Below, piece by piece: positions 1-50,131 of a DNA stretch of 50,131 nt. The notes under the pieces were generated by a model. The model was not told where the DNA came from, searched no databases, and was given only the letters and a program-made list of their open reading frames with translations. The translations under genes were made by a program, and so were the position numbers. Numbering within the stretch: position 1 is the stretch's first letter; every line of letters starts with the position of its first letter. Source of the stretch: a virus (lineage: Duplodnaviria; Caudoviricetes); IMG/VR virus record IMGVR_UViG_3300037608_000205, positions 1 through 50,131 of that record. One strand, 5' to 3'.

Positions 1-1
1 C

Positions 2-1537
2 ATGACTTTTGACCACCACATGGTTTAGGGTGGCCGACCATAGCTTCTCATCAAAGGCTGTGATGAGCTTCTCCTGTTTTCTTAGGGTTTTCAGGAAGGC
101 TTTCATCAGGTTTCGCTTGGCCTTTTTCTGGTCGATGTCGCTTATGAGCGTCTGCAGCCTTTTTTGAAGGGTGTTGTGCTTTTCAGCTAAATGATTATAT
201 TTTTTTGCATAGTCAGTTTGATCGATGGTGGTTCTCGCGTTTTCCGCGATCAGCTTTTCAAGGGCGGTATGAAGCAGTTGCGACTTGACCTCTATTTGTT
301 TGATCTCTTTTTCCTCTTTTGAAAAGTTGGTGATCTTCTTGGTCAGATCATCGTAGCTATTTAGTATCTCTTCTTTATTGTCAATAAGACTGTTGAAGGC
401 TTCCACAAAAGCCTCCTTGATGACTTCTTCTTTCAGATGGGGTGTGGTGCACTTGGCTTTCCTTAAGAATTTGTTGTTGCACTGCCAGATGGTCTGGGCG
501 TACTTGGTGTTGGAGTGCCACACCTTTCTTCCGTAAAACCCACCGCAGTCTCCACAGGTGATCCGACTGGCCAAGCAGTTGATGGCGCTTGTGTACTTTC
601 CCGCCTTTTCCCTTCTTTTAAACTCCGCTTGCACCAGCTCGAAGGTTTCAGGCTCTATGATGGCTTCGTGGCTGTTCTCCACATAGTACTGAGGCACTTC
701 GCCTTCGTTTATCTTTTTCTTATTTGTTAAAAAATTAACGGTGTAAAATTTTTGCAATATGGCAGAACCGCGATACTTCTCATTCCGTAGAATGCTTTGA
801 ACGGTCGTCGCCTGCCATTTCTCTTTGCCTCCTGGTGTTGGGATCTTCTCTGTTGTCAGCATCTTGGCGATGCCTGAAGCGGTCTTTCCTTCCAGAAACA
901 ACCTGTAGATCTTTCTGATAATCTTGGCTTCCTTCTCGACGATTTTAGGCAGTCCGTCCTCGCCTTTCTTGTAGCCAAGAAACTGCTTGTAAGGCAGGCT
1001 AACCTTGCCGTCTGCAAACCGCTTGCGCTGGCCCCAGGTCACGTTCTCGCTAATGCTGCGAGATTCTTCTTGCGCGATCGAACTCATAATCGTGATTAAT
1101 AATTCACCTTTACTGTCCATTGTATAAATGTTTTCCTTCTCAAAATAGACCTCTACATTTTTTTCCTTTAGCTGTCTGACTGTTGTTAAGGTATCCACTG
1201 TGTTTCTCGCAAATCTCGAGACTGATTTAGTGAGTATCAAGTCTATACGACCTTCCACCGCATCCTTGATCATTGTGTTGAAGCCATTTCTTTTCTTGGT
1301 GCTTGTAGCTGATATTCCCTCGTCTGTATACACCTTTACAAAATCCCATTCTGGTTTATCCTGTATATGTTTTGTATAGTAATCAAGCTGGGCGTCAAAG
1401 CTTGTCTGCTGCTCGTCAAAGTCAGTCGATACCCTGGCATAGGCTGCTACTCTTTTCTTTGTTATGGATGCATTGTCTGTCTGGTTGAAGTTGTTTTTAT
1501 TGGCCGGTATGACTCTGACTTGTTTAGCCGTTTGCAT
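2..1537 (-). CDS. Large serine recombinase (partial, 3' end beyond window)
   Basis: Not in the ORF track because it is open at the edge. Manual translation from ATG 1537 (RBS AAGGAG) gives MQTAKQVRVIP...KRVAAYARVST (catalytic Ser), TKSVSRFARNT, recombinase domain, CGDCG zinc ribbon and coiled coil. Confidence 0.92.
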   Translation of the reverse strand, partial: MQTAKQVRVIPANKNNFNQTDNASITKKRVAAYARVSTDFDEQQTSFDAQLDYYTKHIQDKPEWDFVKVYTDEGISATSTKKRNGFNTMIKDAVEGRIDLILTKSVSRFARNTVDTLTTVRQLKEKNVEVYFEKENIYTMDSKGELLITIMSSIAQEESRSISENVTWGQRKRFADGKVSLPYKQFLGYKKGEDGLPKIVEKEAKIIRKIYRLFLEGKTASGIAKMLTTEKIPTPGGKEKWQATTVQSILRNEKYRGSAILQKFYTVNFLTNKKKINEGEVPQYYVENSHEAIIEPETFELVQAEFKRREKAGKYTSAINCLASRITCGDCGGFYGRKVWHSNTKYAQTIWQCNNKFLRKAKCTTPHLKEEVIKEAFVEAFNSLIDNKEEILNSYDDLTKKITNFSKEEKEIKQIEVKSQLLHTALEKLIAENARTTIDQTDYAKKYNHLAEKHNTLQKRLQTLISDIDQKKAKRNLMKAFLKTLRKQEKLITAFDEKLWSATLNHVVVKSH

Positions 1538-2840
1538 AGGTCATCTCCTTACACTTTTCGAGGCTTTTTTCTCTGGCCCTCTCTCTTGCTTCAATACTCC
1601 AGCTCCCACTTCTTGATTGATGCTTCCATGTTTTCTTGATCTGTGTACCATCATACATGTCAAAATTGATCTCAAAAGGTCCGGAAATGATTATTTCCCT
1701 GATCTTCTTGTCAAAATCCGTCTCGCTAAAGTAATCAGTTTCAAGGACCTCACTTGTTTTTTCAACGAGAATCCTCTCAGGTATTTGACCTGCTGGACAA
1801 GCTTCCTTGCCAAAATGAAGGTAGGTGCCGCAGCCCCAATAGACTCTTCCGTGGTTTGCTTTTCTGTTGAAGCGCTTTCCACACATGCCGCATGATACTC
1901 TTCCAGTGAAGCAGTAACTGGAAGTGTTCTTTTTCGAAGTATAGTACTGAGCGTTTTCAGCGAGCTTTTCTTGAACCTTTCTGAAATCATCCCTGTCGAT
2001 GATGGCGGGATGGCTGTCCTCAACATAATACTGAGGCAATTCTCCTTTGTTCTTTACCAACAGCTTCTTCAAATGATCCAACACATGTTTTTTTTGCAGG
2101 AGCGAGTCACCGATGTATTTTTCATTTTTCAGAAGCTCCGCAACCCTTTCAGAGGTCCAAGTTCCGCCTCTTGGCCTTTTTACTTTCATGTTCCTAATCT
2201 TCTTGGCTATGGCAAAGGTCCCCATGCCTTCCAAATAGTCCGTGTAAATCATTCGCACTATCCTTGCTTCCGTTTCATTGATGGCGATATCCTTATTATC
2301 AATATCGTAGCCATACATAAAACTGAAATTGACCAGCTCCCCTGCGGCAAAACGCTTGCGGATTCGCCATTTGCAGTTCTCGCTTACCGAATGGCTTTCC
2401 GCCTGGGCAAAAGAAGCGAGGATAGAGAGCATCAGCTCACCATCCCCGCTTATGGAATGAATATTCTCTTTCTCAAAGTACACATCCACATTGAGCTCTT
2501 TCAGTTCCCTTACCACCTCCAGCAAGGTCAGCGTGTTTCTTGCAAACCTAGATATGGATTTGGTGATGATCATATCCACTCTTTTATTCCTGCATTCTTC
2601 TAGTAGCTTCTGAAACTGCTCCCTCTCAGTTTTGGTGCCGCTGATGGCCTTGTCGGCATACACGCCGGCATACTCCCATTTTGGATTGTTTTGAATCAGC
2701 TGGCTGTAGTAACTGATTTGCGCCGAGAGAGAATGCAGCATGGCGTCCTTGCCGCTTGAGACTCTGGCATAGGCCGCCACTTTTTTTCTCATGATGGTCT
2801 TTGGTCTTGGCGCGTTGATTTCTCTTATTGTCCTACCCAC
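1524..2840 (-). CDS. Large serine recombinase
   Basis: VAAYARVSS catalytic motif, TKSISRFARNT, CGMCG zinc ribbon. GTG start at 2840 chosen for RBS GGAAGGAGG; overlaps the downstream recombinase by 14 nt. Confidence 0.93.
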   Translation of the reverse strand: MGRTIREINAPRPKTIMRKKVAAYARVSSGKDAMLHSLSAQISYYSQLIQNNPKWEYAGVYADKAISGTKTEREQFQKLLEECRNKRVDMIITKSISRFARNTLTLLEVVRELKELNVDVYFEKENIHSISGDGELMLSILASFAQAESHSVSENCKWRIRKRFAAGELVNFSFMYGYDIDNKDIAINETEARIVRMIYTDYLEGMGTFAIAKKIRNMKVKRPRGGTWTSERVAELLKNEKYIGDSLLQKKHVLDHLKKLLVKNKGELPQYYVEDSHPAIIDRDDFRKVQEKLAENAQYYTSKKNTSSYCFTGRVSCGMCGKRFNRKANHGRVYWGCGTYLHFGKEACPAGQIPERILVEKTSEVLETDYFSETDFDKKIREIIISGPFEINFDMYDGTQIKKTWKHQSRSGSWSIEARERAREKSLEKCKEMTYANG

Positions 2841-2859
2841 TGTCAACCCTCCTTCCATC

Positions 2860-2893
2860 ACGATGTTAACTCTGATTTTGACACATAGCAAGT
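2860..2893 (-). promoter_or_regulatory. Putative promoter/operator upstream of recombinases (motif shared with 26873-26906 and 27337-27370)
   Basis: Minus strand ACTTGCTAT-N11-AGAGTTAACAT; TTGCTA-17bp-TAACAT spacing. Confidence 0.5.
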
Positions 2894-2902
2894 TATATAA
2901 CG

Positions 2903-3058
2903 CTACAAACCCCCTATGATTGGCTTATATTTTCCAATCAGGATCGCTTTGATTTTACCGTATTCCTTGCTGTCGATAAGGCCTTCTTCCAGCATGGTCT
3001 TGGCGATGCAAAGGGAAGCCTGGTAGTTCTTTTCCCGTTCAAACTGGGCTTGGTTCAT
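2903..3058 (-). CDS. Small SHOCT-like protein associated with recombinase pair
   Basis: MNQAQFEREKNYQ...MLEEGLIDSKEY (51 aa, SHOCT-like GLI-x-x-x-EY). RBS GGAG upstream; ORF-track start at 3235 judged too long. Confidence 0.65.
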   Translation of the reverse strand: MNQAQFEREKNYQASLCIAKTMLEEGLIDSKEYGKIKAILIGKYKPIIGGL

Positions 3059-3473
3059 TGCCTTCTCTCCTTCCAAACCGGGACTTGATATAGCAGGCAT
3101 GGGAGCAAAACTTTCGGTCCCTGTTGCCATAGCTTTCGAACGTAACACCGCACCCGTCGCATTTGATGGTATAGTATGCTTTTCCTGTTTGTTGATCTTG
3201 GTTCTCTTGCCACCAGTCCCTGCGGCATTTCTCACTGCAGAATTTTTTCGGTTTTCCTCGCAAAACTTGTATTAACGCTTTGCCGCATTGTTTGCAGTGG
3301 GTGTTTTGCTCATTGAAGTCTTCTTTTGCGGGTTCTTTTTTATCGGCTAAGCCGTTTCGTCTGCAGTAGGACTTGATGGTATTGACTGAAACATCAAGCA
3401 CCTTGCTGATTTCAGAATAAGCAAGGCCATTGTTCCGATGTCTCGCCACTTGTTCTTTTTCTTCTTTTGTCAT
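3039..3473 (-). CDS. HTH (sigma70 region 4-like) plus Cys-rich zinc-finger protein
   Basis: YSEISKVLDVSVNTIKSYCRR HTH; CKQC, FCSEKC, CDGC, FCSHAC; RBS GAGGAGG. Confidence 0.75.
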   Translation of the reverse strand: MTKEEKEQVARHRNNGLAYSEISKVLDVSVNTIKSYCRRNGLADKKEPAKEDFNEQNTHCKQCGKALIQVLRGKPKKFCSEKCRRDWWQENQDQQTGKAYYTIKCDGCGVTFESYGNRDRKFCSHACYIKSRFGRREGNEPSPV

Positions 3474-3514
3474 AATGACCTCCTCTTAAACAAATGGAAG
3501 CGCTTATTGATCAC

Positions 3515-3751
3515 CTACAGCTTGTCGATCTCGGAAAGAGACTCTTGGTTTTGAACCCTTGCCGCATCCACGATGCCCTCGCCAATGATATAGGCAATCA
3601 ATACACTCGATGCGGAGATCATAGCTATCACCTGCTCGATGGTCATCTCATCCACTTTAAAGACCATTAAAATAGCGGTGACAAACCCAGTCACCGCCGC
3701 CCAGAACTTTCTTGATGTCAGCTTCTGTTTCCAATTTATTTTATCCATCAT
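3515..3751 (-). CDS. Small holin-like membrane protein
   Basis: INWKQKLTSRKFW motif plus two hydrophobic segments; directly downstream of the endolysin. Confidence 0.7.
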   Translation of the reverse strand: MMDKINWKQKLTSRKFWAAVTGFVTAILMVFKVDEMTIEQVIAMISASSVLIAYIIGEGIVDAARVQNQESLSEIDKL

Positions 3752-3753
3752 TA

Positions 3754-4491
3754 TCACTCTCCTGTCAGCCTGTCCATCAGGATGGTGTTTAGCCACACCA
3801 GCTCATGGACAGTGATCTCTTTTTTCCGTATCTTTTCTCGCCACAAGGCACTCGTAATGATGCCCTTGTTCTCCAATTCCTCTATGGACTTATAAAGCAG
3901 TTCCCATTGCCAGGACTCTTTTAGTTTAAGTTTCATCTCTTCCATCCTTTCTCTCACTTTTTCTTTGAAGCTGTTCCATTCCTTCGGGTTGTTGACAAAC
4001 CAGCGATGGCAATCTTTCCATCCTACAACTTCTTTATGGAGCCAGAGCGGTCTTTCAGCCTCCTCTAGACCAAATTCCATGATCAGATCAGCGCATCTGC
4101 TGATAAGTGTTTCATAAGTCTTGTCCGCCATCTGCCCGTCATAGGCGATGTGGGTGCACTCGATACCATAGGTGCAGTTGTTGGGATAGGTGCTTAGATA
4201 ATCAAGAGCTTCTTTTGTGTAGGGGTTTGGGCTTCCCGCATGATAGGCTATTTCATTTTCCGGGATGCAGACCACCACATCTCCGTTCAGATCAATGATT
4301 TCGTGGGCCGACCCGTAGCCTTTTGTCCCGTTTTTTCTGTTTTCAAAAAAGTTTCTGTTGGCAGCGGCTGTCGAATTTCTGTTGGCTACCCAGTGGATGA
4401 CAATGCCCTTTACCGTGTCAATCTTCATGCCCGGTCGCGAATAAGGGTTGATGGTCAATAGGTTTTGTATCACCTTATATGCTGTCGTCAT
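3754..4491 (-). CDS. Endolysin, N-acetylmuramoyl-L-alanine amidase (Amidase_2 type)
   Basis: IVIHWVA, SAHEIID, IAYHAG, YGIEC, LHKEVVGWKDC Zn-amidase motifs. Confidence 0.88.
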   Translation of the reverse strand: MTTAYKVIQNLLTINPYSRPGMKIDTVKGIVIHWVANRNSTAAANRNFFENRKNGTKGYGSAHEIIDLNGDVVVCIPENEIAYHAGSPNPYTKEALDYLSTYPNNCTYGIECTHIAYDGQMADKTYETLISRCADLIMEFGLEEAERPLWLHKEVVGWKDCHRWFVNNPKEWNSFKEKVRERMEEMKLKLKESWQWELLYKSIEELENKGIITSALWREKIRKKEITVHELVWLNTILMDRLTGE

Positions 4492-4999
4492 TGTTTTCTT
4501 CTCCTTTTTCTTCCTCCAAATCCTTCATCAGATGATGGTTCTTTTTCCTGGCAAACAGTAAAAGCCACTGGAGATCAGCTCCGGCTTCGCATAGATTCTC
4601 GATGTTCGATTGAAATTCCCGCATAAACATGACGGAATAAACGAAGGAGGCGAGTAGAATACCGGCTTCCTTTAAAAAGATTACCCTGTAGCTAAGGCCT
4701 GTCAGCAAAGTCACTGTTAGATAAGAGAATATCTTCACCTCGGTTCCCTGCCAAAGAGACTTGGAAAACAGCTTGCCTGATTTGACAGCTTTTCTGTAAC
4801 CGTCGTTTACCTTTATAATCGCATAGATTTTTGTGACAATATCCATCGTAGAGGCGATGATGACCGCTATCAGGGCTAGAAAATATGCCCTTTCCGGAAA
4901 GAATAGATAGGATATCAGTCCCACTATGGATCCGTATAAAGGCTTAAGCCCTGTAAAGGCTTTTAAGATATAGTCGATTGTTCTTTCAAGCAAGTCCAT
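4475..4999 (-). CDS. Phage holin (multi-TM)
   Basis: Several hydrophobic helices, C-terminal REFQSNIENL motif, immediately upstream of the amidase. Start at 4999 after GGAGGTG. Confidence 0.72.
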   Translation of the reverse strand: MDLLERTIDYILKAFTGLKPLYGSIVGLISYLFFPERAYFLALIAVIIASTMDIVTKIYAIIKVNDGYRKAVKSGKLFSKSLWQGTEVKIFSYLTVTLLTGLSYRVIFLKEAGILLASFVYSVMFMREFQSNIENLCEAGADLQWLLLFARKKNHHLMKDLEEEKGEENNDDSI

Positions 5000-5106
5000 T
5001 GAATCAATCACCTCCTCGGTTGTCGCATCATTCAATGCTGTTGATCATATATGCTGTCATGAGAGGTCTATTATTAGAAAATCCTTCTAATGTAGTTAAT
5101 AGTCCC

Positions 5107-5463
5107 TTACTGTTCCTTCACTTGAAGACCGGCTAGCTCTGAAACCAGCCTTTCAACCTCCGCCAGCCTTTGCTCCACTGTTTTTGTCTTTTCACCATCT
5201 ATGAGAGGTCTTTCCATATAGCTTTCTCCGCCAACCGCAATGGCAAAAGTCTCAAGACCGGCAATACGCTCCTCAAGTGTCGGTTCAACTTTCATCATTT
5301 TTTCTTTTTCGACAAAGCCCTTCTTGTCGCTGTCGTAGCTGTACAGGTCTATGTTCAGTGCAACATCTACGTCCACCTCAACCCCGTCTTTAAAAGGTGG
5401 TGCGTCATATCCGATGACCCTTTCTTTCACGACACCATTTTCAACCCTGATAAATGCTTTCAT
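5107..5463 (-). CDS. Hypothetical tail-associated protein (possible fibre chaperone)
   Basis: Follows the fibre gene; PTLEERIAGLE and TVEQRLAEVE coiled-coil repeats; RBS GGAGG. Confidence 0.55.
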   Translation of the reverse strand: MKAFIRVENGVVKERVIGYDAPPFKDGVEVDVDVALNIDLYSYDSDKKGFVEKEKMMKVEPTLEERIAGLETFAIAVGGESYMERPLIDGEKTKTVEQRLAEVERLVSELAGLQVKEQ

Positions 5464-5478
5464 AGGTAAGCCCCTCCT

Positions 5479-7089
5479 TTATAGCTGATTAAACAAAACA
5501 AGACCGGAAGTACCATCCGATCCATCCCTGGCGCTGCTTGTCTTTGCACCAATGCCACCACTTACGTTTTTAACTGAGGAATCCGTAACAGCAAAGAGAT
5601 ACATCAACCCACCGCCACCGCCACCGCCATGCCCCGCCAAAATTCCCTCTGTACCGTTACCGCCTGTGGCTGCAATCGTAATGGCAGGGATGGCGTTATG
5701 GGAATAGAGCACAAGTGCCCCTGCGCCGCCACCACCGATGCCCGGTGAATTTCCGTAGGAAGAACCGCTATTTGGCCCACCAGCACCGCCATTTCCAGCA
5801 GCTCCCGCACCACCCCCGCCGCCTGGCCTATTCTGGTTGTTTCCTCTGTAGTAGCCCCCGTGACCCGCTCCGAGGTATGTTTTCCCGGGTTGAAACAAGG
5901 AGTGCAGAAAAGTGGACAGGCGAAGATTAGCGAGATAAGTTATACCGGGTGTTCCGGATGTAGTGATATTTGAATCTGCTGTATTGATGGTGCCACTTTC
6001 TATGATTTCACTATAAAAGCTTCCGTCCTTTCTTGTAGCTGTCACAAAAGTTGCTGAGCCGATGGCGTTTGTACCGCTGATATCAATTGTCCCTGTTCCG
6101 GTGATGTTGGATGCCAATATCAGAAATATGGCGCCGCCATGGCCTGCCTCTTCAACACCTACCGTCTTGACCGGGCCTTTCACCCCTAAGCCCTTTCCAT
6201 CCAGCTTGCCATTCAAAGTCAGCGACCCCTTCACAATGAGTATTTGACAGCCCTTTCCGGCAGGAGGCGTTACCGTTACACCTGCATTGATGGTAAGGGA
6301 ATCGCATACTATGAAATCCGATGGAAACTCTCCGCTTGATGAAAAGGTCAAATCACCGTGTGTATTGATAAACCTCAATCCATCGAACAGCTTGATATAT
6401 TCATAGCTCAGGCTTCCGTTATAGACTGGCAAGCTAAGCTTTCCCATCTCGTTATTGTCTATAATACTCATCAAAGTGGGATTGGCCTCGATATCCGCTA
6501 TCTCCTGTGCTTTGAGTTGGTCTTTAAACAATGTGTATTTCCAGACATCTATGGGAATATCGCCCCCGGGATACCACGCCGGCTTTGCCCTGTATCTGAA
6601 ATACCCGCATAACTCTTCGCTGCCTCTCTCATCGGTGATCGCACCAGCGGTTATCGTTGAAAACCCATTGGCAAGATAAATTTGCGCCAGTGAATACTCC
6701 CATGAAGAACTGTTTTGGACCAGATCGGGTGGGCTTGGGCTTTCTGCAGCAGATCCTTGTTTGACTGCCAGCTCTATTTTTCTGCTTGATAGATTTAGCC
6801 TTACCGCAATCCGGTCGATTCTTGGCTGTCCGCTGGTGTTGTCTGCTACCGACAAGTTTGTAACATCCGTCAACACCCTCATGGCGCCATTTATAAAAAT
6901 AGCCCCTGTGTCCACATACACCGTCTTGTTGGGAGTGGACTGAGGCCAGACTTTTAGCTCGTTTCCGATATCCCCAATGATGCCATCCTCCAAAAGCGAA
7001 CTAAAATACAGCCGCCAGTCCAAGGCGCTGTAGGCCCTGTCTCCCACCTGAGAGGTGAAAGGCATTCCAAAGTCGTTAATATTGCTCAC
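5479..7089 (-). CDS. Baseplate/tail fibre protein with glycine-rich C-terminal domain
   Basis: N-terminal PRIDRIAVRL...YSLAQI baseplate-type domain; C-terminal GGGGG tracts; position after Dit and the gp37-like gene. Confidence 0.7.
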   Translation of the reverse strand: MSNINDFGMPFTSQVGDRAYSALDWRLYFSSLLEDGIIGDIGNELKVWPQSTPNKTVYVDTGAIFINGAMRVLTDVTNLSVADNTSGQPRIDRIAVRLNLSSRKIELAVKQGSAAESPSPPDLVQNSSSWEYSLAQIYLANGFSTITAGAITDERGSEELCGYFRYRAKPAWYPGGDIPIDVWKYTLFKDQLKAQEIADIEANPTLMSIIDNNEMGKLSLPVYNGSLSYEYIKLFDGLRFINTHGDLTFSSSGEFPSDFIVCDSLTINAGVTVTPPAGKGCQILIVKGSLTLNGKLDGKGLGVKGPVKTVGVEEAGHGGAIFLILASNITGTGTIDISGTNAIGSATFVTATRKDGSFYSEIIESGTINTADSNITTSGTPGITYLANLRLSTFLHSLFQPGKTYLGAGHGGYYRGNNQNRPGGGGGAGAAGNGGAGGPNSGSSYGNSPGIGGGGAGALVLYSHNAIPAITIAATGGNGTEGILAGHGGGGGGGLMYLFAVTDSSVKNVSGGIGAKTSSARDGSDGTSGLVLFNQL

Positions 7090-7102
7090 TGTATTTTCCT
7101 CC

Positions 7103-8719
7103 CTAGTATTTAATCATCCATCTCATCGTCAGATAAGGCTGCAGATTGTTATGGGCTTCTCCGCCACCCGTAGTTAACGCACCATCCTTCAATGTCACAT
7201 TAAATGTATCCTCTGATGCCACAGCACCTGTTCCGCCGTCTGGTGTTGTGTCGCTGTCCATCTTGATGTCATGGGTATGGGGCGGCATCTGTGCAACTGT
7301 CAGGACATGTGTTTTCGCTCCACCCGTTTGTCCAATTGATGCAAATTCCGTTTGAGCGCTGTCCACACCCGCAAGTACCCTGCCACGAAAATCTGGCAAC
7401 CCGAAGGTTGTGCTGCCATCTCCCGCCCCGTAGGTGGTCCCGATGGCGGTAAAAAGACCGGCGTATTGAATCCGGCTGATGCTTGCGCCATCGCATTCGA
7501 GCCATCCTTCTGGAATGACCATCGACGCGAAAGCCACTACAATGCCCGCTGGCGAAGCAGTCTGGCTTTTGATTTGCGCGGAGCTCCAGGTGGCATTTAC
7601 GGACACCTTTTCATCGTCAATTTTGGTAGTGGCTGAAGCGAGGGAGGAAATCCGGTTGGAGAGTTTGCTGATGGCTTTTCCCAGGGTTTTCTCCGGTGCA
7701 CCGAATACTGGCTTGACGGTGATAAGCCCTTGTTCGTATATTTCCCTTACCTCTTTGATTTGCAGATGCAAAACACTGTCCTTATCGATAACGACCGTGA
7801 CAAAATCCCCCAGGTCGTAATCCCTTTCATATTGAAACTGCCGGCTTAACGCCTCGAATTCAAAGCTGTTGACAGCCGCCGCATCGGAGAGGGCTTGGCA
7901 ACCCCGCTCGGAAAGCTCACTCACCGTTCCCACATCCTGGGCGTCCACAAAGACTTCCTTTCGCCTGCCTCCCCCGGTCTGATCGACCTCCACAAAAATC
8001 CTGGTGGTACCGTCTCCTTTTCCACCAATATAGGCTACAGTTTTTGCTGAGCCGATGTCTGTCACTTTTCTAAAGCCCGCGATGTTGCCGTATCGCAGTC
8101 CAAAGAGAATCCGGTTGTTGATGCTTTGTTCTGAGGTTCTATTAATCCCTTCAAGGACGGTAAAGACAAAGCAGTTGCTCTCCAAATCAAGCTCAATCCG
8201 CCATCCAAGATCCTCCGGCAGAAGGACCCTTGTGATCTCATCCGATAGGGGTGCAAATCGGCTCTGCTCGGTGATGGTTTCCCCGAAGCCTCCTGCTTCT
8301 GAAAGAATTATTGGATACTGCGCTCTGGCTGGATTGTCCGGCTCGATGCAGTTTTGCTCTACCCAATACCGTACGACTTGTTCTCTGGAGCCGGTCCTTA
8401 TATCCGTATCCTCTCCGCTTGGCGGTAGGGTGATATAGTCATGGAGCAGAACATTGAGGTGGTTGGCTGTTATATTGTAGCGCATCACGCTCCCGGATAG
8501 GGTTGTTTCGATGTGCTCCACGATAAATGCCTTGTTATATTCGCGGTCAAACCAAACAATATCGTTCTCGCTGATTAAGCCTGCGTTTGGAATCTCCTCA
8601 CTGATGACTAACTCAAGGGATCCGATCCCGTTAAAGACCCGCTTGATGATGGCGCTTTGATAGCCTCTTAGCGCCGCCTTATAGTTGAAATCCAAATTCA
8701 TGACATGTAATGTCTTCAT
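7103..8719 (-). CDS. Siphovirus gp37-like (ReqiPepy6-type) tail protein fused to tail-collar domain
   Basis: YERDYDLGDFVTV motif; C-terminal PAGIVVAFA...GWLECDG...TTFGLPDFRGR...HNNLQPY tail-collar signature. Confidence 0.8.
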   Translation of the reverse strand: MKTLHVMNLDFNYKAALRGYQSAIIKRVFNGIGSLELVISEEIPNAGLISENDIVWFDREYNKAFIVEHIETTLSGSVMRYNITANHLNVLLHDYITLPPSGEDTDIRTGSREQVVRYWVEQNCIEPDNPARAQYPIILSEAGGFGETITEQSRFAPLSDEITRVLLPEDLGWRIELDLESNCFVFTVLEGINRTSEQSINNRILFGLRYGNIAGFRKVTDIGSAKTVAYIGGKGDGTTRIFVEVDQTGGGRRKEVFVDAQDVGTVSELSERGCQALSDAAAVNSFEFEALSRQFQYERDYDLGDFVTVVIDKDSVLHLQIKEVREIYEQGLITVKPVFGAPEKTLGKAISKLSNRISSLASATTKIDDEKVSVNATWSSAQIKSQTASPAGIVVAFASMVIPEGWLECDGASISRIQYAGLFTAIGTTYGAGDGSTTFGLPDFRGRVLAGVDSAQTEFASIGQTGGAKTHVLTVAQMPPHTHDIKMDSDTTPDGGTGAVASEDTFNVTLKDGALTTGGGEAHNNLQPYLTMRWMIKY

Positions 8720-9592
8720 CTATATTCCCACCCATCTTTGTTTGAATCGAAGAATGGCTTCCTCCACCTCCGCTTCGCCGGCTGATATCTTTAAAGTGGT
8801 GGCGCCTCTTGGCAGTCTGAAAAATGTTGTTTGGGCCACATCGATGTATTGGAAAGCCACGGTGCTTTCGCCTGTTACCAAATCTTCCTTGATGACATTG
8901 ATATCATCGATGCCTGTTGTGATGGTCAGCCGCTCGTTCTCCAACAGACTGAGCGCCAGAACGATTTTTTCTCCGGTGCCCATGTTCTCAATGGTCAAGG
9001 GGCTGTTCTTGGGACCATCGAGAACGATTGCGATAGGACAATCCACATCGCCGCTGTTGGTCACGACAATCCCTGCTGTATTGATATAGTCAAAAACAAA
9101 ACTGTCATATAGATTCACAGGGAAAGCGAGACAGTTATCTCCGGTGGTTATCGAGGCCTCCAGATACGCCTCATCGGTGAAATACGGATCAAACACCTCA
9201 AAAATGACCGATGTCACCTGATAGGACATTCCTCTTGACGGGGCTCCCGGCAAAGTCGGCAGCATTCTTGTTTTCACCTTGTTGAGAACATAGGTCTTAC
9301 CGTTTCTTTCGTAGGATAGCTTTCCCAGACCGAGCTTTGGATTCAGCACACTGTTTAAGTGGCGAAGTCCTTCATCAAGCGTATCAGAGACCACCACAAA
9401 CTTAACCTTGACGGTTCTTGCGGTAAAGTAGGCCTCTCCCACAGAGGTCACGCCATCCTGGTAGGGGCTTGAGGAAGTCATGAAATCCGCCTCTACGCCT
9501 CCGAGATCATCCACTTCAAGCCATCTGTAGACGCCACTTTCATCGAAGATGATTGTCTGTTCTATGGCGTTTGTAAAAATCAATCGTTCCAA
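8720..9592 (-). CDS. Distal tail protein (Dit)
   Basis: Directly after the tape measure gene; PYQDG, FDPYF, VTNSGDVDCP motifs. Confidence 0.8.
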   Translation of the reverse strand: MERLIFTNAIEQTIIFDESGVYRWLEVDDLGGVEADFMTSSSPYQDGVTSVGEAYFTARTVKVKFVVVSDTLDEGLRHLNSVLNPKLGLGKLSYERNGKTYVLNKVKTRMLPTLPGAPSRGMSYQVTSVIFEVFDPYFTDEAYLEASITTGDNCLAFPVNLYDSFVFDYINTAGIVVTNSGDVDCPIAIVLDGPKNSPLTIENMGTGEKIVLALSLLENERLTITTGIDDINVIKEDLVTGESTVAFQYIDVAQTTFFRLPRGATTLKISAGEAEVEEAILRFKQRWVGI

Positions 9593-9603
9593 AAAACCAC
9601 CTC

Positions 9604-11784
9604 CTAAAGACCCGTTGCCGCCGCCAGCTGTTTGTTCAACAGATCGATCTCATGCCTGGCTTGAGAGAAGCTTTGCACATTGAAGGTCAGGTTGGTTGTC
9701 CTACCATCCCCCATAGCAGCGCCATCTTCAAACGCGCCCATCCTTTGTTGGAAGGCGCCTTCCATTTCAAGCCCTGTCCTCGCCGTGAGCCCGCTTGCCA
9801 TGCGGTCCATCGCTGTTCTTACGAGGCTTGAATGGCTGGTGATGCCTTCCGCTATTCCAGCCGGCAGCCATTTTCCTACCTCATCTGCCATAACTTTTGA
9901 CGGTGAGCTGATGCCGAGTGCGCTTTTAATCCCTGAAATGACGGATCCGGAAAACTCCCTGATTTTTGCCTTGATCCAGCTCATCATCCCATTCATGCCG
10001 TTCCATAATCCGGTCACCAAATCTTTGCCCACCTGCAGCATTTCCTTGGGCAGTGCCTTGAAGTAACCAGCGATGTTTGCCACAACCTTTGGCAGCTCCT
10101 CGCTTGCTTTTGTGATAAGGTTTCCTGCCCATGTTCCTATCGTGCTGACAGCATCTGAAATGGTTGCTGCGATAATCCCCGGCAGGGAGGCGAAATAGGT
10201 TACTATGCTATTGATCACAATTGGAATATTTAAAACCACCCAGCCAGCGAGGTTTGTACCAAAAAGGTAAATGGCGTTCAATACATCCGCCACCGTTTCT
10301 CCTATTCTGACCGGTAGTGCGGCAAAGAACTGAACGATACTGTCAATAACAGCCGGTATGGTTTCTGCAACCCACGCGGTAAGGCCCATCCCGAACTTCA
10401 AGATATTTCCGATGAGAAGACCAAGTGCGAAGCCAATAGTCGAAGGCAAATCATCAAAAAATAGTGTGATTGCTAAAATAGCCTCTTCAAATGAAGACAC
10501 CACCTTTTCCCATAGCCCTATAAAGAACAGTTTGATGGCGTCCCAATGCTGATAGATCAAGAGCGGAAGCCCTATAAAAGGCACCAGCACCGCCAGAATC
10601 AATCCTCCCCACTGGCTAAAAAAGCTTTGAAGCCAGCTCCAGAGTCCGGAAAAGAAATTCTTGATGCCTTCCCACGCCCCGATAAATGTCTCACTGACAC
10701 TTTCCCAAAGCCTGATGAAGAAATGGCTGATTTCATCCCAGTTGCTGACAATCAGATAGGCTGCCGCTGCAATGGCGGTAATAGCCAGAAGGGCTATCCC
10801 TCCAGGTCCAATCAGTGCACCCAATGCAGATACTAGTCCACCGCCTTTTGATAATACACCGGCCGCTTTTCCGACAGCGCCGACCATCCCGCCAAGCCCC
10901 GTGGTAATTCCCCCAACGATGGATAGGGCTGGTCCTATTGCGGCCGCTATTGCCGCCATTGTCAGGATGAATTTCTGTGTGCCTTCGTCCATTTCGGAGA
11001 AGCTTTGAATGAAATGGCTCATTTTCTGAAGGATCGGTGTGATGATTGGCAGAAGATTCTGCCCCAGTGTCGCAGCCGCTTCCTTCAATGATTCCTGAAA
11101 AATCCTGATCTGGTTGGCTGTGCCTTCGCTGGTTCTTGCAAAGTCGCCTTGTGCATTTTTGGTGGCGTCCATGACATAGGCATAGCGAAGAGCCACCTTT
11201 TCAGCCTGGTTCATCTCATCGTAAGCTTTTTCCTGGCCTGTTGCCAAAGCATAGGCTTTAAGCGTGCTGTCTTGCATGATAATTCCCAGTGTTTTGAGCG
11301 ATTCGCCTTCCCCTGTGAAGATGCCTTTGAGGGCAGTTTGCGCCTGATCGATGCCGATATTTTTAAAGGAAGCAAGATCTCCTGCAAGTCCCACCAGACT
11401 CTGTGACATTTCAGCGGCATCAGCCGGTGTCTGTCCCATGGCGGTTCCCATATCCCCAAACAAGGCAGCCATATCCAGTGCGCTTCCCTTGGCGATTCCG
11501 AAGGTTTTCAGGGTGGAGTCCGACCACTTTTTCACTTCATCGGCTGAGTCCTGAAAGGCCACATTGACTTTGTTGGTGGCCTCTTCCAGGTCTGAGGCGA
11601 ATTTAATAGAAGCCGCAGCCGCTCCGACGATGGGCAGGGTCACTCCCATCGTGAGTTTAGATCCAAGCGCTGATATTTCACTTCCGGCGTTTTTCAGTTC
11701 TCTGGAAGCTTTCTTCAGGCCCTTTTGCATATCCGTCAGGTCCGCTCCGACCTTGACCATTAATGATCGAATGACTGAGCTCAT
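9604..11784 (-). CDS. Tape measure protein
   Basis: 726 aa Ala/Gly-rich helical protein with periodic W/F repeats and LGISSPSKVM motif. Confidence 0.9.
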   Translation of the reverse strand: MSSVIRSLMVKVGADLTDMQKGLKKASRELKNAGSEISALGSKLTMGVTLPIVGAAAASIKFASDLEEATNKVNVAFQDSADEVKKWSDSTLKTFGIAKGSALDMAALFGDMGTAMGQTPADAAEMSQSLVGLAGDLASFKNIGIDQAQTALKGIFTGEGESLKTLGIIMQDSTLKAYALATGQEKAYDEMNQAEKVALRYAYVMDATKNAQGDFARTSEGTANQIRIFQESLKEAAATLGQNLLPIITPILQKMSHFIQSFSEMDEGTQKFILTMAAIAAAIGPALSIVGGITTGLGGMVGAVGKAAGVLSKGGGLVSALGALIGPGGIALLAITAIAAAAYLIVSNWDEISHFFIRLWESVSETFIGAWEGIKNFFSGLWSWLQSFFSQWGGLILAVLVPFIGLPLLIYQHWDAIKLFFIGLWEKVVSSFEEAILAITLFFDDLPSTIGFALGLLIGNILKFGMGLTAWVAETIPAVIDSIVQFFAALPVRIGETVADVLNAIYLFGTNLAGWVVLNIPIVINSIVTYFASLPGIIAATISDAVSTIGTWAGNLITKASEELPKVVANIAGYFKALPKEMLQVGKDLVTGLWNGMNGMMSWIKAKIREFSGSVISGIKSALGISSPSKVMADEVGKWLPAGIAEGITSHSSLVRTAMDRMASGLTARTGLEMEGAFQQRMGAFEDGAAMGDGRTTNLTFNVQSFSQARHEIDLLNKQLAAATGL

Positions 11785-12218
11785 CTTAACCCTCCCATCT
11801 TGTCGAGTGCCTGATACATGGCATCGGCAATAGCCTTCACGACCTCTTCCTTGCTTTCATCCGCAGCCGGACGTAAAAAGGGACGCGCTTTGACAACGCC
11901 CACTTTCGTTCCATTGATGACAATGTTGTGACCGAGTTCAAGGGGAACGGCATAGGCGGCACCCTTTGAAAAGGTAACCTTGGAGAATACCCGATACGGA
12001 TACTTGGCGCTTCTTTTAGCCTTGATGACTTTCAATCGTCTCTTGACATTGCCCGTATCCACAGGCACGAACCGAACCGCCTTTTGAAGGACCTCTTTCC
12101 CACCTTCGTTCGAACCCTGCATCACATAAGGCATGGCTTCGTCTCCCAGCCTCTTGAAAGCTGAAATCAGCTCATCGAGGCCTTCTATCGTTGTCTGGCT
12201 TTTACTGTATATCGTCAT
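11781..12218 (-). CDS. HK97 gp10-like tail component
   Basis: IEGLDEL, PVDTG, LELG, ARPFLRPA motifs. Confidence 0.8.
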   Translation of the reverse strand: MTIYSKSQTTIEGLDELISAFKRLGDEAMPYVMQGSNEGGKEVLQKAVRFVPVDTGNVKRRLKVIKAKRSAKYPYRVFSKVTFSKGAAYAVPLELGHNIVINGTKVGVVKARPFLRPAADESKEEVVKAIADAMYQALDKMGGLR

Positions 12219-12561
12219 AAACCGCGATTACCTCCCCGCCAAATGCCGCATTCAGCAGCTTGGCCATATTCATCATTTCCTCATCGCTTTGCCGCTTGCC
12301 GGCTGCTTTTTCTTCTATTAGCAGACTGCCTAAAGCAGGCAGTCTTTTCTGCCGGGCAAGGGCCTCGATATGCCAGGCGAGAAACACCAGCTCGTTCATC
12401 TTCCTTTTTTGGTGCCGAAGCCGATTCTCAGCCATGGTTGCCAGCTCCGCATAGGTGAGCCTCCAAAACGCCTTTGGTTTCAGTGAAAGCTCGCCAACCC
12501 CGATAGCAAATTCCGCCGAGAAGTCCAGCCAGTCCGGCTTTACCTCTTCGGCGGATTGTCG
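12202..12561 (-). CDS. Tail assembly chaperone GT extension (reached by -1 frameshift)
   Basis: The -1 frame is open from the slippery site: RQSAEEVKPDWLDF...LKPKAFWRLTYAELATMAENR..., continuous with ORF 12202-12435. Confidence 0.8.
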   Translation of the reverse strand, partial: RQSAEEVKPDWLDFSAEFAIGVGELSLKPKAFWRLTYAELATMAENRLRHQKRKMNELVFLAWHIEALARQKRLPALGSLLIEEKAAGKRQSDEEMMNMAKLLNAAFGGEVIAVYDDIQ

Positions 12562-12860
12562 TTTGGGCGGTCGTTCTCCTTTTGAAACGCCGCCTTGATG
12601 GCTTTTGTGATAGCCGCGATGACCTCGGTGATGCTATCCGCATGCTCGTCAATCAGCTCGCAGGTCTTTTCCAGGGTCAGCTCCTTGTCCTCTTGCCTGA
12701 GCATGATCCACAGTATTTTCGAGCAGACATCCATGGACATCTCATCGCCTAGTTCCATAAGCTTGATGCCGGTTACCTGCTCGAACTCCACCATAGCGCC
12801 CATGCCAAAGCGCAGCTTTCTAGGCTTGTCCAGATTGATCATAATAAAGGGTATGGCCAT
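12540..12860 (-). CDS. Tail assembly chaperone G
   Basis: Small acidic protein immediately after the major tail protein gene; contains the slippery site. Confidence 0.8.
   Translation of the reverse strand: MAIPFIMINLDKPRKLRFGMGAMVEFEQVTGIKLMELGDEMSMDVCSKILWIMLRQEDKELTLEKTCELIDEHADSITEVIAAITKAIKAAFQKENDRPNDNPPKR
12561..12567 (-). other. Programmed -1 ribosomal frameshift heptamer C CCA AAC
   Basis: X XXY YYZ heptamer in the correct frame (CGC CCA AAC) near the 3' end of the chaperone gene. Confidence 0.82.
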
Positions 12861-12917
12861 AAACTTTTCCTCCTAACAAAACGAAAGAGCAGATTCTAAG
12901 CCGCTCTCCCGTTATCC

Positions 12918-13631
12918 TTACGGACGGTTGATTCGAATGGTGTAGACCTTCGGTGCTTTATTAGCTTCCTGGACAGTGATGGTGACAATGGTCACGCTGA
13001 CCGCTGATCCCAAGACAATCGCGCTTGATGCCGATCCGGAAGCGACCACTTGGCTGGCGCCGTTTGCTGTGATGGTGATGGTGCCGGAAGAAGCGGTCGG
13101 CGTCATCGTCACGCTTGAGACGCCCGTGAGTACAGAAGCTACATAGTCGGTCGTGCCTATCGCAAAAGCGGGAGCGAGCACCGCGGAGTTGGAGATGTTA
13201 ATCGCGGACAATCCGTTTGATGTTGCCACTGAAAAAACAGGCTTTCCTGTCGGTTTGATGGTGGCTGAAAAGGGGATCTTGTCGTCGATAGGCGCATCCC
13301 CGATTTTCAGATTTGTGATGAAACCTTGAAAGCTCCATGAGCTGCCTGTTGATGCCGGGAAAGTGATCACCCCGGTTCTAGCCGTTCGTCCGTTCAGATC
13401 CGCAAGCATCGCCTGCTGACCCGAGACATCGGTGTAGTCGAATTGCCCCTCGATGCTGACCTCTCCCGGATCAATGAGTCCGGGCAGGATTTCTTTATAG
13501 TAGTTGGCGGACTGGTGCGTGGTAACATCGATGGTGTCCACCGAAAGCTCAATGCCGTTGATGGCGGTAAGCCCGGCTACCAAGGTTCCATTCCAAGAAA
13601 ATGTTGTTCCAAATGCGTGTGTTCCTGGCAT
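12918..13631 (-). CDS. Major tail (tube) protein with C-terminal cadherin/Ig-like beta-sandwich
   Basis: IDVTTH...PGLIDPGEVSIEG tube motifs; C-terminal LSAINIS...LAPAF...YTIRINR Ig-like domain. Confidence 0.85.
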   Translation of the reverse strand: MPGTHAFGTTFSWNGTLVAGLTAINGIELSVDTIDVTTHQSANYYKEILPGLIDPGEVSIEGQFDYTDVSGQQAMLADLNGRTARTGVITFPASTGSSWSFQGFITNLKIGDAPIDDKIPFSATIKPTGKPVFSVATSNGLSAINISNSAVLAPAFAIGTTDYVASVLTGVSSVTMTPTASSGTITITANGASQVVASGSASSAIVLGSAVSVTIVTITVQEANKAPKVYTIRINRP

Positions 13632-13636
13632 TTATC

Positions 13637-14041
13637 TCACCTCTTTAAGTAGTTGATTTCAAATTCCAATAGTTCCGTGTATATCTTAAGGGTCCCATCA
13701 GAGCTTCTTTCAAGATTTGAAAGCTCGTTTTCAAGCCGGATGTACTGAATATCAAGTCCGGACAGGACTCCCTGAAAGTCGCATAAGGCTAATTTCAGCT
13801 GATTGGCTACCGCTCTAGCGGCTTTCTTTGAACCCGCAAAGGCTGAGAATTCAAACATAGGCCTTTCCAGACGGTTTTGACCGACGAGGGTATGCTGCTT
13901 CACATCGCTGACCTTGCTGTAGATGACGGCTGGAAGGTTAACCCCTTGGGGAAGCTCGTCAGGATAGAGCTTGTCGCCAATAAGAGAAACAAGTCCCGGA
14001 TAGTCAAACAGGTAGGCAGTCAATGCTTCTTCCAGCTCCAT
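13637..14041 (-). CDS. Tail completion/terminator protein (DUF3168-like)
   Basis: LYPDELPQ...PAVIY motif; position before the major tail protein. Confidence 0.75.
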   Translation of the reverse strand: MELEEALTAYLFDYPGLVSLIGDKLYPDELPQGVNLPAVIYSKVSDVKQHTLVGQNRLERPMFEFSAFAGSKKAARAVANQLKLALCDFQGVLSGLDIQYIRLENELSNLERSSDGTLKIYTELLEFEINYLKR

Positions 14042-14358
14042 CAGACCACCTCCTTGCACATCAGCACCAGCGCTATGTTTTTTTCATCCTGATTGATGAT
14101 GGATAGAATTTCAAAGATCCTGTCATTAAACAGCACTCTCATCTTGGTGTCAATTCCCGATTGATAGCGGAGGGTCACCTTTGATGAGATCTCTGCATTG
14201 ATCTGTTTGAAGGCTACAAATTCCTTGCCTGACAAGGGCGTTACGTCGGCCCAAATTTCAGACACCTGCACCCATTCAAAAATTTCTGCGCCAAAGCTGT
14301 CACGGGTAATACGACTTTCTTCTAGAATGATCCGGTGTCTCAGTCTTCCGATCTGCAT
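14041..14358 (-). CDS. Head closure / head-tail adaptor (SPP1 gp16-like)
   Basis: GRLRHRI, WADVTPLSGKE, MRVLFNDRIFEI motifs. Confidence 0.85.
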   Translation of the reverse strand: MQIGRLRHRIILEESRITRDSFGAEIFEWVQVSEIWADVTPLSGKEFVAFKQINAEISSKVTLRYQSGIDTKMRVLFNDRIFEILSIINQDEKNIALVLMCKEVV

Positions 14359-14421
14359 GGCATTCCTCCTAAAATAAAATAAGGACCTTGGATAAATACC
14401 TCAGTCCTGATGGTTAACATG

Positions 14422-14446
14422 AAAAAACACCCCTTTCGGAGTGTTC
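14422..14446 (-). terminator. Intrinsic terminator of DUF2089-like moron
   Basis: Minus strand AACACTCC-GAAA-GGGGTGTT-TTTT. Confidence 0.8.
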
Positions 14447-14460
14447 AAGATTTGTAGTTT

Positions 14461-15573
14461 TTATTTTCTAATATGGATTTGGGTTTTGCCATTCGGTCTC
14501 TTTTGATATTCATTTAGAAACATCTCTAGTTTTTCTGTCAATTCATCTTTGACTTTGCCCTGTGCAATTGTAAAATATTTTTGAAGAATCCTTTCAGTAT
14601 CACGTCCATCTAGATCCGTACTGAATCCTTCCAGATAAGCCTTAGTATTCATTTGTTTGTATCCGATGAATTTACTTGGCGCGAAGCTATCAAGCTCTTC
14701 AAAATAGTACCAATGCCTGAAAAAATTGAGCTTATTTTCGATTGCATCTGATAGTTTCAAACCAGTTAAAAACGTTTTGGCATTTTCCAATACTTCTTCA
14801 TAGGATTCAACGAAAACATTTTCTGAAACCAAGCTTAATGTCGATCCTCTTTTGTTGACAAAGATTCCAACCCAGTCCAGTACAGCTGCGATAACAAACC
14901 CAGGACTGTATGCGGATTCACCCATGGCAATACCGTGAACCTCATGTGCAATATACCCTTCAAGTGAATTCATTGGCAGCTTTTCACTTCCAAGTTTACC
15001 TGCTCTTGCATAGCCCTTGTATAATTCTCCATCCTGTGCAACAGCAATATTGTATGCAGCTATAAAGGCATCCCAAGTCAGCTGATTCGCAACCGGTATT
15101 TTATCGCATTCTAGGCCGTTGCCATCTTTATCAAACCATATTTTGGCTTTGTTGCCGGCAGTTATAAGGTTTATGGTAGCAGTTCCTCCGCTCATGTTAA
15201 GCTTGTCCTTGATTCTTTTGATCACAAAGTGGTCATTCTCATTGATGAGTACAGATCCAATGCTATCTTCATTGTCATCACTCATTGATAAAAAAGCCTC
15301 TTTTTCATCCTTAAGTTCAAGTTTAATGAGTATATCCGATAATATTTGCTTTGCTTTTAAATACGTAATGCCTAGTTGGGCCTGAACATCTTTAAAGCTT
15401 CCTTCATTCAGAAGAAAAAGATTTACATATGCCATTTCCTCTTTTGTTAGAAAAGAGAATCTATTCATATTAAAATCTCCGGTCAAATCCAGCTTACAGT
15501 TATTGCAGCTCAGTTTTGTCACCATCAGTCTTTCATGGCATACCGGGCAAAAACCAACGACTTCTTTTTCCAT
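14461..15573 (-). CDS. Moron: DUF2089-like (Zn ribbon + HTH) N-terminus fused to uncharacterised domains
   Basis: CPVC...CNNC...GSFKDVQAQLGITY DUF2089-like pattern. AT-rich, with own terminator, inserted between two head-tail joining genes. Confidence 0.7.
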   Translation of the reverse strand: MEKEVVGFCPVCHERLMVTKLSCNNCKLDLTGDFNMNRFSFLTKEEMAYVNLFLLNEGSFKDVQAQLGITYLKAKQILSDILIKLELKDEKEAFLSMSDDNEDSIGSVLINENDHFVIKRIKDKLNMSGGTATINLITAGNKAKIWFDKDGNGLECDKIPVANQLTWDAFIAAYNIAVAQDGELYKGYARAGKLGSEKLPMNSLEGYIAHEVHGIAMGESAYSPGFVIAAVLDWVGIFVNKRGSTLSLVSENVFVESYEEVLENAKTFLTGLKLSDAIENKLNFFRHWYYFEELDSFAPSKFIGYKQMNTKAYLEGFSTDLDGRDTERILQKYFTIAQGKVKDELTEKLEMFLNEYQKRPNGKTQIHIRK

Positions 15574-15631
15574 GAGCGCACCTCTTTTTCTTTTATTTGT
15601 TTAAATTATATGTTATGTGAGCTCATTTGTA

Positions 15632-15662
15632 AATATGTGATTAATATTATTATTCACATATT
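15632..15662. promoter_or_regulatory. 31-bp imperfect palindrome (putative operator) upstream of moron
   Basis: AATATGTGATTAATA-T-TATTATTCACATATT; 14 of 15 arm positions complementary. Confidence 0.6.
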
Positions 15663-15699
15663 GAATTTAATTTATTATGTCCTTATTTTATACCTTCTT

Positions 15700-15978
15700 T
15701 TACCAGACAACTTCCCTGTATGAAAAAAGCAGCTCTTTCAAGACGTCATTTAACGACTCGGTGTCCAGCTCGTTTCTTTCCTCATAAAACCTTGAAGCGG
15801 CATAGTAGATGGCATGCTTGACCAGCTCGGGGACGTTTCCCTCAAAATTACTTAAAGGAAAGCGAAGGATTCCTTCAACCAGATCCTCCGCTGCCTGAAT
15901 GAAGCTTTCGATGAGCGCATCCTCGTCATTTGACTCGACTCGCATCCATTTTTTAGTATTTTCAAGTGTAACGACCAA
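15700..15978 (-). CDS. Head-tail connector (gp6/gp15-like)
   Basis: VTLENTKKWMRVE..DEDALIE...FYEERN motif. Confidence 0.85.
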   Translation of the reverse strand: MVVTLENTKKWMRVESNDEDALIESFIQAAEDLVEGILRFPLSNFEGNVPELVKHAIYYAASRFYEERNELDTESLNDVLKELLFSYREVVW

Positions 15979-15996
15979 TGCGCCTGCCTCCTTTCA

Positions 15997-16224
15997 TTAT
16001 TCAGATGCCATTAGCCCAGCGGCTTTCAGCTTTGCCAACAAGGCATTGAAATCAACAACCAGTCCTGCGATGGTGCTTGCGGTGCTGTCGGCTTGTAAAG
16101 CTGCGGTTTTAATCTCTTTCCCTGCAAGGGTGAGTTTCCCGTTTGCGGTGATCTCCAATTCTCCGCCGATGACGGTTTTCTCGCCGCCCTGCTCGGTATA
16201 GTTTTTAACACTGCTCATTCTCAT
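15997..16224 (-). CDS. Head fibre/decoration protein
   Basis: NYTEQGGEKTVIGG...DFNALLAKLKAAGLM; follows the capsid gene. Confidence 0.7.
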   Translation of the reverse strand: MRMSSVKNYTEQGGEKTVIGGELEITANGKLTLAGKEIKTAALQADSTASTIAGLVVDFNALLAKLKAAGLMASE

Positions 16225-16228
16225 TCAC

Positions 16229-17422
16229 CTACGCCTTCTGCTGAAGCACCTTGATGGCTTCTCCCAAGATCAGTTTGCCGTCCAGTCTCTGTGAGGCAAG
16301 GAATCCTACCTGCCCATTGGCGGCGTAGAGCTCATTGAGACGTTTAAAAGTTCTGCCCTGACGGTCTGCAATCCAGTAGTACTTGAAGTCTCCAAAGAGG
16401 ACGGTCTTTGCGGCGGATGCGATTGTCGGCATGTACTGGGATATCAGCACTGGACGGTTGATGATGGTATCAGGGGTTCCAGATTGGACAGAGGGCTGCC
16501 ACAGATACTGCCCCTGACCATCTTTCAGTTTTCTGATGGCTTTGACGGTCGCGTCATTCACTAGGAAAGTTGCTTTTTTTCTGTAGGCTGACTTCAGGCT
16601 GTGATAAAGGTCCAGCACCTCATCAATGGTAATGGCTGTCGCACTGGCGGTAGTAACACCAAGACCTGCTCCTCCCGTTGTATGAAGAAGACCTGTCGGT
16701 TTGCTGCTGGCGTTCCCGGTCAGGAAAGCCTCCTCTTCAGCGGCGCCGATTCTTCTGGCAAACTCAGTGGCGATATAGCCTTCAAGGTCAAAATAGCTGT
16801 CATTGAGAAGCTCATCGGAAACCTTCAGCATGGTCCCCAGTTTATAGGCTGACAGGGTCACCTGTGTGAAGGCGTCATCACTCTCATTAAAGGCTCCCTC
16901 TTCATCCATCCAGGCTGCAGATCCGTGGCTTGCAACCACTGGAATCTTTCTGTCCCCATGGCTTGTGGTGATGACATTGCACAGATTTCTCAACACGTTG
17001 GCTTCCTGTAGGGCTTGAATCAGTTGTTTCTCGTACTCATCCGGCACAAGGTAGCCGCCTTCGGAATCGGTCCCGACCTGAAGGGCGTTCTGAACGGAAA
17101 GGTTCAGCTTGTTTCTCATGGCACCCCAGAAAGCTATTTTGTATCCACCTGACGCCCTACCGGTTTTCTCTTCGATCATCTTCTCCGGTCTTGAGGCAAG
17201 GGGTTTGCTGATGGCAGCTGACAGCTCTCTGTCCATCATTTCCTGACGCTCAAGGCGATCGATTTCCTTGCCAAGGCTGACCACGTCATCCTCCATTTTT
17301 TCATAGACCGCATTGTCCTCCGGTTTGATCAGACCGTTCTCCTGACGATGCTCGTCAAGAAACACCTTGGCTTGCTCCCATACTTGGGCGCGTTTTTCTC
17401 TTAGCTCTTGAATTCTACTCAT
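16229..17422 (-). CDS. Major capsid protein, HK97 family
   Basis: N-terminal delta coiled coil; GGYLVP, LKDGQGQYLWQP, FGDF motifs. Start at 17422 after GGAGG. Confidence 0.95.
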   Translation of the reverse strand: MSRIQELREKRAQVWEQAKVFLDEHRQENGLIKPEDNAVYEKMEDDVVSLGKEIDRLERQEMMDRELSAAISKPLASRPEKMIEEKTGRASGGYKIAFWGAMRNKLNLSVQNALQVGTDSEGGYLVPDEYEKQLIQALQEANVLRNLCNVITTSHGDRKIPVVASHGSAAWMDEEGAFNESDDAFTQVTLSAYKLGTMLKVSDELLNDSYFDLEGYIATEFARRIGAAEEEAFLTGNASSKPTGLLHTTGGAGLGVTTASATAITIDEVLDLYHSLKSAYRKKATFLVNDATVKAIRKLKDGQGQYLWQPSVQSGTPDTIINRPVLISQYMPTIASAAKTVLFGDFKYYWIADRQGRTFKRLNELYAANGQVGFLASQRLDGKLILGEAIKVLQQKA

Positions 17423-17427
17423 ATTCA

Positions 17428-18240
17428 TTACCTCCAATTTTTAATCAACTCCAGCCGTCTTTCCAGCTGGGCAATAGGGATCTGGTTTACTGAAACTACA
17501 GGATCTTTAGGATTTTCATTAACCTGTTCCACGCTTTTTTCCGGTTCTTTTGTCTTATCTTCATCCTCGTTGGCCTTAAGATATTTCATCCTCGCCTGAA
17601 TGCCAGGCAGTTTGTTTCTTAGGGCGTTTGTCACTGTCATCTGGTCAAAGATAAAACCGTTTGATTTTTCATCCGCCTGCTCAGATTCATAGAGAATTTT
17701 ATCGGCAAACTTAAGCTCGACGGCCTTGTGGGCACTCATCCAGGTTTCGGCGTCCATCATGTGTGATATCTTCGCTCTGGATAGGCCCGTCTTTGTCTGA
17801 TAGGCATTGACAATGCTCTCCTTCACTTCACTCAAGAGGTTGATTCCCACTTGAAGATCCGCCACCTCGCCGGCAATAAGCATGGCCGGGTTGTGGATCA
17901 TGATCACAGACAGCGGAGAAACACACACCTCATCGCCTGCCATGGCAATCACTGAAGCGGCACTCGCCGCCAGTCCATCCACATGGACACTCACGTTACC
18001 GGGATACTCCTTTAGCATGTTGTAAATCTGCGCCGCGGCGAAGGTGTCGCCACCTGGCGAGTGTATCTTCACGACGATGTCGTCTGTCTTTGGCCCACTT
18101 GCATAAAGCTCTGTCTTGAATTGTTTCGGGGTGATGTCGTCGTCAAACCAGGAAGACTCCGCAATATATCCTTCAAGGTGCAGGGTTCTTACCGTTGGCT
18201 TATCGGCTTCATTCACCACCCATCGCCAAAATTTATCCAT
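17428..18240 (-). CDS. Prohead maturation protease, ClpP-like
   Basis: IHSPGGD, DGLAASAAS (Ser), MIHNP (His), ETWMSA motifs. Confidence 0.92.
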   Translation of the reverse strand: MDKFWRWVVNEADKPTVRTLHLEGYIAESSWFDDDITPKQFKTELYASGPKTDDIVVKIHSPGGDTFAAAQIYNMLKEYPGNVSVHVDGLAASAASVIAMAGDEVCVSPLSVIMIHNPAMLIAGEVADLQVGINLLSEVKESIVNAYQTKTGLSRAKISHMMDAETWMSAHKAVELKFADKILYESEQADEKSNGFIFDQMTVTNALRNKLPGIQARMKYLKANEDEDKTKEPEKSVEQVNENPKDPVVSVNQIPIAQLERRLELIKNWR

Positions 18241-18265
18241 CTAATCGACCTCCTTTTTTGGCATT

Positions 18266-18295
18266 AAAAAAGCACTCCCCATTTCGAGAAATGCT
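18266..18295 (-). terminator. Intrinsic terminator after cassette copy 1
   Basis: Minus strand AGCATTTCTC-GAAAT-GGGGAGTGCT-TTTTT (G-U pairs). Confidence 0.65.
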
Positions 18296-18450
18296 GTTGA
18301 TGCTTCTAATATGATTTTATCGTTGTCCACAGATAAAGGCCAAACTATATGCATCTTTGTAATAGATTTTCATTTCTAGATTTCTACTAGATTTTTTCAT
18401 TAAGAATCATTGCTAATGTGTACAAAAGATTATCTTCTTATATAGTTTTA

Positions 18451-18842
18451 TCAACTGTATATTTGTTTATCGAGAGAATCAAACGCCTCAAGCTGCTCTT
18501 GCATACCTAAATCTAACTCAGTCTTAATATAACTCCTTTTTTAATTTTGTTATAAAACGAAAATCAGAGAAGAGTCTAGAAACTGTTACAAGCAATCCAC
18601 CAATATCTAGCTGTTAAGGATTTTCAGTTATATATGAGACAGAAATATTACTACTTGTTGCAATAACGTTTGAATACATAAGTACTTTTCTAGTTCTGAC
18701 TTCATAGAACTCTCGGTCTCCATCAACCTCATGATCATAAAATAATCCATGCAACAATCCAATAATCATATTGACAATTATCGAAATCCCTGCTGATGCG
18801 CTTATAATTTTGGTGTCTCTAGCAAAACACAATGCATCATAT
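18451..18842 (-). pseudogene. Truncated remnant (3' part only) of the 466-aa gene at 23330-24730
   Basis: 18531-18842 aligns to 23409-23720 with 17 mismatches in 312 nt by manual count. About 1 kb of the 5' part is missing; AAA->TAA nonsense change at 18614-18616; +1 frameshift near 18530. Confidence 0.88.
18531..18842. repeat. Direct repeat copy 1 (about 94% identical to 23409-23720)
   Basis: Manual ungapped alignment. Confidence 0.9.
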
Positions 18843-19421
18843 CACTTTCAAGACTGCGTATCCTAAATCGTGCTTAAGGTCCTTTATTGCCTGATTTAAC
18901 AAAGTATTTAAACTGTTCAGGTACTCAATGCGATCTTTACTACTATCAGCTTCGTCTTTCAAGGCCTGTAAAACTGCATTATGTTTTTTTAAAGCTTCTT
19001 GGTATAAACGTTCTTTCTCTTGTTTCAACTGTTTATGCTTCAAATATACAGCAAATCGGACACCGCCTGCAGCTAAAATCGTAACTGGTAATGCTAACAC
19101 AAATATGCCTGCTACTGAAGCTGAAACAGCACCATTAAGAAGCGTTGTTGAAACAAACCCCCCTGCTGTAGCAAGACCTGACATAATACCAGGACCGCTC
19201 AGTCCGACTGTGCCTAAAGCATACAATGCTGTAAAAGATCCAACAGCACCAATTCCAGCTCCTACAACTCCCATTAATACTTCTGGAATAGCGCTCTCTC
19301 TAATCGTCCTCTTTTTATCATTTAAAGCTTCAGCTGATTCGTTTACAACATCAACCACATTTTGCAGAGCCTCAACACTCTGAAATTTCATTTCTTTCTT
19401 CTTTTTAACATAATCGCCCAT
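18837..19421 (-). CDS. Moron gene A, long form: Gly-rich hydrophobic hairpin + coiled coil; paralog of 24742-25182
   Basis: Shares FQSVEALQ, ESAIPE, EKERL, YLNSLN, DLKHDL with 24742-25182; long GxxxG-rich membrane segment. Confidence 0.8.
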   Translation of the reverse strand: MGDYVKKKKEMKFQSVEALQNVVDVVNESAEALNDKKRTIRESAIPEVLMGVVGAGIGAVGSFTALYALGTVGLSGPGIMSGLATAGGFVSTTLLNGAVSASVAGIFVLALPVTILAAGGVRFAVYLKHKQLKQEKERLYQEALKKHNAVLQALKDEADSSKDRIEYLNSLNTLLNQAIKDLKHDLGYAVLKVI

Positions 19422-19542
19422 ACTTATTCTCCTTATAATTCTCTGATCATAACTAGAATCTAATTACACTCTCAATTCTACATCAAGCTTTAAATTTCAT
19501 TGTTCATTAATAGTTAAGAAGAAATAAAGCGATGTCTTGTAA

Positions 19543-19571
19543 ATTTTAACATGTACTGCATTCCCTTTCAA
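19543..19571 (-). promoter_or_regulatory. Sigma-A promoter with extended -10 for cassette copy 1
   Basis: TTGAAA-17bp-TAAAAT with TGn; same architecture as 25302-25330. Confidence 0.7.
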
Positions 19572-19780
19572 CAACAACCTTCTTGATCATTATTCTAACA
19601 CCTAGATTCTAAGTTTATAAATAAAGAATCGCTTTGAAAGTTATGAAACATATGCCTTCCATCTACATTAATATTGAATTTATTGGGCGAAAAATTGAGT
19701 TTGTTATAATTATTGTGAAAACATACTTAAAGAGTTATTTAGTTTTTTTTACACTTAGAATCTAGATTATACTCTTATCA

Positions 19781-21013
19781 TCACGGCTCACCACCACTCT
19801 CACCCAAGGCTTTCTTTGCATAAGCTCCAGCCAGCTTAAGGGGCAGCATGTTGCCATTGACCAGATACAGATCACCACCGTCCTCTTCAGAGATGGGATC
19901 CATGTTCTCCATCCGCCTTACATCATTGACGGAGAAGAAACCATTTTGAATGCCGATGGCATAACCATCCATCCTGGACTTATAATCCCCTCTCATCAGT
20001 GCCGATGCGTTGAAGGACACGAAGCAATGGCCTTTCTCTTTTTCAAGAAAGAGCTTCTTGTTCATAGCCTGCTCTATTCGAACCAGCCAAGGCCGGATGG
20101 TATGGACCACAAAGCTGATGGACTGATTTTCGATGTTACTGAAAGAACTCTTGCTAAGATCCGCCACCATATGGGGTGGCACTTGAAAGATTCTACAAAT
20201 TTCCTCTATCTGAAACTTCCTCGTCTCTAGAAACTGGGCGTCGGAGTTTGGCATGCTGATAGCTTGGTACTGAAGGCCGTCCTCCAAGACCGCTACCTTG
20301 TTGCTGTTGTTGACACCGCCATAGGCCGATTGCCACGCGTCCCTCACCTTTGTTGGATCCTTTATGGTGCCTTGAGTGGAAAGAATGCCGCTTGGCGTGG
20401 CGTTGTTGGCAAAGAACCTGCCGCCATACTCCTCGGCGGCAATGTTAAGCCCAATGGCGTTTTTTGCAAGGGCCACCGGCGAGTAGCCTATGACGCCGTC
20501 AAAGCCAAGGCCCGGTATGTGCAGAATATCATCCGGTCCCAAATAGTGGGTGGTGCTTTCTTTTCGGTATGAGTAGTAGAGATTACCTTTGCTTTCTCGG
20601 TCCACTGTTATCTTATCCGGTAGAAGGGGATACAGATACTTCACCTCTCCCTTGCCGTTTCGTATGATCTGGCAGTATGCGTTTCCCCATAGCAGCAGAT
20701 GGGTCAACATGGTCTCCCTTAGGGTAAATGAGGTCATCTCGGGATTGGGTTCATCATGCAATACCTTGTACAAGGGATGAGTGTATATTTTTTCCTTCCC
20801 TTCACCTTGATACCGATAGGTGTGAAGCGGCAATGACGCCACGGTCTCCGCGATGATTCTCACACAGGCAAAAACCGCGGTGGTCTGCATGGCACTTCTT
20901 TCGTTAACCACCTTACCTGATACGCTTGTTCCCATGTAGAAATTTGGAGCGTTGCTTACACTGTCTGTAGGCTCCGCCTTGGCTCTTTTAAGCCATTTTA
21001 AAAAGTCTGCCAC
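19781..21013 (-). CDS. Portal protein, HK97 family
   Basis: AVFACVRIIAETVASLPL, LLWGNAY, HIPGLGFDG, ICRIFQVPP motifs. Confidence 0.95.
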   Translation of the reverse strand: MADFLKWLKRAKAEPTDSVSNAPNFYMGTSVSGKVVNERSAMQTTAVFACVRIIAETVASLPLHTYRYQGEGKEKIYTHPLYKVLHDEPNPEMTSFTLRETMLTHLLLWGNAYCQIIRNGKGEVKYLYPLLPDKITVDRESKGNLYYSYRKESTTHYLGPDDILHIPGLGFDGVIGYSPVALAKNAIGLNIAAEEYGGRFFANNATPSGILSTQGTIKDPTKVRDAWQSAYGGVNNSNKVAVLEDGLQYQAISMPNSDAQFLETRKFQIEEICRIFQVPPHMVADLSKSSFSNIENQSISFVVHTIRPWLVRIEQAMNKKLFLEKEKGHCFVSFNASALMRGDYKSRMDGYAIGIQNGFFSVNDVRRMENMDPISEEDGGDLYLVNGNMLPLKLAGAYAKKALGESGGEP

Positions 21014-21027
21014 GATTTATTTACCTC

Positions 21028-22584
21028 CTATCCTAAAATGATCATATCGCGTTCATCATAAATGGAGCCTTCATCATCCGGTGGATTTACCGCAGCTCTT
21101 GCTAGTCCCATAATGAGGGCGACAATGCCATCAATCTTGTCAGCAGACTTTTCCTTATCCACCTTGATGTTGCCAGCCGGGTCTGTCCGGACCACAATAT
21201 TGTCCGCCATCCACCGTAGGACCGGATGACCGCCATGGGCAATCTGTTTGCTCAATATAAGCCGCATAAGATCCTTTGTCGGCGGGGACATATCCTTGAA
21301 GCCTTGTCCAAACGGAACCACTGTAAATCCCATCCCCTCAAGGTTCTGACTCATTTGAGTAGCACCCCATCGATCATAGACAATCTCTCTTATATTGTAC
21401 ATCTCGCCAAGGCGCTCGATAATCTTCTCGATATAGCCGTAGTGGACCACGTTCCCTTCTGTAAGAAGAATTCGTCCTTGCTTGTGCCAAATGTCATAGG
21501 GAACGCTATCTCGCTTAACCCGCTGATGAAGAGTTTCTTCCGGGATCCAGAAGAAAGGCACTACCTGGTATTTATCCATTTCATCCTCCGGCGGAAACAC
21601 CAATACAAATGCGGTGATGTCCGTGGTGGATGAAAGGTCCAGGCCGCCATAGCAGACGCGTCCTTCCAATTCTTTCGGGTCTATAGAAAAATTACATAGG
21701 TCCCATTTGTCCATGGGCATCCATTTGATTTCCTGCTTTAGCCACATATTCAGTCTAAGCTGTTTAAAGAGAGCCAGATCGGCTGGATCATCTTTGACCT
21801 GGTTATAATGTTCCCTGACCCGCTCTATGGAAATGGTATGGTTAAGGCTTGGGTTGGCCTTATACCAATTGCTTTCATCCGCGATATCCGCATCGTCCTC
21901 CAGCCCGTAAATAATGGACAGGAAGGCTGGATCTACTCTTTTACCTTCCAAGACATCCTTTGCCTTTTGGTGCATCTCCCAGCCATAACCGGAGAGCTGG
22001 TTGCCGGCGGTGGTGAGGTATAAAAAGAGGGGCTGTGTTCTGGCATCGCCTGATCCGGTGGTGAGCATCTTCGCCAAATCCGGATTGGGATAGGTCCAGA
22101 TCTCATCCAGGATGACACAGGAGGCGTTGATTCCAGACTTTGATTTGACATCAGAGCTTAATACCTGATAGAAGCTGCCTGTCTTAGGGTAGGTGATGCG
22201 TTTGGTTGACCTTACAAGGTTTGTCACCTTTGACAGGGTGGGATTTCCTTCCACAAAGTTCATGCTGGTGTTGAAAATGATGCTGGCCTGTTGTCTGTCA
22301 CAAGCTGCCACATACACTTCCGCATTGGGTTCGCCGTCGGCTAGAAGCATATATAGTGCAATGGCTGCGCCGAGCTCACTTTTTCCATTTTTCTTTCCGA
22401 TCTCCACATAAGCGGTGCGGAACTGACGGGTGCCATCTTCTCTTAATGTTCCAAATAGTTTCTTCACCAGATCCTTCTCCCAAGTAAGTAGTCTGAAAGG
22501 CTGTCCGGCCCATCTGCCTTTTGTCAGCTTTAGTTGCTCGATAAAATCAATGGCATGATTGGCATGGGCTTCGCTATAGGACAT
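21028..22584 (-). CDS. terL: Terminase large subunit
   Basis: Walker A GKKNGKS, Walker B VILDE, nuclease GGLDLS and KIDGIVA. Confidence 0.96.
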   Translation of the reverse strand: MSYSEAHANHAIDFIEQLKLTKGRWAGQPFRLLTWEKDLVKKLFGTLREDGTRQFRTAYVEIGKKNGKSELGAAIALYMLLADGEPNAEVYVAACDRQQASIIFNTSMNFVEGNPTLSKVTNLVRSTKRITYPKTGSFYQVLSSDVKSKSGINASCVILDEIWTYPNPDLAKMLTTGSGDARTQPLFLYLTTAGNQLSGYGWEMHQKAKDVLEGKRVDPAFLSIIYGLEDDADIADESNWYKANPSLNHTISIERVREHYNQVKDDPADLALFKQLRLNMWLKQEIKWMPMDKWDLCNFSIDPKELEGRVCYGGLDLSSTTDITAFVLVFPPEDEMDKYQVVPFFWIPEETLHQRVKRDSVPYDIWHKQGRILLTEGNVVHYGYIEKIIERLGEMYNIREIVYDRWGATQMSQNLEGMGFTVVPFGQGFKDMSPPTKDLMRLILSKQIAHGGHPVLRWMADNIVVRTDPAGNIKVDKEKSADKIDGIVALIMGLARAAVNPPDDEGSIYDERDMIILG

Positions 22585-22620
22585 CGGGTCTTCCTCCTTT
22601 TATGTGTTCTATTCATCTTC

Positions 22621-23121
22621 TTAATCTTCCAGCAGCTCTTCGACACTTGGAACGTTTGAGAGTAAGGCTTCCATGACACTGCCTTCGATGGTGTTTCCGG
22701 CATTGCTGATATTTAGCCGGCTTCTTGCCGATGGACTTAAACCCAACTCTGAACAGAAATTTCGCATCTGCTTTAAATTCTGCTGGGCGATAGAGACTTG
22801 AGGTATCTGCTGGATGTATCCTGAAGCGGTCTTTAAGATGGAGCCGTGTTTCGATATGAATTCCTCGGCTTCCTTCCATCTGGCATAGGCCTGGCAGTAG
22901 CCTGCAAAAGCGGCCATATCGACTTGTGTCAGCAAACCCATGGTTTCCAGTTCTTTTGAAAGCCTTCGCCATTCTTTCTTAGCGTCCGGCTCAAGCCATG
23001 ACGGGCACTTGGGGGCTTGTTGTTTCGGTTTCGGTTCATTTTTATTCAGCGGTCTTTTTCCAGGGTTTCCTTCCAACTCCTTAATTGCTGTTGGTTTGGG
23101 TGGTCTTCCTCGACCTGCCAT
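22621..23121 (-). CDS. terS: Terminase small subunit, P27 family
   Basis: GRPPKPTA..LEGNPGKR, CPSWL, ELGLSPSAR motifs. Confidence 0.93.
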   Translation of the reverse strand: MAGRGRPPKPTAIKELEGNPGKRPLNKNEPKPKQQAPKCPSWLEPDAKKEWRRLSKELETMGLLTQVDMAAFAGYCQAYARWKEAEEFISKHGSILKTASGYIQQIPQVSIAQQNLKQMRNFCSELGLSPSARSRLNISNAGNTIEGSVMEALLSNVPSVEELLED

Positions 23122-23149
23122 AAGCTTTCACCTCCTTTTCTCTGCATAG

Positions 23150-23178
23150 AAAAAGGAACTCTCATCTTGAAAGTCCCT
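23150..23178 (-). terminator. Intrinsic terminator after cassette copy 2
   Basis: Minus strand AGGGACTTTC-AAGAT-GAGAGTTCCT-TTTT. Confidence 0.7.
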
Positions 23179-23329
23179 GTTTGAGCTTCTATTTTCTATT
23201 TATACTTTTTCGCGTCTATACAAAACCCGCCTCATTATGGGGAGAATTATTTACCTTTCGATTACTGCTTCCTCTATTTTTTTACTAAATAAAAAAATCT
23301 CGCTTATTCAAAGAGGCTAAATAGTATAA

Positions 23330-24730
23330 TTAAATTATATATTCAGTATACAATCTGTCTGCTTCATCAAGCTCTTTTTGCATACCTTCTTCTAATTGAC
23401 CGGTTATAAACTCCTTTTTTAATTTTGTAATAAAACGAATATCAGAGAAGAGTCTAGAAACTGTTACAAGCAATCCACCAATATCTAGCTGTTTAGGATT
23501 TTCAGTTATACATGAGACAGCAATATTACTACTTGTTGCAATAACGTTTGAATATATAAGTACTTTTCTAGTTCTTGCTTCATAGAACTCCCGGTCTCCA
23601 TCAACTTCCGGATCATAAAATAATCCATGCAATAATCCAATAATCATATTGATAATTATCGAAATCCCTGCTGATCCGCTTACAATTTTGGTATCTCTAG
23701 CAAAACACAATGCATCATATTGGTTTTTATAAAGATTTCCTGCCAAACTTTCTGAAAATGCTCCTAAAAACGGAACAGGCAATCCTAATTTTGTGTATTT
23801 ATCAGATTCATAATGAAGAGCTTGCCTGAATAATGCAGCAGGAAGTCTATGAAAATCATCTTTTATCCAATAATGCGCTTCTCCAAATACCTGAATAATA
23901 AAAACCGTCTCATCTGTGAATTTTCCGTTTTTTATACGATATGATGTCAGATTATTCAATGTCAAAGTATCTGTTAATATATTGGCAGTTCCAAACACCC
24001 ATCCTAAAATAGGATCATGACCTAATGTCTTATATCTATGGTTTTTACCTTCCATATTAATACCTATAGCAGGAGAACCTGCCGTAACATCATAAGGAAC
24101 TCCCTTATAAAGTATCTCCTTCCATGACTTGCCTTCTTTTTCTCTTAGTCTACTACCTTTACTATCTTTACTCGTATCCCAATCCTTATGTTTATCAGCA
24201 AACACGTCTTTTTTCTCTTTGACTTTTGCATCTCCTGCTTTATCATCAATTCTAGTATTAGAATCAATTTTCTCTCCAAGTTCTGGCAAAAGCACCCATT
24301 TTATCGTTTGTAAAGCTGTTGCAATAAATAAAAATATTATATCCGTTCGATTCATTTTTACTTTTGAAGCAAACTCATCCTTAATACGTTCAAGGTCATC
24401 GAGTGCAAATGCAAATTCGTGGCTAGATAGAATATCTTCCAACTCAACTTCATACGGAATCATTTCATTAGCTTCTTCAACTAGAACTTCCCAATCTTTT
24501 AATGTTGATAATATGACTAATCGTTCTAATTGTTCACTTCCGCTAGGCTTAATAATCTCATCTAAATCATATCCTAAGTCTTTAAGCAATGCCTCACTTG
24601 ATTCAATACTAGATTCAGCTTTTCTTTTGACTTTCTTATTTTGGTCGCTTATTGACTCTGACAACATCTCATTCATTTTGAGAACTTTATTCTTATTTTT
24701 TTCATCTTGAGTGTACTTATATTTTCCCAT
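23330..24730 (-). CDS. Moron gene B: uncharacterised 466-aa protein (N-terminal coiled coil, HRYKTLGHDPILG motif, hydrophobic C-terminal helices)
   Basis: Long AT-rich ORF, 11 nt downstream of gene A; no enzyme motif recognised with confidence. Confidence 0.8.
   Translation of the reverse strand: MGKYKYTQDEKNKNKVLKMNEMLSESISDQNKKVKRKAESSIESSEALLKDLGYDLDEIIKPSGSEQLERLVILSTLKDWEVLVEEANEMIPYEVELEDILSSHEFAFALDDLERIKDEFASKVKMNRTDIIFLFIATALQTIKWVLLPELGEKIDSNTRIDDKAGDAKVKEKKDVFADKHKDWDTSKDSKGSRLREKEGKSWKEILYKGVPYDVTAGSPAIGINMEGKNHRYKTLGHDPILGWVFGTANILTDTLTLNNLTSYRIKNGKFTDETVFIIQVFGEAHYWIKDDFHRLPAALFRQALHYESDKYTKLGLPVPFLGAFSESLAGNLYKNQYDALCFARDTKIVSGSAGISIIINMIIGLLHGLFYDPEVDGDREFYEARTRKVLIYSNVIATSSNIAVSCITENPKQLDIGGLLVTVSRLFSDIRFITKLKKEFITGQLEEGMQKELDEADRLYTEYII
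23409..23720. repeat. Direct repeat copy 2 (about 94% identical to 18531-18842)
   Basis: Manual ungapped alignment. Confidence 0.9.
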
Positions 24731-24741
24731 TGCAAACGCCC

Positions 24742-25182
24742 TTATGTTACATATTCCAAATCATGTTTGAGATCATTAATTGCCTGCTGGAGCAAAATAT
24801 TGAGGCTATTTAAATAGTTAATTCGCTCATTATTAGAATCAGATTCCTTTTTCAAAGCTTCTAAAATTTCATTATGTTTCTTTAATACTTCTTGAAACAG
24901 ACGCTCCTTCTCTTGTTCTAATTGCTTATACTTCTTATACTTCAGATGAGCTACCATACCTAAGCCGCCGGCAGCAAGTGCAGCTAAAACAAAAACGCCA
25001 GCAACTGCTACAATTCCACCAGTAAAAGCAACTCCTAATAGTTCTGGAATTGCACTTTCTGTTATCGTTCTCTTTTTGTCTTTAAGAGCTTCATCTGATT
25101 CGTTAACAACACTAACGACAGTCTGCAAAGCCTCAACACTTTGAAATCTCATATCTTTCTTTCTCTTTATGTATTCACTCAT
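24742..25182 (-). CDS. Moron gene A, short form (Gly-rich segment internally shortened)
   Basis: Paralog of 18837-19421 lacking roughly 45-50 residues of the hydrophobic Gly-rich stretch. Start MSEYIK aligns with MGDYVK. Confidence 0.78.
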   Translation of the reverse strand: MSEYIKRKKDMRFQSVEALQTVVSVVNESDEALKDKKRTITESAIPELLGVAFTGGIVAVAGVFVLAALAAGGLGMVAHLKYKKYKQLEQEKERLFQEVLKKHNEILEALKKESDSNNERINYLNSLNILLQQAINDLKHDLEYVT

Positions 25183-25301
25183 AATCAACCCCCCCAAGAT
25201 TTGATATATTATTCATTCCTAAACTCCACTTCAATTTTTAAATTACAATTGAATTCGCTATTCTCAGGCCTTTTACGAGGAAATTAAGCAATTGATTCCA
25301 T

Positions 25302-25330
25302 ATTATAACATTTATTAAACCCTCTTTCAA
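25302..25330 (-). promoter_or_regulatory. Near-consensus sigma-A promoter with extended -10 for cassette copy 2
   Basis: TTGAAA-17bp-TATAAT preceded by TGT. Confidence 0.78.
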
Positions 25331-25619
25331 TAAATTCAGCGTGTTTCAGTGCGGTTATTCCAACAACCCTTAACTTTAAAAGTGCTTAATAAGCCTCAAG
25401 TTTAAGCAGAAGTAGTCCTGGAGTATTCCATTACTTCCTTTCGAAACTCAACATATGTGTTTTTCATATACTCTCCGATAAGGGTATTGTTTAGGCAGTT
25501 ACATAATGCAAAACCATCCGTTTTGATAATCTTCGTACCAAGAAACACATATTTCAACAAATCCAGTGACGTATGCTTTTAATTCGTGTCTGCATAAAAT
25601 CCGCCTTAATGGTGCAATG

Positions 25620-25829
25620 TTATTTACCTCTGATCCCTTTGAAGTTGTAATTTCCTTTTTTGATTTCCTCCTGGTCTGCCTCGACCGCTTTTTTATACTC
25701 GGGACTTTTTGTTTCCTTCTCCTTGCAGCTCATGCATAGACAATCCTCGTTGAACATAGACATGATGCGTCCACCTTCCAGGTTGCAGCAGCAGCGGTCG
25801 CAGTATTTTTGATTGAAAAATCGATCCAT
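25620..25829 (-). CDS. Small Cys-rich phage protein
   Basis: CDRC and CMSC pairs; RBS GAGG; co-oriented with neighbours. Confidence 0.7.
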   Translation of the reverse strand: MDRFFNQKYCDRCCCNLEGGRIMSMFNEDCLCMSCKEKETKSPEYKKAVEADQEEIKKGNYNFKGIRGK

Positions 25830-25838
25830 TTTTTCCTC

Positions 25839-26027
25839 CTACTCCACATCGACATATTCCATGATGATGGATAGCGCCTCGCTATAACTTCTTGCCTCTT
25901 TTGGTATTCTGCCTATCATCTCTTTCGCCTTTTCTGGTTCGCTATTCTCTTTCAAGGCTCTTGACGCAAGCCCCATCAAATTAAAAATGTTGCCGTCCTC
26001 ACCTATTAGTTTGCATCTAGGCTTCAT
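25839..26027 (-). CDS. Hypothetical phage protein
   Basis: KPRCKLIGEDGNIFNLMG...SYSEAL..IMEYV; overlaps the upstream gene stop. Confidence 0.7.
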   Translation of the reverse strand: MKPRCKLIGEDGNIFNLMGLASRALKENSEPEKAKEMIGRIPKEARSYSEALSIIMEYVDVE

Positions 26028-26850
26028 CTGTTTCACCAACCTTTCTGAAGGCGCCGCTGCCTTCCAAGTGCTTTAGAAGTGTCTTTCTCGCTTCCTTATA
26101 CTCCGGGCCATTCAAGCCAATGCGAGTAAGCCAGGTTCTAAGGGCATACTTCGGATTGTCAAGCTGAGCCTGCTTGAAGGATGTTCGCTTTAGCGTTTTT
26201 GCATATTCAGTGATACTTGCACAAAGGTCTTTAAAAGCGTCAATTTTCTCAGGTGTTAACTCTGTTCCCATAAGCCAGAAGCTGAATGTTTTCTTAGCAA
26301 AATCAATCTCAAATCCAGGACACCTATTTGCTCCTATCTTTTTAATAGCTGCTTCCAATCCTGCTAAATCTTCAACGCTCTGGTTATCTAAGTCTTTCAC
26401 AAAGCTATCATCCATTAAAGATTCATTTGTTTCGAATGCCATACCAATCAGATTCTGTTTGCTATAAAGCATGTTAATGATGTTCTTTAGGCTGATGCCC
26501 GTATGGTCTCCTATATCCAGTTTCACCTCTAGGTTGTCAATATCTATCCATGCATCACCTGCTGACCTCTCTTCATGGGCTTTTATTACCTCTTCTGATT
26601 CAGCTGCTTTGCTTTCTTCGTTGCAACTTCTTTCTAACTTATCAGCTTCTTCTGTTCTGGGTAAAGTCAGTATATCTTCCATAGTCGTTGACTCCCCATC
26701 TTGTGAAGTGATGTTACCATGCCTGTCGATAGTGTAGATTTCATTTTCTGTTCTGATTTCATAAGCAAAGCTTGGAACACTTAAGTATTTAGGTTTAACA
26801 CCCAAGTGCTCGCCTAATCGTTTAATCATTACTTTTCGCTCCATTTTCAT
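26017..26850 (-). CDS. Phage 'virulence-related' protein with amidoligase-type C-terminal motif
   Basis: YLSVPSFAYEI N-terminus; NPKYALRTWLTRIGLNGPEYKEARKTLLKHLEG C-terminus. Start after GGGAGG. Confidence 0.65.
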   Translation of the reverse strand: MKMERKVMIKRLGEHLGVKPKYLSVPSFAYEIRTENEIYTIDRHGNITSQDGESTTMEDILTLPRTEEADKLERSCNEESKAAESEEVIKAHEERSAGDAWIDIDNLEVKLDIGDHTGISLKNIINMLYSKQNLIGMAFETNESLMDDSFVKDLDNQSVEDLAGLEAAIKKIGANRCPGFEIDFAKKTFSFWLMGTELTPEKIDAFKDLCASITEYAKTLKRTSFKQAQLDNPKYALRTWLTRIGLNGPEYKEARKTLLKHLEGSGAFRKVGETDEA

Positions 26851-26872
26851 ACCTCCCTGCGTTTTGGTACTT

Positions 26873-26906
26873 ACATTAATCACTCTAAACGCAGGATATA
26901 TCAAGT
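26873..26906 (-). promoter_or_regulatory. Putative promoter, shared motif
   Basis: ACTTGATAT-N11-AGAGTGATTAATGT, followed by GTACCAAAA. Confidence 0.55.
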
Positions 26907-26995
26907 GTTTTCTCAAAATATCATGCATAAGTTTCTCTCATTAAATATCAAAGCGCGTCATTTAATATATTCTTTAAAAAGGGAAATATGACTTT

Positions 26996-27307
26996 TTAAA
27001 GTTCTAAGCCAGTGTAACGCGGATAATCATACCCTTCTGCATTGACCAGCACTATATCTCTGGTGTCTCTGTTGACCACTCGGATGCATCTGATTTCACC
27101 TTCTTTGTTCACACCACCATCTTTAGTCAAAATCCAAGGCTGGTCCTTTAAGAAGTCTTCAGCAAACTCTCTAAAGTCTTTGTCATCGAGAATGACTTCT
27201 CGGATGACGGTGTAGGGTTGGCCTTCCTTGCCTTCCTGGATGGCTTGGTCAGTAAGTTCTTTCAGTTCTTCTAAATCACAAATCTTTCTTCCAAATAAAG
27301 CTCTCAT
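26996..27307 (-). CDS. Hypothetical phage protein
   Basis: FAEDFLKDQPWI...LVNAEGYDYPRY; RBS GGAGG. Confidence 0.7.
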   Translation of the reverse strand: MRALFGRKICDLEELKELTDQAIQEGKEGQPYTVIREVILDDKDFREFAEDFLKDQPWILTKDGGVNKEGEIRCIRVVNRDTRDIVLVNAEGYDYPRYTGLEL

Positions 27308-27336
27308 TATTTTCCTCCACTGTGCTTTTGGTACTA

Positions 27337-27370
27337 CTATATATCGCTCAAAAGCTTGGAAATTGCAAGT
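27337..27370 (-). promoter_or_regulatory. Putative promoter, shared motif
   Basis: ACTTGCAAT-N11-TGAGCGATATATAG, followed by GTACCAAAA. Confidence 0.55.
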
Positions 27371-27412
27371 GGTATTTAAGGATTAATGAATAATTTCAAA
27401 TGATCCTATGTC

Positions 27413-28666
27413 TTAGGTATTCATCTGTTTTTCAATATCACTAACATGAAACTTTTCACCATCACGAAGAACGTAGACCTCTTGATCTGATCCAACTTGC
27501 TGAATATATCTTTTCACAATAACAGTGGCGTATTTAGGATCCAACTCCAAAATATGGCAAATTCGGTCAATCTGCTCACAAGCTATCAAGGTTGATCCGC
27601 TTCCTCCAAAAGTATCCATGACAATCCCATTGACCTGGGATGAGTTTTTAATCGGGTAGCAAAGTAGCGGCACTGGCTTCATTGTCGGATGCTCGCCGTT
27701 TTTCTTTGACTTGTCATATTGCCACACTGTGGTCTCCGACCTGCCGGTAAACCATCTATGCTTGCCGCCTCTTAGCCATCCAAACAGGATGGGCTCATGG
27801 ATCCAGTTGTATGGACTCCGGCCAAGGACCAGGGAATTCTTCTTCCAGATGCACACCCCGCTTAAATGAAAGCCGGCCTCAATGAATGCTTTTCTGAAAT
27901 TAAGGCCTTCCGTATCGGCATGGAAGACATAAATGGAACCGCCGGGCTCTGTATGTTCAGCCATGTTCTTGAAGGCTGATAACAGAAACTTAAAAAATGT
28001 ATCGTTATCTTGTTTGTCATTTTGGATCTTTAGACCGCTGGCACTCTCGAAATCGACATTGTAAGGCGGGTCTGTTAAGATCAAATTTGCTTTCTTGCCA
28101 TCCATAAGGATTGCCACATCTTCAGCCTTTGTAGCATCACCACATAGGAGACGATGCCTTCCTAGAAGCCACACATCTCCCAGCTTCACAAAGGTAGCTT
28201 CCTCCAACGCCTTATTCACATCGTAATCATCATCGGTTGCATCCTTGTCGTGAACACGACTGAAAAGGTCTTCAATCTCAGCAGCATCAAATCCCGTTAG
28301 TGTGATATCAAAGTCTTGTGCTTCCAATCCTTTAATGAGATCTGCTAAAGCTTCAAACTCCCAATCTCCTGTTACTTTATTAAGGGCCACGTTTAATGCT
28401 TTCTCTCTTTCAGATGAAAGCTTGACCACAACACATTCCACCTCAGAATGGCCTTCCTCGAGTAGAATCTTGTAACGTTGATGGCCCCCTACAATGTTGC
28501 CGGTCTCTTCGTTCCAGATGATTGGTTCCACATAACCAAATTCTGTCATAGATCTTTTTAATTTTTCATAAACAGGGTCACCTGGTTTTAAATCTTTTCT
28601 CGGATTATACTTCGCCGGGTTGATTTCAGCCACTGGTATTTTTTTGATGATCATATCCTGTTTCAT
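27413..28666 (-). CDS. ParB-like N-terminal domain + amino (N6A/N4C) DNA methyltransferase, beta order
   Basis: YNPRK, GGHQR ParB-like motifs; TDPPYN catalytic motif before HPTMKP and DTFGGSGST SAM-binding motif. Confidence 0.92.
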   Translation of the reverse strand: MKQDMIIKKIPVAEINPAKYNPRKDLKPGDPVYEKLKRSMTEFGYVEPIIWNEETGNIVGGHQRYKILLEEGHSEVECVVVKLSSEREKALNVALNKVTGDWEFEALADLIKGLEAQDFDITLTGFDAAEIEDLFSRVHDKDATDDDYDVNKALEEATFVKLGDVWLLGRHRLLCGDATKAEDVAILMDGKKANLILTDPPYNVDFESASGLKIQNDKQDNDTFFKFLLSAFKNMAEHTEPGGSIYVFHADTEGLNFRKAFIEAGFHLSGVCIWKKNSLVLGRSPYNWIHEPILFGWLRGGKHRWFTGRSETTVWQYDKSKKNGEHPTMKPVPLLCYPIKNSSQVNGIVMDTFGGSGSTLIACEQIDRICHILELDPKYATVIVKRYIQQVGSDQEVYVLRDGEKFHVSDIEKQMNT

Positions 28667-28691
28667 TCGATCTCCTCCGTTGTTTCACATT

Positions 28692-28721
28692 AAAAAAGCC
28701 CTAGACACTAGTTTTTGGGCT
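28692..28721 (-). terminator. Intrinsic terminator
   Basis: Minus strand AGCCC...GGGCT stem followed by TTTTT. Confidence 0.55.
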
Positions 28722-28800
28722 AAAAATCATTAAAACCACAGAAAAACAACCGACTTTCAAGGTTCTGATGCATTCACTTTTATTAAGTTTTTCTGTTGTT

Positions 28801-28933
28801 TATGAATCGCCATACACGAGTAGCCAGGCTATCTTGAGGCGATTTTTTCTGTTTGGATTTCGCGAATGAAATATGCGTCATAACCCCGCTTGCGAATTAT
28901 GCGTTTTTCAACACAAAGCCCCACGCCGCTGTC
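28801..28933. repeat. Direct repeat copy A (about 130 bp; cos-region-like)
   Basis: Aligns with 30314-30447; shared blocks GCTATCTTGAGGCGATTTT and GTTTGGATTTCGCG.ATGAAATATG.GTCATA. Confidence 0.85.
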
Positions 28934-28982
28934 CAGTTTAAAAAGTTTTAGAGAGTTAATAACCCCTCCGTCACAGCTACAA

Positions 28983-29011
28983 TTGAAATACCAGAATATT
29001 AGTGGTACAAT
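28983..29011 (+). promoter_or_regulatory. Sigma-A promoter, extended -10, for plus-strand moron
   Basis: TTGAAA-17bp-TACAAT preceded by TGG. Confidence 0.72.
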
Positions 29012-29058
29012 TATGAAAACTATTTTTGTTTTAAAATAGAATACTCGGAGGTACATAA

Positions 29059-29559
29059 ATGGGTCTTTTTACTTCAAAGGCAGAGCGTGAGGCCAGAGCG
29101 AAAGCAAAAGCCGAAGCTAAAGATGCTGCCAGTAAAGCTGCTATGATTAAAGTTGCAGATAGCAAAGGCATTAGATATTCCAATGATGACCTTTACGCAC
29201 TTCAATGTCTCTATGATGCCTTTGAAGACAAAGAGGACATCAATGTAAGCTCGTCTATCATTTCGCTTTACGATAGCGACAACAACTCTTGTGACAACAG
29301 CATTGGGGATATTACGTATGATGTCCTAGAAGGCGTGCAGAACATAGATTACAACAATTTTAAGTTCTTTAAGGCTATCATTGAGCAGAATTACATGACA
29401 ATGCGTAAAGTTGATGCTCTTAAAGATTTACTTGAATTGTTGATCGATTCTAGAAATCGTGCTTCTTCACCGCGTAGCACAACAGGTTTCTGCTCACTAT
29501 GCGGTAAACCGCGTAATAGCGGCGATGTGTTTTGTCCTCAATGTGGACATAAACATTAA
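29059..29559 (+). CDS. Moron: hypothetical protein with C-terminal zinc ribbon
   Basis: RBS GGAGGT; FCSLCG...FCPQCG; opposite strand to the phage core. Confidence 0.78.
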   Translation: MGLFTSKAEREARAKAKAEAKDAASKAAMIKVADSKGIRYSNDDLYALQCLYDAFEDKEDINVSSSIISLYDSDNNSCDNSIGDITYDVLEGVQNIDYNNFKFFKAIIEQNYMTMRKVDALKDLLELLIDSRNRASSPRSTTGFCSLCGKPRNSGDVFCPQCGHKH

Positions 29560-29626
29560 AGCGGGTTTTTGATTGGGTCTACATATGAAAGCAGCTTTAT
29601 ACTCTTAAAAGGCAAGGTGACTTCTG

Positions 29627-30211
29627 ATGGCATTCACATCATTTGACTATTATCTGATTTGGGCAACCATTGTCGGCTTCATTGTTTTCTTTATTAACCA
29701 ACTTCTGTACTCAAACACTGCCGAAGGACAGATTGATACCGTTGTCACGATTACTGCGCTTCTTGGCGGCTCTTTAGGAATATTAATTGGAATTCTTCTT
29801 TTTGAGCGTAAACCTGTAAAGGATAACATGATGTCACGAGTCTTTATTGCTTGCCTGTTCGTCATTCAAGTCGTGATTATTCTTATCGGGAAGGGTGTCA
29901 TTGCAGAGAATATCACCTTTTCCTTTTGGACTTTCTTCCATTCCAATAAATGGTTGCTTTACTACCTGTTTGGTATTAATATTGTCGCTCTTATTCTCTT
30001 TGCCATTGATAAAACCAATGCTTGCTGGCATCGAAGTCGTATAAGAATAATCACTCTTCTTGGGGTAGCTTTTTTTGGCGGATCTGTTGGTAGTCTACTA
30101 GCGATGTATTTGTTTCGGCACAAAACCAGAAAGGATTACTTTGCAGTAGGTGTCCCGCTGATTATCGTAATGCAGATCGTTCTCACATTTTATCTGATGA
30201 ACATCGAGTAA
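29627..30211 (+). CDS. Moron: DUF1294-like membrane protein (internally duplicated)
   Basis: C-half IDK...GGSVGSLLAMYLFRHKT DUF1294-like signature; N-half has a degenerate GGSLGILIGILLF copy; about six hydrophobic segments. Confidence 0.75.
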   Translation: MAFTSFDYYLIWATIVGFIVFFINQLLYSNTAEGQIDTVVTITALLGGSLGILIGILLFERKPVKDNMMSRVFIACLFVIQVVIILIGKGVIAENITFSFWTFFHSNKWLLYYLFGINIVALILFAIDKTNACWHRSRIRIITLLGVAFFGGSVGSLLAMYLFRHKTRKDYFAVGVPLIIVMQIVLTFYLMNIE

Positions 30212-30254
30212 TCTATCTATCACTCATCCTAGTATGAATCTTGTTGTGACAACT

Positions 30255-30305
30255 GCGGCACAGGCACATGAGGTTATCTCGCGAGTGTGTGCCGCCTTTG
30301 TTTAT
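30255..30305 (+). terminator. Possible terminator of plus-strand moron
   Basis: GCGGCACA...TGTGCCGC inverted repeat with long loop, followed by CTTTGTTTATT. Confidence 0.4.
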
Positions 30306-30313
30306 TGGGAGAA

Positions 30314-30447
30314 TATGAACCGCCGCACACGAGTATCCTTGCTATCTTGAGGCGATTTTCCCCGTTTGGATTTCGCGTATGAAATATGTGTCATACCCCC
30401 CCCTTGCTATTTCTGCGATTTCTCACACAAGACCCCGGCACGTTGTC
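30314..30447. repeat. Direct repeat copy B; probable cos/packaging region downstream of HNH gene
   Basis: Aligns with 28801-28933; G-run-rich non-coding DNA right after the HNH gene, where cos lies in HNH/P27-terminase phages. Confidence 0.75.
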
Positions 30448-30478
30448 GTGCCAACGCTTCTGTGGAGATGTGGACTCC

Positions 30479-30847
30479 CTACCCCCTAGTAATGGCAGGG
30501 GTATTTCCAAAGCCTCCGTCTTCTTCAGCAGTCTTTTTGGAGTGGCAGCTCTTGCAAAGAGCTTGCCAGTTGTTTTTGTTCCAGAAGAGCTTCCTGTCGC
30601 CACCGTGGGGTTTGATGTGGTCTACCTCAGCAGATGGGGTGAGTCGTCCGTCCCTTATGCAGTAAACACACAGCGGATGCTTCTTGACAAACTCCTTGCT
30701 GGATTTTCGCCACTGGTAGGTGTACAACTTTGAGCTTCTCTCGTTTTGAACTCTATTCATCTCTTTCTTATGTGTCTCACAGTATCTATCATGGGTTAGT
30801 GTTTGGCATCCGGGATAGCTGCAGATGGACTTTGGTTTCCAGGGCAT
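30479..30847 (-). CDS. HNH endonuclease (terminase-associated, HK97 gp74-like)
   Basis: HPLCVYC...VDHIKPH...NWQALCKSCHSKKT. Confidence 0.92.
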   Translation of the reverse strand: MPWKPKSICSYPGCQTLTHDRYCETHKKEMNRVQNERSSKLYTYQWRKSSKEFVKKHPLCVYCIRDGRLTPSAEVDHIKPHGGDRKLFWNKNNWQALCKSCHSKKTAEEDGGFGNTPAITRG

Positions 30848-30966
30848 TTGATCAACTCCTTATCTTACAAGCACCTTGTAATAGTTCTCTGTTTTTTATT
30901 CTCTGGCCTCTATGCCTCTTAATAAACTTTTCGTTTTGACTATTATCTTCGCGTAATTTCCGGCGA

Positions 30967-31002
30967 ATAAAAGACCCCTTGATGTCATCAACAAGGAGCC
31001 TT
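30967..31002 (-). terminator. Intrinsic terminator after nuclease moron
   Basis: Minus strand AAGGCTCCTTG-10nt-CAAGGGGTCTT-TT. Confidence 0.6.
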
Positions 31003-31046
31003 CTTAATTCTATATATTCTATGCGTGTTATTATTTTAAGTCTCGG

Positions 31047-32381
31047 TTAATTCATAAGTCCAAGTAGCCGAGTATTAATTGATTCTGGACATTCGAACTT
31101 GTCGTTGTTCAACCAACAAATCAGGATATTCCTGTCCTTCAAAATATAATCTAATATCCACGACTCATTTGGTCGTTTATTAAGAACAATACACAATTCA
31201 GCGTCACTCATATTATGAAGAAATCTATATTCATAAAGCTGTGCGATGGCCTTCCGTATTTGCTCACACTCATTGGAATTATGTATCGATTTCATCTCAA
31301 AGATAATATTCATCTCATCTTGAGCAATGAACAAATCGATCAGGTTGTTATTCAACGGTAAAAAACCTGTCCCGACTATTTTACTAGCCATTGTATTCAC
31401 CAACTGATTGTGAATAATATTTGCTCTTTCTAATTTAATATGTGTTTCAATACTTGAAATGACTGATTCTGCCTGAAAAGCACTTCTAACTTCGCCAAGA
31501 TTTTCACGTTCATAATCAAATACAATTGTATGTATAGACCAATCAATACTATTAAAATTGTCTTTTGATAAAACTGTCCCATCGGTGAGTACTAAATTAC
31601 AGTTTTCAAGTTTATTGCTGATTTTTAGCTTTTGCGACTCAGTCATTGCGACACCTCTCCGTATGTGGGAGCCAATTCTAGTTATTGTATCCTTATTTGC
31701 TAAATTATCTTCTTTTTTGATAATTGGCGTTTGAATTCTAGTGATTTCCCAGTTTCTAGCTTCGTCGTTAAGATACACTATAGCGTGATTGATTCTTGCC
31801 AAAAAATCTGCTTTTTTTAGCATATCAATAAATTCATTTTCTTTTTTGAGAAAGTCAATTTCACTAATTACACCTTTGTTAAATTGTTTATACAATCCCG
31901 AAAAATTGTTAAATTTTTGTGCTATCTGTATAACTTCGATATCATCAATAAAACCGAATGCTTTATATATAATAAACCAGTCCCACTGATCTTTTCTTTC
32001 ACAACGATTAATAAGACCTTTAATCTCGGAAAAGTGTGCTCTTTCAATATGCTCAAGCTCTTGATTTTTGATTAAAATTAGTTTTTTAAAATAAAGTAAT
32101 GCATCAAAATACCTGTTTAGAGTATTCGGTTTTGGTGGAAATTTGCCAAAATTTGAAATGCCAATAACCATATATTTCGAATCCTGTTTTTTTCTAACTA
32201 TCCAGCCCTCAATTTGATCACCAACTCTAATCAATTTAATGGTATTTCTAAGTCCAGAATTCCATTGCATTTGACAACACCAATCGCTATCATCAATATC
32301 CACATCAAACTTCATTTCACCATTCACGTTTTGAATTTTACTAATCTTCCCAACTATTGAATCTCCAATATGATAATTCAT
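31047..32381 (-). CDS. Moron: S1/OB-like N-terminus + C-terminal PD-(D/E)XK nuclease
   Basis: YHIGDSIVGKISKI...RVGDQIEGWI S1-like pattern; IDLF...FEMKS...QIRKAIAQLYEY restriction-like motif. Very AT-rich; start after GGAGG. Confidence 0.68.
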   Translation of the reverse strand: MNYHIGDSIVGKISKIQNVNGEMKFDVDIDDSDWCCQMQWNSGLRNTIKLIRVGDQIEGWIVRKKQDSKYMVIGISNFGKFPPKPNTLNRYFDALLYFKKLILIKNQELEHIERAHFSEIKGLINRCERKDQWDWFIIYKAFGFIDDIEVIQIAQKFNNFSGLYKQFNKGVISEIDFLKKENEFIDMLKKADFLARINHAIVYLNDEARNWEITRIQTPIIKKEDNLANKDTITRIGSHIRRGVAMTESQKLKISNKLENCNLVLTDGTVLSKDNFNSIDWSIHTIVFDYERENLGEVRSAFQAESVISSIETHIKLERANIIHNQLVNTMASKIVGTGFLPLNNNLIDLFIAQDEMNIIFEMKSIHNSNECEQIRKAIAQLYEYRFLHNMSDAELCIVLNKRPNESWILDYILKDRNILICWLNNDKFECPESINTRLLGLMN

Positions 32382-32566
32382 CACTACCTCCAATACATCC
32401 CAGTGTACTAACAAATAGTACCACAATTCAAGTTATTTAAATAGTTATATTGGATTCTAATTATACACTTATATTGGATTCTATTTATATATTTAGTGAT
32501 AATTAACATTAAAGAAACAGATATTTTAGCTTCCGTGTGGAATAAGTCATCTTCAGATTGAAAAGA

Positions 32567-32692
32567 GTATAGAAAAAGCTCCAGTTCATCAACTAGAGCT
32601 TGTCATCCAAGAATGCCGCGTTTCCTAAGATTCGAACCGATATAGCTTAGGCGTATGCTACAGCATATGGCGTTCTTGAATATTTTCTATAC
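32567..32692 (-). ncRNA. Candidate multi-stem structured RNA/leader just downstream of the late promoter, ending in a terminator-like hairpin
   Basis: Nested pairings GTATAGAAAA/TTTTCTATAC, TTCAAGAACGCC/GGCATTCTTGGA, TATGC/GCATA, CCTAAG/CTTAGG, AAGCTCTAGTT/AACTGGAGCTT; contains GGTTCGAATC. Confidence 0.55.
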
Positions 32693-32705
32693 CTTTACAC
32701 CTTAT

Positions 32706-32750
32706 ACTATAGCATAGGTTGCTACTGACATTCACTGACATTTACTGACA
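32706..32750 (-). promoter_or_regulatory. Late promoter: three TGTCAGT direct repeats (10-bp period) + TGcTATAGT extended -10
   Basis: ACTGACA at 32724, 32734, 32744 overlapping the activator stop codon; arrangement as known for RinA/ArpU-type late activators. Confidence 0.72.
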
Positions 32751-33161
32751 ATTTTTCATTTTTTCAAATTCTTTCAATGCTTTTCCATGAATTCTGAAGA
32801 TGGTTCTTGGATCGTATCCCATAGCAAGAGCAATTTCATCCCAACTTTTCCCCGAAAGGTATCGAAACTCCAGCAGGAGTTGTTGATTCATATCGTCCAT
32901 TTTTTTGATGGTGTCTTGAATATCCTTCTTGATGTCAACCAAACGGTCAATGTCAGCATTGATTTCATTTTCTTGGTCGATGACCTTGACAATGATGCTT
33001 TCCATCGGGCTTGTCTCGATAATACCTTTATGGATTTTTTCTTGTGTGAAATGTGTTGTCACTTTCGTAGCCAAGCACTTTAGTTCTTCTAGTTGTTCCA
33101 GTTTACTGTCAATCATCTGGTCAAGCCAGATGGCTTGCGATAAGTATTTCTTCGCGTTCAT
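32742..33161 (-). CDS. Late transcriptional activator, ArpU/RinA/DUF1492-like
   Basis: AKKYLSQ N-terminus; LLEFRYL..KSWDEIA..MGY..RTIFRIHGKAL HTH. Confidence 0.85.
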   Translation of the reverse strand: MNAKKYLSQAIWLDQMIDSKLEQLEELKCLATKVTTHFTQEKIHKGIIETSPMESIIVKVIDQENEINADIDRLVDIKKDIQDTIKKMDDMNQQLLLEFRYLSGKSWDEIALAMGYDPRTIFRIHGKALKEFEKMKNCQ

Positions 33162-33387
33162 TTACGTTCCTCCACTTCATCCAGCAGTTTCATATTCCCC
33201 CTGTAATAGAGTTTTATGATAGTTGCCTGTACCTTTGGGGCTAGGCTTTTAATTCTGACAAATACCTTTTGTTGATCTTTATCTACTTGCTCTTTCGTTT
33301 TAATAAAATGCAATCCTCACATTTCTTAATCTTTAAAGCTGAACATTTGTCCTCAAAAAAAGCGAAACACATCTTCTCATCTATCAT
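33158..33387 (-). pseudogene. Small Cys-containing phage gene with 1-nt frameshift
   Basis: MIDEKMCFAFFEDKCSALKIKKCEDC then, one base off, FIKTKEQVDKDQQK...VEERK*. Both ends form ATGA overlaps with neighbours; length 230 nt. Confidence 0.55.
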
Positions 33388-33809
33388 CTGGAGACACCTC
33401 CTTTTTCCCCGCACGCGTTTGTAAAATACCTGACGGGAATGTTCCATTTCTTAGCTCTTGCAATCTCGACACTCATGCCCGATGAGATTTTGTTTCCAAA
33501 AACCCATAGTTGGTAGCACTTGCTAAGGAGTACCAGTCCCATATCAATACCCAACTGTCGTTCTTCAGGATTGTCTTCCTCAAGAAACTGTGGATACATC
33601 AAATGCGGGATGATGGGGACTACCTTCTCTGTCATTGCAAACCTTCCGTACCGTCTTGCCCGAATGGTGTTTCCTTCGATGTCACCGGCAAAGGGACTGC
33701 AAATGAACACGATCTTTTTCTTTTGCTTCTTTTCTTTTTCAATATTGGTTAACGCCTCAAAGGCTGTTGGATCATAATAGCCTTCGGCATTGTATTTGTT
33801 TACGCTCAT
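33384..33809 (-). CDS. DUF4406/nucleoside deoxyribosyltransferase-fold phage protein
   Basis: VFICSPFAGD...PIIPHL...C..LWVFG..ISSGM..EI motif. Confidence 0.72.
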   Translation of the reverse strand: MSVNKYNAEGYYDPTAFEALTNIEKEKKQKKKIVFICSPFAGDIEGNTIRARRYGRFAMTEKVVPIIPHLMYPQFLEEDNPEERQLGIDMGLVLLSKCYQLWVFGNKISSGMSVEIARAKKWNIPVRYFTNACGEKGGVSR

Positions 33810-35215
33810 TTTCTTTGTCCTCCGTTATTCAAGTTTTCTATGCTTGCCTTCACAGCTTCGATCAACGCCTTCTGGCCTGTGTCTTTGTTATCAAGTGCCA
33901 TCATCACGCGCTGGTCGATGGTGTCTTTTGCCAATATGTGATGAATCACTACTGTTTGCTTCTGCCCTTGCCTCCAAAGTCTGGCATTGGCCTGCTGGTA
34001 TAGCTCAAGGCTCCATGTCATGCTGTACCATATGATGGTGGAGCCGCCTTCCTGAAGATTAAGCCCGTGTCCAGCCGATGCCGGGTGGCAAAGTGCGATC
34101 TTCATCTCTTTCCGGTTCCATCTGGCAATATCCTCTGATGTGTTGATATCTTCTGTATTGAATCTTGCTTTGATGCGGTCGCGTTCATGTCTATAGCCGT
34201 AGTAGACCAGGACCGGTTTTCCGTTGGCGGCCTCGATTAGATCCTCTAAAACGTCCAATTTTCTATCATGAATCCGGTGTACATCATGGTACTCGTCATA
34301 GACTGTTCCACCTGCCATCTGTAGGAGCTTGTTGGAAAGCACCGCCGCATTGGCGGCATCGATGTCGCTGTCCTCTAGCGGAAGCAGCAGATCCCGTTCA
34401 AGCTTTCGGTAGAGCTTCATTTCCTTTTCTGACAGCTCCACTTCCACTTTGTTGAAGATGATCTCCGGCATCTTCAGATACTCCAGAGCCTTCATGCTGA
34501 TGCAGATATCGGAGATCTTCTCGTAGATCTTTTCCTCCGCGTCATCGTTGAGCGCGTAATCCGTCGGTATGCCGCCATTCACGTATTTCTGTGGGTGGAA
34601 GTACCTACTGCGGTATCCGCTGAAGCTTCTGCCCAATCTCTCCCCACCATCCAGAAGATAAATCTGGCTCCATATATCCAATAGGCCATTGGGAGCTGGT
34701 GTTCCGGTCAATCCCACAATCCTCTTGATTTTATGTCTGACCTTTTTCAGTGCTCTGAACCTTTTAGCCGATGGCGATTTGAAGCTTGACAGTTCATCGA
34801 TGATGACCATGTCAAAGGGCCAGTCGTTTTTATACAACTCCACCAGCCAGGGAACATTCTCCCTGTTGATGGTATAAATATCTGCTTTCTTGTAAAGAGC
34901 CATGGTCCGTTCCTTGGCGCTGCCAAGAACTCTTGACAACCTTAGGTTTTTCAGATGCTTCCACTTCAGGACCTCGTCAAGCCATGTGGTGTTCGCCACT
35001 CTTAGCGGCGCGATTACCAGAACCTTGGACACCTCAAACCGGTCATGGAGCAGTTCCACAAGAGCAGTTAGGGTGATCACGCTCTTGCCTAAACCCATCT
35101 CTATAAAGATACCCGATGAGCTTTTCTCTAGAATAAACTCTGTACAGTGGGTCTGATATTCGTGCGGGTGGTAAGGTATTCTTGATTTAGGCAGTACGAC
35201 TTCCGGCAATGCCAT
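33806..35215 (-). CDS. SNF2-family helicase
   Basis: MGLGKS, IIDELS, LTGTP, GHGLNLQ, QANARLWRQGQ. Confidence 0.93.
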   Translation of the reverse strand: MALPEVVLPKSRIPYHPHEYQTHCTEFILEKSSSGIFIEMGLGKSVITLTALVELLHDRFEVSKVLVIAPLRVANTTWLDEVLKWKHLKNLRLSRVLGSAKERTMALYKKADIYTINRENVPWLVELYKNDWPFDMVIIDELSSFKSPSAKRFRALKKVRHKIKRIVGLTGTPAPNGLLDIWSQIYLLDGGERLGRSFSGYRSRYFHPQKYVNGGIPTDYALNDDAEEKIYEKISDICISMKALEYLKMPEIIFNKVEVELSEKEMKLYRKLERDLLLPLEDSDIDAANAAVLSNKLLQMAGGTVYDEYHDVHRIHDRKLDVLEDLIEAANGKPVLVYYGYRHERDRIKARFNTEDINTSEDIARWNRKEMKIALCHPASAGHGLNLQEGGSTIIWYSMTWSLELYQQANARLWRQGQKQTVVIHHILAKDTIDQRVMMALDNKDTGQKALIEAVKASIENLNNGGQRK

Positions 35216-35477
35216 CCACCACACCTCCTATATCCTTAGGGTTGTCCAGGCAATACACCAAAAACCCTAGCCCTTCCAGCTCACCTTTTCGCTTTATCTG
35301 GTTTGCTCTCATCTTCCTACCGGTTGCCTTCACCTCGACAAATCCCGCTCTGCCGCCTGGCAGAAGCACTAACCTGTCAGGCACTCCATTTATTCCAGGG
35401 GAGATAAACTTAAAAGCTCTCCCGCCTCTTCTTTTCACTTCTTTTACGAGCATCAGCTCAAGTTCTTTTTCAGTCAT
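35187..35477 (-). CDS. VRR-NUC domain nuclease
   Basis: SPGINGVPDRLVL...FVEVKA...Q. Confidence 0.9.
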   Translation of the reverse strand: MTEKELELMLVKEVKRRGGRAFKFISPGINGVPDRLVLLPGGRAGFVEVKATGRKMRANQIKRKGELEGLGFLVYCLDNPKDIGGVVDGIAGSRTA

Positions 35478-35681
35478 GTCTTTCACCTCGATTTCTGTTG
35501 TCTGCAATTCATGTGTCTACTTCTCATCTGCTTAATCCACTTCATTGGTTTTAACCTCACTAATTTCTACTTCTCATCATTTGTCTTGTCAGTTGGTTCT
35601 TTTCTTACATCTCAATTTCTGTTTCTTCATAATTCTCCGCTTCTCATCTCTAAACCAATCTGCTTTTCATTAAAATCTTCC

Positions 35682-35872
35682 TGTAATTAACTCTGTAATT
35701 ATCGATGTAATTAAAGGGTTAAAAACCCTTACGCGTGTATACGTGCGTAATCATCTGTATATTGGTATATATTAACTACTATTACTCCATAGGCTTAGTT
35801 TGATTACATAATTACTAATTATCTTTATGTGTTGTGATTACATCGTTTTAACCTGTAATTGATTTTGTAATT
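35682..35872. repeat. Iteron-like TGTAATT repeats and palindrome; candidate replication origin
   Basis: TGTAATT at 35682, 35694, 35706 and 35854, 35866 (12-bp period); inverted GATTACA at 35802, 35836; TTACGCGTGTATACGTGCGTAA imperfect palindrome; AT-rich. Confidence 0.55.
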
Positions 35873-36032
35873 AACCGTTAGTGCAATTGCATCAGTTTCG
35901 CTTTTTCTGTAACCGGCCCATGAAGTTTTGTAACTCAACCCGCTCATTGGTTTTGTATTTTAATTTTTTCGACAGGCAGCAACCATAATGATGATTTGCC
36001 CAAGACAGGCCACTAATCTTTTCAACAGGCCA

Positions 36033-38462
36033 CTAGTCTTTAACCCTGCAAAACGTCTTCTGGTTTCCGTATATCGGGAACCTGGTCTGTCCCTGTTTGT
36101 TTCCTGAATACGTCTCCCAGCCTCCGATACGCATCAATACACCGATAATCTCAAAGGAGTCCTGGCGTCTTAAGTTGGTCTTGTCCTTTCCAAGGCATTC
36201 GCACCATATCTCATGGACGCATACCTTTTCTCTTGTTACTGCTCCTATAGGAACTGAAGTGCCAAATTCACTCTCGCCAGCCAGATAGCTTCTTCGTTCA
36301 TATAAATCCATTGCCTCCCATCTTTCCGGTAAAAGCGTCTCAAGATAATCTTCAATAAGGCCTTCACGGTCATCAGCCTCCATAGCATCGCGCTGCTCAT
36401 CGAATGCGATCTTCTCTTCCTCAGGGGATAAGATTAATGATTCGCCTTCCCTGTAATACTTGATGGCCTCCGCCCATATCTGATCCACATCCTTCATATC
36501 CCATACGTTCTTCTTTCCACCGGTCACTCTGACCGGCCAGAATCTTCTGTTTCCTGTTATGTCTCTTAAAAAACCGCTGATGTTGTTGGTGCTGCCTACG
36601 ATAATGCACTGCCTCGGATGGTTTTCAACATTGATGCCATAGCTTTGTCTGAACTTGTCATCTGTTCTGGTAATGAATGACTTCACCGTCTCCACATCCA
36701 TTTTTCGAAGACCCGCAAGTTCCCCCAGTTCCAGAATCCAGTAGCCTTGAAGCTTCTCTGCTCCGGCTTTGTCTCTCATATCGGATACGGTCAAGCTGTC
36801 GGAGAACCACTGTCTTCCTAATTTTGCAAAGAAGGTGGATTTACCGATTCCCTGAGTCCCATTAAGGACCAGGATATAGTCGAACTTGATGCCGGGTTCG
36901 AAGATTCTAGCAACGGCAGCCACCAGTGTTTTTCTCATAATCGCCGTTGTATACGGGTTATCCTCTGCGCCAAGATACTCGATAAGAAGTCTATCCACTC
37001 TCTCGGTTCCGTCCCAAACCGGCAGAGCATCGAGGTAATCTTTAATGGGATGAAACACCCGTTCCGATGCGGCTGTAAGAAGCGCATCTTTGATTTTGGC
37101 CGGTGACCAGATGCCATAGTGCTTATCAAAATACATCTTGAGATTGGCATGATCAGCGTCATTCCATCCGTCTTTGACTTGTTCCCATGGCAGTGGCCCA
37201 TTCACATCCATCAAATGCTTCATCTGGTTATAGGCGATACCGTGCAACCTGGGGTCATGCCTCATAATCGTAAGAATGTTCGTGGGTGTATCTTTAACCG
37301 TCCCGTTTTTGTTGAGTTCCAGTTCTAGCTGCCATGAGAGATGTACATCATCAATATCTTCGATCTCAGGTTCCTCAGTTTCAAAGTCATCTTTCTTTTC
37401 AAAATCCGCTTTCATCTCCTCTTCCCGTTCCTTTGCCAACTGCCTTTTTACCTTTTCATCTGTTGTGCAGAACTCGAGCATGGCTTTGACTGATGATGTC
37501 GACTTAACAGATGTAAGCTGCTTCTTTTCATCCACCCCTTCATCTAGTTCACCAAACCGGTGGATCCTCACAAGGTCAAAGGCATTGCACAAATGACCGC
37601 AAGCTGGATCCGTCGCGTGGTGCGAGTAGGCGTATTTGCCGCTATAGACCACAACGCCTGCTGTGGAATCAGCTGGGATATAGTCGTAACGCTCAGGTAT
37701 TATGCTTGGTTGGTAGATCTCCGGTAGAAATATTTCAATAGCCTCTTCAATGGTGTAGCTCCTACAAAAGGCTCCAATAAGACCTTCTTTTTTGATGGGA
37801 TCCGCCTGCTTTTTCATCAGCCTATCTATCAATTTCGTTTGTCTTGAAGACACCGGCCAGAATGATGAATCCTGCCAGTTGTCATATTGCTTTAAGATGC
37901 TGTCCGGATTTAGAAAGCTTCCTTTGACTTCTCTAAAGAAATATTCTCCATTACTGGATGTGCTTGGCCAGTACATGAGTCTGTTAGGTTCATAGGTGGT
38001 ATCATCGAAAAGCTCGATGCCGATTTCCTTGGCAAGCATTCTGCTGACCGCTTGGTACTCATCTGAGGTCACTATTCTTGACAATGGAATGATCAGTCTC
38101 AGTCTTGGTTTTTCCGGTGTGTGTTTATGGGTAGAGTAGATCACCGCTGCGTGTCCATAGAGCATCTCCATGTTCTCAGCTATGGCCACCGCTTCATCTG
38201 CATAGTCCATATCCAGAGTAAGCATGGCTCGATTCACTACACTGTCTTTTGTTCTTCTTCCGTCCTTAAGCTTTCCAGCTACAAAACCACCGACATCTTT
38301 CACATTGTCTTGCTGGTACTTCTTCATCTTGCGATACTCTTCCTGAGTCTCGCTTGTGACGGTGGTTCGGGAGAGCCTTTTAACGAACTCTTTCCAGGTC
38401 ACTGTCTGTTCCTTCCACAATTTATCTTTACGGCTGTTGCCTGTTGAAATGACAAATTTCAT
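36033..38462 (-). CDS. Primase-polymerase-like domain + virulence-associated E (VirE) helicase
   Basis: LTLDMD, YSTHKH, RLRLIIPL N-domain; GTQGIGKS Walker A, LELGEL, DITGNRRFWPV. Confidence 0.9.
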   Translation of the reverse strand: MKFVISTGNSRKDKLWKEQTVTWKEFVKRLSRTTVTSETQEEYRKMKKYQQDNVKDVGGFVAGKLKDGRRTKDSVVNRAMLTLDMDYADEAVAIAENMEMLYGHAAVIYSTHKHTPEKPRLRLIIPLSRIVTSDEYQAVSRMLAKEIGIELFDDTTYEPNRLMYWPSTSSNGEYFFREVKGSFLNPDSILKQYDNWQDSSFWPVSSRQTKLIDRLMKKQADPIKKEGLIGAFCRSYTIEEAIEIFLPEIYQPSIIPERYDYIPADSTAGVVVYSGKYAYSHHATDPACGHLCNAFDLVRIHRFGELDEGVDEKKQLTSVKSTSSVKAMLEFCTTDEKVKRQLAKEREEEMKADFEKKDDFETEEPEIEDIDDVHLSWQLELELNKNGTVKDTPTNILTIMRHDPRLHGIAYNQMKHLMDVNGPLPWEQVKDGWNDADHANLKMYFDKHYGIWSPAKIKDALLTAASERVFHPIKDYLDALPVWDGTERVDRLLIEYLGAEDNPYTTAIMRKTLVAAVARIFEPGIKFDYILVLNGTQGIGKSTFFAKLGRQWFSDSLTVSDMRDKAGAEKLQGYWILELGELAGLRKMDVETVKSFITRTDDKFRQSYGINVENHPRQCIIVGSTNNISGFLRDITGNRRFWPVRVTGGKKNVWDMKDVDQIWAEAIKYYREGESLILSPEEEKIAFDEQRDAMEADDREGLIEDYLETLLPERWEAMDLYERRSYLAGESEFGTSVPIGAVTREKVCVHEIWCECLGKDKTNLRRQDSFEIIGVLMRIGGWETYSGNKQGQTRFPIYGNQKTFCRVKD

Positions 38463-38793
38463 AGCTCCTCCTTCTTTTTTTGCTTTTCTTGACTAAAATG
38501 ATGTCATAATCTTCACAGCTATAAATCACTTCTTCGTTTCTAAGATTTTTAGTTTTATCCAATAAAGGATGTGCTTCATTTTTTAGCTTGGGTAGTTCGT
38601 CTGTAAATCCTAGCAAATATTCAATTGGCTTATTAAAAATTTTAGACAAGCCTTTTAATGACTCCCCTGAAGGATTCCTTTTCCCCATCTCCCACATAGC
38701 CACAGTTCCATGTGAAAGATCGAGTACTTGAGCAAATTCTTTTTGAGTTAAACCTGCTTCTTTTCGAACAATTTTCACTCTTTTAGAAAACAT
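38428..38793 (-). CDS. XRE-family HTH regulator
   Basis: RKEAGLTQKEFA..L..S.GTVAMWEMGKRNP; no peptidase S24 domain. Confidence 0.85.
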   Translation of the reverse strand: MFSKRVKIVRKEAGLTQKEFAQVLDLSHGTVAMWEMGKRNPSGESLKGLSKIFNKPIEYLLGFTDELPKLKNEAHPLLDKTKNLRNEEVIYSCEDYDIILVKKSKKRRRSYEICHFNRQQP

Positions 38794-38841
38794 CTATCTC
38801 TCCTCACTTTCTTTTGATTTTTCTTCATCTATCTGCTCTTA

Positions 38842-40797
38842 TTAACCCTTCTGGTAAAAGTCGCATTCGTAGCCATCCGCATCAAGAGGCAGCCCTTCCG
38901 ACCACTTGGGGCTTTCACTCATGATGCCGCACACTTCCTCAACGCTGGATTCGCCTATCGGCACTTCGCAGATAACCTCGTCATGCACATGAGCAACTAT
39001 TGAAAATCCTTCTTTATCAAGCCTTAGCATGGCTTCTGCCAGTAAATCTCTTGATGCTGCCTGAACAATATTCTCTACGATTTTTGGCCCATAAGTTTCA
39101 ATGCGCTCCCACTTTTTAGTGGTACCGATGCCTTCATAGGTCAGTCCTTCCCGTCCGAACTGATTCAGCACCAGCTTCGGTTTCACATAGACCAGGTCAC
39201 GACCTGAAAGGAGGGTTATAAGTAACATGCCGCTTTTATAGGTAAAGATGATTCCATGGGTTCTGGTCCGGGTGCGTTCTTTCACTGCCGTTATGGCTGC
39301 CTTGTCCACTTCCCACCAGAAGTTCACGATGTTTGGATTGGATCTTCGCCAGTTGTCAATCAGTCCTTGAAGCTCGTTTTCTTCGACACCCATCTCTAAG
39401 GCACCCATGGACTTTAATGCTCCAACGCCCCCACCATAACCACATGCTAATTCCGAAATCTTACCCTTTTGCCTCAACGGACTGCTTTTTGTGATTTCCT
39501 CCATAGGTACATGAAACATTTGTGACGCTGATGCCTCGTAAATCTTTCCGTGGGATCTAAACACTTCCAGCCGCCATTTTTCTTTCGCGAGCCAAGATAG
39601 TACCCTGGCTTCTATGGATGAAAAGTCAGCTACGATGAATCGGTAACCCTCTTTCGGTATAAAGGCGGTTCTTATCAGTTCGGATAGGACACCCGGCGTA
39701 TTGCCAAAGAGCATCTGCAGATCATCAAAGCGTCCTTCTTTCACCAGATCTCTAGCGAGCTTAAGGTCTACAATGTGGTTCTGTGGCAGGTTTTGGACCT
39801 GTACCAGCCTTCCGGCAAACCGGCCTGTTCGATTGGCGCCATAGAACTGAAACAATCCATGGACTCTGCCATCTGAACATACCGCCCTTTCTATGGCCTC
39901 ATATTTCCTGACACTGGTCTTGGCCATAAGGAGCCGTAGCTTTAATGCTTCTTCCACTTCGCCTTCAGTTTCTGAGACCAGCTCTTTTACGTTCTTCTTT
40001 GATAGGCTCTCCACTTCCACGCCACGGTCCGATAACCAGTCCTTGAGTTGCGATACTGAGTTTGGATTTTCAAGACCTGTCAGTTCATATGCTCTTTCCG
40101 TTGCCGCTACCATAAACTGTCTATCACAGCAGATGGCCTGCATAACGAAATCCATATCCGCTCTAAACCCTCTATCATTGATGCGCTGATCTAGTTCATA
40201 AAGGGCTTGCTCAGATTTTGGTATAGGATAGTATTTGATCTTCTTTCTGATTTCCAGTTCTACTTCAACGTCTCTGATGTTGTACTGTTTAAACAGCTCC
40301 CATTTATCCGGTGCATCGGATGGCCGATTTCTGCTCCTTCCACCATTAGCTGCAGTAGGTTTGCAGGGGATGCAAAAGTATCTGATGAGAGGTTTTCCCT
40401 CCGACATTTTTTGTGTTTCAAGCTTTAGCACTCTGGCCACTCCCTCAAGGTGGAGAGGAAGTCCAAGCATTGCTGCCTGAACCTCGCTGCACCGCCAGGA
40501 GGATGGACTAAGATACACAGCTCGGTCTAGTTTTCGGCTGAGATACCACATCAAAGCGACCCGTTCGAAGTTGGCATTGAAGGCTGTTTTGATGATTTTT
40601 TCACTGATGATAGCTTCCACGATTTTCTCTGGAATCTCTTCACCACTTGCAAGATCAATAAGCTTCACCGGACCTTCATCGATGCTGTATGCAAAGAGCA
40701 GGATGTCGAAATTCGGACTGTCGGTGTAGCGGTAAACGCCACACTTACTTAGGTCGATATCTGAAAATGTCTCAATGTCTATTGATAAAGTTGTCAT
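38842..40797 (-). CDS. Phage DNA polymerase, family A
   Basis: Exo I IDIETF; motif A ADFSSIEAR; motif B RQKGKISELACGYG; motif C HVHDE. Confidence 0.95.
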   Translation of the reverse strand: MTTLSIDIETFSDIDLSKCGVYRYTDSPNFDILLFAYSIDEGPVKLIDLASGEEIPEKIVEAIISEKIIKTAFNANFERVALMWYLSRKLDRAVYLSPSSWRCSEVQAAMLGLPLHLEGVARVLKLETQKMSEGKPLIRYFCIPCKPTAANGGRSRNRPSDAPDKWELFKQYNIRDVEVELEIRKKIKYYPIPKSEQALYELDQRINDRGFRADMDFVMQAICCDRQFMVAATERAYELTGLENPNSVSQLKDWLSDRGVEVESLSKKNVKELVSETEGEVEEALKLRLLMAKTSVRKYEAIERAVCSDGRVHGLFQFYGANRTGRFAGRLVQVQNLPQNHIVDLKLARDLVKEGRFDDLQMLFGNTPGVLSELIRTAFIPKEGYRFIVADFSSIEARVLSWLAKEKWRLEVFRSHGKIYEASASQMFHVPMEEITKSSPLRQKGKISELACGYGGGVGALKSMGALEMGVEENELQGLIDNWRRSNPNIVNFWWEVDKAAITAVKERTRTRTHGIIFTYKSGMLLITLLSGRDLVYVKPKLVLNQFGREGLTYEGIGTTKKWERIETYGPKIVENIVQAASRDLLAEAMLRLDKEGFSIVAHVHDEVICEVPIGESSVEEVCGIMSESPKWSEGLPLDADGYECDFYQKG

Positions 40798-40830
40798 GGG
40801 TTTACCACCTCCTCTCTATCATCTTTACTG

Positions 40831-41364
40831 CTATGCCAAGAAATCATCGTCAGCTTCAATCTCGAAATCATCTTCAGCTCGGCTCTTACCACCCAGTGGT
40901 TCTCCGTCTTTAAGTTTTTGCACGTTTCCTAATCCCGCTGCAATTCCACGATTTCCATTCACATTGAAGGCATACAGATTCAGGCTCACTTTCCCGTAAC
41001 ACCCTGAGTAGACTTCACTTCTATCAAGGATCGTTTGAATCTTTCCATCCACAACTTGAGGTGCATCTTTGGAATTGGCGTTGATAAAATAGCACCCTTC
41101 ATATGCAGGATCATCCGGTCTATCGATGTCTCCGTCTCGAAGAGGGGTTTTGAGATTCGCTGGAATTTTTCCACCAAACTTTGGTGCACCTTCCTCTTTA
41201 GCTGCTTCTACTGACTTCAAGATCGCGTTTACGGTTTTCTTGTCTGACTTTGGAATAATGACTGAAACACTGTACTTAGGGTCACTTCCATTAATACTTT
41301 TTGGTTCAAAAACATTCACATAGCTTAATCTTCCGGGTACGACTACTTTCGTTTCTTTACTCAT
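40831..41364 (-). CDS. ssDNA-binding protein, DUF2815 family
   Basis: RLSYVNVFEP, KYSVSVIIPK, PLRDGD, GLGNVQK; acidic C-terminal tail. Confidence 0.88.
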   Translation of the reverse strand: MSKETKVVVPGRLSYVNVFEPKSINGSDPKYSVSVIIPKSDKKTVNAILKSVEAAKEEGAPKFGGKIPANLKTPLRDGDIDRPDDPAYEGCYFINANSKDAPQVVDGKIQTILDRSEVYSGCYGKVSLNLYAFNVNGNRGIAAGLGNVQKLKDGEPLGGKSRAEDDFEIEADDDFLA

Positions 41365-41437
41365 GATAAAATCCTCCTAAGATTTTTATTTGTTTAGCTC
41401 TTTTAGCTTAGTTACTATAATCAATGACATTTTGCAT

Positions 41438-42574
41438 TTACTCTTCCACCTGAAACTCCGCGTGCAGTGGATCCACTGCCTGACGTTTGTCTGTCTCAGG
41501 CACAAGGGAAAGTTTTCCTTTTGGCTTTTTCACGAAGCCTCCAAGCAGTTCATTGAATTTCTTCTTGCTCATAAGTTTCTCCATCTCGGTGATAGTGATA
41601 AGACTTTGTTTGAAGATGTCGGTATATCCTGCTTTCTTTGCAGTTTCCGCTACTGCTATTTCATCGGTGTAAGTTCTTCTTGTTCTGCCCTCTACCAGTT
41701 TGAAACCGTCCCACTGCCTTCCTTCATTGATGGCAACCGCTGTCGCATAGGTGTAGATATCCCCGGCCCACTTAGCCAGTTCATCAGCAAGCCCGATGAT
41801 TTCTGCTATCTCTATATCAGTTAAAAGTGCGGGGTCTTGAAACTCATACTTTAGAAGTTCTAGGTTTTTCACTGCGCGCGCTCTACACTGATTCTTAGCC
41901 CTGCAGAATCTGCAATGGTCTCCGGCACAGAATTCACCACCACCGGTACTTGCTATTAACGCTTTAGGTTTTAGTTCTTCGTCCGCCCATTGAAGGAGTT
42001 CTTCCACTGTAATCTCCCAGGTAGAAAAGTTATCTACCCTTGGCTGGACAATAGCAATAGACACTTTTTCGATTGCATAGAGCATGTCGAACAGAGAAAG
42101 CGCGCCTAAGGCATAGAGCATCATCTGCGGGTTTTTTTCCGCGGATACGATGATCCCTTTTCCGTACTTAAGATCCACTACATGAAGAGTGCCGTTTCCA
42201 ACGACGACTAAATCGCCGGTTCCGAAGCCTTCCGGTACATAATCGCTGAAGTCCAGCTTCTGCTCGATTAGGATTTGAAGGTCCTTACAGTTCTCTTTTG
42301 ATCTCTCGATCAACTCCAAGCAGTATTCCACATACAGGTCTGTCATCTCGTCCATCTCGTCCGAGTGATAAGGGCTTGTCGGTTTTTTCGACCTCATCTT
42401 CAAGGCTTTCTTTAATTTGTGCTCGGCCAGGTCATGAGCCGCTGTCCCTTCTTCCGCATAGCTGCTTGTCTCGTTTGAAAATTGCTGTTCCAACTGTGCA
42501 GAGGGCATACATGTCATCCATCGATGAGCACCTGAAGCGGATAGGACTGAATGTGCATTGTATGATCCGCTCAC
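41438..42574 (-). CDS. DUF2800 Cas4-like PD-(D/E)XK nuclease
   Basis: HSVLSAS..HRW..C, EGTAAH, FGTGD...VDLKYG, QMMLYA, CRFCRA..C. Confidence 0.88.
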   Translation of the reverse strand: MSGSYNAHSVLSASGAHRWMTCMPSAQLEQQFSNETSSYAEEGTAAHDLAEHKLKKALKMRSKKPTSPYHSDEMDEMTDLYVEYCLELIERSKENCKDLQILIEQKLDFSDYVPEGFGTGDLVVVGNGTLHVVDLKYGKGIIVSAEKNPQMMLYALGALSLFDMLYAIEKVSIAIVQPRVDNFSTWEITVEELLQWADEELKPKALIASTGGGEFCAGDHCRFCRAKNQCRARAVKNLELLKYEFQDPALLTDIEIAEIIGLADELAKWAGDIYTYATAVAINEGRQWDGFKLVEGRTRRTYTDEIAVAETAKKAGYTDIFKQSLITITEMEKLMSKKKFNELLGGFVKKPKGKLSLVPETDKRQAVDPLHAEFQVEE

Positions 42575-42954
42575 TTTAACTCACCTGATTCTTTAAGGGC
42601 GTCCGCATAATACTTGGGATCCAAAGCAGAAAGATTGTTGGCTCCGTATTTTGTGAGGATGGCTTTCACCGCTTCTCTGTGACCGTCTCTGCTCTTATCC
42701 GCCATTGCTGCTCTGACTTCTTCAAGTGTTGGCTGTTTTTCTTCTGATACTGCTTCTACTTCTTGTTCATCATTTGCAGGTTCGGATACTTGTATTGTTT
42801 TTGCTTTTTTCTTTGCTTCTTTCACTGGTTCTTTAGCCACTTCATTCTCTTCATTAGTTTCATTTGCTTCCATGGCTCTTGCCAGCATCTCTATGCTTTC
42901 TGCCAGCGACATAAGATCACTGACTACATCCAGTGCGAGTTTGATTTTACTCAT
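42571..42954 (-). CDS. Conserved phage replication-module protein
   Basis: Low-complexity linker, then TLEEVRA...ILTKYGA..LS.LDP..Y motif. Confidence 0.75.
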   Translation of the reverse strand: MSKIKLALDVVSDLMSLAESIEMLARAMEANETNEENEVAKEPVKEAKKKAKTIQVSEPANDEQEVEAVSEEKQPTLEEVRAAMADKSRDGHREAVKAILTKYGANNLSALDPKYYADALKESGELK

Positions 42955-44167
42955 TTTGCGATTCTCCTTTCTTTTTTTGATAATCAGCGGCTATTTCCTT
43001 AAGGATTGGAGCCAGATCCTTCATCTCCCATGGCGTGTTTTCCAGGGTGCCATCAAGTATCATCTTTTCTCTGCCAAAGTGACCGTAGACTGCAAATTGT
43101 CTGTAGATCGGTCGTCTCAAACCAAAGGATTTGATGATGGTGCCGGGTTTCATGTCAACGAGAGCTTTGATGATTTCCGTCAGCACTTCATCCGTCAGTC
43201 TGCCTGTTCCAAAGGTGTCCACTTTGAAAGACACAGGCTCGGCTACCCCTATCGCGTAAGAAACCTGCACCTCGCATTCCCTGGCGAGACCTGCCGACAC
43301 GATGTTCTTTGCGATGTATCTGGCAAGATAAGCTCCCGATCGGTCCACCTTCGTTGGATCTTTTCCTGAGAAAGCGCCACCGCCATGCCGCCCTTTGCCG
43401 CCATAAGTGTCAACAATGATTTTTCTGCCGGTTAAACCCGAGTCCGCCGCCGGACCACCTAGGACGAACCTCCCTGTCGGATTAATCATCACTTTTGTGT
43501 TCTCTGTCAAAAGCTCACGAGGGATAACTTTAGTGATGATATGGGCCATCACATCTTCCCGCAGCTTCTTAATATCCACATCTGAGGTGTGCTGGGTGGA
43601 GACGATTATGGCTACAACAGATAGCGGTTGATGGCCTTTTCCGTATCCCAGTGATACTTGCGCCTTGCCATCCGGCTTAAGATAAGGAAGTAGCAACGAC
43701 TTTCTCGCTTCAGCCAGTCTCATGCAAAGCTTATGAGAAAGCATCAGCGGTAAAGGCATGAGCTCCTGAGTTTCATCGGTGGCATATCCGAACATCATAC
43801 CTTGGTCTCCAGCACCAATTTCTTTCTTGTCAACACCCATTGCGATGTCTGGGGATTGCTTGTTGATTGCAATTAGCATTCTATAGAACTCACCGTCCGT
43901 GGACAGCTCGTCTGCCCGGTAACCGATGTCATGGATCACATTCTTGATAACGCCTTTGTAGTCAATATCCTTTTCAGTACTGGTTTCACCGAATACGTGG
44001 ACCAGACCGTTGGCTGCGGTGACTTCGATGGCTGTTCTCGCTTCAGGATCTTCTCTTAAAATTTCATCCATGATGCCGTCGGCGATTTGGTCGCACATCT
44101 TGTCCGGATGGCCCTCTGTCACCGATTCAGAGGTGAATACATATGCTGGTTTTTGATTGTCATTCAT
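42947..44167 (-). CDS. metK: S-adenosylmethionine synthetase
   Basis: FTSESVTEGHPDK, GAGDQG, PDGKAQV, GGGAFSGKDPTKVDRS, YGHFGR all intact. Confidence 0.96.
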   Translation of the reverse strand: MNDNQKPAYVFTSESVTEGHPDKMCDQIADGIMDEILREDPEARTAIEVTAANGLVHVFGETSTEKDIDYKGVIKNVIHDIGYRADELSTDGEFYRMLIAINKQSPDIAMGVDKKEIGAGDQGMMFGYATDETQELMPLPLMLSHKLCMRLAEARKSLLLPYLKPDGKAQVSLGYGKGHQPLSVVAIIVSTQHTSDVDIKKLREDVMAHIITKVIPRELLTENTKVMINPTGRFVLGGPAADSGLTGRKIIVDTYGGKGRHGGGAFSGKDPTKVDRSGAYLARYIAKNIVSAGLARECEVQVSYAIGVAEPVSFKVDTFGTGRLTDEVLTEIIKALVDMKPGTIIKSFGLRRPIYRQFAVYGHFGREKMILDGTLENTPWEMKDLAPILKEIAADYQKKKGESQNE

Positions 44168-44198
44168 CTGCTTGCTCCTTTCCTATTCCTCTAATCAT

Positions 44199-44369
44199 TC
44201 ATCTAATTACTCCTTTCTTTTCTTTTTCTTCAACTTGCACTTTATCAAGATCGATCAATCGGTTTGCCAGCCTTTTCGATACGATGCTGATAGCGGTTAA
44301 AACACCAACCATTTCGTCTTGAATTTCCTTGCTTGTGTTCACGTTCTCGTCCTCTTTCTTTTGGGTCAT
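44199..44369 (-). CDS. Small hypothetical protein
   Basis: EMVGVLTAISIVSKRLA helix; RBS GGAGGTGG. Confidence 0.6.
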   Translation of the reverse strand: MTQKKEDENVNTSKEIQDEMVGVLTAISIVSKRLANRLIDLDKVQVEEKEKKGVIR

Positions 44370-44445
44370 ATCCAAGCCACCTCCTTCCATCACTTAACCC
44401 CTTCACTTATTAGCCAATGGAGAGGGTAGTTTGGTAACCAAAAAT

Positions 44446-44877
44446 TTAAAAAAACTTTCTCAGTTTCTCTAGAATCTTGTCTCTACGCTTCATAACAGCA
44501 ACATGCGAGATATCTTTTTTTTTGGCAACATCTCTTACTGTCATCTCTTTATAGAAAAGGTCATCGATGAGTTCCTTTTCCTGGCGGTTTAACTCCTTCA
44601 TCGCTTCTTGCAAAATTAATAGCATCGCCTTGTCAACGACTAGATCTTCTACTGATTGCTTATCAGCATAATCCGCACCCAGATCCATTAAGCGTTGGAG
44701 TGAATCTTCTTTATTCGGCACAAATGTCATTTTCTCGTTTTCCATGTCCACGTCTATATGACCGACCTTGACATCCTTCTCAATGTATCTCTCGCGGCGT
44801 TTCAACTTGTAGTACTCCTCGTAGATTTCATCTGTAACCGGTATTGACTGCTTTCTAACTTTGATTTCATTACTCAT
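44446..44877 (-). CDS. Sigma70 region 4-like regulator
   Basis: LIDDLFYKEMTVRDVAK...SHVAVMKRRDKILEKLRK; RBS GGAGG. Confidence 0.8.
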   Translation of the reverse strand: MSNEIKVRKQSIPVTDEIYEEYYKLKRRERYIEKDVKVGHIDVDMENEKMTFVPNKEDSLQRLMDLGADYADKQSVEDLVVDKAMLLILQEAMKELNRQEKELIDDLFYKEMTVRDVAKKKDISHVAVMKRRDKILEKLRKFF

Positions 44878-44884
44878 GTTTACT

Positions 44885-45075
44885 CCTCCCAAAATGTTTT
44901 AGGAGAAAATGCATGCTGAAAACGGGCATAAAAAAAGGCCCCAATACGTATAACACGTACTAAGACCAATAAGTCCAAAAATCGTAATGCCCCAAAAGCC
45001 ATACAACCCGCTTTTGGGCATAAAAATAGCCGCTTACGCTAACTCTCGAATTGAGTCTTAACCAAAACGGCTATC
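44885..45075 (-). promoter_or_regulatory. Structured 5' leader: four hairpins (two followed by U-tracts, one occluding the RBS)
   Basis: ATAGCCG/CGGCTAT-TTTT; ATGCCCAAAAGC/GCTTTTGGGGCAT; GGTCTTAGTACG/CGTATTGGGGCC-T7; CTCCTAAAA/TTTTGGGAG. Confidence 0.55.
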
Positions 45076-45128
45076 TACATTCAATTTCATTTTTGCATAC
45101 ACTTCCCACTATACTTATTATAGAAGGT

Positions 45129-45249
45129 TCAAACTGTCAAAACAATTTCAAAAGTCTATCATTTTTCTCTCATTATACTGTCATAGTCCTCTCATCATAG
45201 TGTCATTTTACTTTCAATTCACTTTCATTTTTCTGTCATTTAACTATCA
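45129..45249. repeat. Tandem array of 11 degenerate 11-bp units (nnnnnCTNTCA)
   Basis: TCA at 45137, 45148, 45159, 45170, 45181, 45192, 45203, 45214, 45225, 45236, 45247; exact 11-bp register. Confidence 0.85.
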
Positions 45250-45281
45250 ATAAACTTCTAATTCTAGTCATTTTAGTGCTA

Positions 45282-45845
45282 TTAAAACCCTTGCCAGTAT
45301 TCCTTTAGCGGTGGGATGACATATCCCCAAAGAGCTACCCCCATTAACTCAGTAGCCTGTTTCTTATAGCGATAATAAGTTGACTGGGTCAGATTCAACT
45401 TCCTCATGATGACATCGTCAGAAGTAACGTCTTTATCAATATAACAGCAAGTGATAATATCGTGGAATACCTCTCCATGCTTTGGATGAGTTTTCAGATT
45501 TTTAAGCGCTTTATCAATAATCTGAATCATCTGTTTCGTTTCTGCAATGCACATCAAACGTTCTTCTATCGCTCTTTTATCTTTTGTCAGGTCATACTCA
45601 TCCAGTTCTAAACTCAGAAAATCAATCAGTTTAGAGATTCTATCGCTTCCATATTCTTGAGCTGTGTCTTGAAGTTCATACACCGCACTTTCTATCCTCC
45701 ACACGACGGTTCGATAGATGGAAAGAAGTAGCCTTGTCTTATGAAAATACTGCGACTTATTCTTTGTGGATTCCTCCATAGACTTAGCCCTCCTTAAACT
45801 ATGGAAATCAATTTTCTGATTTTGGTAATTCATTTCACTTTGCAT
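45282..45845 (-). CDS. Putative transcriptional activator (ArpU/sigma-r4-like C-terminal HTH)
   Basis: IITCCYID...DDVIMRKLNLTQSTYYRYKKQA; RBS GGAGG. Confidence 0.7.
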   Translation of the reverse strand: MQSEMNYQNQKIDFHSLRRAKSMEESTKNKSQYFHKTRLLLSIYRTVVWRIESAVYELQDTAQEYGSDRISKLIDFLSLELDEYDLTKDKRAIEERLMCIAETKQMIQIIDKALKNLKTHPKHGEVFHDIITCCYIDKDVTSDDVIMRKLNLTQSTYYRYKKQATELMGVALWGYVIPPLKEYWQGF

Positions 45846-45891
45846 ACATAGCCTCCTGTTTTAGAAATTCGCGGCGAAAAGGCATATCTCT

Positions 45892-45920
45892 ATTATATAT
45901 TCGAACATTTGTTCTGTCTA
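45892..45920 (-). promoter_or_regulatory. Sigma-A promoter containing a LexA/DinR (SOS) box
   Basis: TAGACA-17bp-TATAAT with GAAC-ATTT-GTTC (45903-45914) in the spacer; matches the Firmicute SOS box GAAC-N4-GTTC. Confidence 0.8.
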
Positions 45921-46069
45921 TGAAAATATATTACTCTTTTTTTAAGCCTTATCGTATTAAAAACTCAATAATGCAACATTTACGGTCGTTTTAGGATATT
46001 GCATCGCTATTAGATTGGTAGAGTGTTGTATTTTTATTATACAACTTTCTAAATTCATTTTAGTTTATG

Positions 46070-46098
46070 TTGACAATGAAAGCAAGAAAAAATATAAT
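46070..46098 (+). promoter_or_regulatory. Consensus sigma-A promoter
   Basis: TTGACA-17bp-TATAAT, perfect match. Confidence 0.85.
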
Positions 46099-46169
46099 GT
46101 TGATATAGAGTGATGCTACATTCTAATTTCGCTCGGAAGCTGCTATCAAATACTAAATGGAGTGTCTCA

Positions 46170-47417
46170 ATGCTAATGATTATGGTAAAACAAGGTTATA
46201 TTGTAGTGGATGACGACGACAATTTGATATATGACGATGTCAATGAACATGAGTATCTATTCAATTTTCTAGACGAAGATTTGAGCACTGCCGCCAACCT
46301 CTTCGAAGAAAGCTTTTATGCAATTCTTAACCACTATCACCCAGATCAAGATGATTATCCGGATATATCCGATCATATGTATTTGCTGGAGGAAGGCTTG
46401 AAAGAAATACATCCATTTCTCCAATATTCTTATGACGACTTTCTGTTCAATTCTATCGGTGATTTTTTGAATGCCAACTTAATACACCAATTGAATGGGA
46501 ATGGAAGCCATACCTTTTCATCATTGCTAGATGAATTTCTTTATAACGACTTATTCAAAAAACTGTATCCCAATTCTTATGATAAGTTTGATGAGAAGGT
46601 TTCTAAGTTTTATAAATCATACTACTACAACGCTCTAGACGAACCTGATATAGATGCCTCATATATTCCCTTACCTCCCCAGGGCTTATATGATTTGATA
46701 GACCTGCAAAATCAATTGCGTAAAATGGTATTCTGGATTCTGAATCCCTCAATCGATCACTTAAATGAATTGTCCACCGATGAAAGAATTGTTGCATACA
46801 ACATTATATGTGGAAAACAATTTGGTTCCAATCCTGTAAGTTTTTCTAAAACATTCAGTTTTTCAAACACCAATCAAGTTCAAAATGATAATAGATATGA
46901 GAGTCTGATTGACCTTCATAACCATCCTGACAGTATTGGAGCGGAAGAGATCGAGGAGTTAAGGAACGTTGTAGAGCAAGTTAAAAACACTAATGTTAAA
47001 GGACTGGTTGAAACATATGAAGTGAAAGTGTTGGCGGACGTACTTTTTTATCAAGTTTATCATATGGTTTTGTATGAAGAGAAAGTCAAGAAATGCAGGA
47101 ATTGCGGAAAGCATTTTATTGTCAGACATTTGAATGTTGAATACTGCAATCGAAAAGTCAAATCTTTGAAGAGCACTGAAAAAAACAGCACCTGTTTTGA
47201 TATAGGATCAAAACTGGCCTATCAGAAGAAACTAAAAGAGGATCTGCCATTGCAATACTACAACAGATCCTACAAAACTCATTACGCTAGAAGAAAAAAC
47301 AGTAAAATGTCTCAATCCGATTTCTATGAGTGGCAACAGGAAGCCAAGGCTAAACTTGATGCCGTTAGATTGGGTGAGTATGATTTTGAAGCATATAAGG
47401 TGTGGCTAAAAAAGTAA
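46170..47417 (+). CDS. DUF6076-like protein (C-terminal Cys cluster)
   Basis: KKCRNCGKHF...EYCNR...TCFDIG...YKTHYAR. Start at 46170 chosen for RBS GGAG (track start 46110). Confidence 0.68.
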   Translation: MLMIMVKQGYIVVDDDDNLIYDDVNEHEYLFNFLDEDLSTAANLFEESFYAILNHYHPDQDDYPDISDHMYLLEEGLKEIHPFLQYSYDDFLFNSIGDFLNANLIHQLNGNGSHTFSSLLDEFLYNDLFKKLYPNSYDKFDEKVSKFYKSYYYNALDEPDIDASYIPLPPQGLYDLIDLQNQLRKMVFWILNPSIDHLNELSTDERIVAYNIICGKQFGSNPVSFSKTFSFSNTNQVQNDNRYESLIDLHNHPDSIGAEEIEELRNVVEQVKNTNVKGLVETYEVKVLADVLFYQVYHMVLYEEKVKKCRNCGKHFIVRHLNVEYCNRKVKSLKSTEKNSTCFDIGSKLAYQKKLKEDLPLQYYNRSYKTHYARRKNSKMSQSDFYEWQQEAKAKLDAVRLGEYDFEAYKVWLKK

Positions 47418-47595
47418 GTTTTGATTCAAGGAAAAAGTCTCCATTAGAATCTTCGTGATGATGTGTTCTTAATCTATGTGATAAAAAAATCATAAGTAAC
47501 CATCTGCAAAATGGAAGGGGCACTCTACAAATTTGACATAGGGTATCTTGCTTGTTTTAAACGATACCACGTCATGTGAAATTCACATCTATTCT

Positions 47596-48444
47596 TCATT
47601 TTATGTTTGCAGTCATTTCAACACGCACACCTTTGTGCAAGTAACCTTTATGGACTTTTGCAATATCCTGCATGCATCCCAATTTTATTGGAGCACTGTA
47701 TAGACGTTCAATAACTTCTTTTTTTATAGTTTTAATGATAATTCGTGCTTCACTTTGCTCTGCAAAGCGGATGTTTTTTACCAGTAATTCTTCAGGGTAT
47801 TTTTGACCAAAATCCATCCAGCCATTAGAACCGTGTGCCTCAAAATCAAAATATGAAACATTCCCAATTAGTATTTCAGAATCTTCCAAACCAACTTTTC
47901 TCAATGCTTTATGCAATCTATTCTTAAATTCATCAAAGTCGGAAATGATTATCAGTGCAGGTTGGTCCTCTAACGGTAACATTTCAATATCTTCCGGTAA
48001 ATTATTGTCTGAAAAGTCTCTAAAATATGAAGCTGGTATATTAGCGGTTATCCTGTGTTTTCCCTCACTATCAGGACAAGAAAACAAGCTGTTTTTCATG
48101 ATGTACACACAAAAGCATGGCAAGCTTAAACTTCGTTTATCTTTTAAAAACAGTCTTTCCCCGCATATTTCCTTGTATAATGGTCTGGCATTAGGATTTA
48201 AGATACAGCTAGACTCATATTTTTGAATTAATTCGGATATACGTTCAACATCTAAACTATGACAAAATGCCAGAGTTCCCTCATATCCATCTCCTCGTCC
48301 ATCTCCATATTTTTTGGAGTAATCAATCCACGATTCGGGTGTGTTGAATTTGATTGATCCTGTATCTATAAAAGATTCAGCATATTTAGAACTAGTTAAT
48401 CTAAAGACAGCAGAAAAACTATTAGGTTTTTCCCATTCTCCCAT
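47596..48444 (-). CDS. Hypothetical protein, possibly ADP-ribosyltransferase-like/DUF2971-like
   Basis: FRLT...GSIKFNTP..W, RGDGYEG, CFC, and K...F..Q.E.R C-terminal pattern. Start after AAGAGGTG. Confidence 0.5.
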   Translation of the reverse strand: MGEWEKPNSFSAVFRLTSSKYAESFIDTGSIKFNTPESWIDYSKKYGDGRGDGYEGTLAFCHSLDVERISELIQKYESSCILNPNARPLYKEICGERLFLKDKRSLSLPCFCVYIMKNSLFSCPDSEGKHRITANIPASYFRDFSDNNLPEDIEMLPLEDQPALIIISDFDEFKNRLHKALRKVGLEDSEILIGNVSYFDFEAHGSNGWMDFGQKYPEELLVKNIRFAEQSEARIIIKTIKKEVIERLYSAPIKLGCMQDIAKVHKGYLHKGVRVEMTANIK

Positions 48445-48606
48445 AAAACACCTCTTTTTTAAGTAAAAATGCATACATTTTACTCTGTGAATTATCCAAT
48501 TAAGATTGGTCGATTTTAATATCTTCATTTTTACATATTAAATTAAAGATAAACAAACCTCCTTATATAATATGAAAGGAACTCAATATTAAATGTTTTT
48601 AGACAT

Positions 48607-49218
48607 CTACTTTTTCACCCTTGACTTCACAGCTTCAAACTTCATCGAGCCTCTTGATTTTCTACCAGTAAAATAGTTTCCTTCGAGTACCATCGGATTG
48701 CTTATATTCAGCATTGCTGTTCCATAGTGCATTGGGCTTCGGTCTTGAATTTCTGCTCGAGGATCATTCTGGTAAGTATAGATTAGGTATTGAACGCTCT
48801 GTACCTTGCCAAATGAAGCAGTCAAACTTCTGCTAGTGCTTTCTTCTGTTTTTAACAAAATCGCCACATTCAAGAACGTCTGATCAATAACAATTTCTCC
48901 AAAACGCTTTGTACTATCATAATCCGATATGAACGTCCCACAATAATTCTTTGCAAGTACAGGCACATCATTCATCCAACATAGCCATTTCCACTTCCAT
49001 GCCCATTTATTAAATATCGCCATTAAAATAGCCGCAATACCAATAGCTTCACCGATAAATCCAAATGAACTATAACTAAGATTTAAAACATGTCCAGCCT
49101 CCCACATGTTTTTTACATCAGACCATGAAATGAGGTAACGAACCAGTGTAAGAATTGCTGTTAGCCAAATACTAATATTGACAAATCTCTTGACATTTGC
49201 ATCCATACTTAACCTCAC
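48607..49218 (-). CDS. cap15: CBASS 2TM-beta-barrel effector (Cap15 / S-2TMbeta-like)
   Basis: Two TM helices, W-rich FNKWAWKW, then IDQTF, YTYQNDP...HYGTAML...LEGNYFTGR beta domain; overlaps the CD-NTase stop. Confidence 0.85.
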   Translation of the reverse strand: MRLSMDANVKRFVNISIWLTAILTLVRYLISWSDVKNMWEAGHVLNLSYSSFGFIGEAIGIAAILMAIFNKWAWKWKWLCWMNDVPVLAKNYCGTFISDYDSTKRFGEIVIDQTFLNVAILLKTEESTSRSLTASFGKVQSVQYLIYTYQNDPRAEIQDRSPMHYGTAMLNISNPMVLEGNYFTGRKSRGSMKFEAVKSRVKK

Positions 49219-50114
49219 TTGAAGTCTATGTAATTATACATGTTGTATAGGAAGAGTTTTGTATCTTCCGGTGTCCATTTGCGTCCAGAATGAAACAGGT
49301 ACAAACGTTCACTAACTTCTCCCCATTGTTTGTGTTTCTCATCTTTAATTGCATTCCATAAAAAAACGATGACGTTTTGAACAGTTTCAACCCAGGTTTT
49401 ACCTGCCATGATAGTCCCATTCGGTACATTCCAAACGAGACATTCAATCAAAAATGACGTTATTTTATCACCGTCCGCCTTTCCATCACCAACCATATCA
49501 TTGCGTATGTGCTTCATGATTCGAACGAGCTTCTTATATTCGTAGTTAGTGCTATTATTCTTCTGCTTGCCATTGCTGATGTGATCTTTAGGATAATTAA
49601 TTACCTCAGTACCATCGTTTGAAAAGAACTGAATACCCTCTACATATTTTCCAGAATCTGTACTACTTAGAATTTTATAATCCCTATACTGGAAGGCAGG
49701 AACAATATCTGCATTTATATGATAGCTATTAGCCTCAATATTTATACTCTTATTCCCAACGTTAATTACATAGTCTCCAAACTTTTTCTTTAATGCTTCA
49801 CCAATATAAGTTTTATAATCAGGATAAGTAATCGAGCCCTCTGTATATCCGTAATCCTTATCTGTCTTTCCATCAACATAATTGCAATAAAACGTAGATG
49901 TCAACATCACGCAAATATCCACATCGCTATTTTGTCTGACATTAGTATTATTTGCATAGGAGCCTTGTGCAAAGATCTCCATCGTACAATCCGTCAACTT
50001 ATAGTACGATGTTACAGCATCTTTAGTCATTAGAACTGCATTTTCAACACGCTGCTCTTCAGTTTTGGAAAGCGGTGACGTCCATGATGCAAAAGTTTCT
50101 TCTGTATATTTCAT
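49215..50114 (-). CDS. cdnE: CBASS cGAS/DncV-like nucleotidyltransferase, CdnE-like
   Basis: QGSYANNTNVRQNSDVDI (GS + DxD), ADIVPA third Asp, INYPKDH, YKKLVRIMK, SFLIECLVWNVP. Confidence 0.9.
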   Translation of the reverse strand: MKYTEETFASWTSPLSKTEEQRVENAVLMTKDAVTSYYKLTDCTMEIFAQGSYANNTNVRQNSDVDICVMLTSTFYCNYVDGKTDKDYGYTEGSITYPDYKTYIGEALKKKFGDYVINVGNKSINIEANSYHINADIVPAFQYRDYKILSSTDSGKYVEGIQFFSNDGTEVINYPKDHISNGKQKNNSTNYEYKKLVRIMKHIRNDMVGDGKADGDKITSFLIECLVWNVPNGTIMAGKTWVETVQNVIVFLWNAIKDEKHKQWGEVSERLYLFHSGRKWTPEDTKLFLYNMYNYIDFK

Positions 50115-50131
50115 TCGTCCAACCTCCCCTT

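Follow-up and report, generated by a model that had tools for sequence, protein, structure and literature searches.

Two low-GC cassettes in the head-gene module

The window analysed here, the whole stretch of 50,131 nucleotides, contains a complete 50-kb temperate phage, and within its head-gene module we found two low-GC cassettes (Table 1), each carrying one version of a gene A and one of a gene B. This bore out the claim of an earlier note on this DNA that such a cassette is present twice, and both copies lie on the minus strand. The GC content of the copy-2 segment is 0.34-0.35 versus approximately 0.48-0.50 in the adjoining head genes. The same phage encodes serine integrases as well as a type I CBASS (48607-50114), which includes a Cap15 2TM effector. 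In a second sample (X2), copy 1 was present with zero differences over positions 18380-21179, and the X1 contigs end at the repeat, where a 114-nt contig has double depth. One X2 contig showed a joint from 19578 to 25369, the shorter side of which measures only 36 nt at a likeness threshold of 85.

Table 1. Coordinates of the two cassettes and of the features within them
Feature	Position	Strand	Remarks
Inserted segment with copy 1	18350..19766		Flanked by portal (19781-21013) and prohead protease (17428-18240) genes
Promoter-like site, copy 1	19571-19543	minus	TTGAAA-17-TAAAAT with TG; 10/12
A-long, intact	18837-19421	minus	ORF, 194 aa; full-length BnzA-core-like partner (predicted)
B remnant (pseudogene)	18527-18847	minus	Corresponds to B residues 336-442; 87% aa identity
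Terminator-like hairpin with T run, copy 1	18295-18271	minus	-14.7 kcal/mol, z -2.31
Inserted or variable segment with copy 2	23156..25619		Flanked by a conserved 69-aa phage gene (25620-25829) and TerS (22621-23121)
Promoter-like site, copy 2	25330-25302	minus	TTGAAA-17-TATAAT with extended -10 TG; 11/12, best of the region
A-short	24742-25182 (to 25197 from TTG)	minus	ORF, 146 aa from ATG (151 aa from TTG)
B, intact	23330-24730	minus	ORF, 466 aa; distant BnzB homologue
Terminator-like hairpin with T run, copy 2	23178-23154	minus	-17 kcal/mol, z -2.78; after B

The portal and protease genes are 1540 bp apart in this phage, whereas 77 of the 79 related phage loci have a gap of 50-188 bp here, and the borders of copy 1 could be mapped, with backbone homology to related phages spanning 19830-19767 and 18349-18203. 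At the copy-2 site, related phages have a spacer of roughly 340-650 bp that is non-homologous to that of this phage. Neither A nor B occurs in any of the 80 related phage loci, and therefore, together with the low GC content and the mapped borders, we conclude that both cassettes are moron insertions. A search of GenBank phages returned two weak matches, both to the backbone, and did not find the cassette; a scan of viral contigs using B alone as query yielded no relatives, and Rfam gave no match over the entire window.

A role of the cassettes as the phage's own lysis or lysis-timing accessory (holin, antiholin or spanin-like) is extremely unlikely. In its favour are the small size of A, its membrane character and its coiled coil, together with weak PHROG matches of A-short to families of holins and Rz-like spanins (best E 1.7e-3), but these matches fall below any useful threshold. 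Moreover, the neighbours of the cassettes are the TerS, portal and protease genes of the head module and not a lysin gene, all 80 related phages lack them, and most homologues are found in bacterial genomes beside regulators and recombinases. The spanin match, like those of A to DUF5305 (E 2.4e-4, below the cut-off) and xenorhabdolysin A (E 1.3e-3), concerns low-complexity sequence and was rejected as coiled-coil/transmembrane noise.

The earlier note had described each copy as promoter, A, B and terminator. Promoter-like sites are indeed present at both copies, that of copy 2 lying approximately 120 nt upstream of the A-short start. As a class, such sites are not enriched in the AT-rich stretch (25 versus 18.0 +/- 4.3 expected), so the argument rests on their position and not on their number. 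The hairpin of copy 2 lies just ahead of the TerS ribosome-binding site and is not part of the sequence shared with phages that lack the cassette, which starts again at 23155. The DNA of the copy-1 hairpin, in contrast, is common to cassette-less related phages with 86-89% identity, and this terminator must hence be assigned to the phage backbone and not to the cassette.

Gene content and history of the two copies

Copy 1 combines a long A with a truncated B pseudogene, as had been proposed. A-long has two hydrophobic Gly-rich stretches by hydropathy (residues 42-75 and 88-128), followed by a C-terminal helical hairpin (121-156 and 162-186); its AlphaFold model is of low confidence at the membrane part (pLDDT <50 for residues 73-123). 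In the B remnant the first ~335 codons are gone and the last ~105 are kept, with the joint at the last codons of A-long, where the natural ending '...DLGYA' has been altered to the five residues 'VLKVI'. The remnant is disrupted by one TGA (at the joint), one TAA and a one-base insertion, and a 72-aa ORF with a TTG start (18614-18832) remains inside it. Its DNA at 18531-18830 is 94% identical to 23409-23708 in copy 2.

Copy 2 holds the intact B and a shorter A that lacks part of the hairpin, again in agreement with the earlier note. For A-short, the ATG at 25182 is the likelier start than the TTG at 25197, as a G-rich ribosome-binding site precedes it. The protein consists of an N-terminal helix, a single Gly/Ala-rich hydrophobic segment of ~33 residues (residues 42-82 form the only hydrophobic segment by hydropathy) and, at the C terminus, a coiled-coil hairpin. 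Its identity to A-long is 67-69%, and in the alignment it has gaps at columns ~70-101 and at some further positions, so that ~43 residues of the Gly-rich hydrophobic region, which nearly all close relatives possess, are missing in total. The usual A length among relatives is ~182 aa and the long form is therefore ancestral, which answers the question of A length raised earlier. A-short is, to judge from the alignment, a BnzA-core-like partner that was secondarily shortened by deletion.

In the 466-aa B protein, residues 8-51 form a long helix in the N-terminal part, and hydrophobic helices span 129-152, 346-374 and 390-409. Residues 231-243 read HRYKTLGHDPILG, and a conserved HRYKTLGHDPILGW motif adjoins a small beta-sheet; comparison of the family showed invariant residues. 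The structure model of B has a pLDDT of 85; a complex prediction of B with A-long (score 0.00, mark 0.32) carries no weight either way. Hydrophobic segments in both A and B uphold the membrane character that had been suggested for the pair. B belongs to no family in Pfam, PHROG or NCBIfam, fold searches with its model gave 0 of 177 PDB matches at E <= 0.001 and 0 of 411 in BFVD, and a profile search of PDB sequences returned no usable match; therefore, nothing in these comparisons shows effector activity. In the Protein Atlas, B fell only into unnamed clusters; for A, structure pointed to an ADP-ribosylglycohydrolase cluster (672 aa), which we took as a lead only.

Synonymous divergence (dS) is 2.3 between the two A genes versus 0.10 in the B patch. 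Because of this 20-fold difference we rejected the idea that the copies arose by a simple, recent duplication of the tandem type; the two are mosaic. The dN/dS ratio between A-long and A-short is 0.08, and that between the B remnant and B is 0.40, with 19 nucleotide and 11 amino acid differences over 104 codons.

These values bear on the earlier claim of reciprocal degeneration, one half of which stands: the B of copy 1 is a pseudogene and A-short is a deletion derivative. A-short may be defective, but it need not be, as the low dN/dS of the A pair indicates and as short single-segment A forms lie beside an intact B elsewhere (the 141-aa second A of locus L043, the 150-aa A of L062 and Bacteroidota forms of 122-143 aa). 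We regard it as quite improbable that the two cassettes are merely cargo in decay that no longer has a function. The copy-1 pseudogene, the residues missing from A-short and the higher dN/dS of the B remnant all agree with decay. Against it, A-long, A-short and B are all open and have ribosome-binding sites and strong promoter-like sites, short A genes accompany an intact B in other lineages, and the arrangement is unchanged in the second sample.

A TerB-less relative of Bunzi

Homologues of A and B confirmed that the pair is a real, conserved module of two tightly coupled genes. Across several phyla, 65 of 86 loci have A immediately ahead of B and in the same orientation, the two genes being separated by a median of 13 nt. 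An A-like partner accompanies B in all 69 loci in which the B match starts at residue 7 or earlier, and is absent from all 17 short-B loci. The first ~105 residues of B are accordingly confined to forms with an A partner, and this part of the protein may make the contact with A. Among the sampled Clostridia, few genomes encode a B of this family (9 of 399), and the B core comprises 1129 clusters at 50% identity.

The earlier note could assign the pair to no named system and counted a match to an already described system against its reading. The first statement does not hold, since B is a homologue of BnzB and A matches the core of BnzA from the Bunzi defence system; the second therefore applies in part, the match covering nearly the full length of BnzB and the core of BnzA. 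In PADLOC, B matches BnzB (PDLC03834) with E 6.9e-36, residues 10-456 aligning to profile positions 45-495 of 504, and all 30 B relatives match the same model (best E 9.7e-42). An hhalign comparison of B with one canonical BnzB, cut at the locus end, gave a probability of 81.6% (E 1.1e-5). For A-long the BnzA match is weak (E 1.1e-3, profile 296-413 of 544) and stands next to one to LeoBC (E 3.7e-4), and for A-short PADLOC gave no BnzA match at E <= 1. Among A relatives, however, 36 of 40 match BnzA (best E 1.5e-13), and the profile of the A family aligns to canonical BnzA in hhalign with a probability of 97.2% (E 3.5e-11), A columns 52-155 corresponding to BnzA 335-440. The BnzA model likewise matches A-type genes at profile positions ~293-407 in four out of four genomes. 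The order of A followed by B is that of the canonical Carnobacterium Bunzi locus (L092), and a single Carnobacterium genome carries both this locus and a minimal pair (L057).

BnzA of Bunzi has been described as containing TerB, transmembrane helices and a predicted lipid-interacting domain (Millman et al., 2022, 10.1101/2022.05.11.491447). The module of this phage resembles Bunzi in being a two-gene operon, A then B, whose B matches BnzB nearly full length, and in that A retains the Gly-rich membrane segment of BnzA and the start of the next helix, including a Gly/Ser/Ala-rich conserved block; the hydropathy segments of A are predicted transmembrane helices, as in BnzA. It differs in that A measures 146-194 aa versus ~540-600 aa for BnzA and lacks the N-terminal ~330 residues of BnzA, where TerB is reported, as well as part of the C-terminal region. 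In addition, B is far from the BnzB model's own family (approximately E 1e-36 versus 1e-100 or better within it), and A relatives have ADP-ribosylglycohydrolase or Macro domains where the head is missing here. Pfam detected no TerB in A, and no residues of A match BnzA profile positions 1 to ~290. As Pfam misses TerB in canonical Carnobacterium BnzA too (E <= 0.001), the absence of TerB rests on the missing region and not on the HMM result. Altogether, these comparisons point, at the level of sequence, to a TerB-less variant of Bunzi. As the BnzA match is so weak, current defence-annotation models and pipelines probably would not call this variant. The publications consulted still list the mechanism of Bunzi as unknown (10.1101/2024.10.26.620412; PMC12926258), and the sole lactococcal homologue tested gave no protection against the phages tried (PMC11381338).

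A second resemblance, to Eleos (LeoA/LeoBC), is weaker. The A protein resembles the C-terminal membrane and coiled-coil part of LeoBC, which 32 of 40 A relatives match weakly (best E 3.6e-6), and the protein P0121 matches LeoBC with E 9.1e-5 over 228 residues. B-core relatives are also linked or fused to dynamin- or septin-type GTPases: in locus L089 the gene after a B-like gene encodes a protein matching Pfam Dynamin_N and PADLOC LeoA, and a 951-aa form fuses the B core to septin and MMR_HSR1 GTPase domains. However, A and B of this phage contain no GTPase domain in Pfam and the similarity is confined to a low-complexity region, and membership in Eleos is not supported. The same evidence could point to a membrane repair or stabilisation module, in which A and B, rather than killing, would serve as a scaffold or seal for damaged membrane in the manner of bacterial dynamin-like proteins, protecting the lysogen from envelope stress or delaying phage-induced lysis. 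LeoBC is a dynamin-type defence protein, and a Bacillus dynamin-like protein protects against phage. With no GTPase domain in either protein, a likeness to LeoBC that is weak and limited to the membrane/coiled-coil region, and GTPase links that sit in the short-B subfamily without A, we nevertheless consider a repair function unlikely.

Compared with prophage membrane-defence or superinfection-exclusion morons, such as the CBASS Cap15 of the same phage, the cassettes share small membrane proteins, low-GC cargo and a promoter of their own, but there is no sequence or fold relation, and A and B contain no nucleotide-signal synthase or receptor domain.

A proposed membrane sensor and effector

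We consider it fairly probable that the cassettes are moron insertions encoding a minimal TerB-less relative of Bunzi, a membrane sensor A and an effector B that together stop infection. The lysogen would express A and B from the cassette's own promoter, with A as a membrane-anchored sensor or gatekeeper and B as the constant membrane effector, roles that we infer. Disturbance of the membrane by a superinfecting phage, or a signal arriving at A, would lead the pair to stop the infection, through either permeabilisation or depolarisation of the membrane (abortive infection) or a block to genome entry (superinfection exclusion). Copy 2, with A-short and B, is the candidate working unit.

The suggestion that A is the variable, sensor-like part comes from the N-terminal heads of its relatives. 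Of the 18 long A forms found, 15 carry an ADP-ribosylglycohydrolase (ARH) domain, two a Macro domain and one another head. ARH-A fusions were found in none of the 399 sampled Clostridia genomes, and a metagenome scan with ARH-domain patterns returned 80 loci, with the A domain and a B gene together only in L098.

The neighbourhood of the module also bears on whether it could be a toxin-antitoxin-like addiction module that stabilises prophages or mobile elements, with B as a membrane toxin, A as its neutraliser and copy 1 as an orphan antitoxin. The tight coupling of A and B, the presence of serine recombinases of mobile elements in 14 loci and the pattern of decay, in which copy 1 lost B and kept A with its promoter, would all fit. 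An HTH-WYL regulator lies upstream in 11 loci (PADLOC WYL model, E 3.7e-27), however, and such regulators are typical of defence systems and not of simple addiction modules; fusions join A-type domains to heads that are enzymatic or sensor-like, and arrays with two A genes exist. The WYL regulators, the recombinases and the CBASS and integrases of this phage also give the module the setting of defence and mobile elements that the main reading would predict. Addiction therefore seems distinctly improbable to us, and it overlaps with the defence reading, as many defence systems are toxin-antitoxin-like.

Bunzi is a validated defence system, and these comparisons place its TerB domain outside the conserved core, which comprises a ~180-aa Gly-rich membrane/coiled-coil protein and a ~465-aa protein. 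A can exchange its head, and enzymes that remove ADP-ribose are among the alternatives. The minimal pair is a smaller, cleaner system for mechanistic work and brings with it a concrete hypothesis on what is sensed. It is tempting to speculate, although we hold this only tentatively, that A and B are the irreducible core of a large modular membrane-immune family, in which a constant B core works with interchangeable partners. The A-type Gly-zipper anchor would be headless or bear a TerB (Bunzi), ADP-ribosylglycohydrolase or Macro head, and other B cores would pair with dynamin- or septin-type GTPases. The heads would serve as sensors, for example of phage-driven ADP-ribosylation or ADP-ribose-derived signals, B would be a new membrane effector with a fold not yet seen, and this phage would have one B with two A inputs at separate loci.

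Intact and with its promoter, the A-long of copy 1 could serve the single B as an additional A or could simply be undecayed. Natural A-A'-B arrays in three loci (L031, L033 and L043) lend support to the idea of two A variants for one B. Together with these arrays, the natural combination in one phage of an intact pair and an orphan full-length A lends itself directly to a genetic test of this idea.

Homology of A and B to Bunzi

The phage carries two minus-strand A+B cassettes, copy 1 with A-long and a B remnant and copy 2 with A-short and an intact B. B matches BnzB, a component of the anti-phage defence system Bunzi, over nearly the entire PADLOC profile (E 6.9e-36), as do all 30 aligned B relatives, and has no match in Pfam, PHROGs or NCBIfam. 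For A-long, the match to the PADLOC BnzA model is weak (E 1.1e-3, profile positions 296-413 of 544), and LeoBC is matched as well, in its C-terminal part (E 3.7e-4); for A-short, LeoBC is the only match. Among aligned A relatives, 36/40 match BnzA (best E 1.5e-13) and 32/40 LeoBC. We ran the BnzA model against four genomes holding A-B loci. It recovered one canonical BnzA, from a Carnobacterium genome (locus L092, E 2.7e-146), with a BnzB gene after it; in each of the four genomes it also matched the short A genes, at profile positions ~293-407. Aligned with this canonical BnzA using hhalign (probability 97.2%, E 3.5e-11), the A-family profile pairs its columns 52-155 with BnzA residues 335-440, a Gly-rich membrane stretch plus the start of the next helix. 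Because of these model and profile matches, A corresponds to the BnzA core minus the N-terminal ~330 residues.

The A+B module resembles Bunzi in having a BnzB homologue, the gene order A then B, and transmembrane (hydrophobic) segments, but A lacks TerB and matches only the core of BnzA. It shows homology to both components, a conserved operon and hydrophobic segments in both proteins. We consider A+B very likely to be a Bunzi relative, of a distinct, smaller architecture that works alike as far as can be told. Full-text literature searches turned up no account of a Bunzi lacking TerB, or of BnzA-like proteins headed by ADP-ribosylglycohydrolase (ARH) or Macro domains, and supplementary tables may list such members.

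The B family comprises at least 1728 proteins at E <= 0.001 among 8000 candidates scored; a profile search of 50%-identity cluster representatives gave 1129 at E <= 0.001, 688 at <= 1e-10 and 381 at <= 1e-30. It is rare per genome, occurring in 9/399 sampled Clostridia genomes, the seed genome included. Helices make up most of the confident AlphaFold model of B (pLDDT 85): a long one at the N-terminus (8-51) and hydrophobic ones at 129-152, 346-374 and 390-409. A small sheet (255-276) lies beside the invariant H231-R232...G237-H238-D239-P240 motif. Fold searches gave no neighbour at E <= 0.001 in the PDB (0/177) or BFVD (0/411), and a profile search of PDB sequences returned nothing. The model of A is partly confident (pLDDT 66): its N-terminal helices and the helical hairpin at its C-terminus (121-156, 162-186) are well predicted, and the Gly-rich stretch 73-123 is below pLDDT 50.

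Two inserted cassettes in the head module

The 50,131 bp IMG/VR record, 100% complete by CheckV, represents a temperate phage. All elements described in the earlier note were found where it had placed them.

Features of the phage and its two cassettes (head-gene names taken from a related GenBank phage)
Feature	Position	Strand	Remark
Two large serine recombinases	2-2891		phrog_95 integrase, E 1.6e-144 and 1.4e-119
Major capsid protein	16229-17437	minus	head module
Prohead protease	17428-18240	minus	head module
Copy 1 hairpin	18295-18271	minus	
Copy 1 B remnant	18527-18847	minus	B residues 336-442, 87% aa identity; one TGA, one TAA, one-base insertion
A-long, 194 aa	18837-19421	minus	ORF of copy 1
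Copy 1 promoter-like site	19571-19543	minus	10/12 matches, with TG
Portal	19781-21013	minus	head module
TerL	21028-22584	minus	head module
TerS	22621-23121	minus	head module
Copy 2 hairpin and T run	23178-23154	minus	
B, 466 aa	23330-24730	minus	ORF of copy 2
A-short	24742-25182 or 24742-25197	minus	ORF of copy 2
Copy 2 promoter-like site	25330-25302	minus	11/12 matches, with TG
Cap15-type 2TM effector, 203 aa	48607-49218	minus	PADLOC E 1.7e-69; Pfam Cap15_CD_rec 3.1e-18
SMODS-family nucleotidyltransferase (cyclase), 299 aa	49215-50114	minus	Pfam E 1.1e-6; adjoins Cap15-type effector

Both cassettes are insertions. Neither A nor B was found in any of 80 phage loci with a portal 59-91% identical to that of the window phage (tblastn, E <= 1e-5), and the portal-to-protease gap, 1540 bp here, is 50-188 bp in 77 of the 79 loci holding both genes. 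Alignment with the four closest relatives having long flanks mapped the copy 1 insertion to ~18350-19766 and a variable stretch upstream of TerS, containing copy 2, to 23156-25619. GC content is ~0.48-0.51 in the head genes and falls to 0.34-0.38 across 18001-20000 and 23001-26000. The earlier note gave each cassette a terminator; a hairpin does follow both, but that after copy 1 lies inside DNA common to cassette-less relatives and therefore belongs to the phage backbone.

Between the TerL and portal genes, two close relatives carry ~1.15-1.2 kb of additional DNA (L177:4152-5302 and L183:2691-3890), where the window phage has 14 bp; this interval is another variable insertion site of the head module. 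In a further phage with a related head module (L091:6615-8963, 11651-14618; portal 54% identical), a short-B-type gene, without the N-terminal ~105 residues, directly follows the prohead protease, and Macro and ARH genes lie a few kb beyond, so B-family morons recur in such head modules.

The deletion joint of copy 1 falls at the final codons of A-long, which runs on as 'VLKVI', out of frame, into the B remnant, whereas its relatives terminate in '...DLGYA(A/T)'. A 72-aa ORF (18614-18832, minus strand, TTG start) remains in the B remnant and would encode no more of B than its two hydrophobic helices at the C-terminus. A-short, 67-69% identical to A-long, is missing ~43 residues from the hydrophobic Gly-rich region. 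DNA identity between the copies is 78.5% over the first 48 codons of A, 72% over its C-terminal part and 93.7% over 315 nt of the B remnant; dS is 2.28 (saturated) for A-long versus A-short (dN/dS 0.08) and 0.10 for the B remnant versus B (dN/dS 0.40). The flanks do not align. Since dS differs 20-fold between the A genes and the B patch, a simple recent duplication is ruled out; the copies are most simply explained as two diverged cassettes between which the 3' part of B was recently exchanged by gene conversion.

Contigs from two sequencing samples, X1 and X2, have the same arrangement: those of X2 cover 18380-21179 with zero differences, and in X1 the shared 300-nt repeat is broken out as its own 114-nt contig, with roughly twice the depth. 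Their independent support for the layout is limited, because X1 may be the source sample and both may share one campaign. One X2 contig links 19578 to 25369, both just upstream of cassette promoters, with 20 other letters between. Because its shorter side spans just 36 nt (likeness threshold 85), this contig may derive from another element.

Pairing of A with B and exchangeable domains

Whether A and B are consistently adjacent, a question raised in the earlier note, was assessed in 86 loci, of which 80 came from species genomes and 6 from viral contigs, with A homologues called at phmmer E <= 1e-3. In 65/86, A is the gene immediately upstream of B, on the same strand and at a median gap of 13 nt, which bears out the adjacency; an A-like gene directly follows B in three Bacteroidales loci and, by eye only, in a fourth (L015). 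An A-like partner is present in 69/69 loci where the B match begins at residue <= 7 and in 0/17 short-B loci (match start 77-125), suggesting that long B deals with A through its N-terminal ~105 residues. Short B is instead partnered by other genes: in five loci (L066, L076, L079, L085, L090) a conserved soluble ~140-aa coiled-coil protein of no known family, directly downstream, may replace A. The viral contig L089 (4379-10405) has two short-B-type genes: after one of them a 587-aa protein without a known family is encoded, and after the other a 556-aa dynamin-like protein (Pfam Dynamin_N E 1e-20; PADLOC LeoA E 2.9e-13).

As to which A length is ancestral, 181-184 aa is commonest (26/73 ORFs listed); by this comparison A-long keeps the ancestral architecture and A-short is a derived deletion. 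Intact B is repeatedly accompanied by a short single-segment A: in L062 (150 aa), in L043, whose second A has 141 aa, and in Bacteroidota (122-143 aa). Two complete A genes precede one B in three loci (L031, L033, L043); L043 (183 aa, 141 aa, then B) resembles the window phage, except that the long A of the latter lies at a separate locus.

Eighteen longer A relatives (354-578 aa) align with ~95% of A-long at 57-72% identity, the A part being C-terminal in the five whose sequences were inspected; their heads are Pfam ADP_ribosyl_GH in 15 and Macro in 2. ARH was linked to A-B at locus level in two loci only: in L036 a separate ARH gene, behind an HTH-WYL regulator, lies directly ahead of A-B, and in L098 B comes directly after an ARH-A gene that a 606-aa ORF appears to interrupt. 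No ARH-A fusion occurred in the 399 sampled Clostridia genomes, and the window phage has no ARH or Macro gene. Ten longer B relatives (826-1224 aa) contain the B core, N-terminal in the two aligned; septin and MMR_HSR1 GTPase domains are present in one of the ten and Sel1 repeats in another.

Proposed action and further cargo

A+B is carried on mobile elements and phages among defence-type neighbours. Serine recombinases recur around B-family loci (14 loci), as do HTH-WYL regulators (11, mostly just upstream on the same strand) and XRE-type HTH genes (6); the WYL protein matches the PADLOC WYL model (E 3.7e-27). Defence systems are commonly under WYL regulators (BrxR, CapW). We consider a role of A+B in phage defence reasonably probable. 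For Bunzi, its authors suggest membrane surveillance (10.1101/2022.05.11.491447), later texts still give the mechanism as unknown (10.1101/2024.10.26.620412; PMC12926258), and one lactococcal homologue is reported not to protect against the phages tried (PMC11381338). On the likeliest scheme, A would be a membrane-anchored input with variable heads, sometimes in two copies, and B the constant effector, the pair permeabilising the membrane or blocking entry upon infection; membrane disruption as the specific action is a tentative proposal that we hold to be somewhat doubtful.

A type I CBASS occupies the end of the phage genome (minus strand, 48607-50114). Further low-GC islands (0.32-0.40) at 14461-15573, 31047-32426, 46110-47417 and 47596-48528 hold ORFs of 310-459 aa that match no PADLOC or PHROG family and may be additional cargo genes; the first begins with a DUF2089 zinc-ribbon/HTH and the third contains DUF6076.

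Follow-up and report, generated by a model that had tools for sequence, protein, structure and literature searches.

Background

Bunzi is described by Millman et al. (2022, bioRxiv 10.1101/2022.05.11.491447) as an experimentally validated defence system for which membrane surveillance has been proposed, and a figure legend in the same preprint gives its protein BnzA two predicted transmembrane helices. The N-terminal part of BnzA is stated in published work to contain TerB. The name given to this domain rests on the papers, since a Pfam scan found no TerB even in a canonical BnzA (the 540-aa protein of locus L065, which matches the PADLOC BnzA model at E 2.9e-147). For a lactococcal homologue of Bunzi, an account in PMC11381338 reports no protection against the phages tested. 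A mechanistic study of Bunzi or of its proteins BnzA and BnzB did not turn up in our literature search. Another membrane-linked system, Dionysus, is presented in a preprint (bioRxiv 10.1101/2025.09.30.679545) as consisting of DinA, the TerB-like DinB and the pore former DinC.

The window examined for the current report (the whole stretch of 50,131 nucleotides that was analysed) is the complete record of a temperate phage, in which a serine integrase is also encoded. A preliminary description of this DNA had noticed a cassette of a promoter, a gene A, a gene B and a terminator in two copies, and had been unable to assign it to a named system. A name can now be proposed: judged by sequence, B falls within the BnzB family and A is the hairpin and coiled-coil core of BnzA. 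The explanation that we consider somewhat more probable than all others together is that the cassettes represent a minimal Bunzi-type module of two genes, which was acquired horizontally, inserted twice in the phage genome and is predicted to serve as a defence expressed from the prophage.

Two insertions in a temperate phage genome

The features of the two loci are collected in Table 1. All of the genes of both cassettes are on the minus strand, as are the flanking phage genes between 16229 and 23121, for which the PHROG matches range from E 9.5e-60 to 2.5e-176. Neither cassette is present in the closest phage in GenBank, PV036459.1, where blastn alignment (L170) finds 68 nt in the place of the 2437 bp of insertion 2 and 45 nt in the place of the 1464 bp of insertion 1. 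A search of 80 related phage loci detected a match to A-long or B in none of them, and the distance from portal to protease is 109-199 nt in 75 of the 78 related phage loci that hold both genes. The GC content of insertion 2 is 0.34-0.35, as compared to 0.48-0.51 for the backbone, and that of insertion 1 is likewise low. We conclude that the cassettes are insertions because they are missing from the closest GenBank phage and their genes from the 80 phage loci, because the corresponding gap is short and because their GC content is low.

Table 1. Coordinates of the two cassettes and of the neighbouring phage features in the window
Feature	Positions	Strand	Remarks
Insertion 2	23182-25618		low-GC moron with copy 2, among packaging and head genes
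Copy 2 promoter-like site	25302-25330	-	TTGAAA-17-TATAAT, extended -10 TG, 11/12
A-short	24742-25182	-	146 aa from ATG; BnzA-core-like hairpin protein
B	23330-24730	-	466 aa; intact BnzB-family protein
Terminator-like hairpin	23154-23178	-	upstream of terS; phage backbone, not cassette
terS	22621-23121	-	PHROG match
terL	21028-22584	-	PHROG match
Portal	19781-21013	-	PHROG match
Insertion 1	18345-19808		low-GC moron with copy 1, in the portal/head-protease gap
Copy 1 promoter-like site	19543-19571	-	TTGAAA-17-TAAAAT, extended -10 TG, 10/12
A-long	18837-19421	-	194 aa; BnzA-core-like, full length
B pseudogene remnant	18488-18842	-	directly after A-long; from codon 337
Terminator-like hairpin	18271-18295	-	upstream of head protease; phage backbone, not cassette
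Head maturation protease	17428-18240	-	PHROG match
Major head protein	16229-17437	-	PHROG match

Copy 1 is situated within the block of late genes for packaging and the head. In the assembly contigs from two sequencing runs (X1, possibly the source, and X2), which span copy 1 and parts of copy 2, no letter differs, and two other runs (X3 and X4) contain small shares only. With regard to its defence context, a CBASS-like pair of a cyclase and a 2TM effector is also encoded by the phage.

The duplication itself was correctly recognized in the preliminary description. Alignment by blastn matches 18488-18842 of copy 1 to 23367-23720 of copy 2 (91.3% over 355 nt, E 9e-144), 19265-19407 to 25029-25169 (81%) and 18859-19041 to 24752-24934 (73%), a similarity which, by these alignments, far exceeds chance. 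Both of the TTGAAA-17-TG promoters that had been reported were found again, and the promoter and leader regions of the two copies can be aligned with one another; the scan as a whole returned 25 sites versus 18.8 +/- 5.1 in shuffled sequences, so its total is not significant on its own. The terminators that had been ascribed to the cassettes do exist as hairpins, but they belong to the phage backbone, since PV036459.1, which is free of either cassette, keeps both of them just upstream of terS and the head protease gene.

The gene products of the two copies

In copy 1, the layout predicted for A-long is an N-terminal helix, two glycine-rich hydrophobic segments (residues 48-66 and 92-127) and a C-terminal coiled coil; the last four residues of the protein extend into a deletion junction. 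The reading frame is intact, has all of the conserved residues of the family and is preceded by a strong promoter. The predicted structure has a mean pLDDT of 58.7, with values of 30-40 over the hydrophobic region, which is too low for comparison with known folds. A search of Rfam with positions 18000-25800 yielded as its sole match CRISPR-DR65, within the A-long gene, which is below threshold (E 0.049, 30.5 versus 43 bits) and was taken as chance. The adjoining remnant of B begins with the third base of codon 337, which means that the first 1010 nt of the gene are missing. It contains a TAA at codon 413 and, further on, a 1-nt indel, and over its first 312 nt it is 94.2% identical to the B of copy 2 (18 substitutions, dS 0.10, omega 0.45). 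As was stated in the preliminary description, and judging from these lesions, the B of copy 1 is clearly a dead pseudogene.

In copy 2, B is intact and A is shortened, again as first described. The reading frame of A-short is open from a TTG at 25197 (24742-25197, 151 aa), but the ATG at 25182 is favoured by gene callers and by homologues (P0121). Relative to A-long the protein is reduced by 43-48 aa, and relative to P0122 (182 aa), to which it is most closely related, by 36 aa. It has a single hydrophobic stretch (48-86) and is without the first hydrophobic helix and the GLSxxGIxSG loop, which is conserved in the family. At least 1445 proteins match A-short; the best 120 homologues listed consist of A-short, A-long and 118 others, and since these 118 are all 172-211 aa long, the shortening is, on this comparison, a derived and private in-frame deletion in a gene that is otherwise conserved. 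In the 143 columns that they share, A-short and P0122 are 76% identical, the corresponding value for A-long being 79%. A much faster evolution of A than of B had been considered and was dropped in view of these 76% and of the 81% identity between B and P0002. The proposed reciprocal degeneration of the two copies consequently describes the B of copy 1, but does not describe A-short, which is an intact reading frame behind a strong promoter and is conserved outside of its private deletion.

The B protein of copy 2 matches the PADLOC model for BnzB (PDLC03834) at E 6.9e-36 and 122 bits, with residues 10-456 aligned to positions 45-495 of the 504 in the model, and is found at 3.9e-37 when the phage's own genome is searched with that model. 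B-like proteins from related loci matched BnzB only (10 of 10 tested), and three of them, which adjoin true BnzA genes, scored 141-163 bits versus 122 for the B of the window. The homologues of B number at least 1728; their alignment has 66 invariant columns, and the conserved polar core includes HRYKTLGHDP, among other motifs. Three candidate hydrophobic helices can be recognized in B which, together with the two hydrophobic segments of A-long, agree with the structural part of the earlier proposal that A and B form a membrane module. No family was assigned to B by Pfam, NCBIfam or PHROG, and a sequence profile search of the PDB found no relative of solved structure. For the predicted structure of B (pLDDT 72.9, pTM 0.42), Foldseek returned nothing at E <= 0.001, and the best VIA-align result (Z 8.9, to a designed helical protein) is within the noise for helical models; structure searches and the ESM Atlas gave hypothetical proteins or generic helical matches only. 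A complex prediction for A-long and B, run without controls, scored 0.00, which counts neither for nor against a complex.

The relationship of A to BnzA is found in a part of the larger protein. By hhalign, residues 17-178 of the A family align with residues 282-444 of the canonical BnzA (probability 97.2%, E 3e-11), and the two have in common the motif AALY..G.S..GITSGLA; the same comparison with a different, L051-type BnzA detected no similarity. With the PADLOC BnzA model, A-long gives a weak match (E 0.0011) and A-short none, and a search of the phage's own genome with this model returned nothing. Against Pfam, NCBIfam and PHROGs, A gave only coiled-coil or membrane noise below threshold. 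The preliminary description had been prepared to give up its reading should the proteins match an already described system; this has happened in part, since B belongs to the BnzB family and A matches the BnzA core, though over residues 282-444 only.

Linkage of A and B in other genomes

The preliminary description had also suggested asking whether homologues of A and B are consistently adjacent. Of 80 genomic loci with a B homologue, 52 have an A-like gene directly upstream of it and 4 more have one downstream only, with linked loci in Bacillota, Bacteroidales, Treponema and Desulfovibrionaceae, among others. Sequence comparison therefore supports the view that A and B, with their hydrophobic segments, are a conserved module of two genes, and in this sample a hairpin protein of ~180 aa, not the large BnzA, is the most common partner of the BnzB family. 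Relatives of B elsewhere adjoin PDC-M09, JukA and GmrSD/HEC-06 genes. A scan of viral contigs with the single B protein gave no match, and profile-based searches of such contigs yielded 6 loci for B-family patterns and 2 for A-long; as far as these searches indicate, relatives of B are rare in viral contigs, and the family is mainly chromosomal and spread across phyla.

Explanations for the two cassettes

In the explanation that we favour, copy 2 would be the intact operon, with its own promoter, A-short and B. Copy 1 would have kept its promoter and an intact A-long after an internal deletion took the 1010 nt from the start of B, and what was left of B would have decayed after that deletion. 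The module would be expressed from the prophage. The glycine-rich hairpin might anchor A in the membrane, while its two helical arms would face the cytoplasm; A might hold or regulate B, and B, with two or three hydrophobic helices and its conserved polar core, might act as the effector when an infection disturbs the membrane. The most likely function predicted for such a module is a defence at the cell membrane that shields the lysogen from other phages, in line with what has been published on Bunzi. The partner of B would be either A-short alone or both of the A proteins.

The latter choice amounts to a three-component system distributed over two loci, in which both hairpin proteins are required by B or adjust its action: A-long, expressed from a promoter of its own at a distance of 4 kb, would contribute the full hairpin with its GLSxxGIxSG loop, and A-short would be a specialised second subunit. 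We regard this as possible, without leaning towards it. That one B might be served by two A variants, as was first suggested in the preliminary description, has a natural precedent in the operon of locus L035, which encodes A1 (183 aa), A2 (141 aa) and B (472 aa) and in which A2 is without the same segment as A-short. The A2 type (21 clusters, 126-168 aa, 55-99% identity) is, by its conservation, a maintained lineage; long and short forms appear to share contigs, as suggested by equal longest-contig sizes (28403 and 7550), and loci L013 and L014 have a second A-like gene of 151 aa. Of the 35 columns that are nearly invariant in the A family, A-short is also without 7-8, and the motif that it has lost is conserved in canonical BnzA, whereas A-long is complete. 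On the other hand, two A-like genes occur in only 3 of the 80 loci, and a short A (109-150 aa) is the sole partner of B in 7. The low omega between A-long and A-short (0.087, with synonymous sites saturated) counts in favour of this reading, but reflects mostly ancient history and not the period since B was lost. The existence of short-A-only modules might instead mean that copy 2 works alone and that copy 1 is a relic, with A-long as an orphan that has not yet decayed. Though we would not bet on it, this accords with the nonsense codon, indel and relaxed omega of the B remnant, and with the conservation of A-short outside its deletion, at an identity to P0122 close to that of A-long. It is less easily reconciled with the survival of the 585-nt A-long reading frame and its promoter while the 355-nt remnant of B decayed, a difference that is suggestive only.

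A role other than defence strikes us as improbable. The pair might be a membrane toxin-antitoxin or addiction pair, an accessory to lysis or superinfection exclusion, or a decoy, in which case the orphan A-long would be an inhibitor made by the phage against Bunzi-like systems of the host. The location of copy 1 among late genes would suit such roles, as would the lack of protection reported for the lactococcal homologue, a weak resemblance to PHROGs of holins and spanins (E 0.0017 at best) and another to the alpha-xenorhabdolysin A subunit of NCBIfam (18 and 14 bits, cut-off 125). All of these matches, however, fall under the curated thresholds, the sole strong match is to a defence family (BnzB), and the family is distributed as defence genes are, mainly in chromosomes and across phyla. 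We offer as a tentative extension that a BnzB-type effector may work with two paralogous hairpin subunits, one full-length and one short, and that this pairing arose independently at least twice, in one case within a single operon of a lineage of the Lachnoanaerobaculum type, and in the other through a private deletion in the A of one phage cassette and the loss of B from the second, so that the two phage loci would form one trans-acting system of three parts. If this is true, the core Bunzi machinery would not need the part of BnzA to which TerB is ascribed.

Implications

The hairpin protein, as the equivalent of the membrane core of BnzA, would define a minimal core of two parts that should be easier to study. 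Rule-based finders that require both genes would probably not call the cassette, and current finders of this kind might miss a large share of Bunzi-like loci. Since its genome combines a single B with both a long and a short A, the phage represents a natural experiment.

Comparison with known systems

Dionysus, as far as its preprint describes it, resembles the module in being a membrane-linked defence with a membrane-anchored protein and a multi-helix membrane effector, and differs from it in having three genes; it is an analogue by its described function only. LeoBC of the dynamin-like Eleos system has a hydrophobic hairpin with weak local similarity to A (E 3.7e-4 and 1.1e-3), and the A-like proteins of loci L010 and L056 resemble it similarly weakly, but the match is short, A has no GTPase domain and the likeness is confined to one membrane module. 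PDC-M09 is a candidate system of PADLOC, and its PDC-M09A and PDC-M09B genes (E 6e-101 and 6e-161) are directly upstream of B-family and A-like genes at L056, the only locus with this association. A short hairpin-like stretch of PDC-M09A matches the A profile (hhalign 78%, E 1.9e-5), whereas the A and B of the window do not match the PDC-M09 models at E <= 1.

Bunzi is the closest of these systems, although the A proteins, at 146-194 aa, are far from a full-length BnzA of ~540 aa. They are without its N-terminal ~280 residues, said to contain TerB, and its last ~100, and the absence of the N-terminal part means that the module may work differently. What the module has in common with Bunzi is a B that is homologous to BnzB over nearly its full length, and an A whose counterpart in BnzA is the core formed by the membrane hairpin, with its glycine-rich segment of two helices, and the coiled coil. 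The two hydrophobic segments of A-long correspond in number to the two transmembrane helices of BnzA (A-short has one), and the genes are co-oriented and adjacent, with A upstream of B and 11 nt between the end of A-short at 24742 and the start of B at 24730.

Kinship of A and B with the Bunzi proteins

The larger partner, B, which the preliminary description could not place in a named system, matches the PADLOC model for BnzB of the anti-phage system Bunzi along nearly the entire protein (E 6.9e-36), and belongs to no family in Pfam, NCBIfam or PHROG. All ten B-like proteins from related loci match BnzB only, and three of these, with scores close to that of B, are encoded beside true BnzA genes. 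Many of the 66 invariant positions in B are polar (His, Asp, Arg, Lys), which suggests that the protein might have a specific activity rather than act as a simple pore; no fold or family match in structure, PDB profile and ESM Atlas searches backs any particular activity.

The small hairpin protein, A, matches the PADLOC models of BnzA and LeoBC only weakly. When a profile built from 28 A-family proteins was compared (hhalign) with the canonical 540-aa BnzA of locus L065, where BnzA (E 2.9e-147) adjoins BnzB (E 6.3e-155), residues 17-178 of A aligned to residues 282-444 of BnzA (probability 97.2%, E 3e-11), and a glycine-rich motif proved common to both. A thus corresponds to the core of BnzA, membrane hairpin plus coiled coil, minus the N-terminal ~280 residues. 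Papers, among them the Bunzi preprint (bioRxiv 10.1101/2022.05.11.491447), credit BnzA with a TerB domain and two transmembrane helices; a Pfam scan of the canonical BnzA itself detected no TerB. The A family shows no similarity to a second type of BnzA, that of the L051 group.

Linkage and spread of the module

At least 1445 homologues of A-short (the A of copy 2) and, among the candidates scored, at least 1728 of B were found. The adjacency of A and B is conserved: in a sample of 80 genomic loci from several phyla, each with a B relative and searched with the A-family profile, an A-like gene lies immediately upstream of B in 52 and only immediately downstream in 4, occurs only as part of canonical BnzA in 1, and was not found in 23. 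Among the last group, the gene upstream of B matches the PADLOC BnzA model in three loci (L051, L059, L063), and in two more (L067, L081) it aligns with those three at 39-47% identity. Most A proteins encoded upstream of B have 170-207 aa. Other B relatives adjoin PDC-M09A/B, JukA or GmrSD/HEC-06 genes, an association that fits the shuffling of a module between defence loci. In phages, copies are rare. On two viral contigs (L162:5001-6834 and L163:1330-2733) an A-long relative (55-60% identical) is followed by a B-like gene with only 23-26% identity to B.

Features of the window and of compared loci
Feature	Location	Strand	Remarks
CBASS-like oligonucleotide cyclase	49215-50114	-	PADLOC E 2.1e-112
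2TM effector of CBASS-like pair	48607-49218	-	PADLOC E 1.7e-69
Copy 2 promoter-like site	25330-25302	-	strong
A-short	24742-25182	-	146 aa from ATG, start backed by homologues
B	23330-24730	-	466 aa, copy 2
Hairpin + T-run upstream of terS	23154-23178	-	conserved in PV036459.1
terS	22621-23121	-	packaging/head block
terL	21028-22584	-	packaging/head block
Portal	19781-21013	-	packaging/head block
Copy 1 promoter-like site	19571-19543	-	similar to copy 2 site
A-long	18837-19421	-	194 aa, copy 1
B remnant	18488-18842	-	directly behind A-long; 355 nt, 91% identical to B 3' part (23367-23720), E 9e-144
Hairpin + T-run upstream of head protease	18271-18295	-	conserved in PV036459.1
Head protease	17428-18240	-	packaging/head block
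Major head protein	16229-17437	-	packaging/head block
Serine integrase	2-1537	-	phrog_95, E 1.6e-144; runs past window end
Canonical Bunzi locus	L065:1463-6068		BnzA, BnzB + extra 401-aa B-like gene
Locus with downstream A	L056:2602-6933		PDC-M09A, PDC-M09B, B, A-like gene
JukA locus	L061:3393-6113		JukA, DUF697-like protein, B-like gene
Lachnoanaerobaculum MAG operon	L035:3997-6419		A1 (183 aa), A2 (141 aa), B (472 aa)

The phage and its two insertions

The window, 50,131 bases long, is an entire virus record that is estimated to be complete, with replication genes, a ParB-methyltransferase and a minus-strand block of packaging and head genes. The serine integrase marks the phage as temperate, and with the CBASS-like pair (48607-50114) at the opposite end the phage carries at least one known defence system. 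Three large ORFs in low-GC stretches, with no PADLOC or PHROG match, at 14461-15573 (-; 370 aa), 31047-32426 (-; 459 aa) and 46110-47417 (+; 435 aa), may be further morons.

Every feature of the two cassettes noted previously (promoters, A-short, B, A-long, B-like remnant and hairpins) was found, and contigs of two coded sequencing runs, covering copy 1 and parts of copy 2, have the same arrangement with 0 differences. In one contig of run X2 (depth 11.1, side 36), 19578 and 25369, which lie just upstream of the two cassette promoters, are linked across 20 other letters; this junction may stem from a different element whose promoter region is similar, or from a rearranged form.

Relative to PV036459.1, the closest GenBank phage (terL 91.5% identical), the window carries two insertions, 23182-25618 and 18345-19808, with a GC content of 34-37% versus 48-51% in the surroundings. 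The hairpins, earlier taken for cassette terminators, lie outside both insertions and are present in PV036459.1, which has neither cassette; they belong to the backbone, and the cassettes were inserted just upstream of them. They are similar to each other, both mark insertion sites, and they might serve the late operon as regulatory terminators. The portal-protease distance is 109-199 nt in 75 of the 78 related phage loci holding both genes and 334-931 nt in the remaining three; none of 80 related phage loci contains a match to A-long or B. Between terL and portal, PV036459.1 has a 508-aa hypothetical gene (L170:7681-9207) and the window has none, so that this junction is another variable site of the packaging block.

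Divergent histories of the A and B genes

The two copies are a mosaic. Synonymous sites are saturated between A-long and A-short (pS 0.71) and omega is 0.087: the two separated long ago and evolved under purifying selection. The B remnant and B, at 94% identity, differ by a dS of only 0.10 (omega 0.45); set against the saturated A pair, this closeness points to recent common ancestry or gene conversion for the B sequences and to neither for the A genes. Promoter and leader regions can be aligned between the copies. The remnant begins at codon 337 of B, is interrupted by TAA at codon 413 and contains a 1-nt indel. A-long carries four extra C-terminal residues (LKVI) compared with relatives ending in DLGYAA; a single deletion in copy 1 thus seems to have run from the tail of A across the spacer and through the first 1010 nt of B.

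The idea that the copies had degenerated reciprocally holds for B of copy 1; for A-short the picture is mixed, since its deletion is private and yet its ORF is intact. The listing of the 120 best homologues has 118 from outside the window, all 172-211 aa long. What A-short has lost is the first hydrophobic helix together with a loop; this loop is near-invariant across the A family and is conserved in BnzA as well. Against degeneration, identity to P0122 (182 aa), the nearest relative of A-short, is 76% for A-short versus 79% for A-long over the 143 shared columns; A-short has diverged only a little further, and of 26 relatives 24 lie nearer to A-long. In 7 of the 80 loci, likewise, an intact B is paired with a short A (109-150 aa) and no other. 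The A2 protein of the L035 operon is without the segment that A-short also misses, and short A proteins of this type form a maintained lineage (21 clusters, 55-99% identity); they offer a real precedent for the possible arrangement, put forward in the preliminary description, of one B with two A variants. A second A-like gene, of 151 aa, also lies near B in loci L013 and L014.

A short-A variant of Bunzi

The sequences show that both genes are homologous to Bunzi components and keep their adjacency, that both encoded proteins have hydrophobic segments, and that the cassettes have promoters of their own and reside in a temperate phage with another defence system. Expressed from the prophage, the module would defend at the level of the membrane, A serving as the putative anchor or regulator and B as the putative effector. 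Its interest lies in the minimal Bunzi core that it defines and in the question of two A proteins alongside one B. It resembles Bunzi in the match of B to BnzB and of A to the core of BnzA, but differs in that its A is short, without the N-terminal part of BnzA, and it belongs to the Bunzi kind as a short-A variant.
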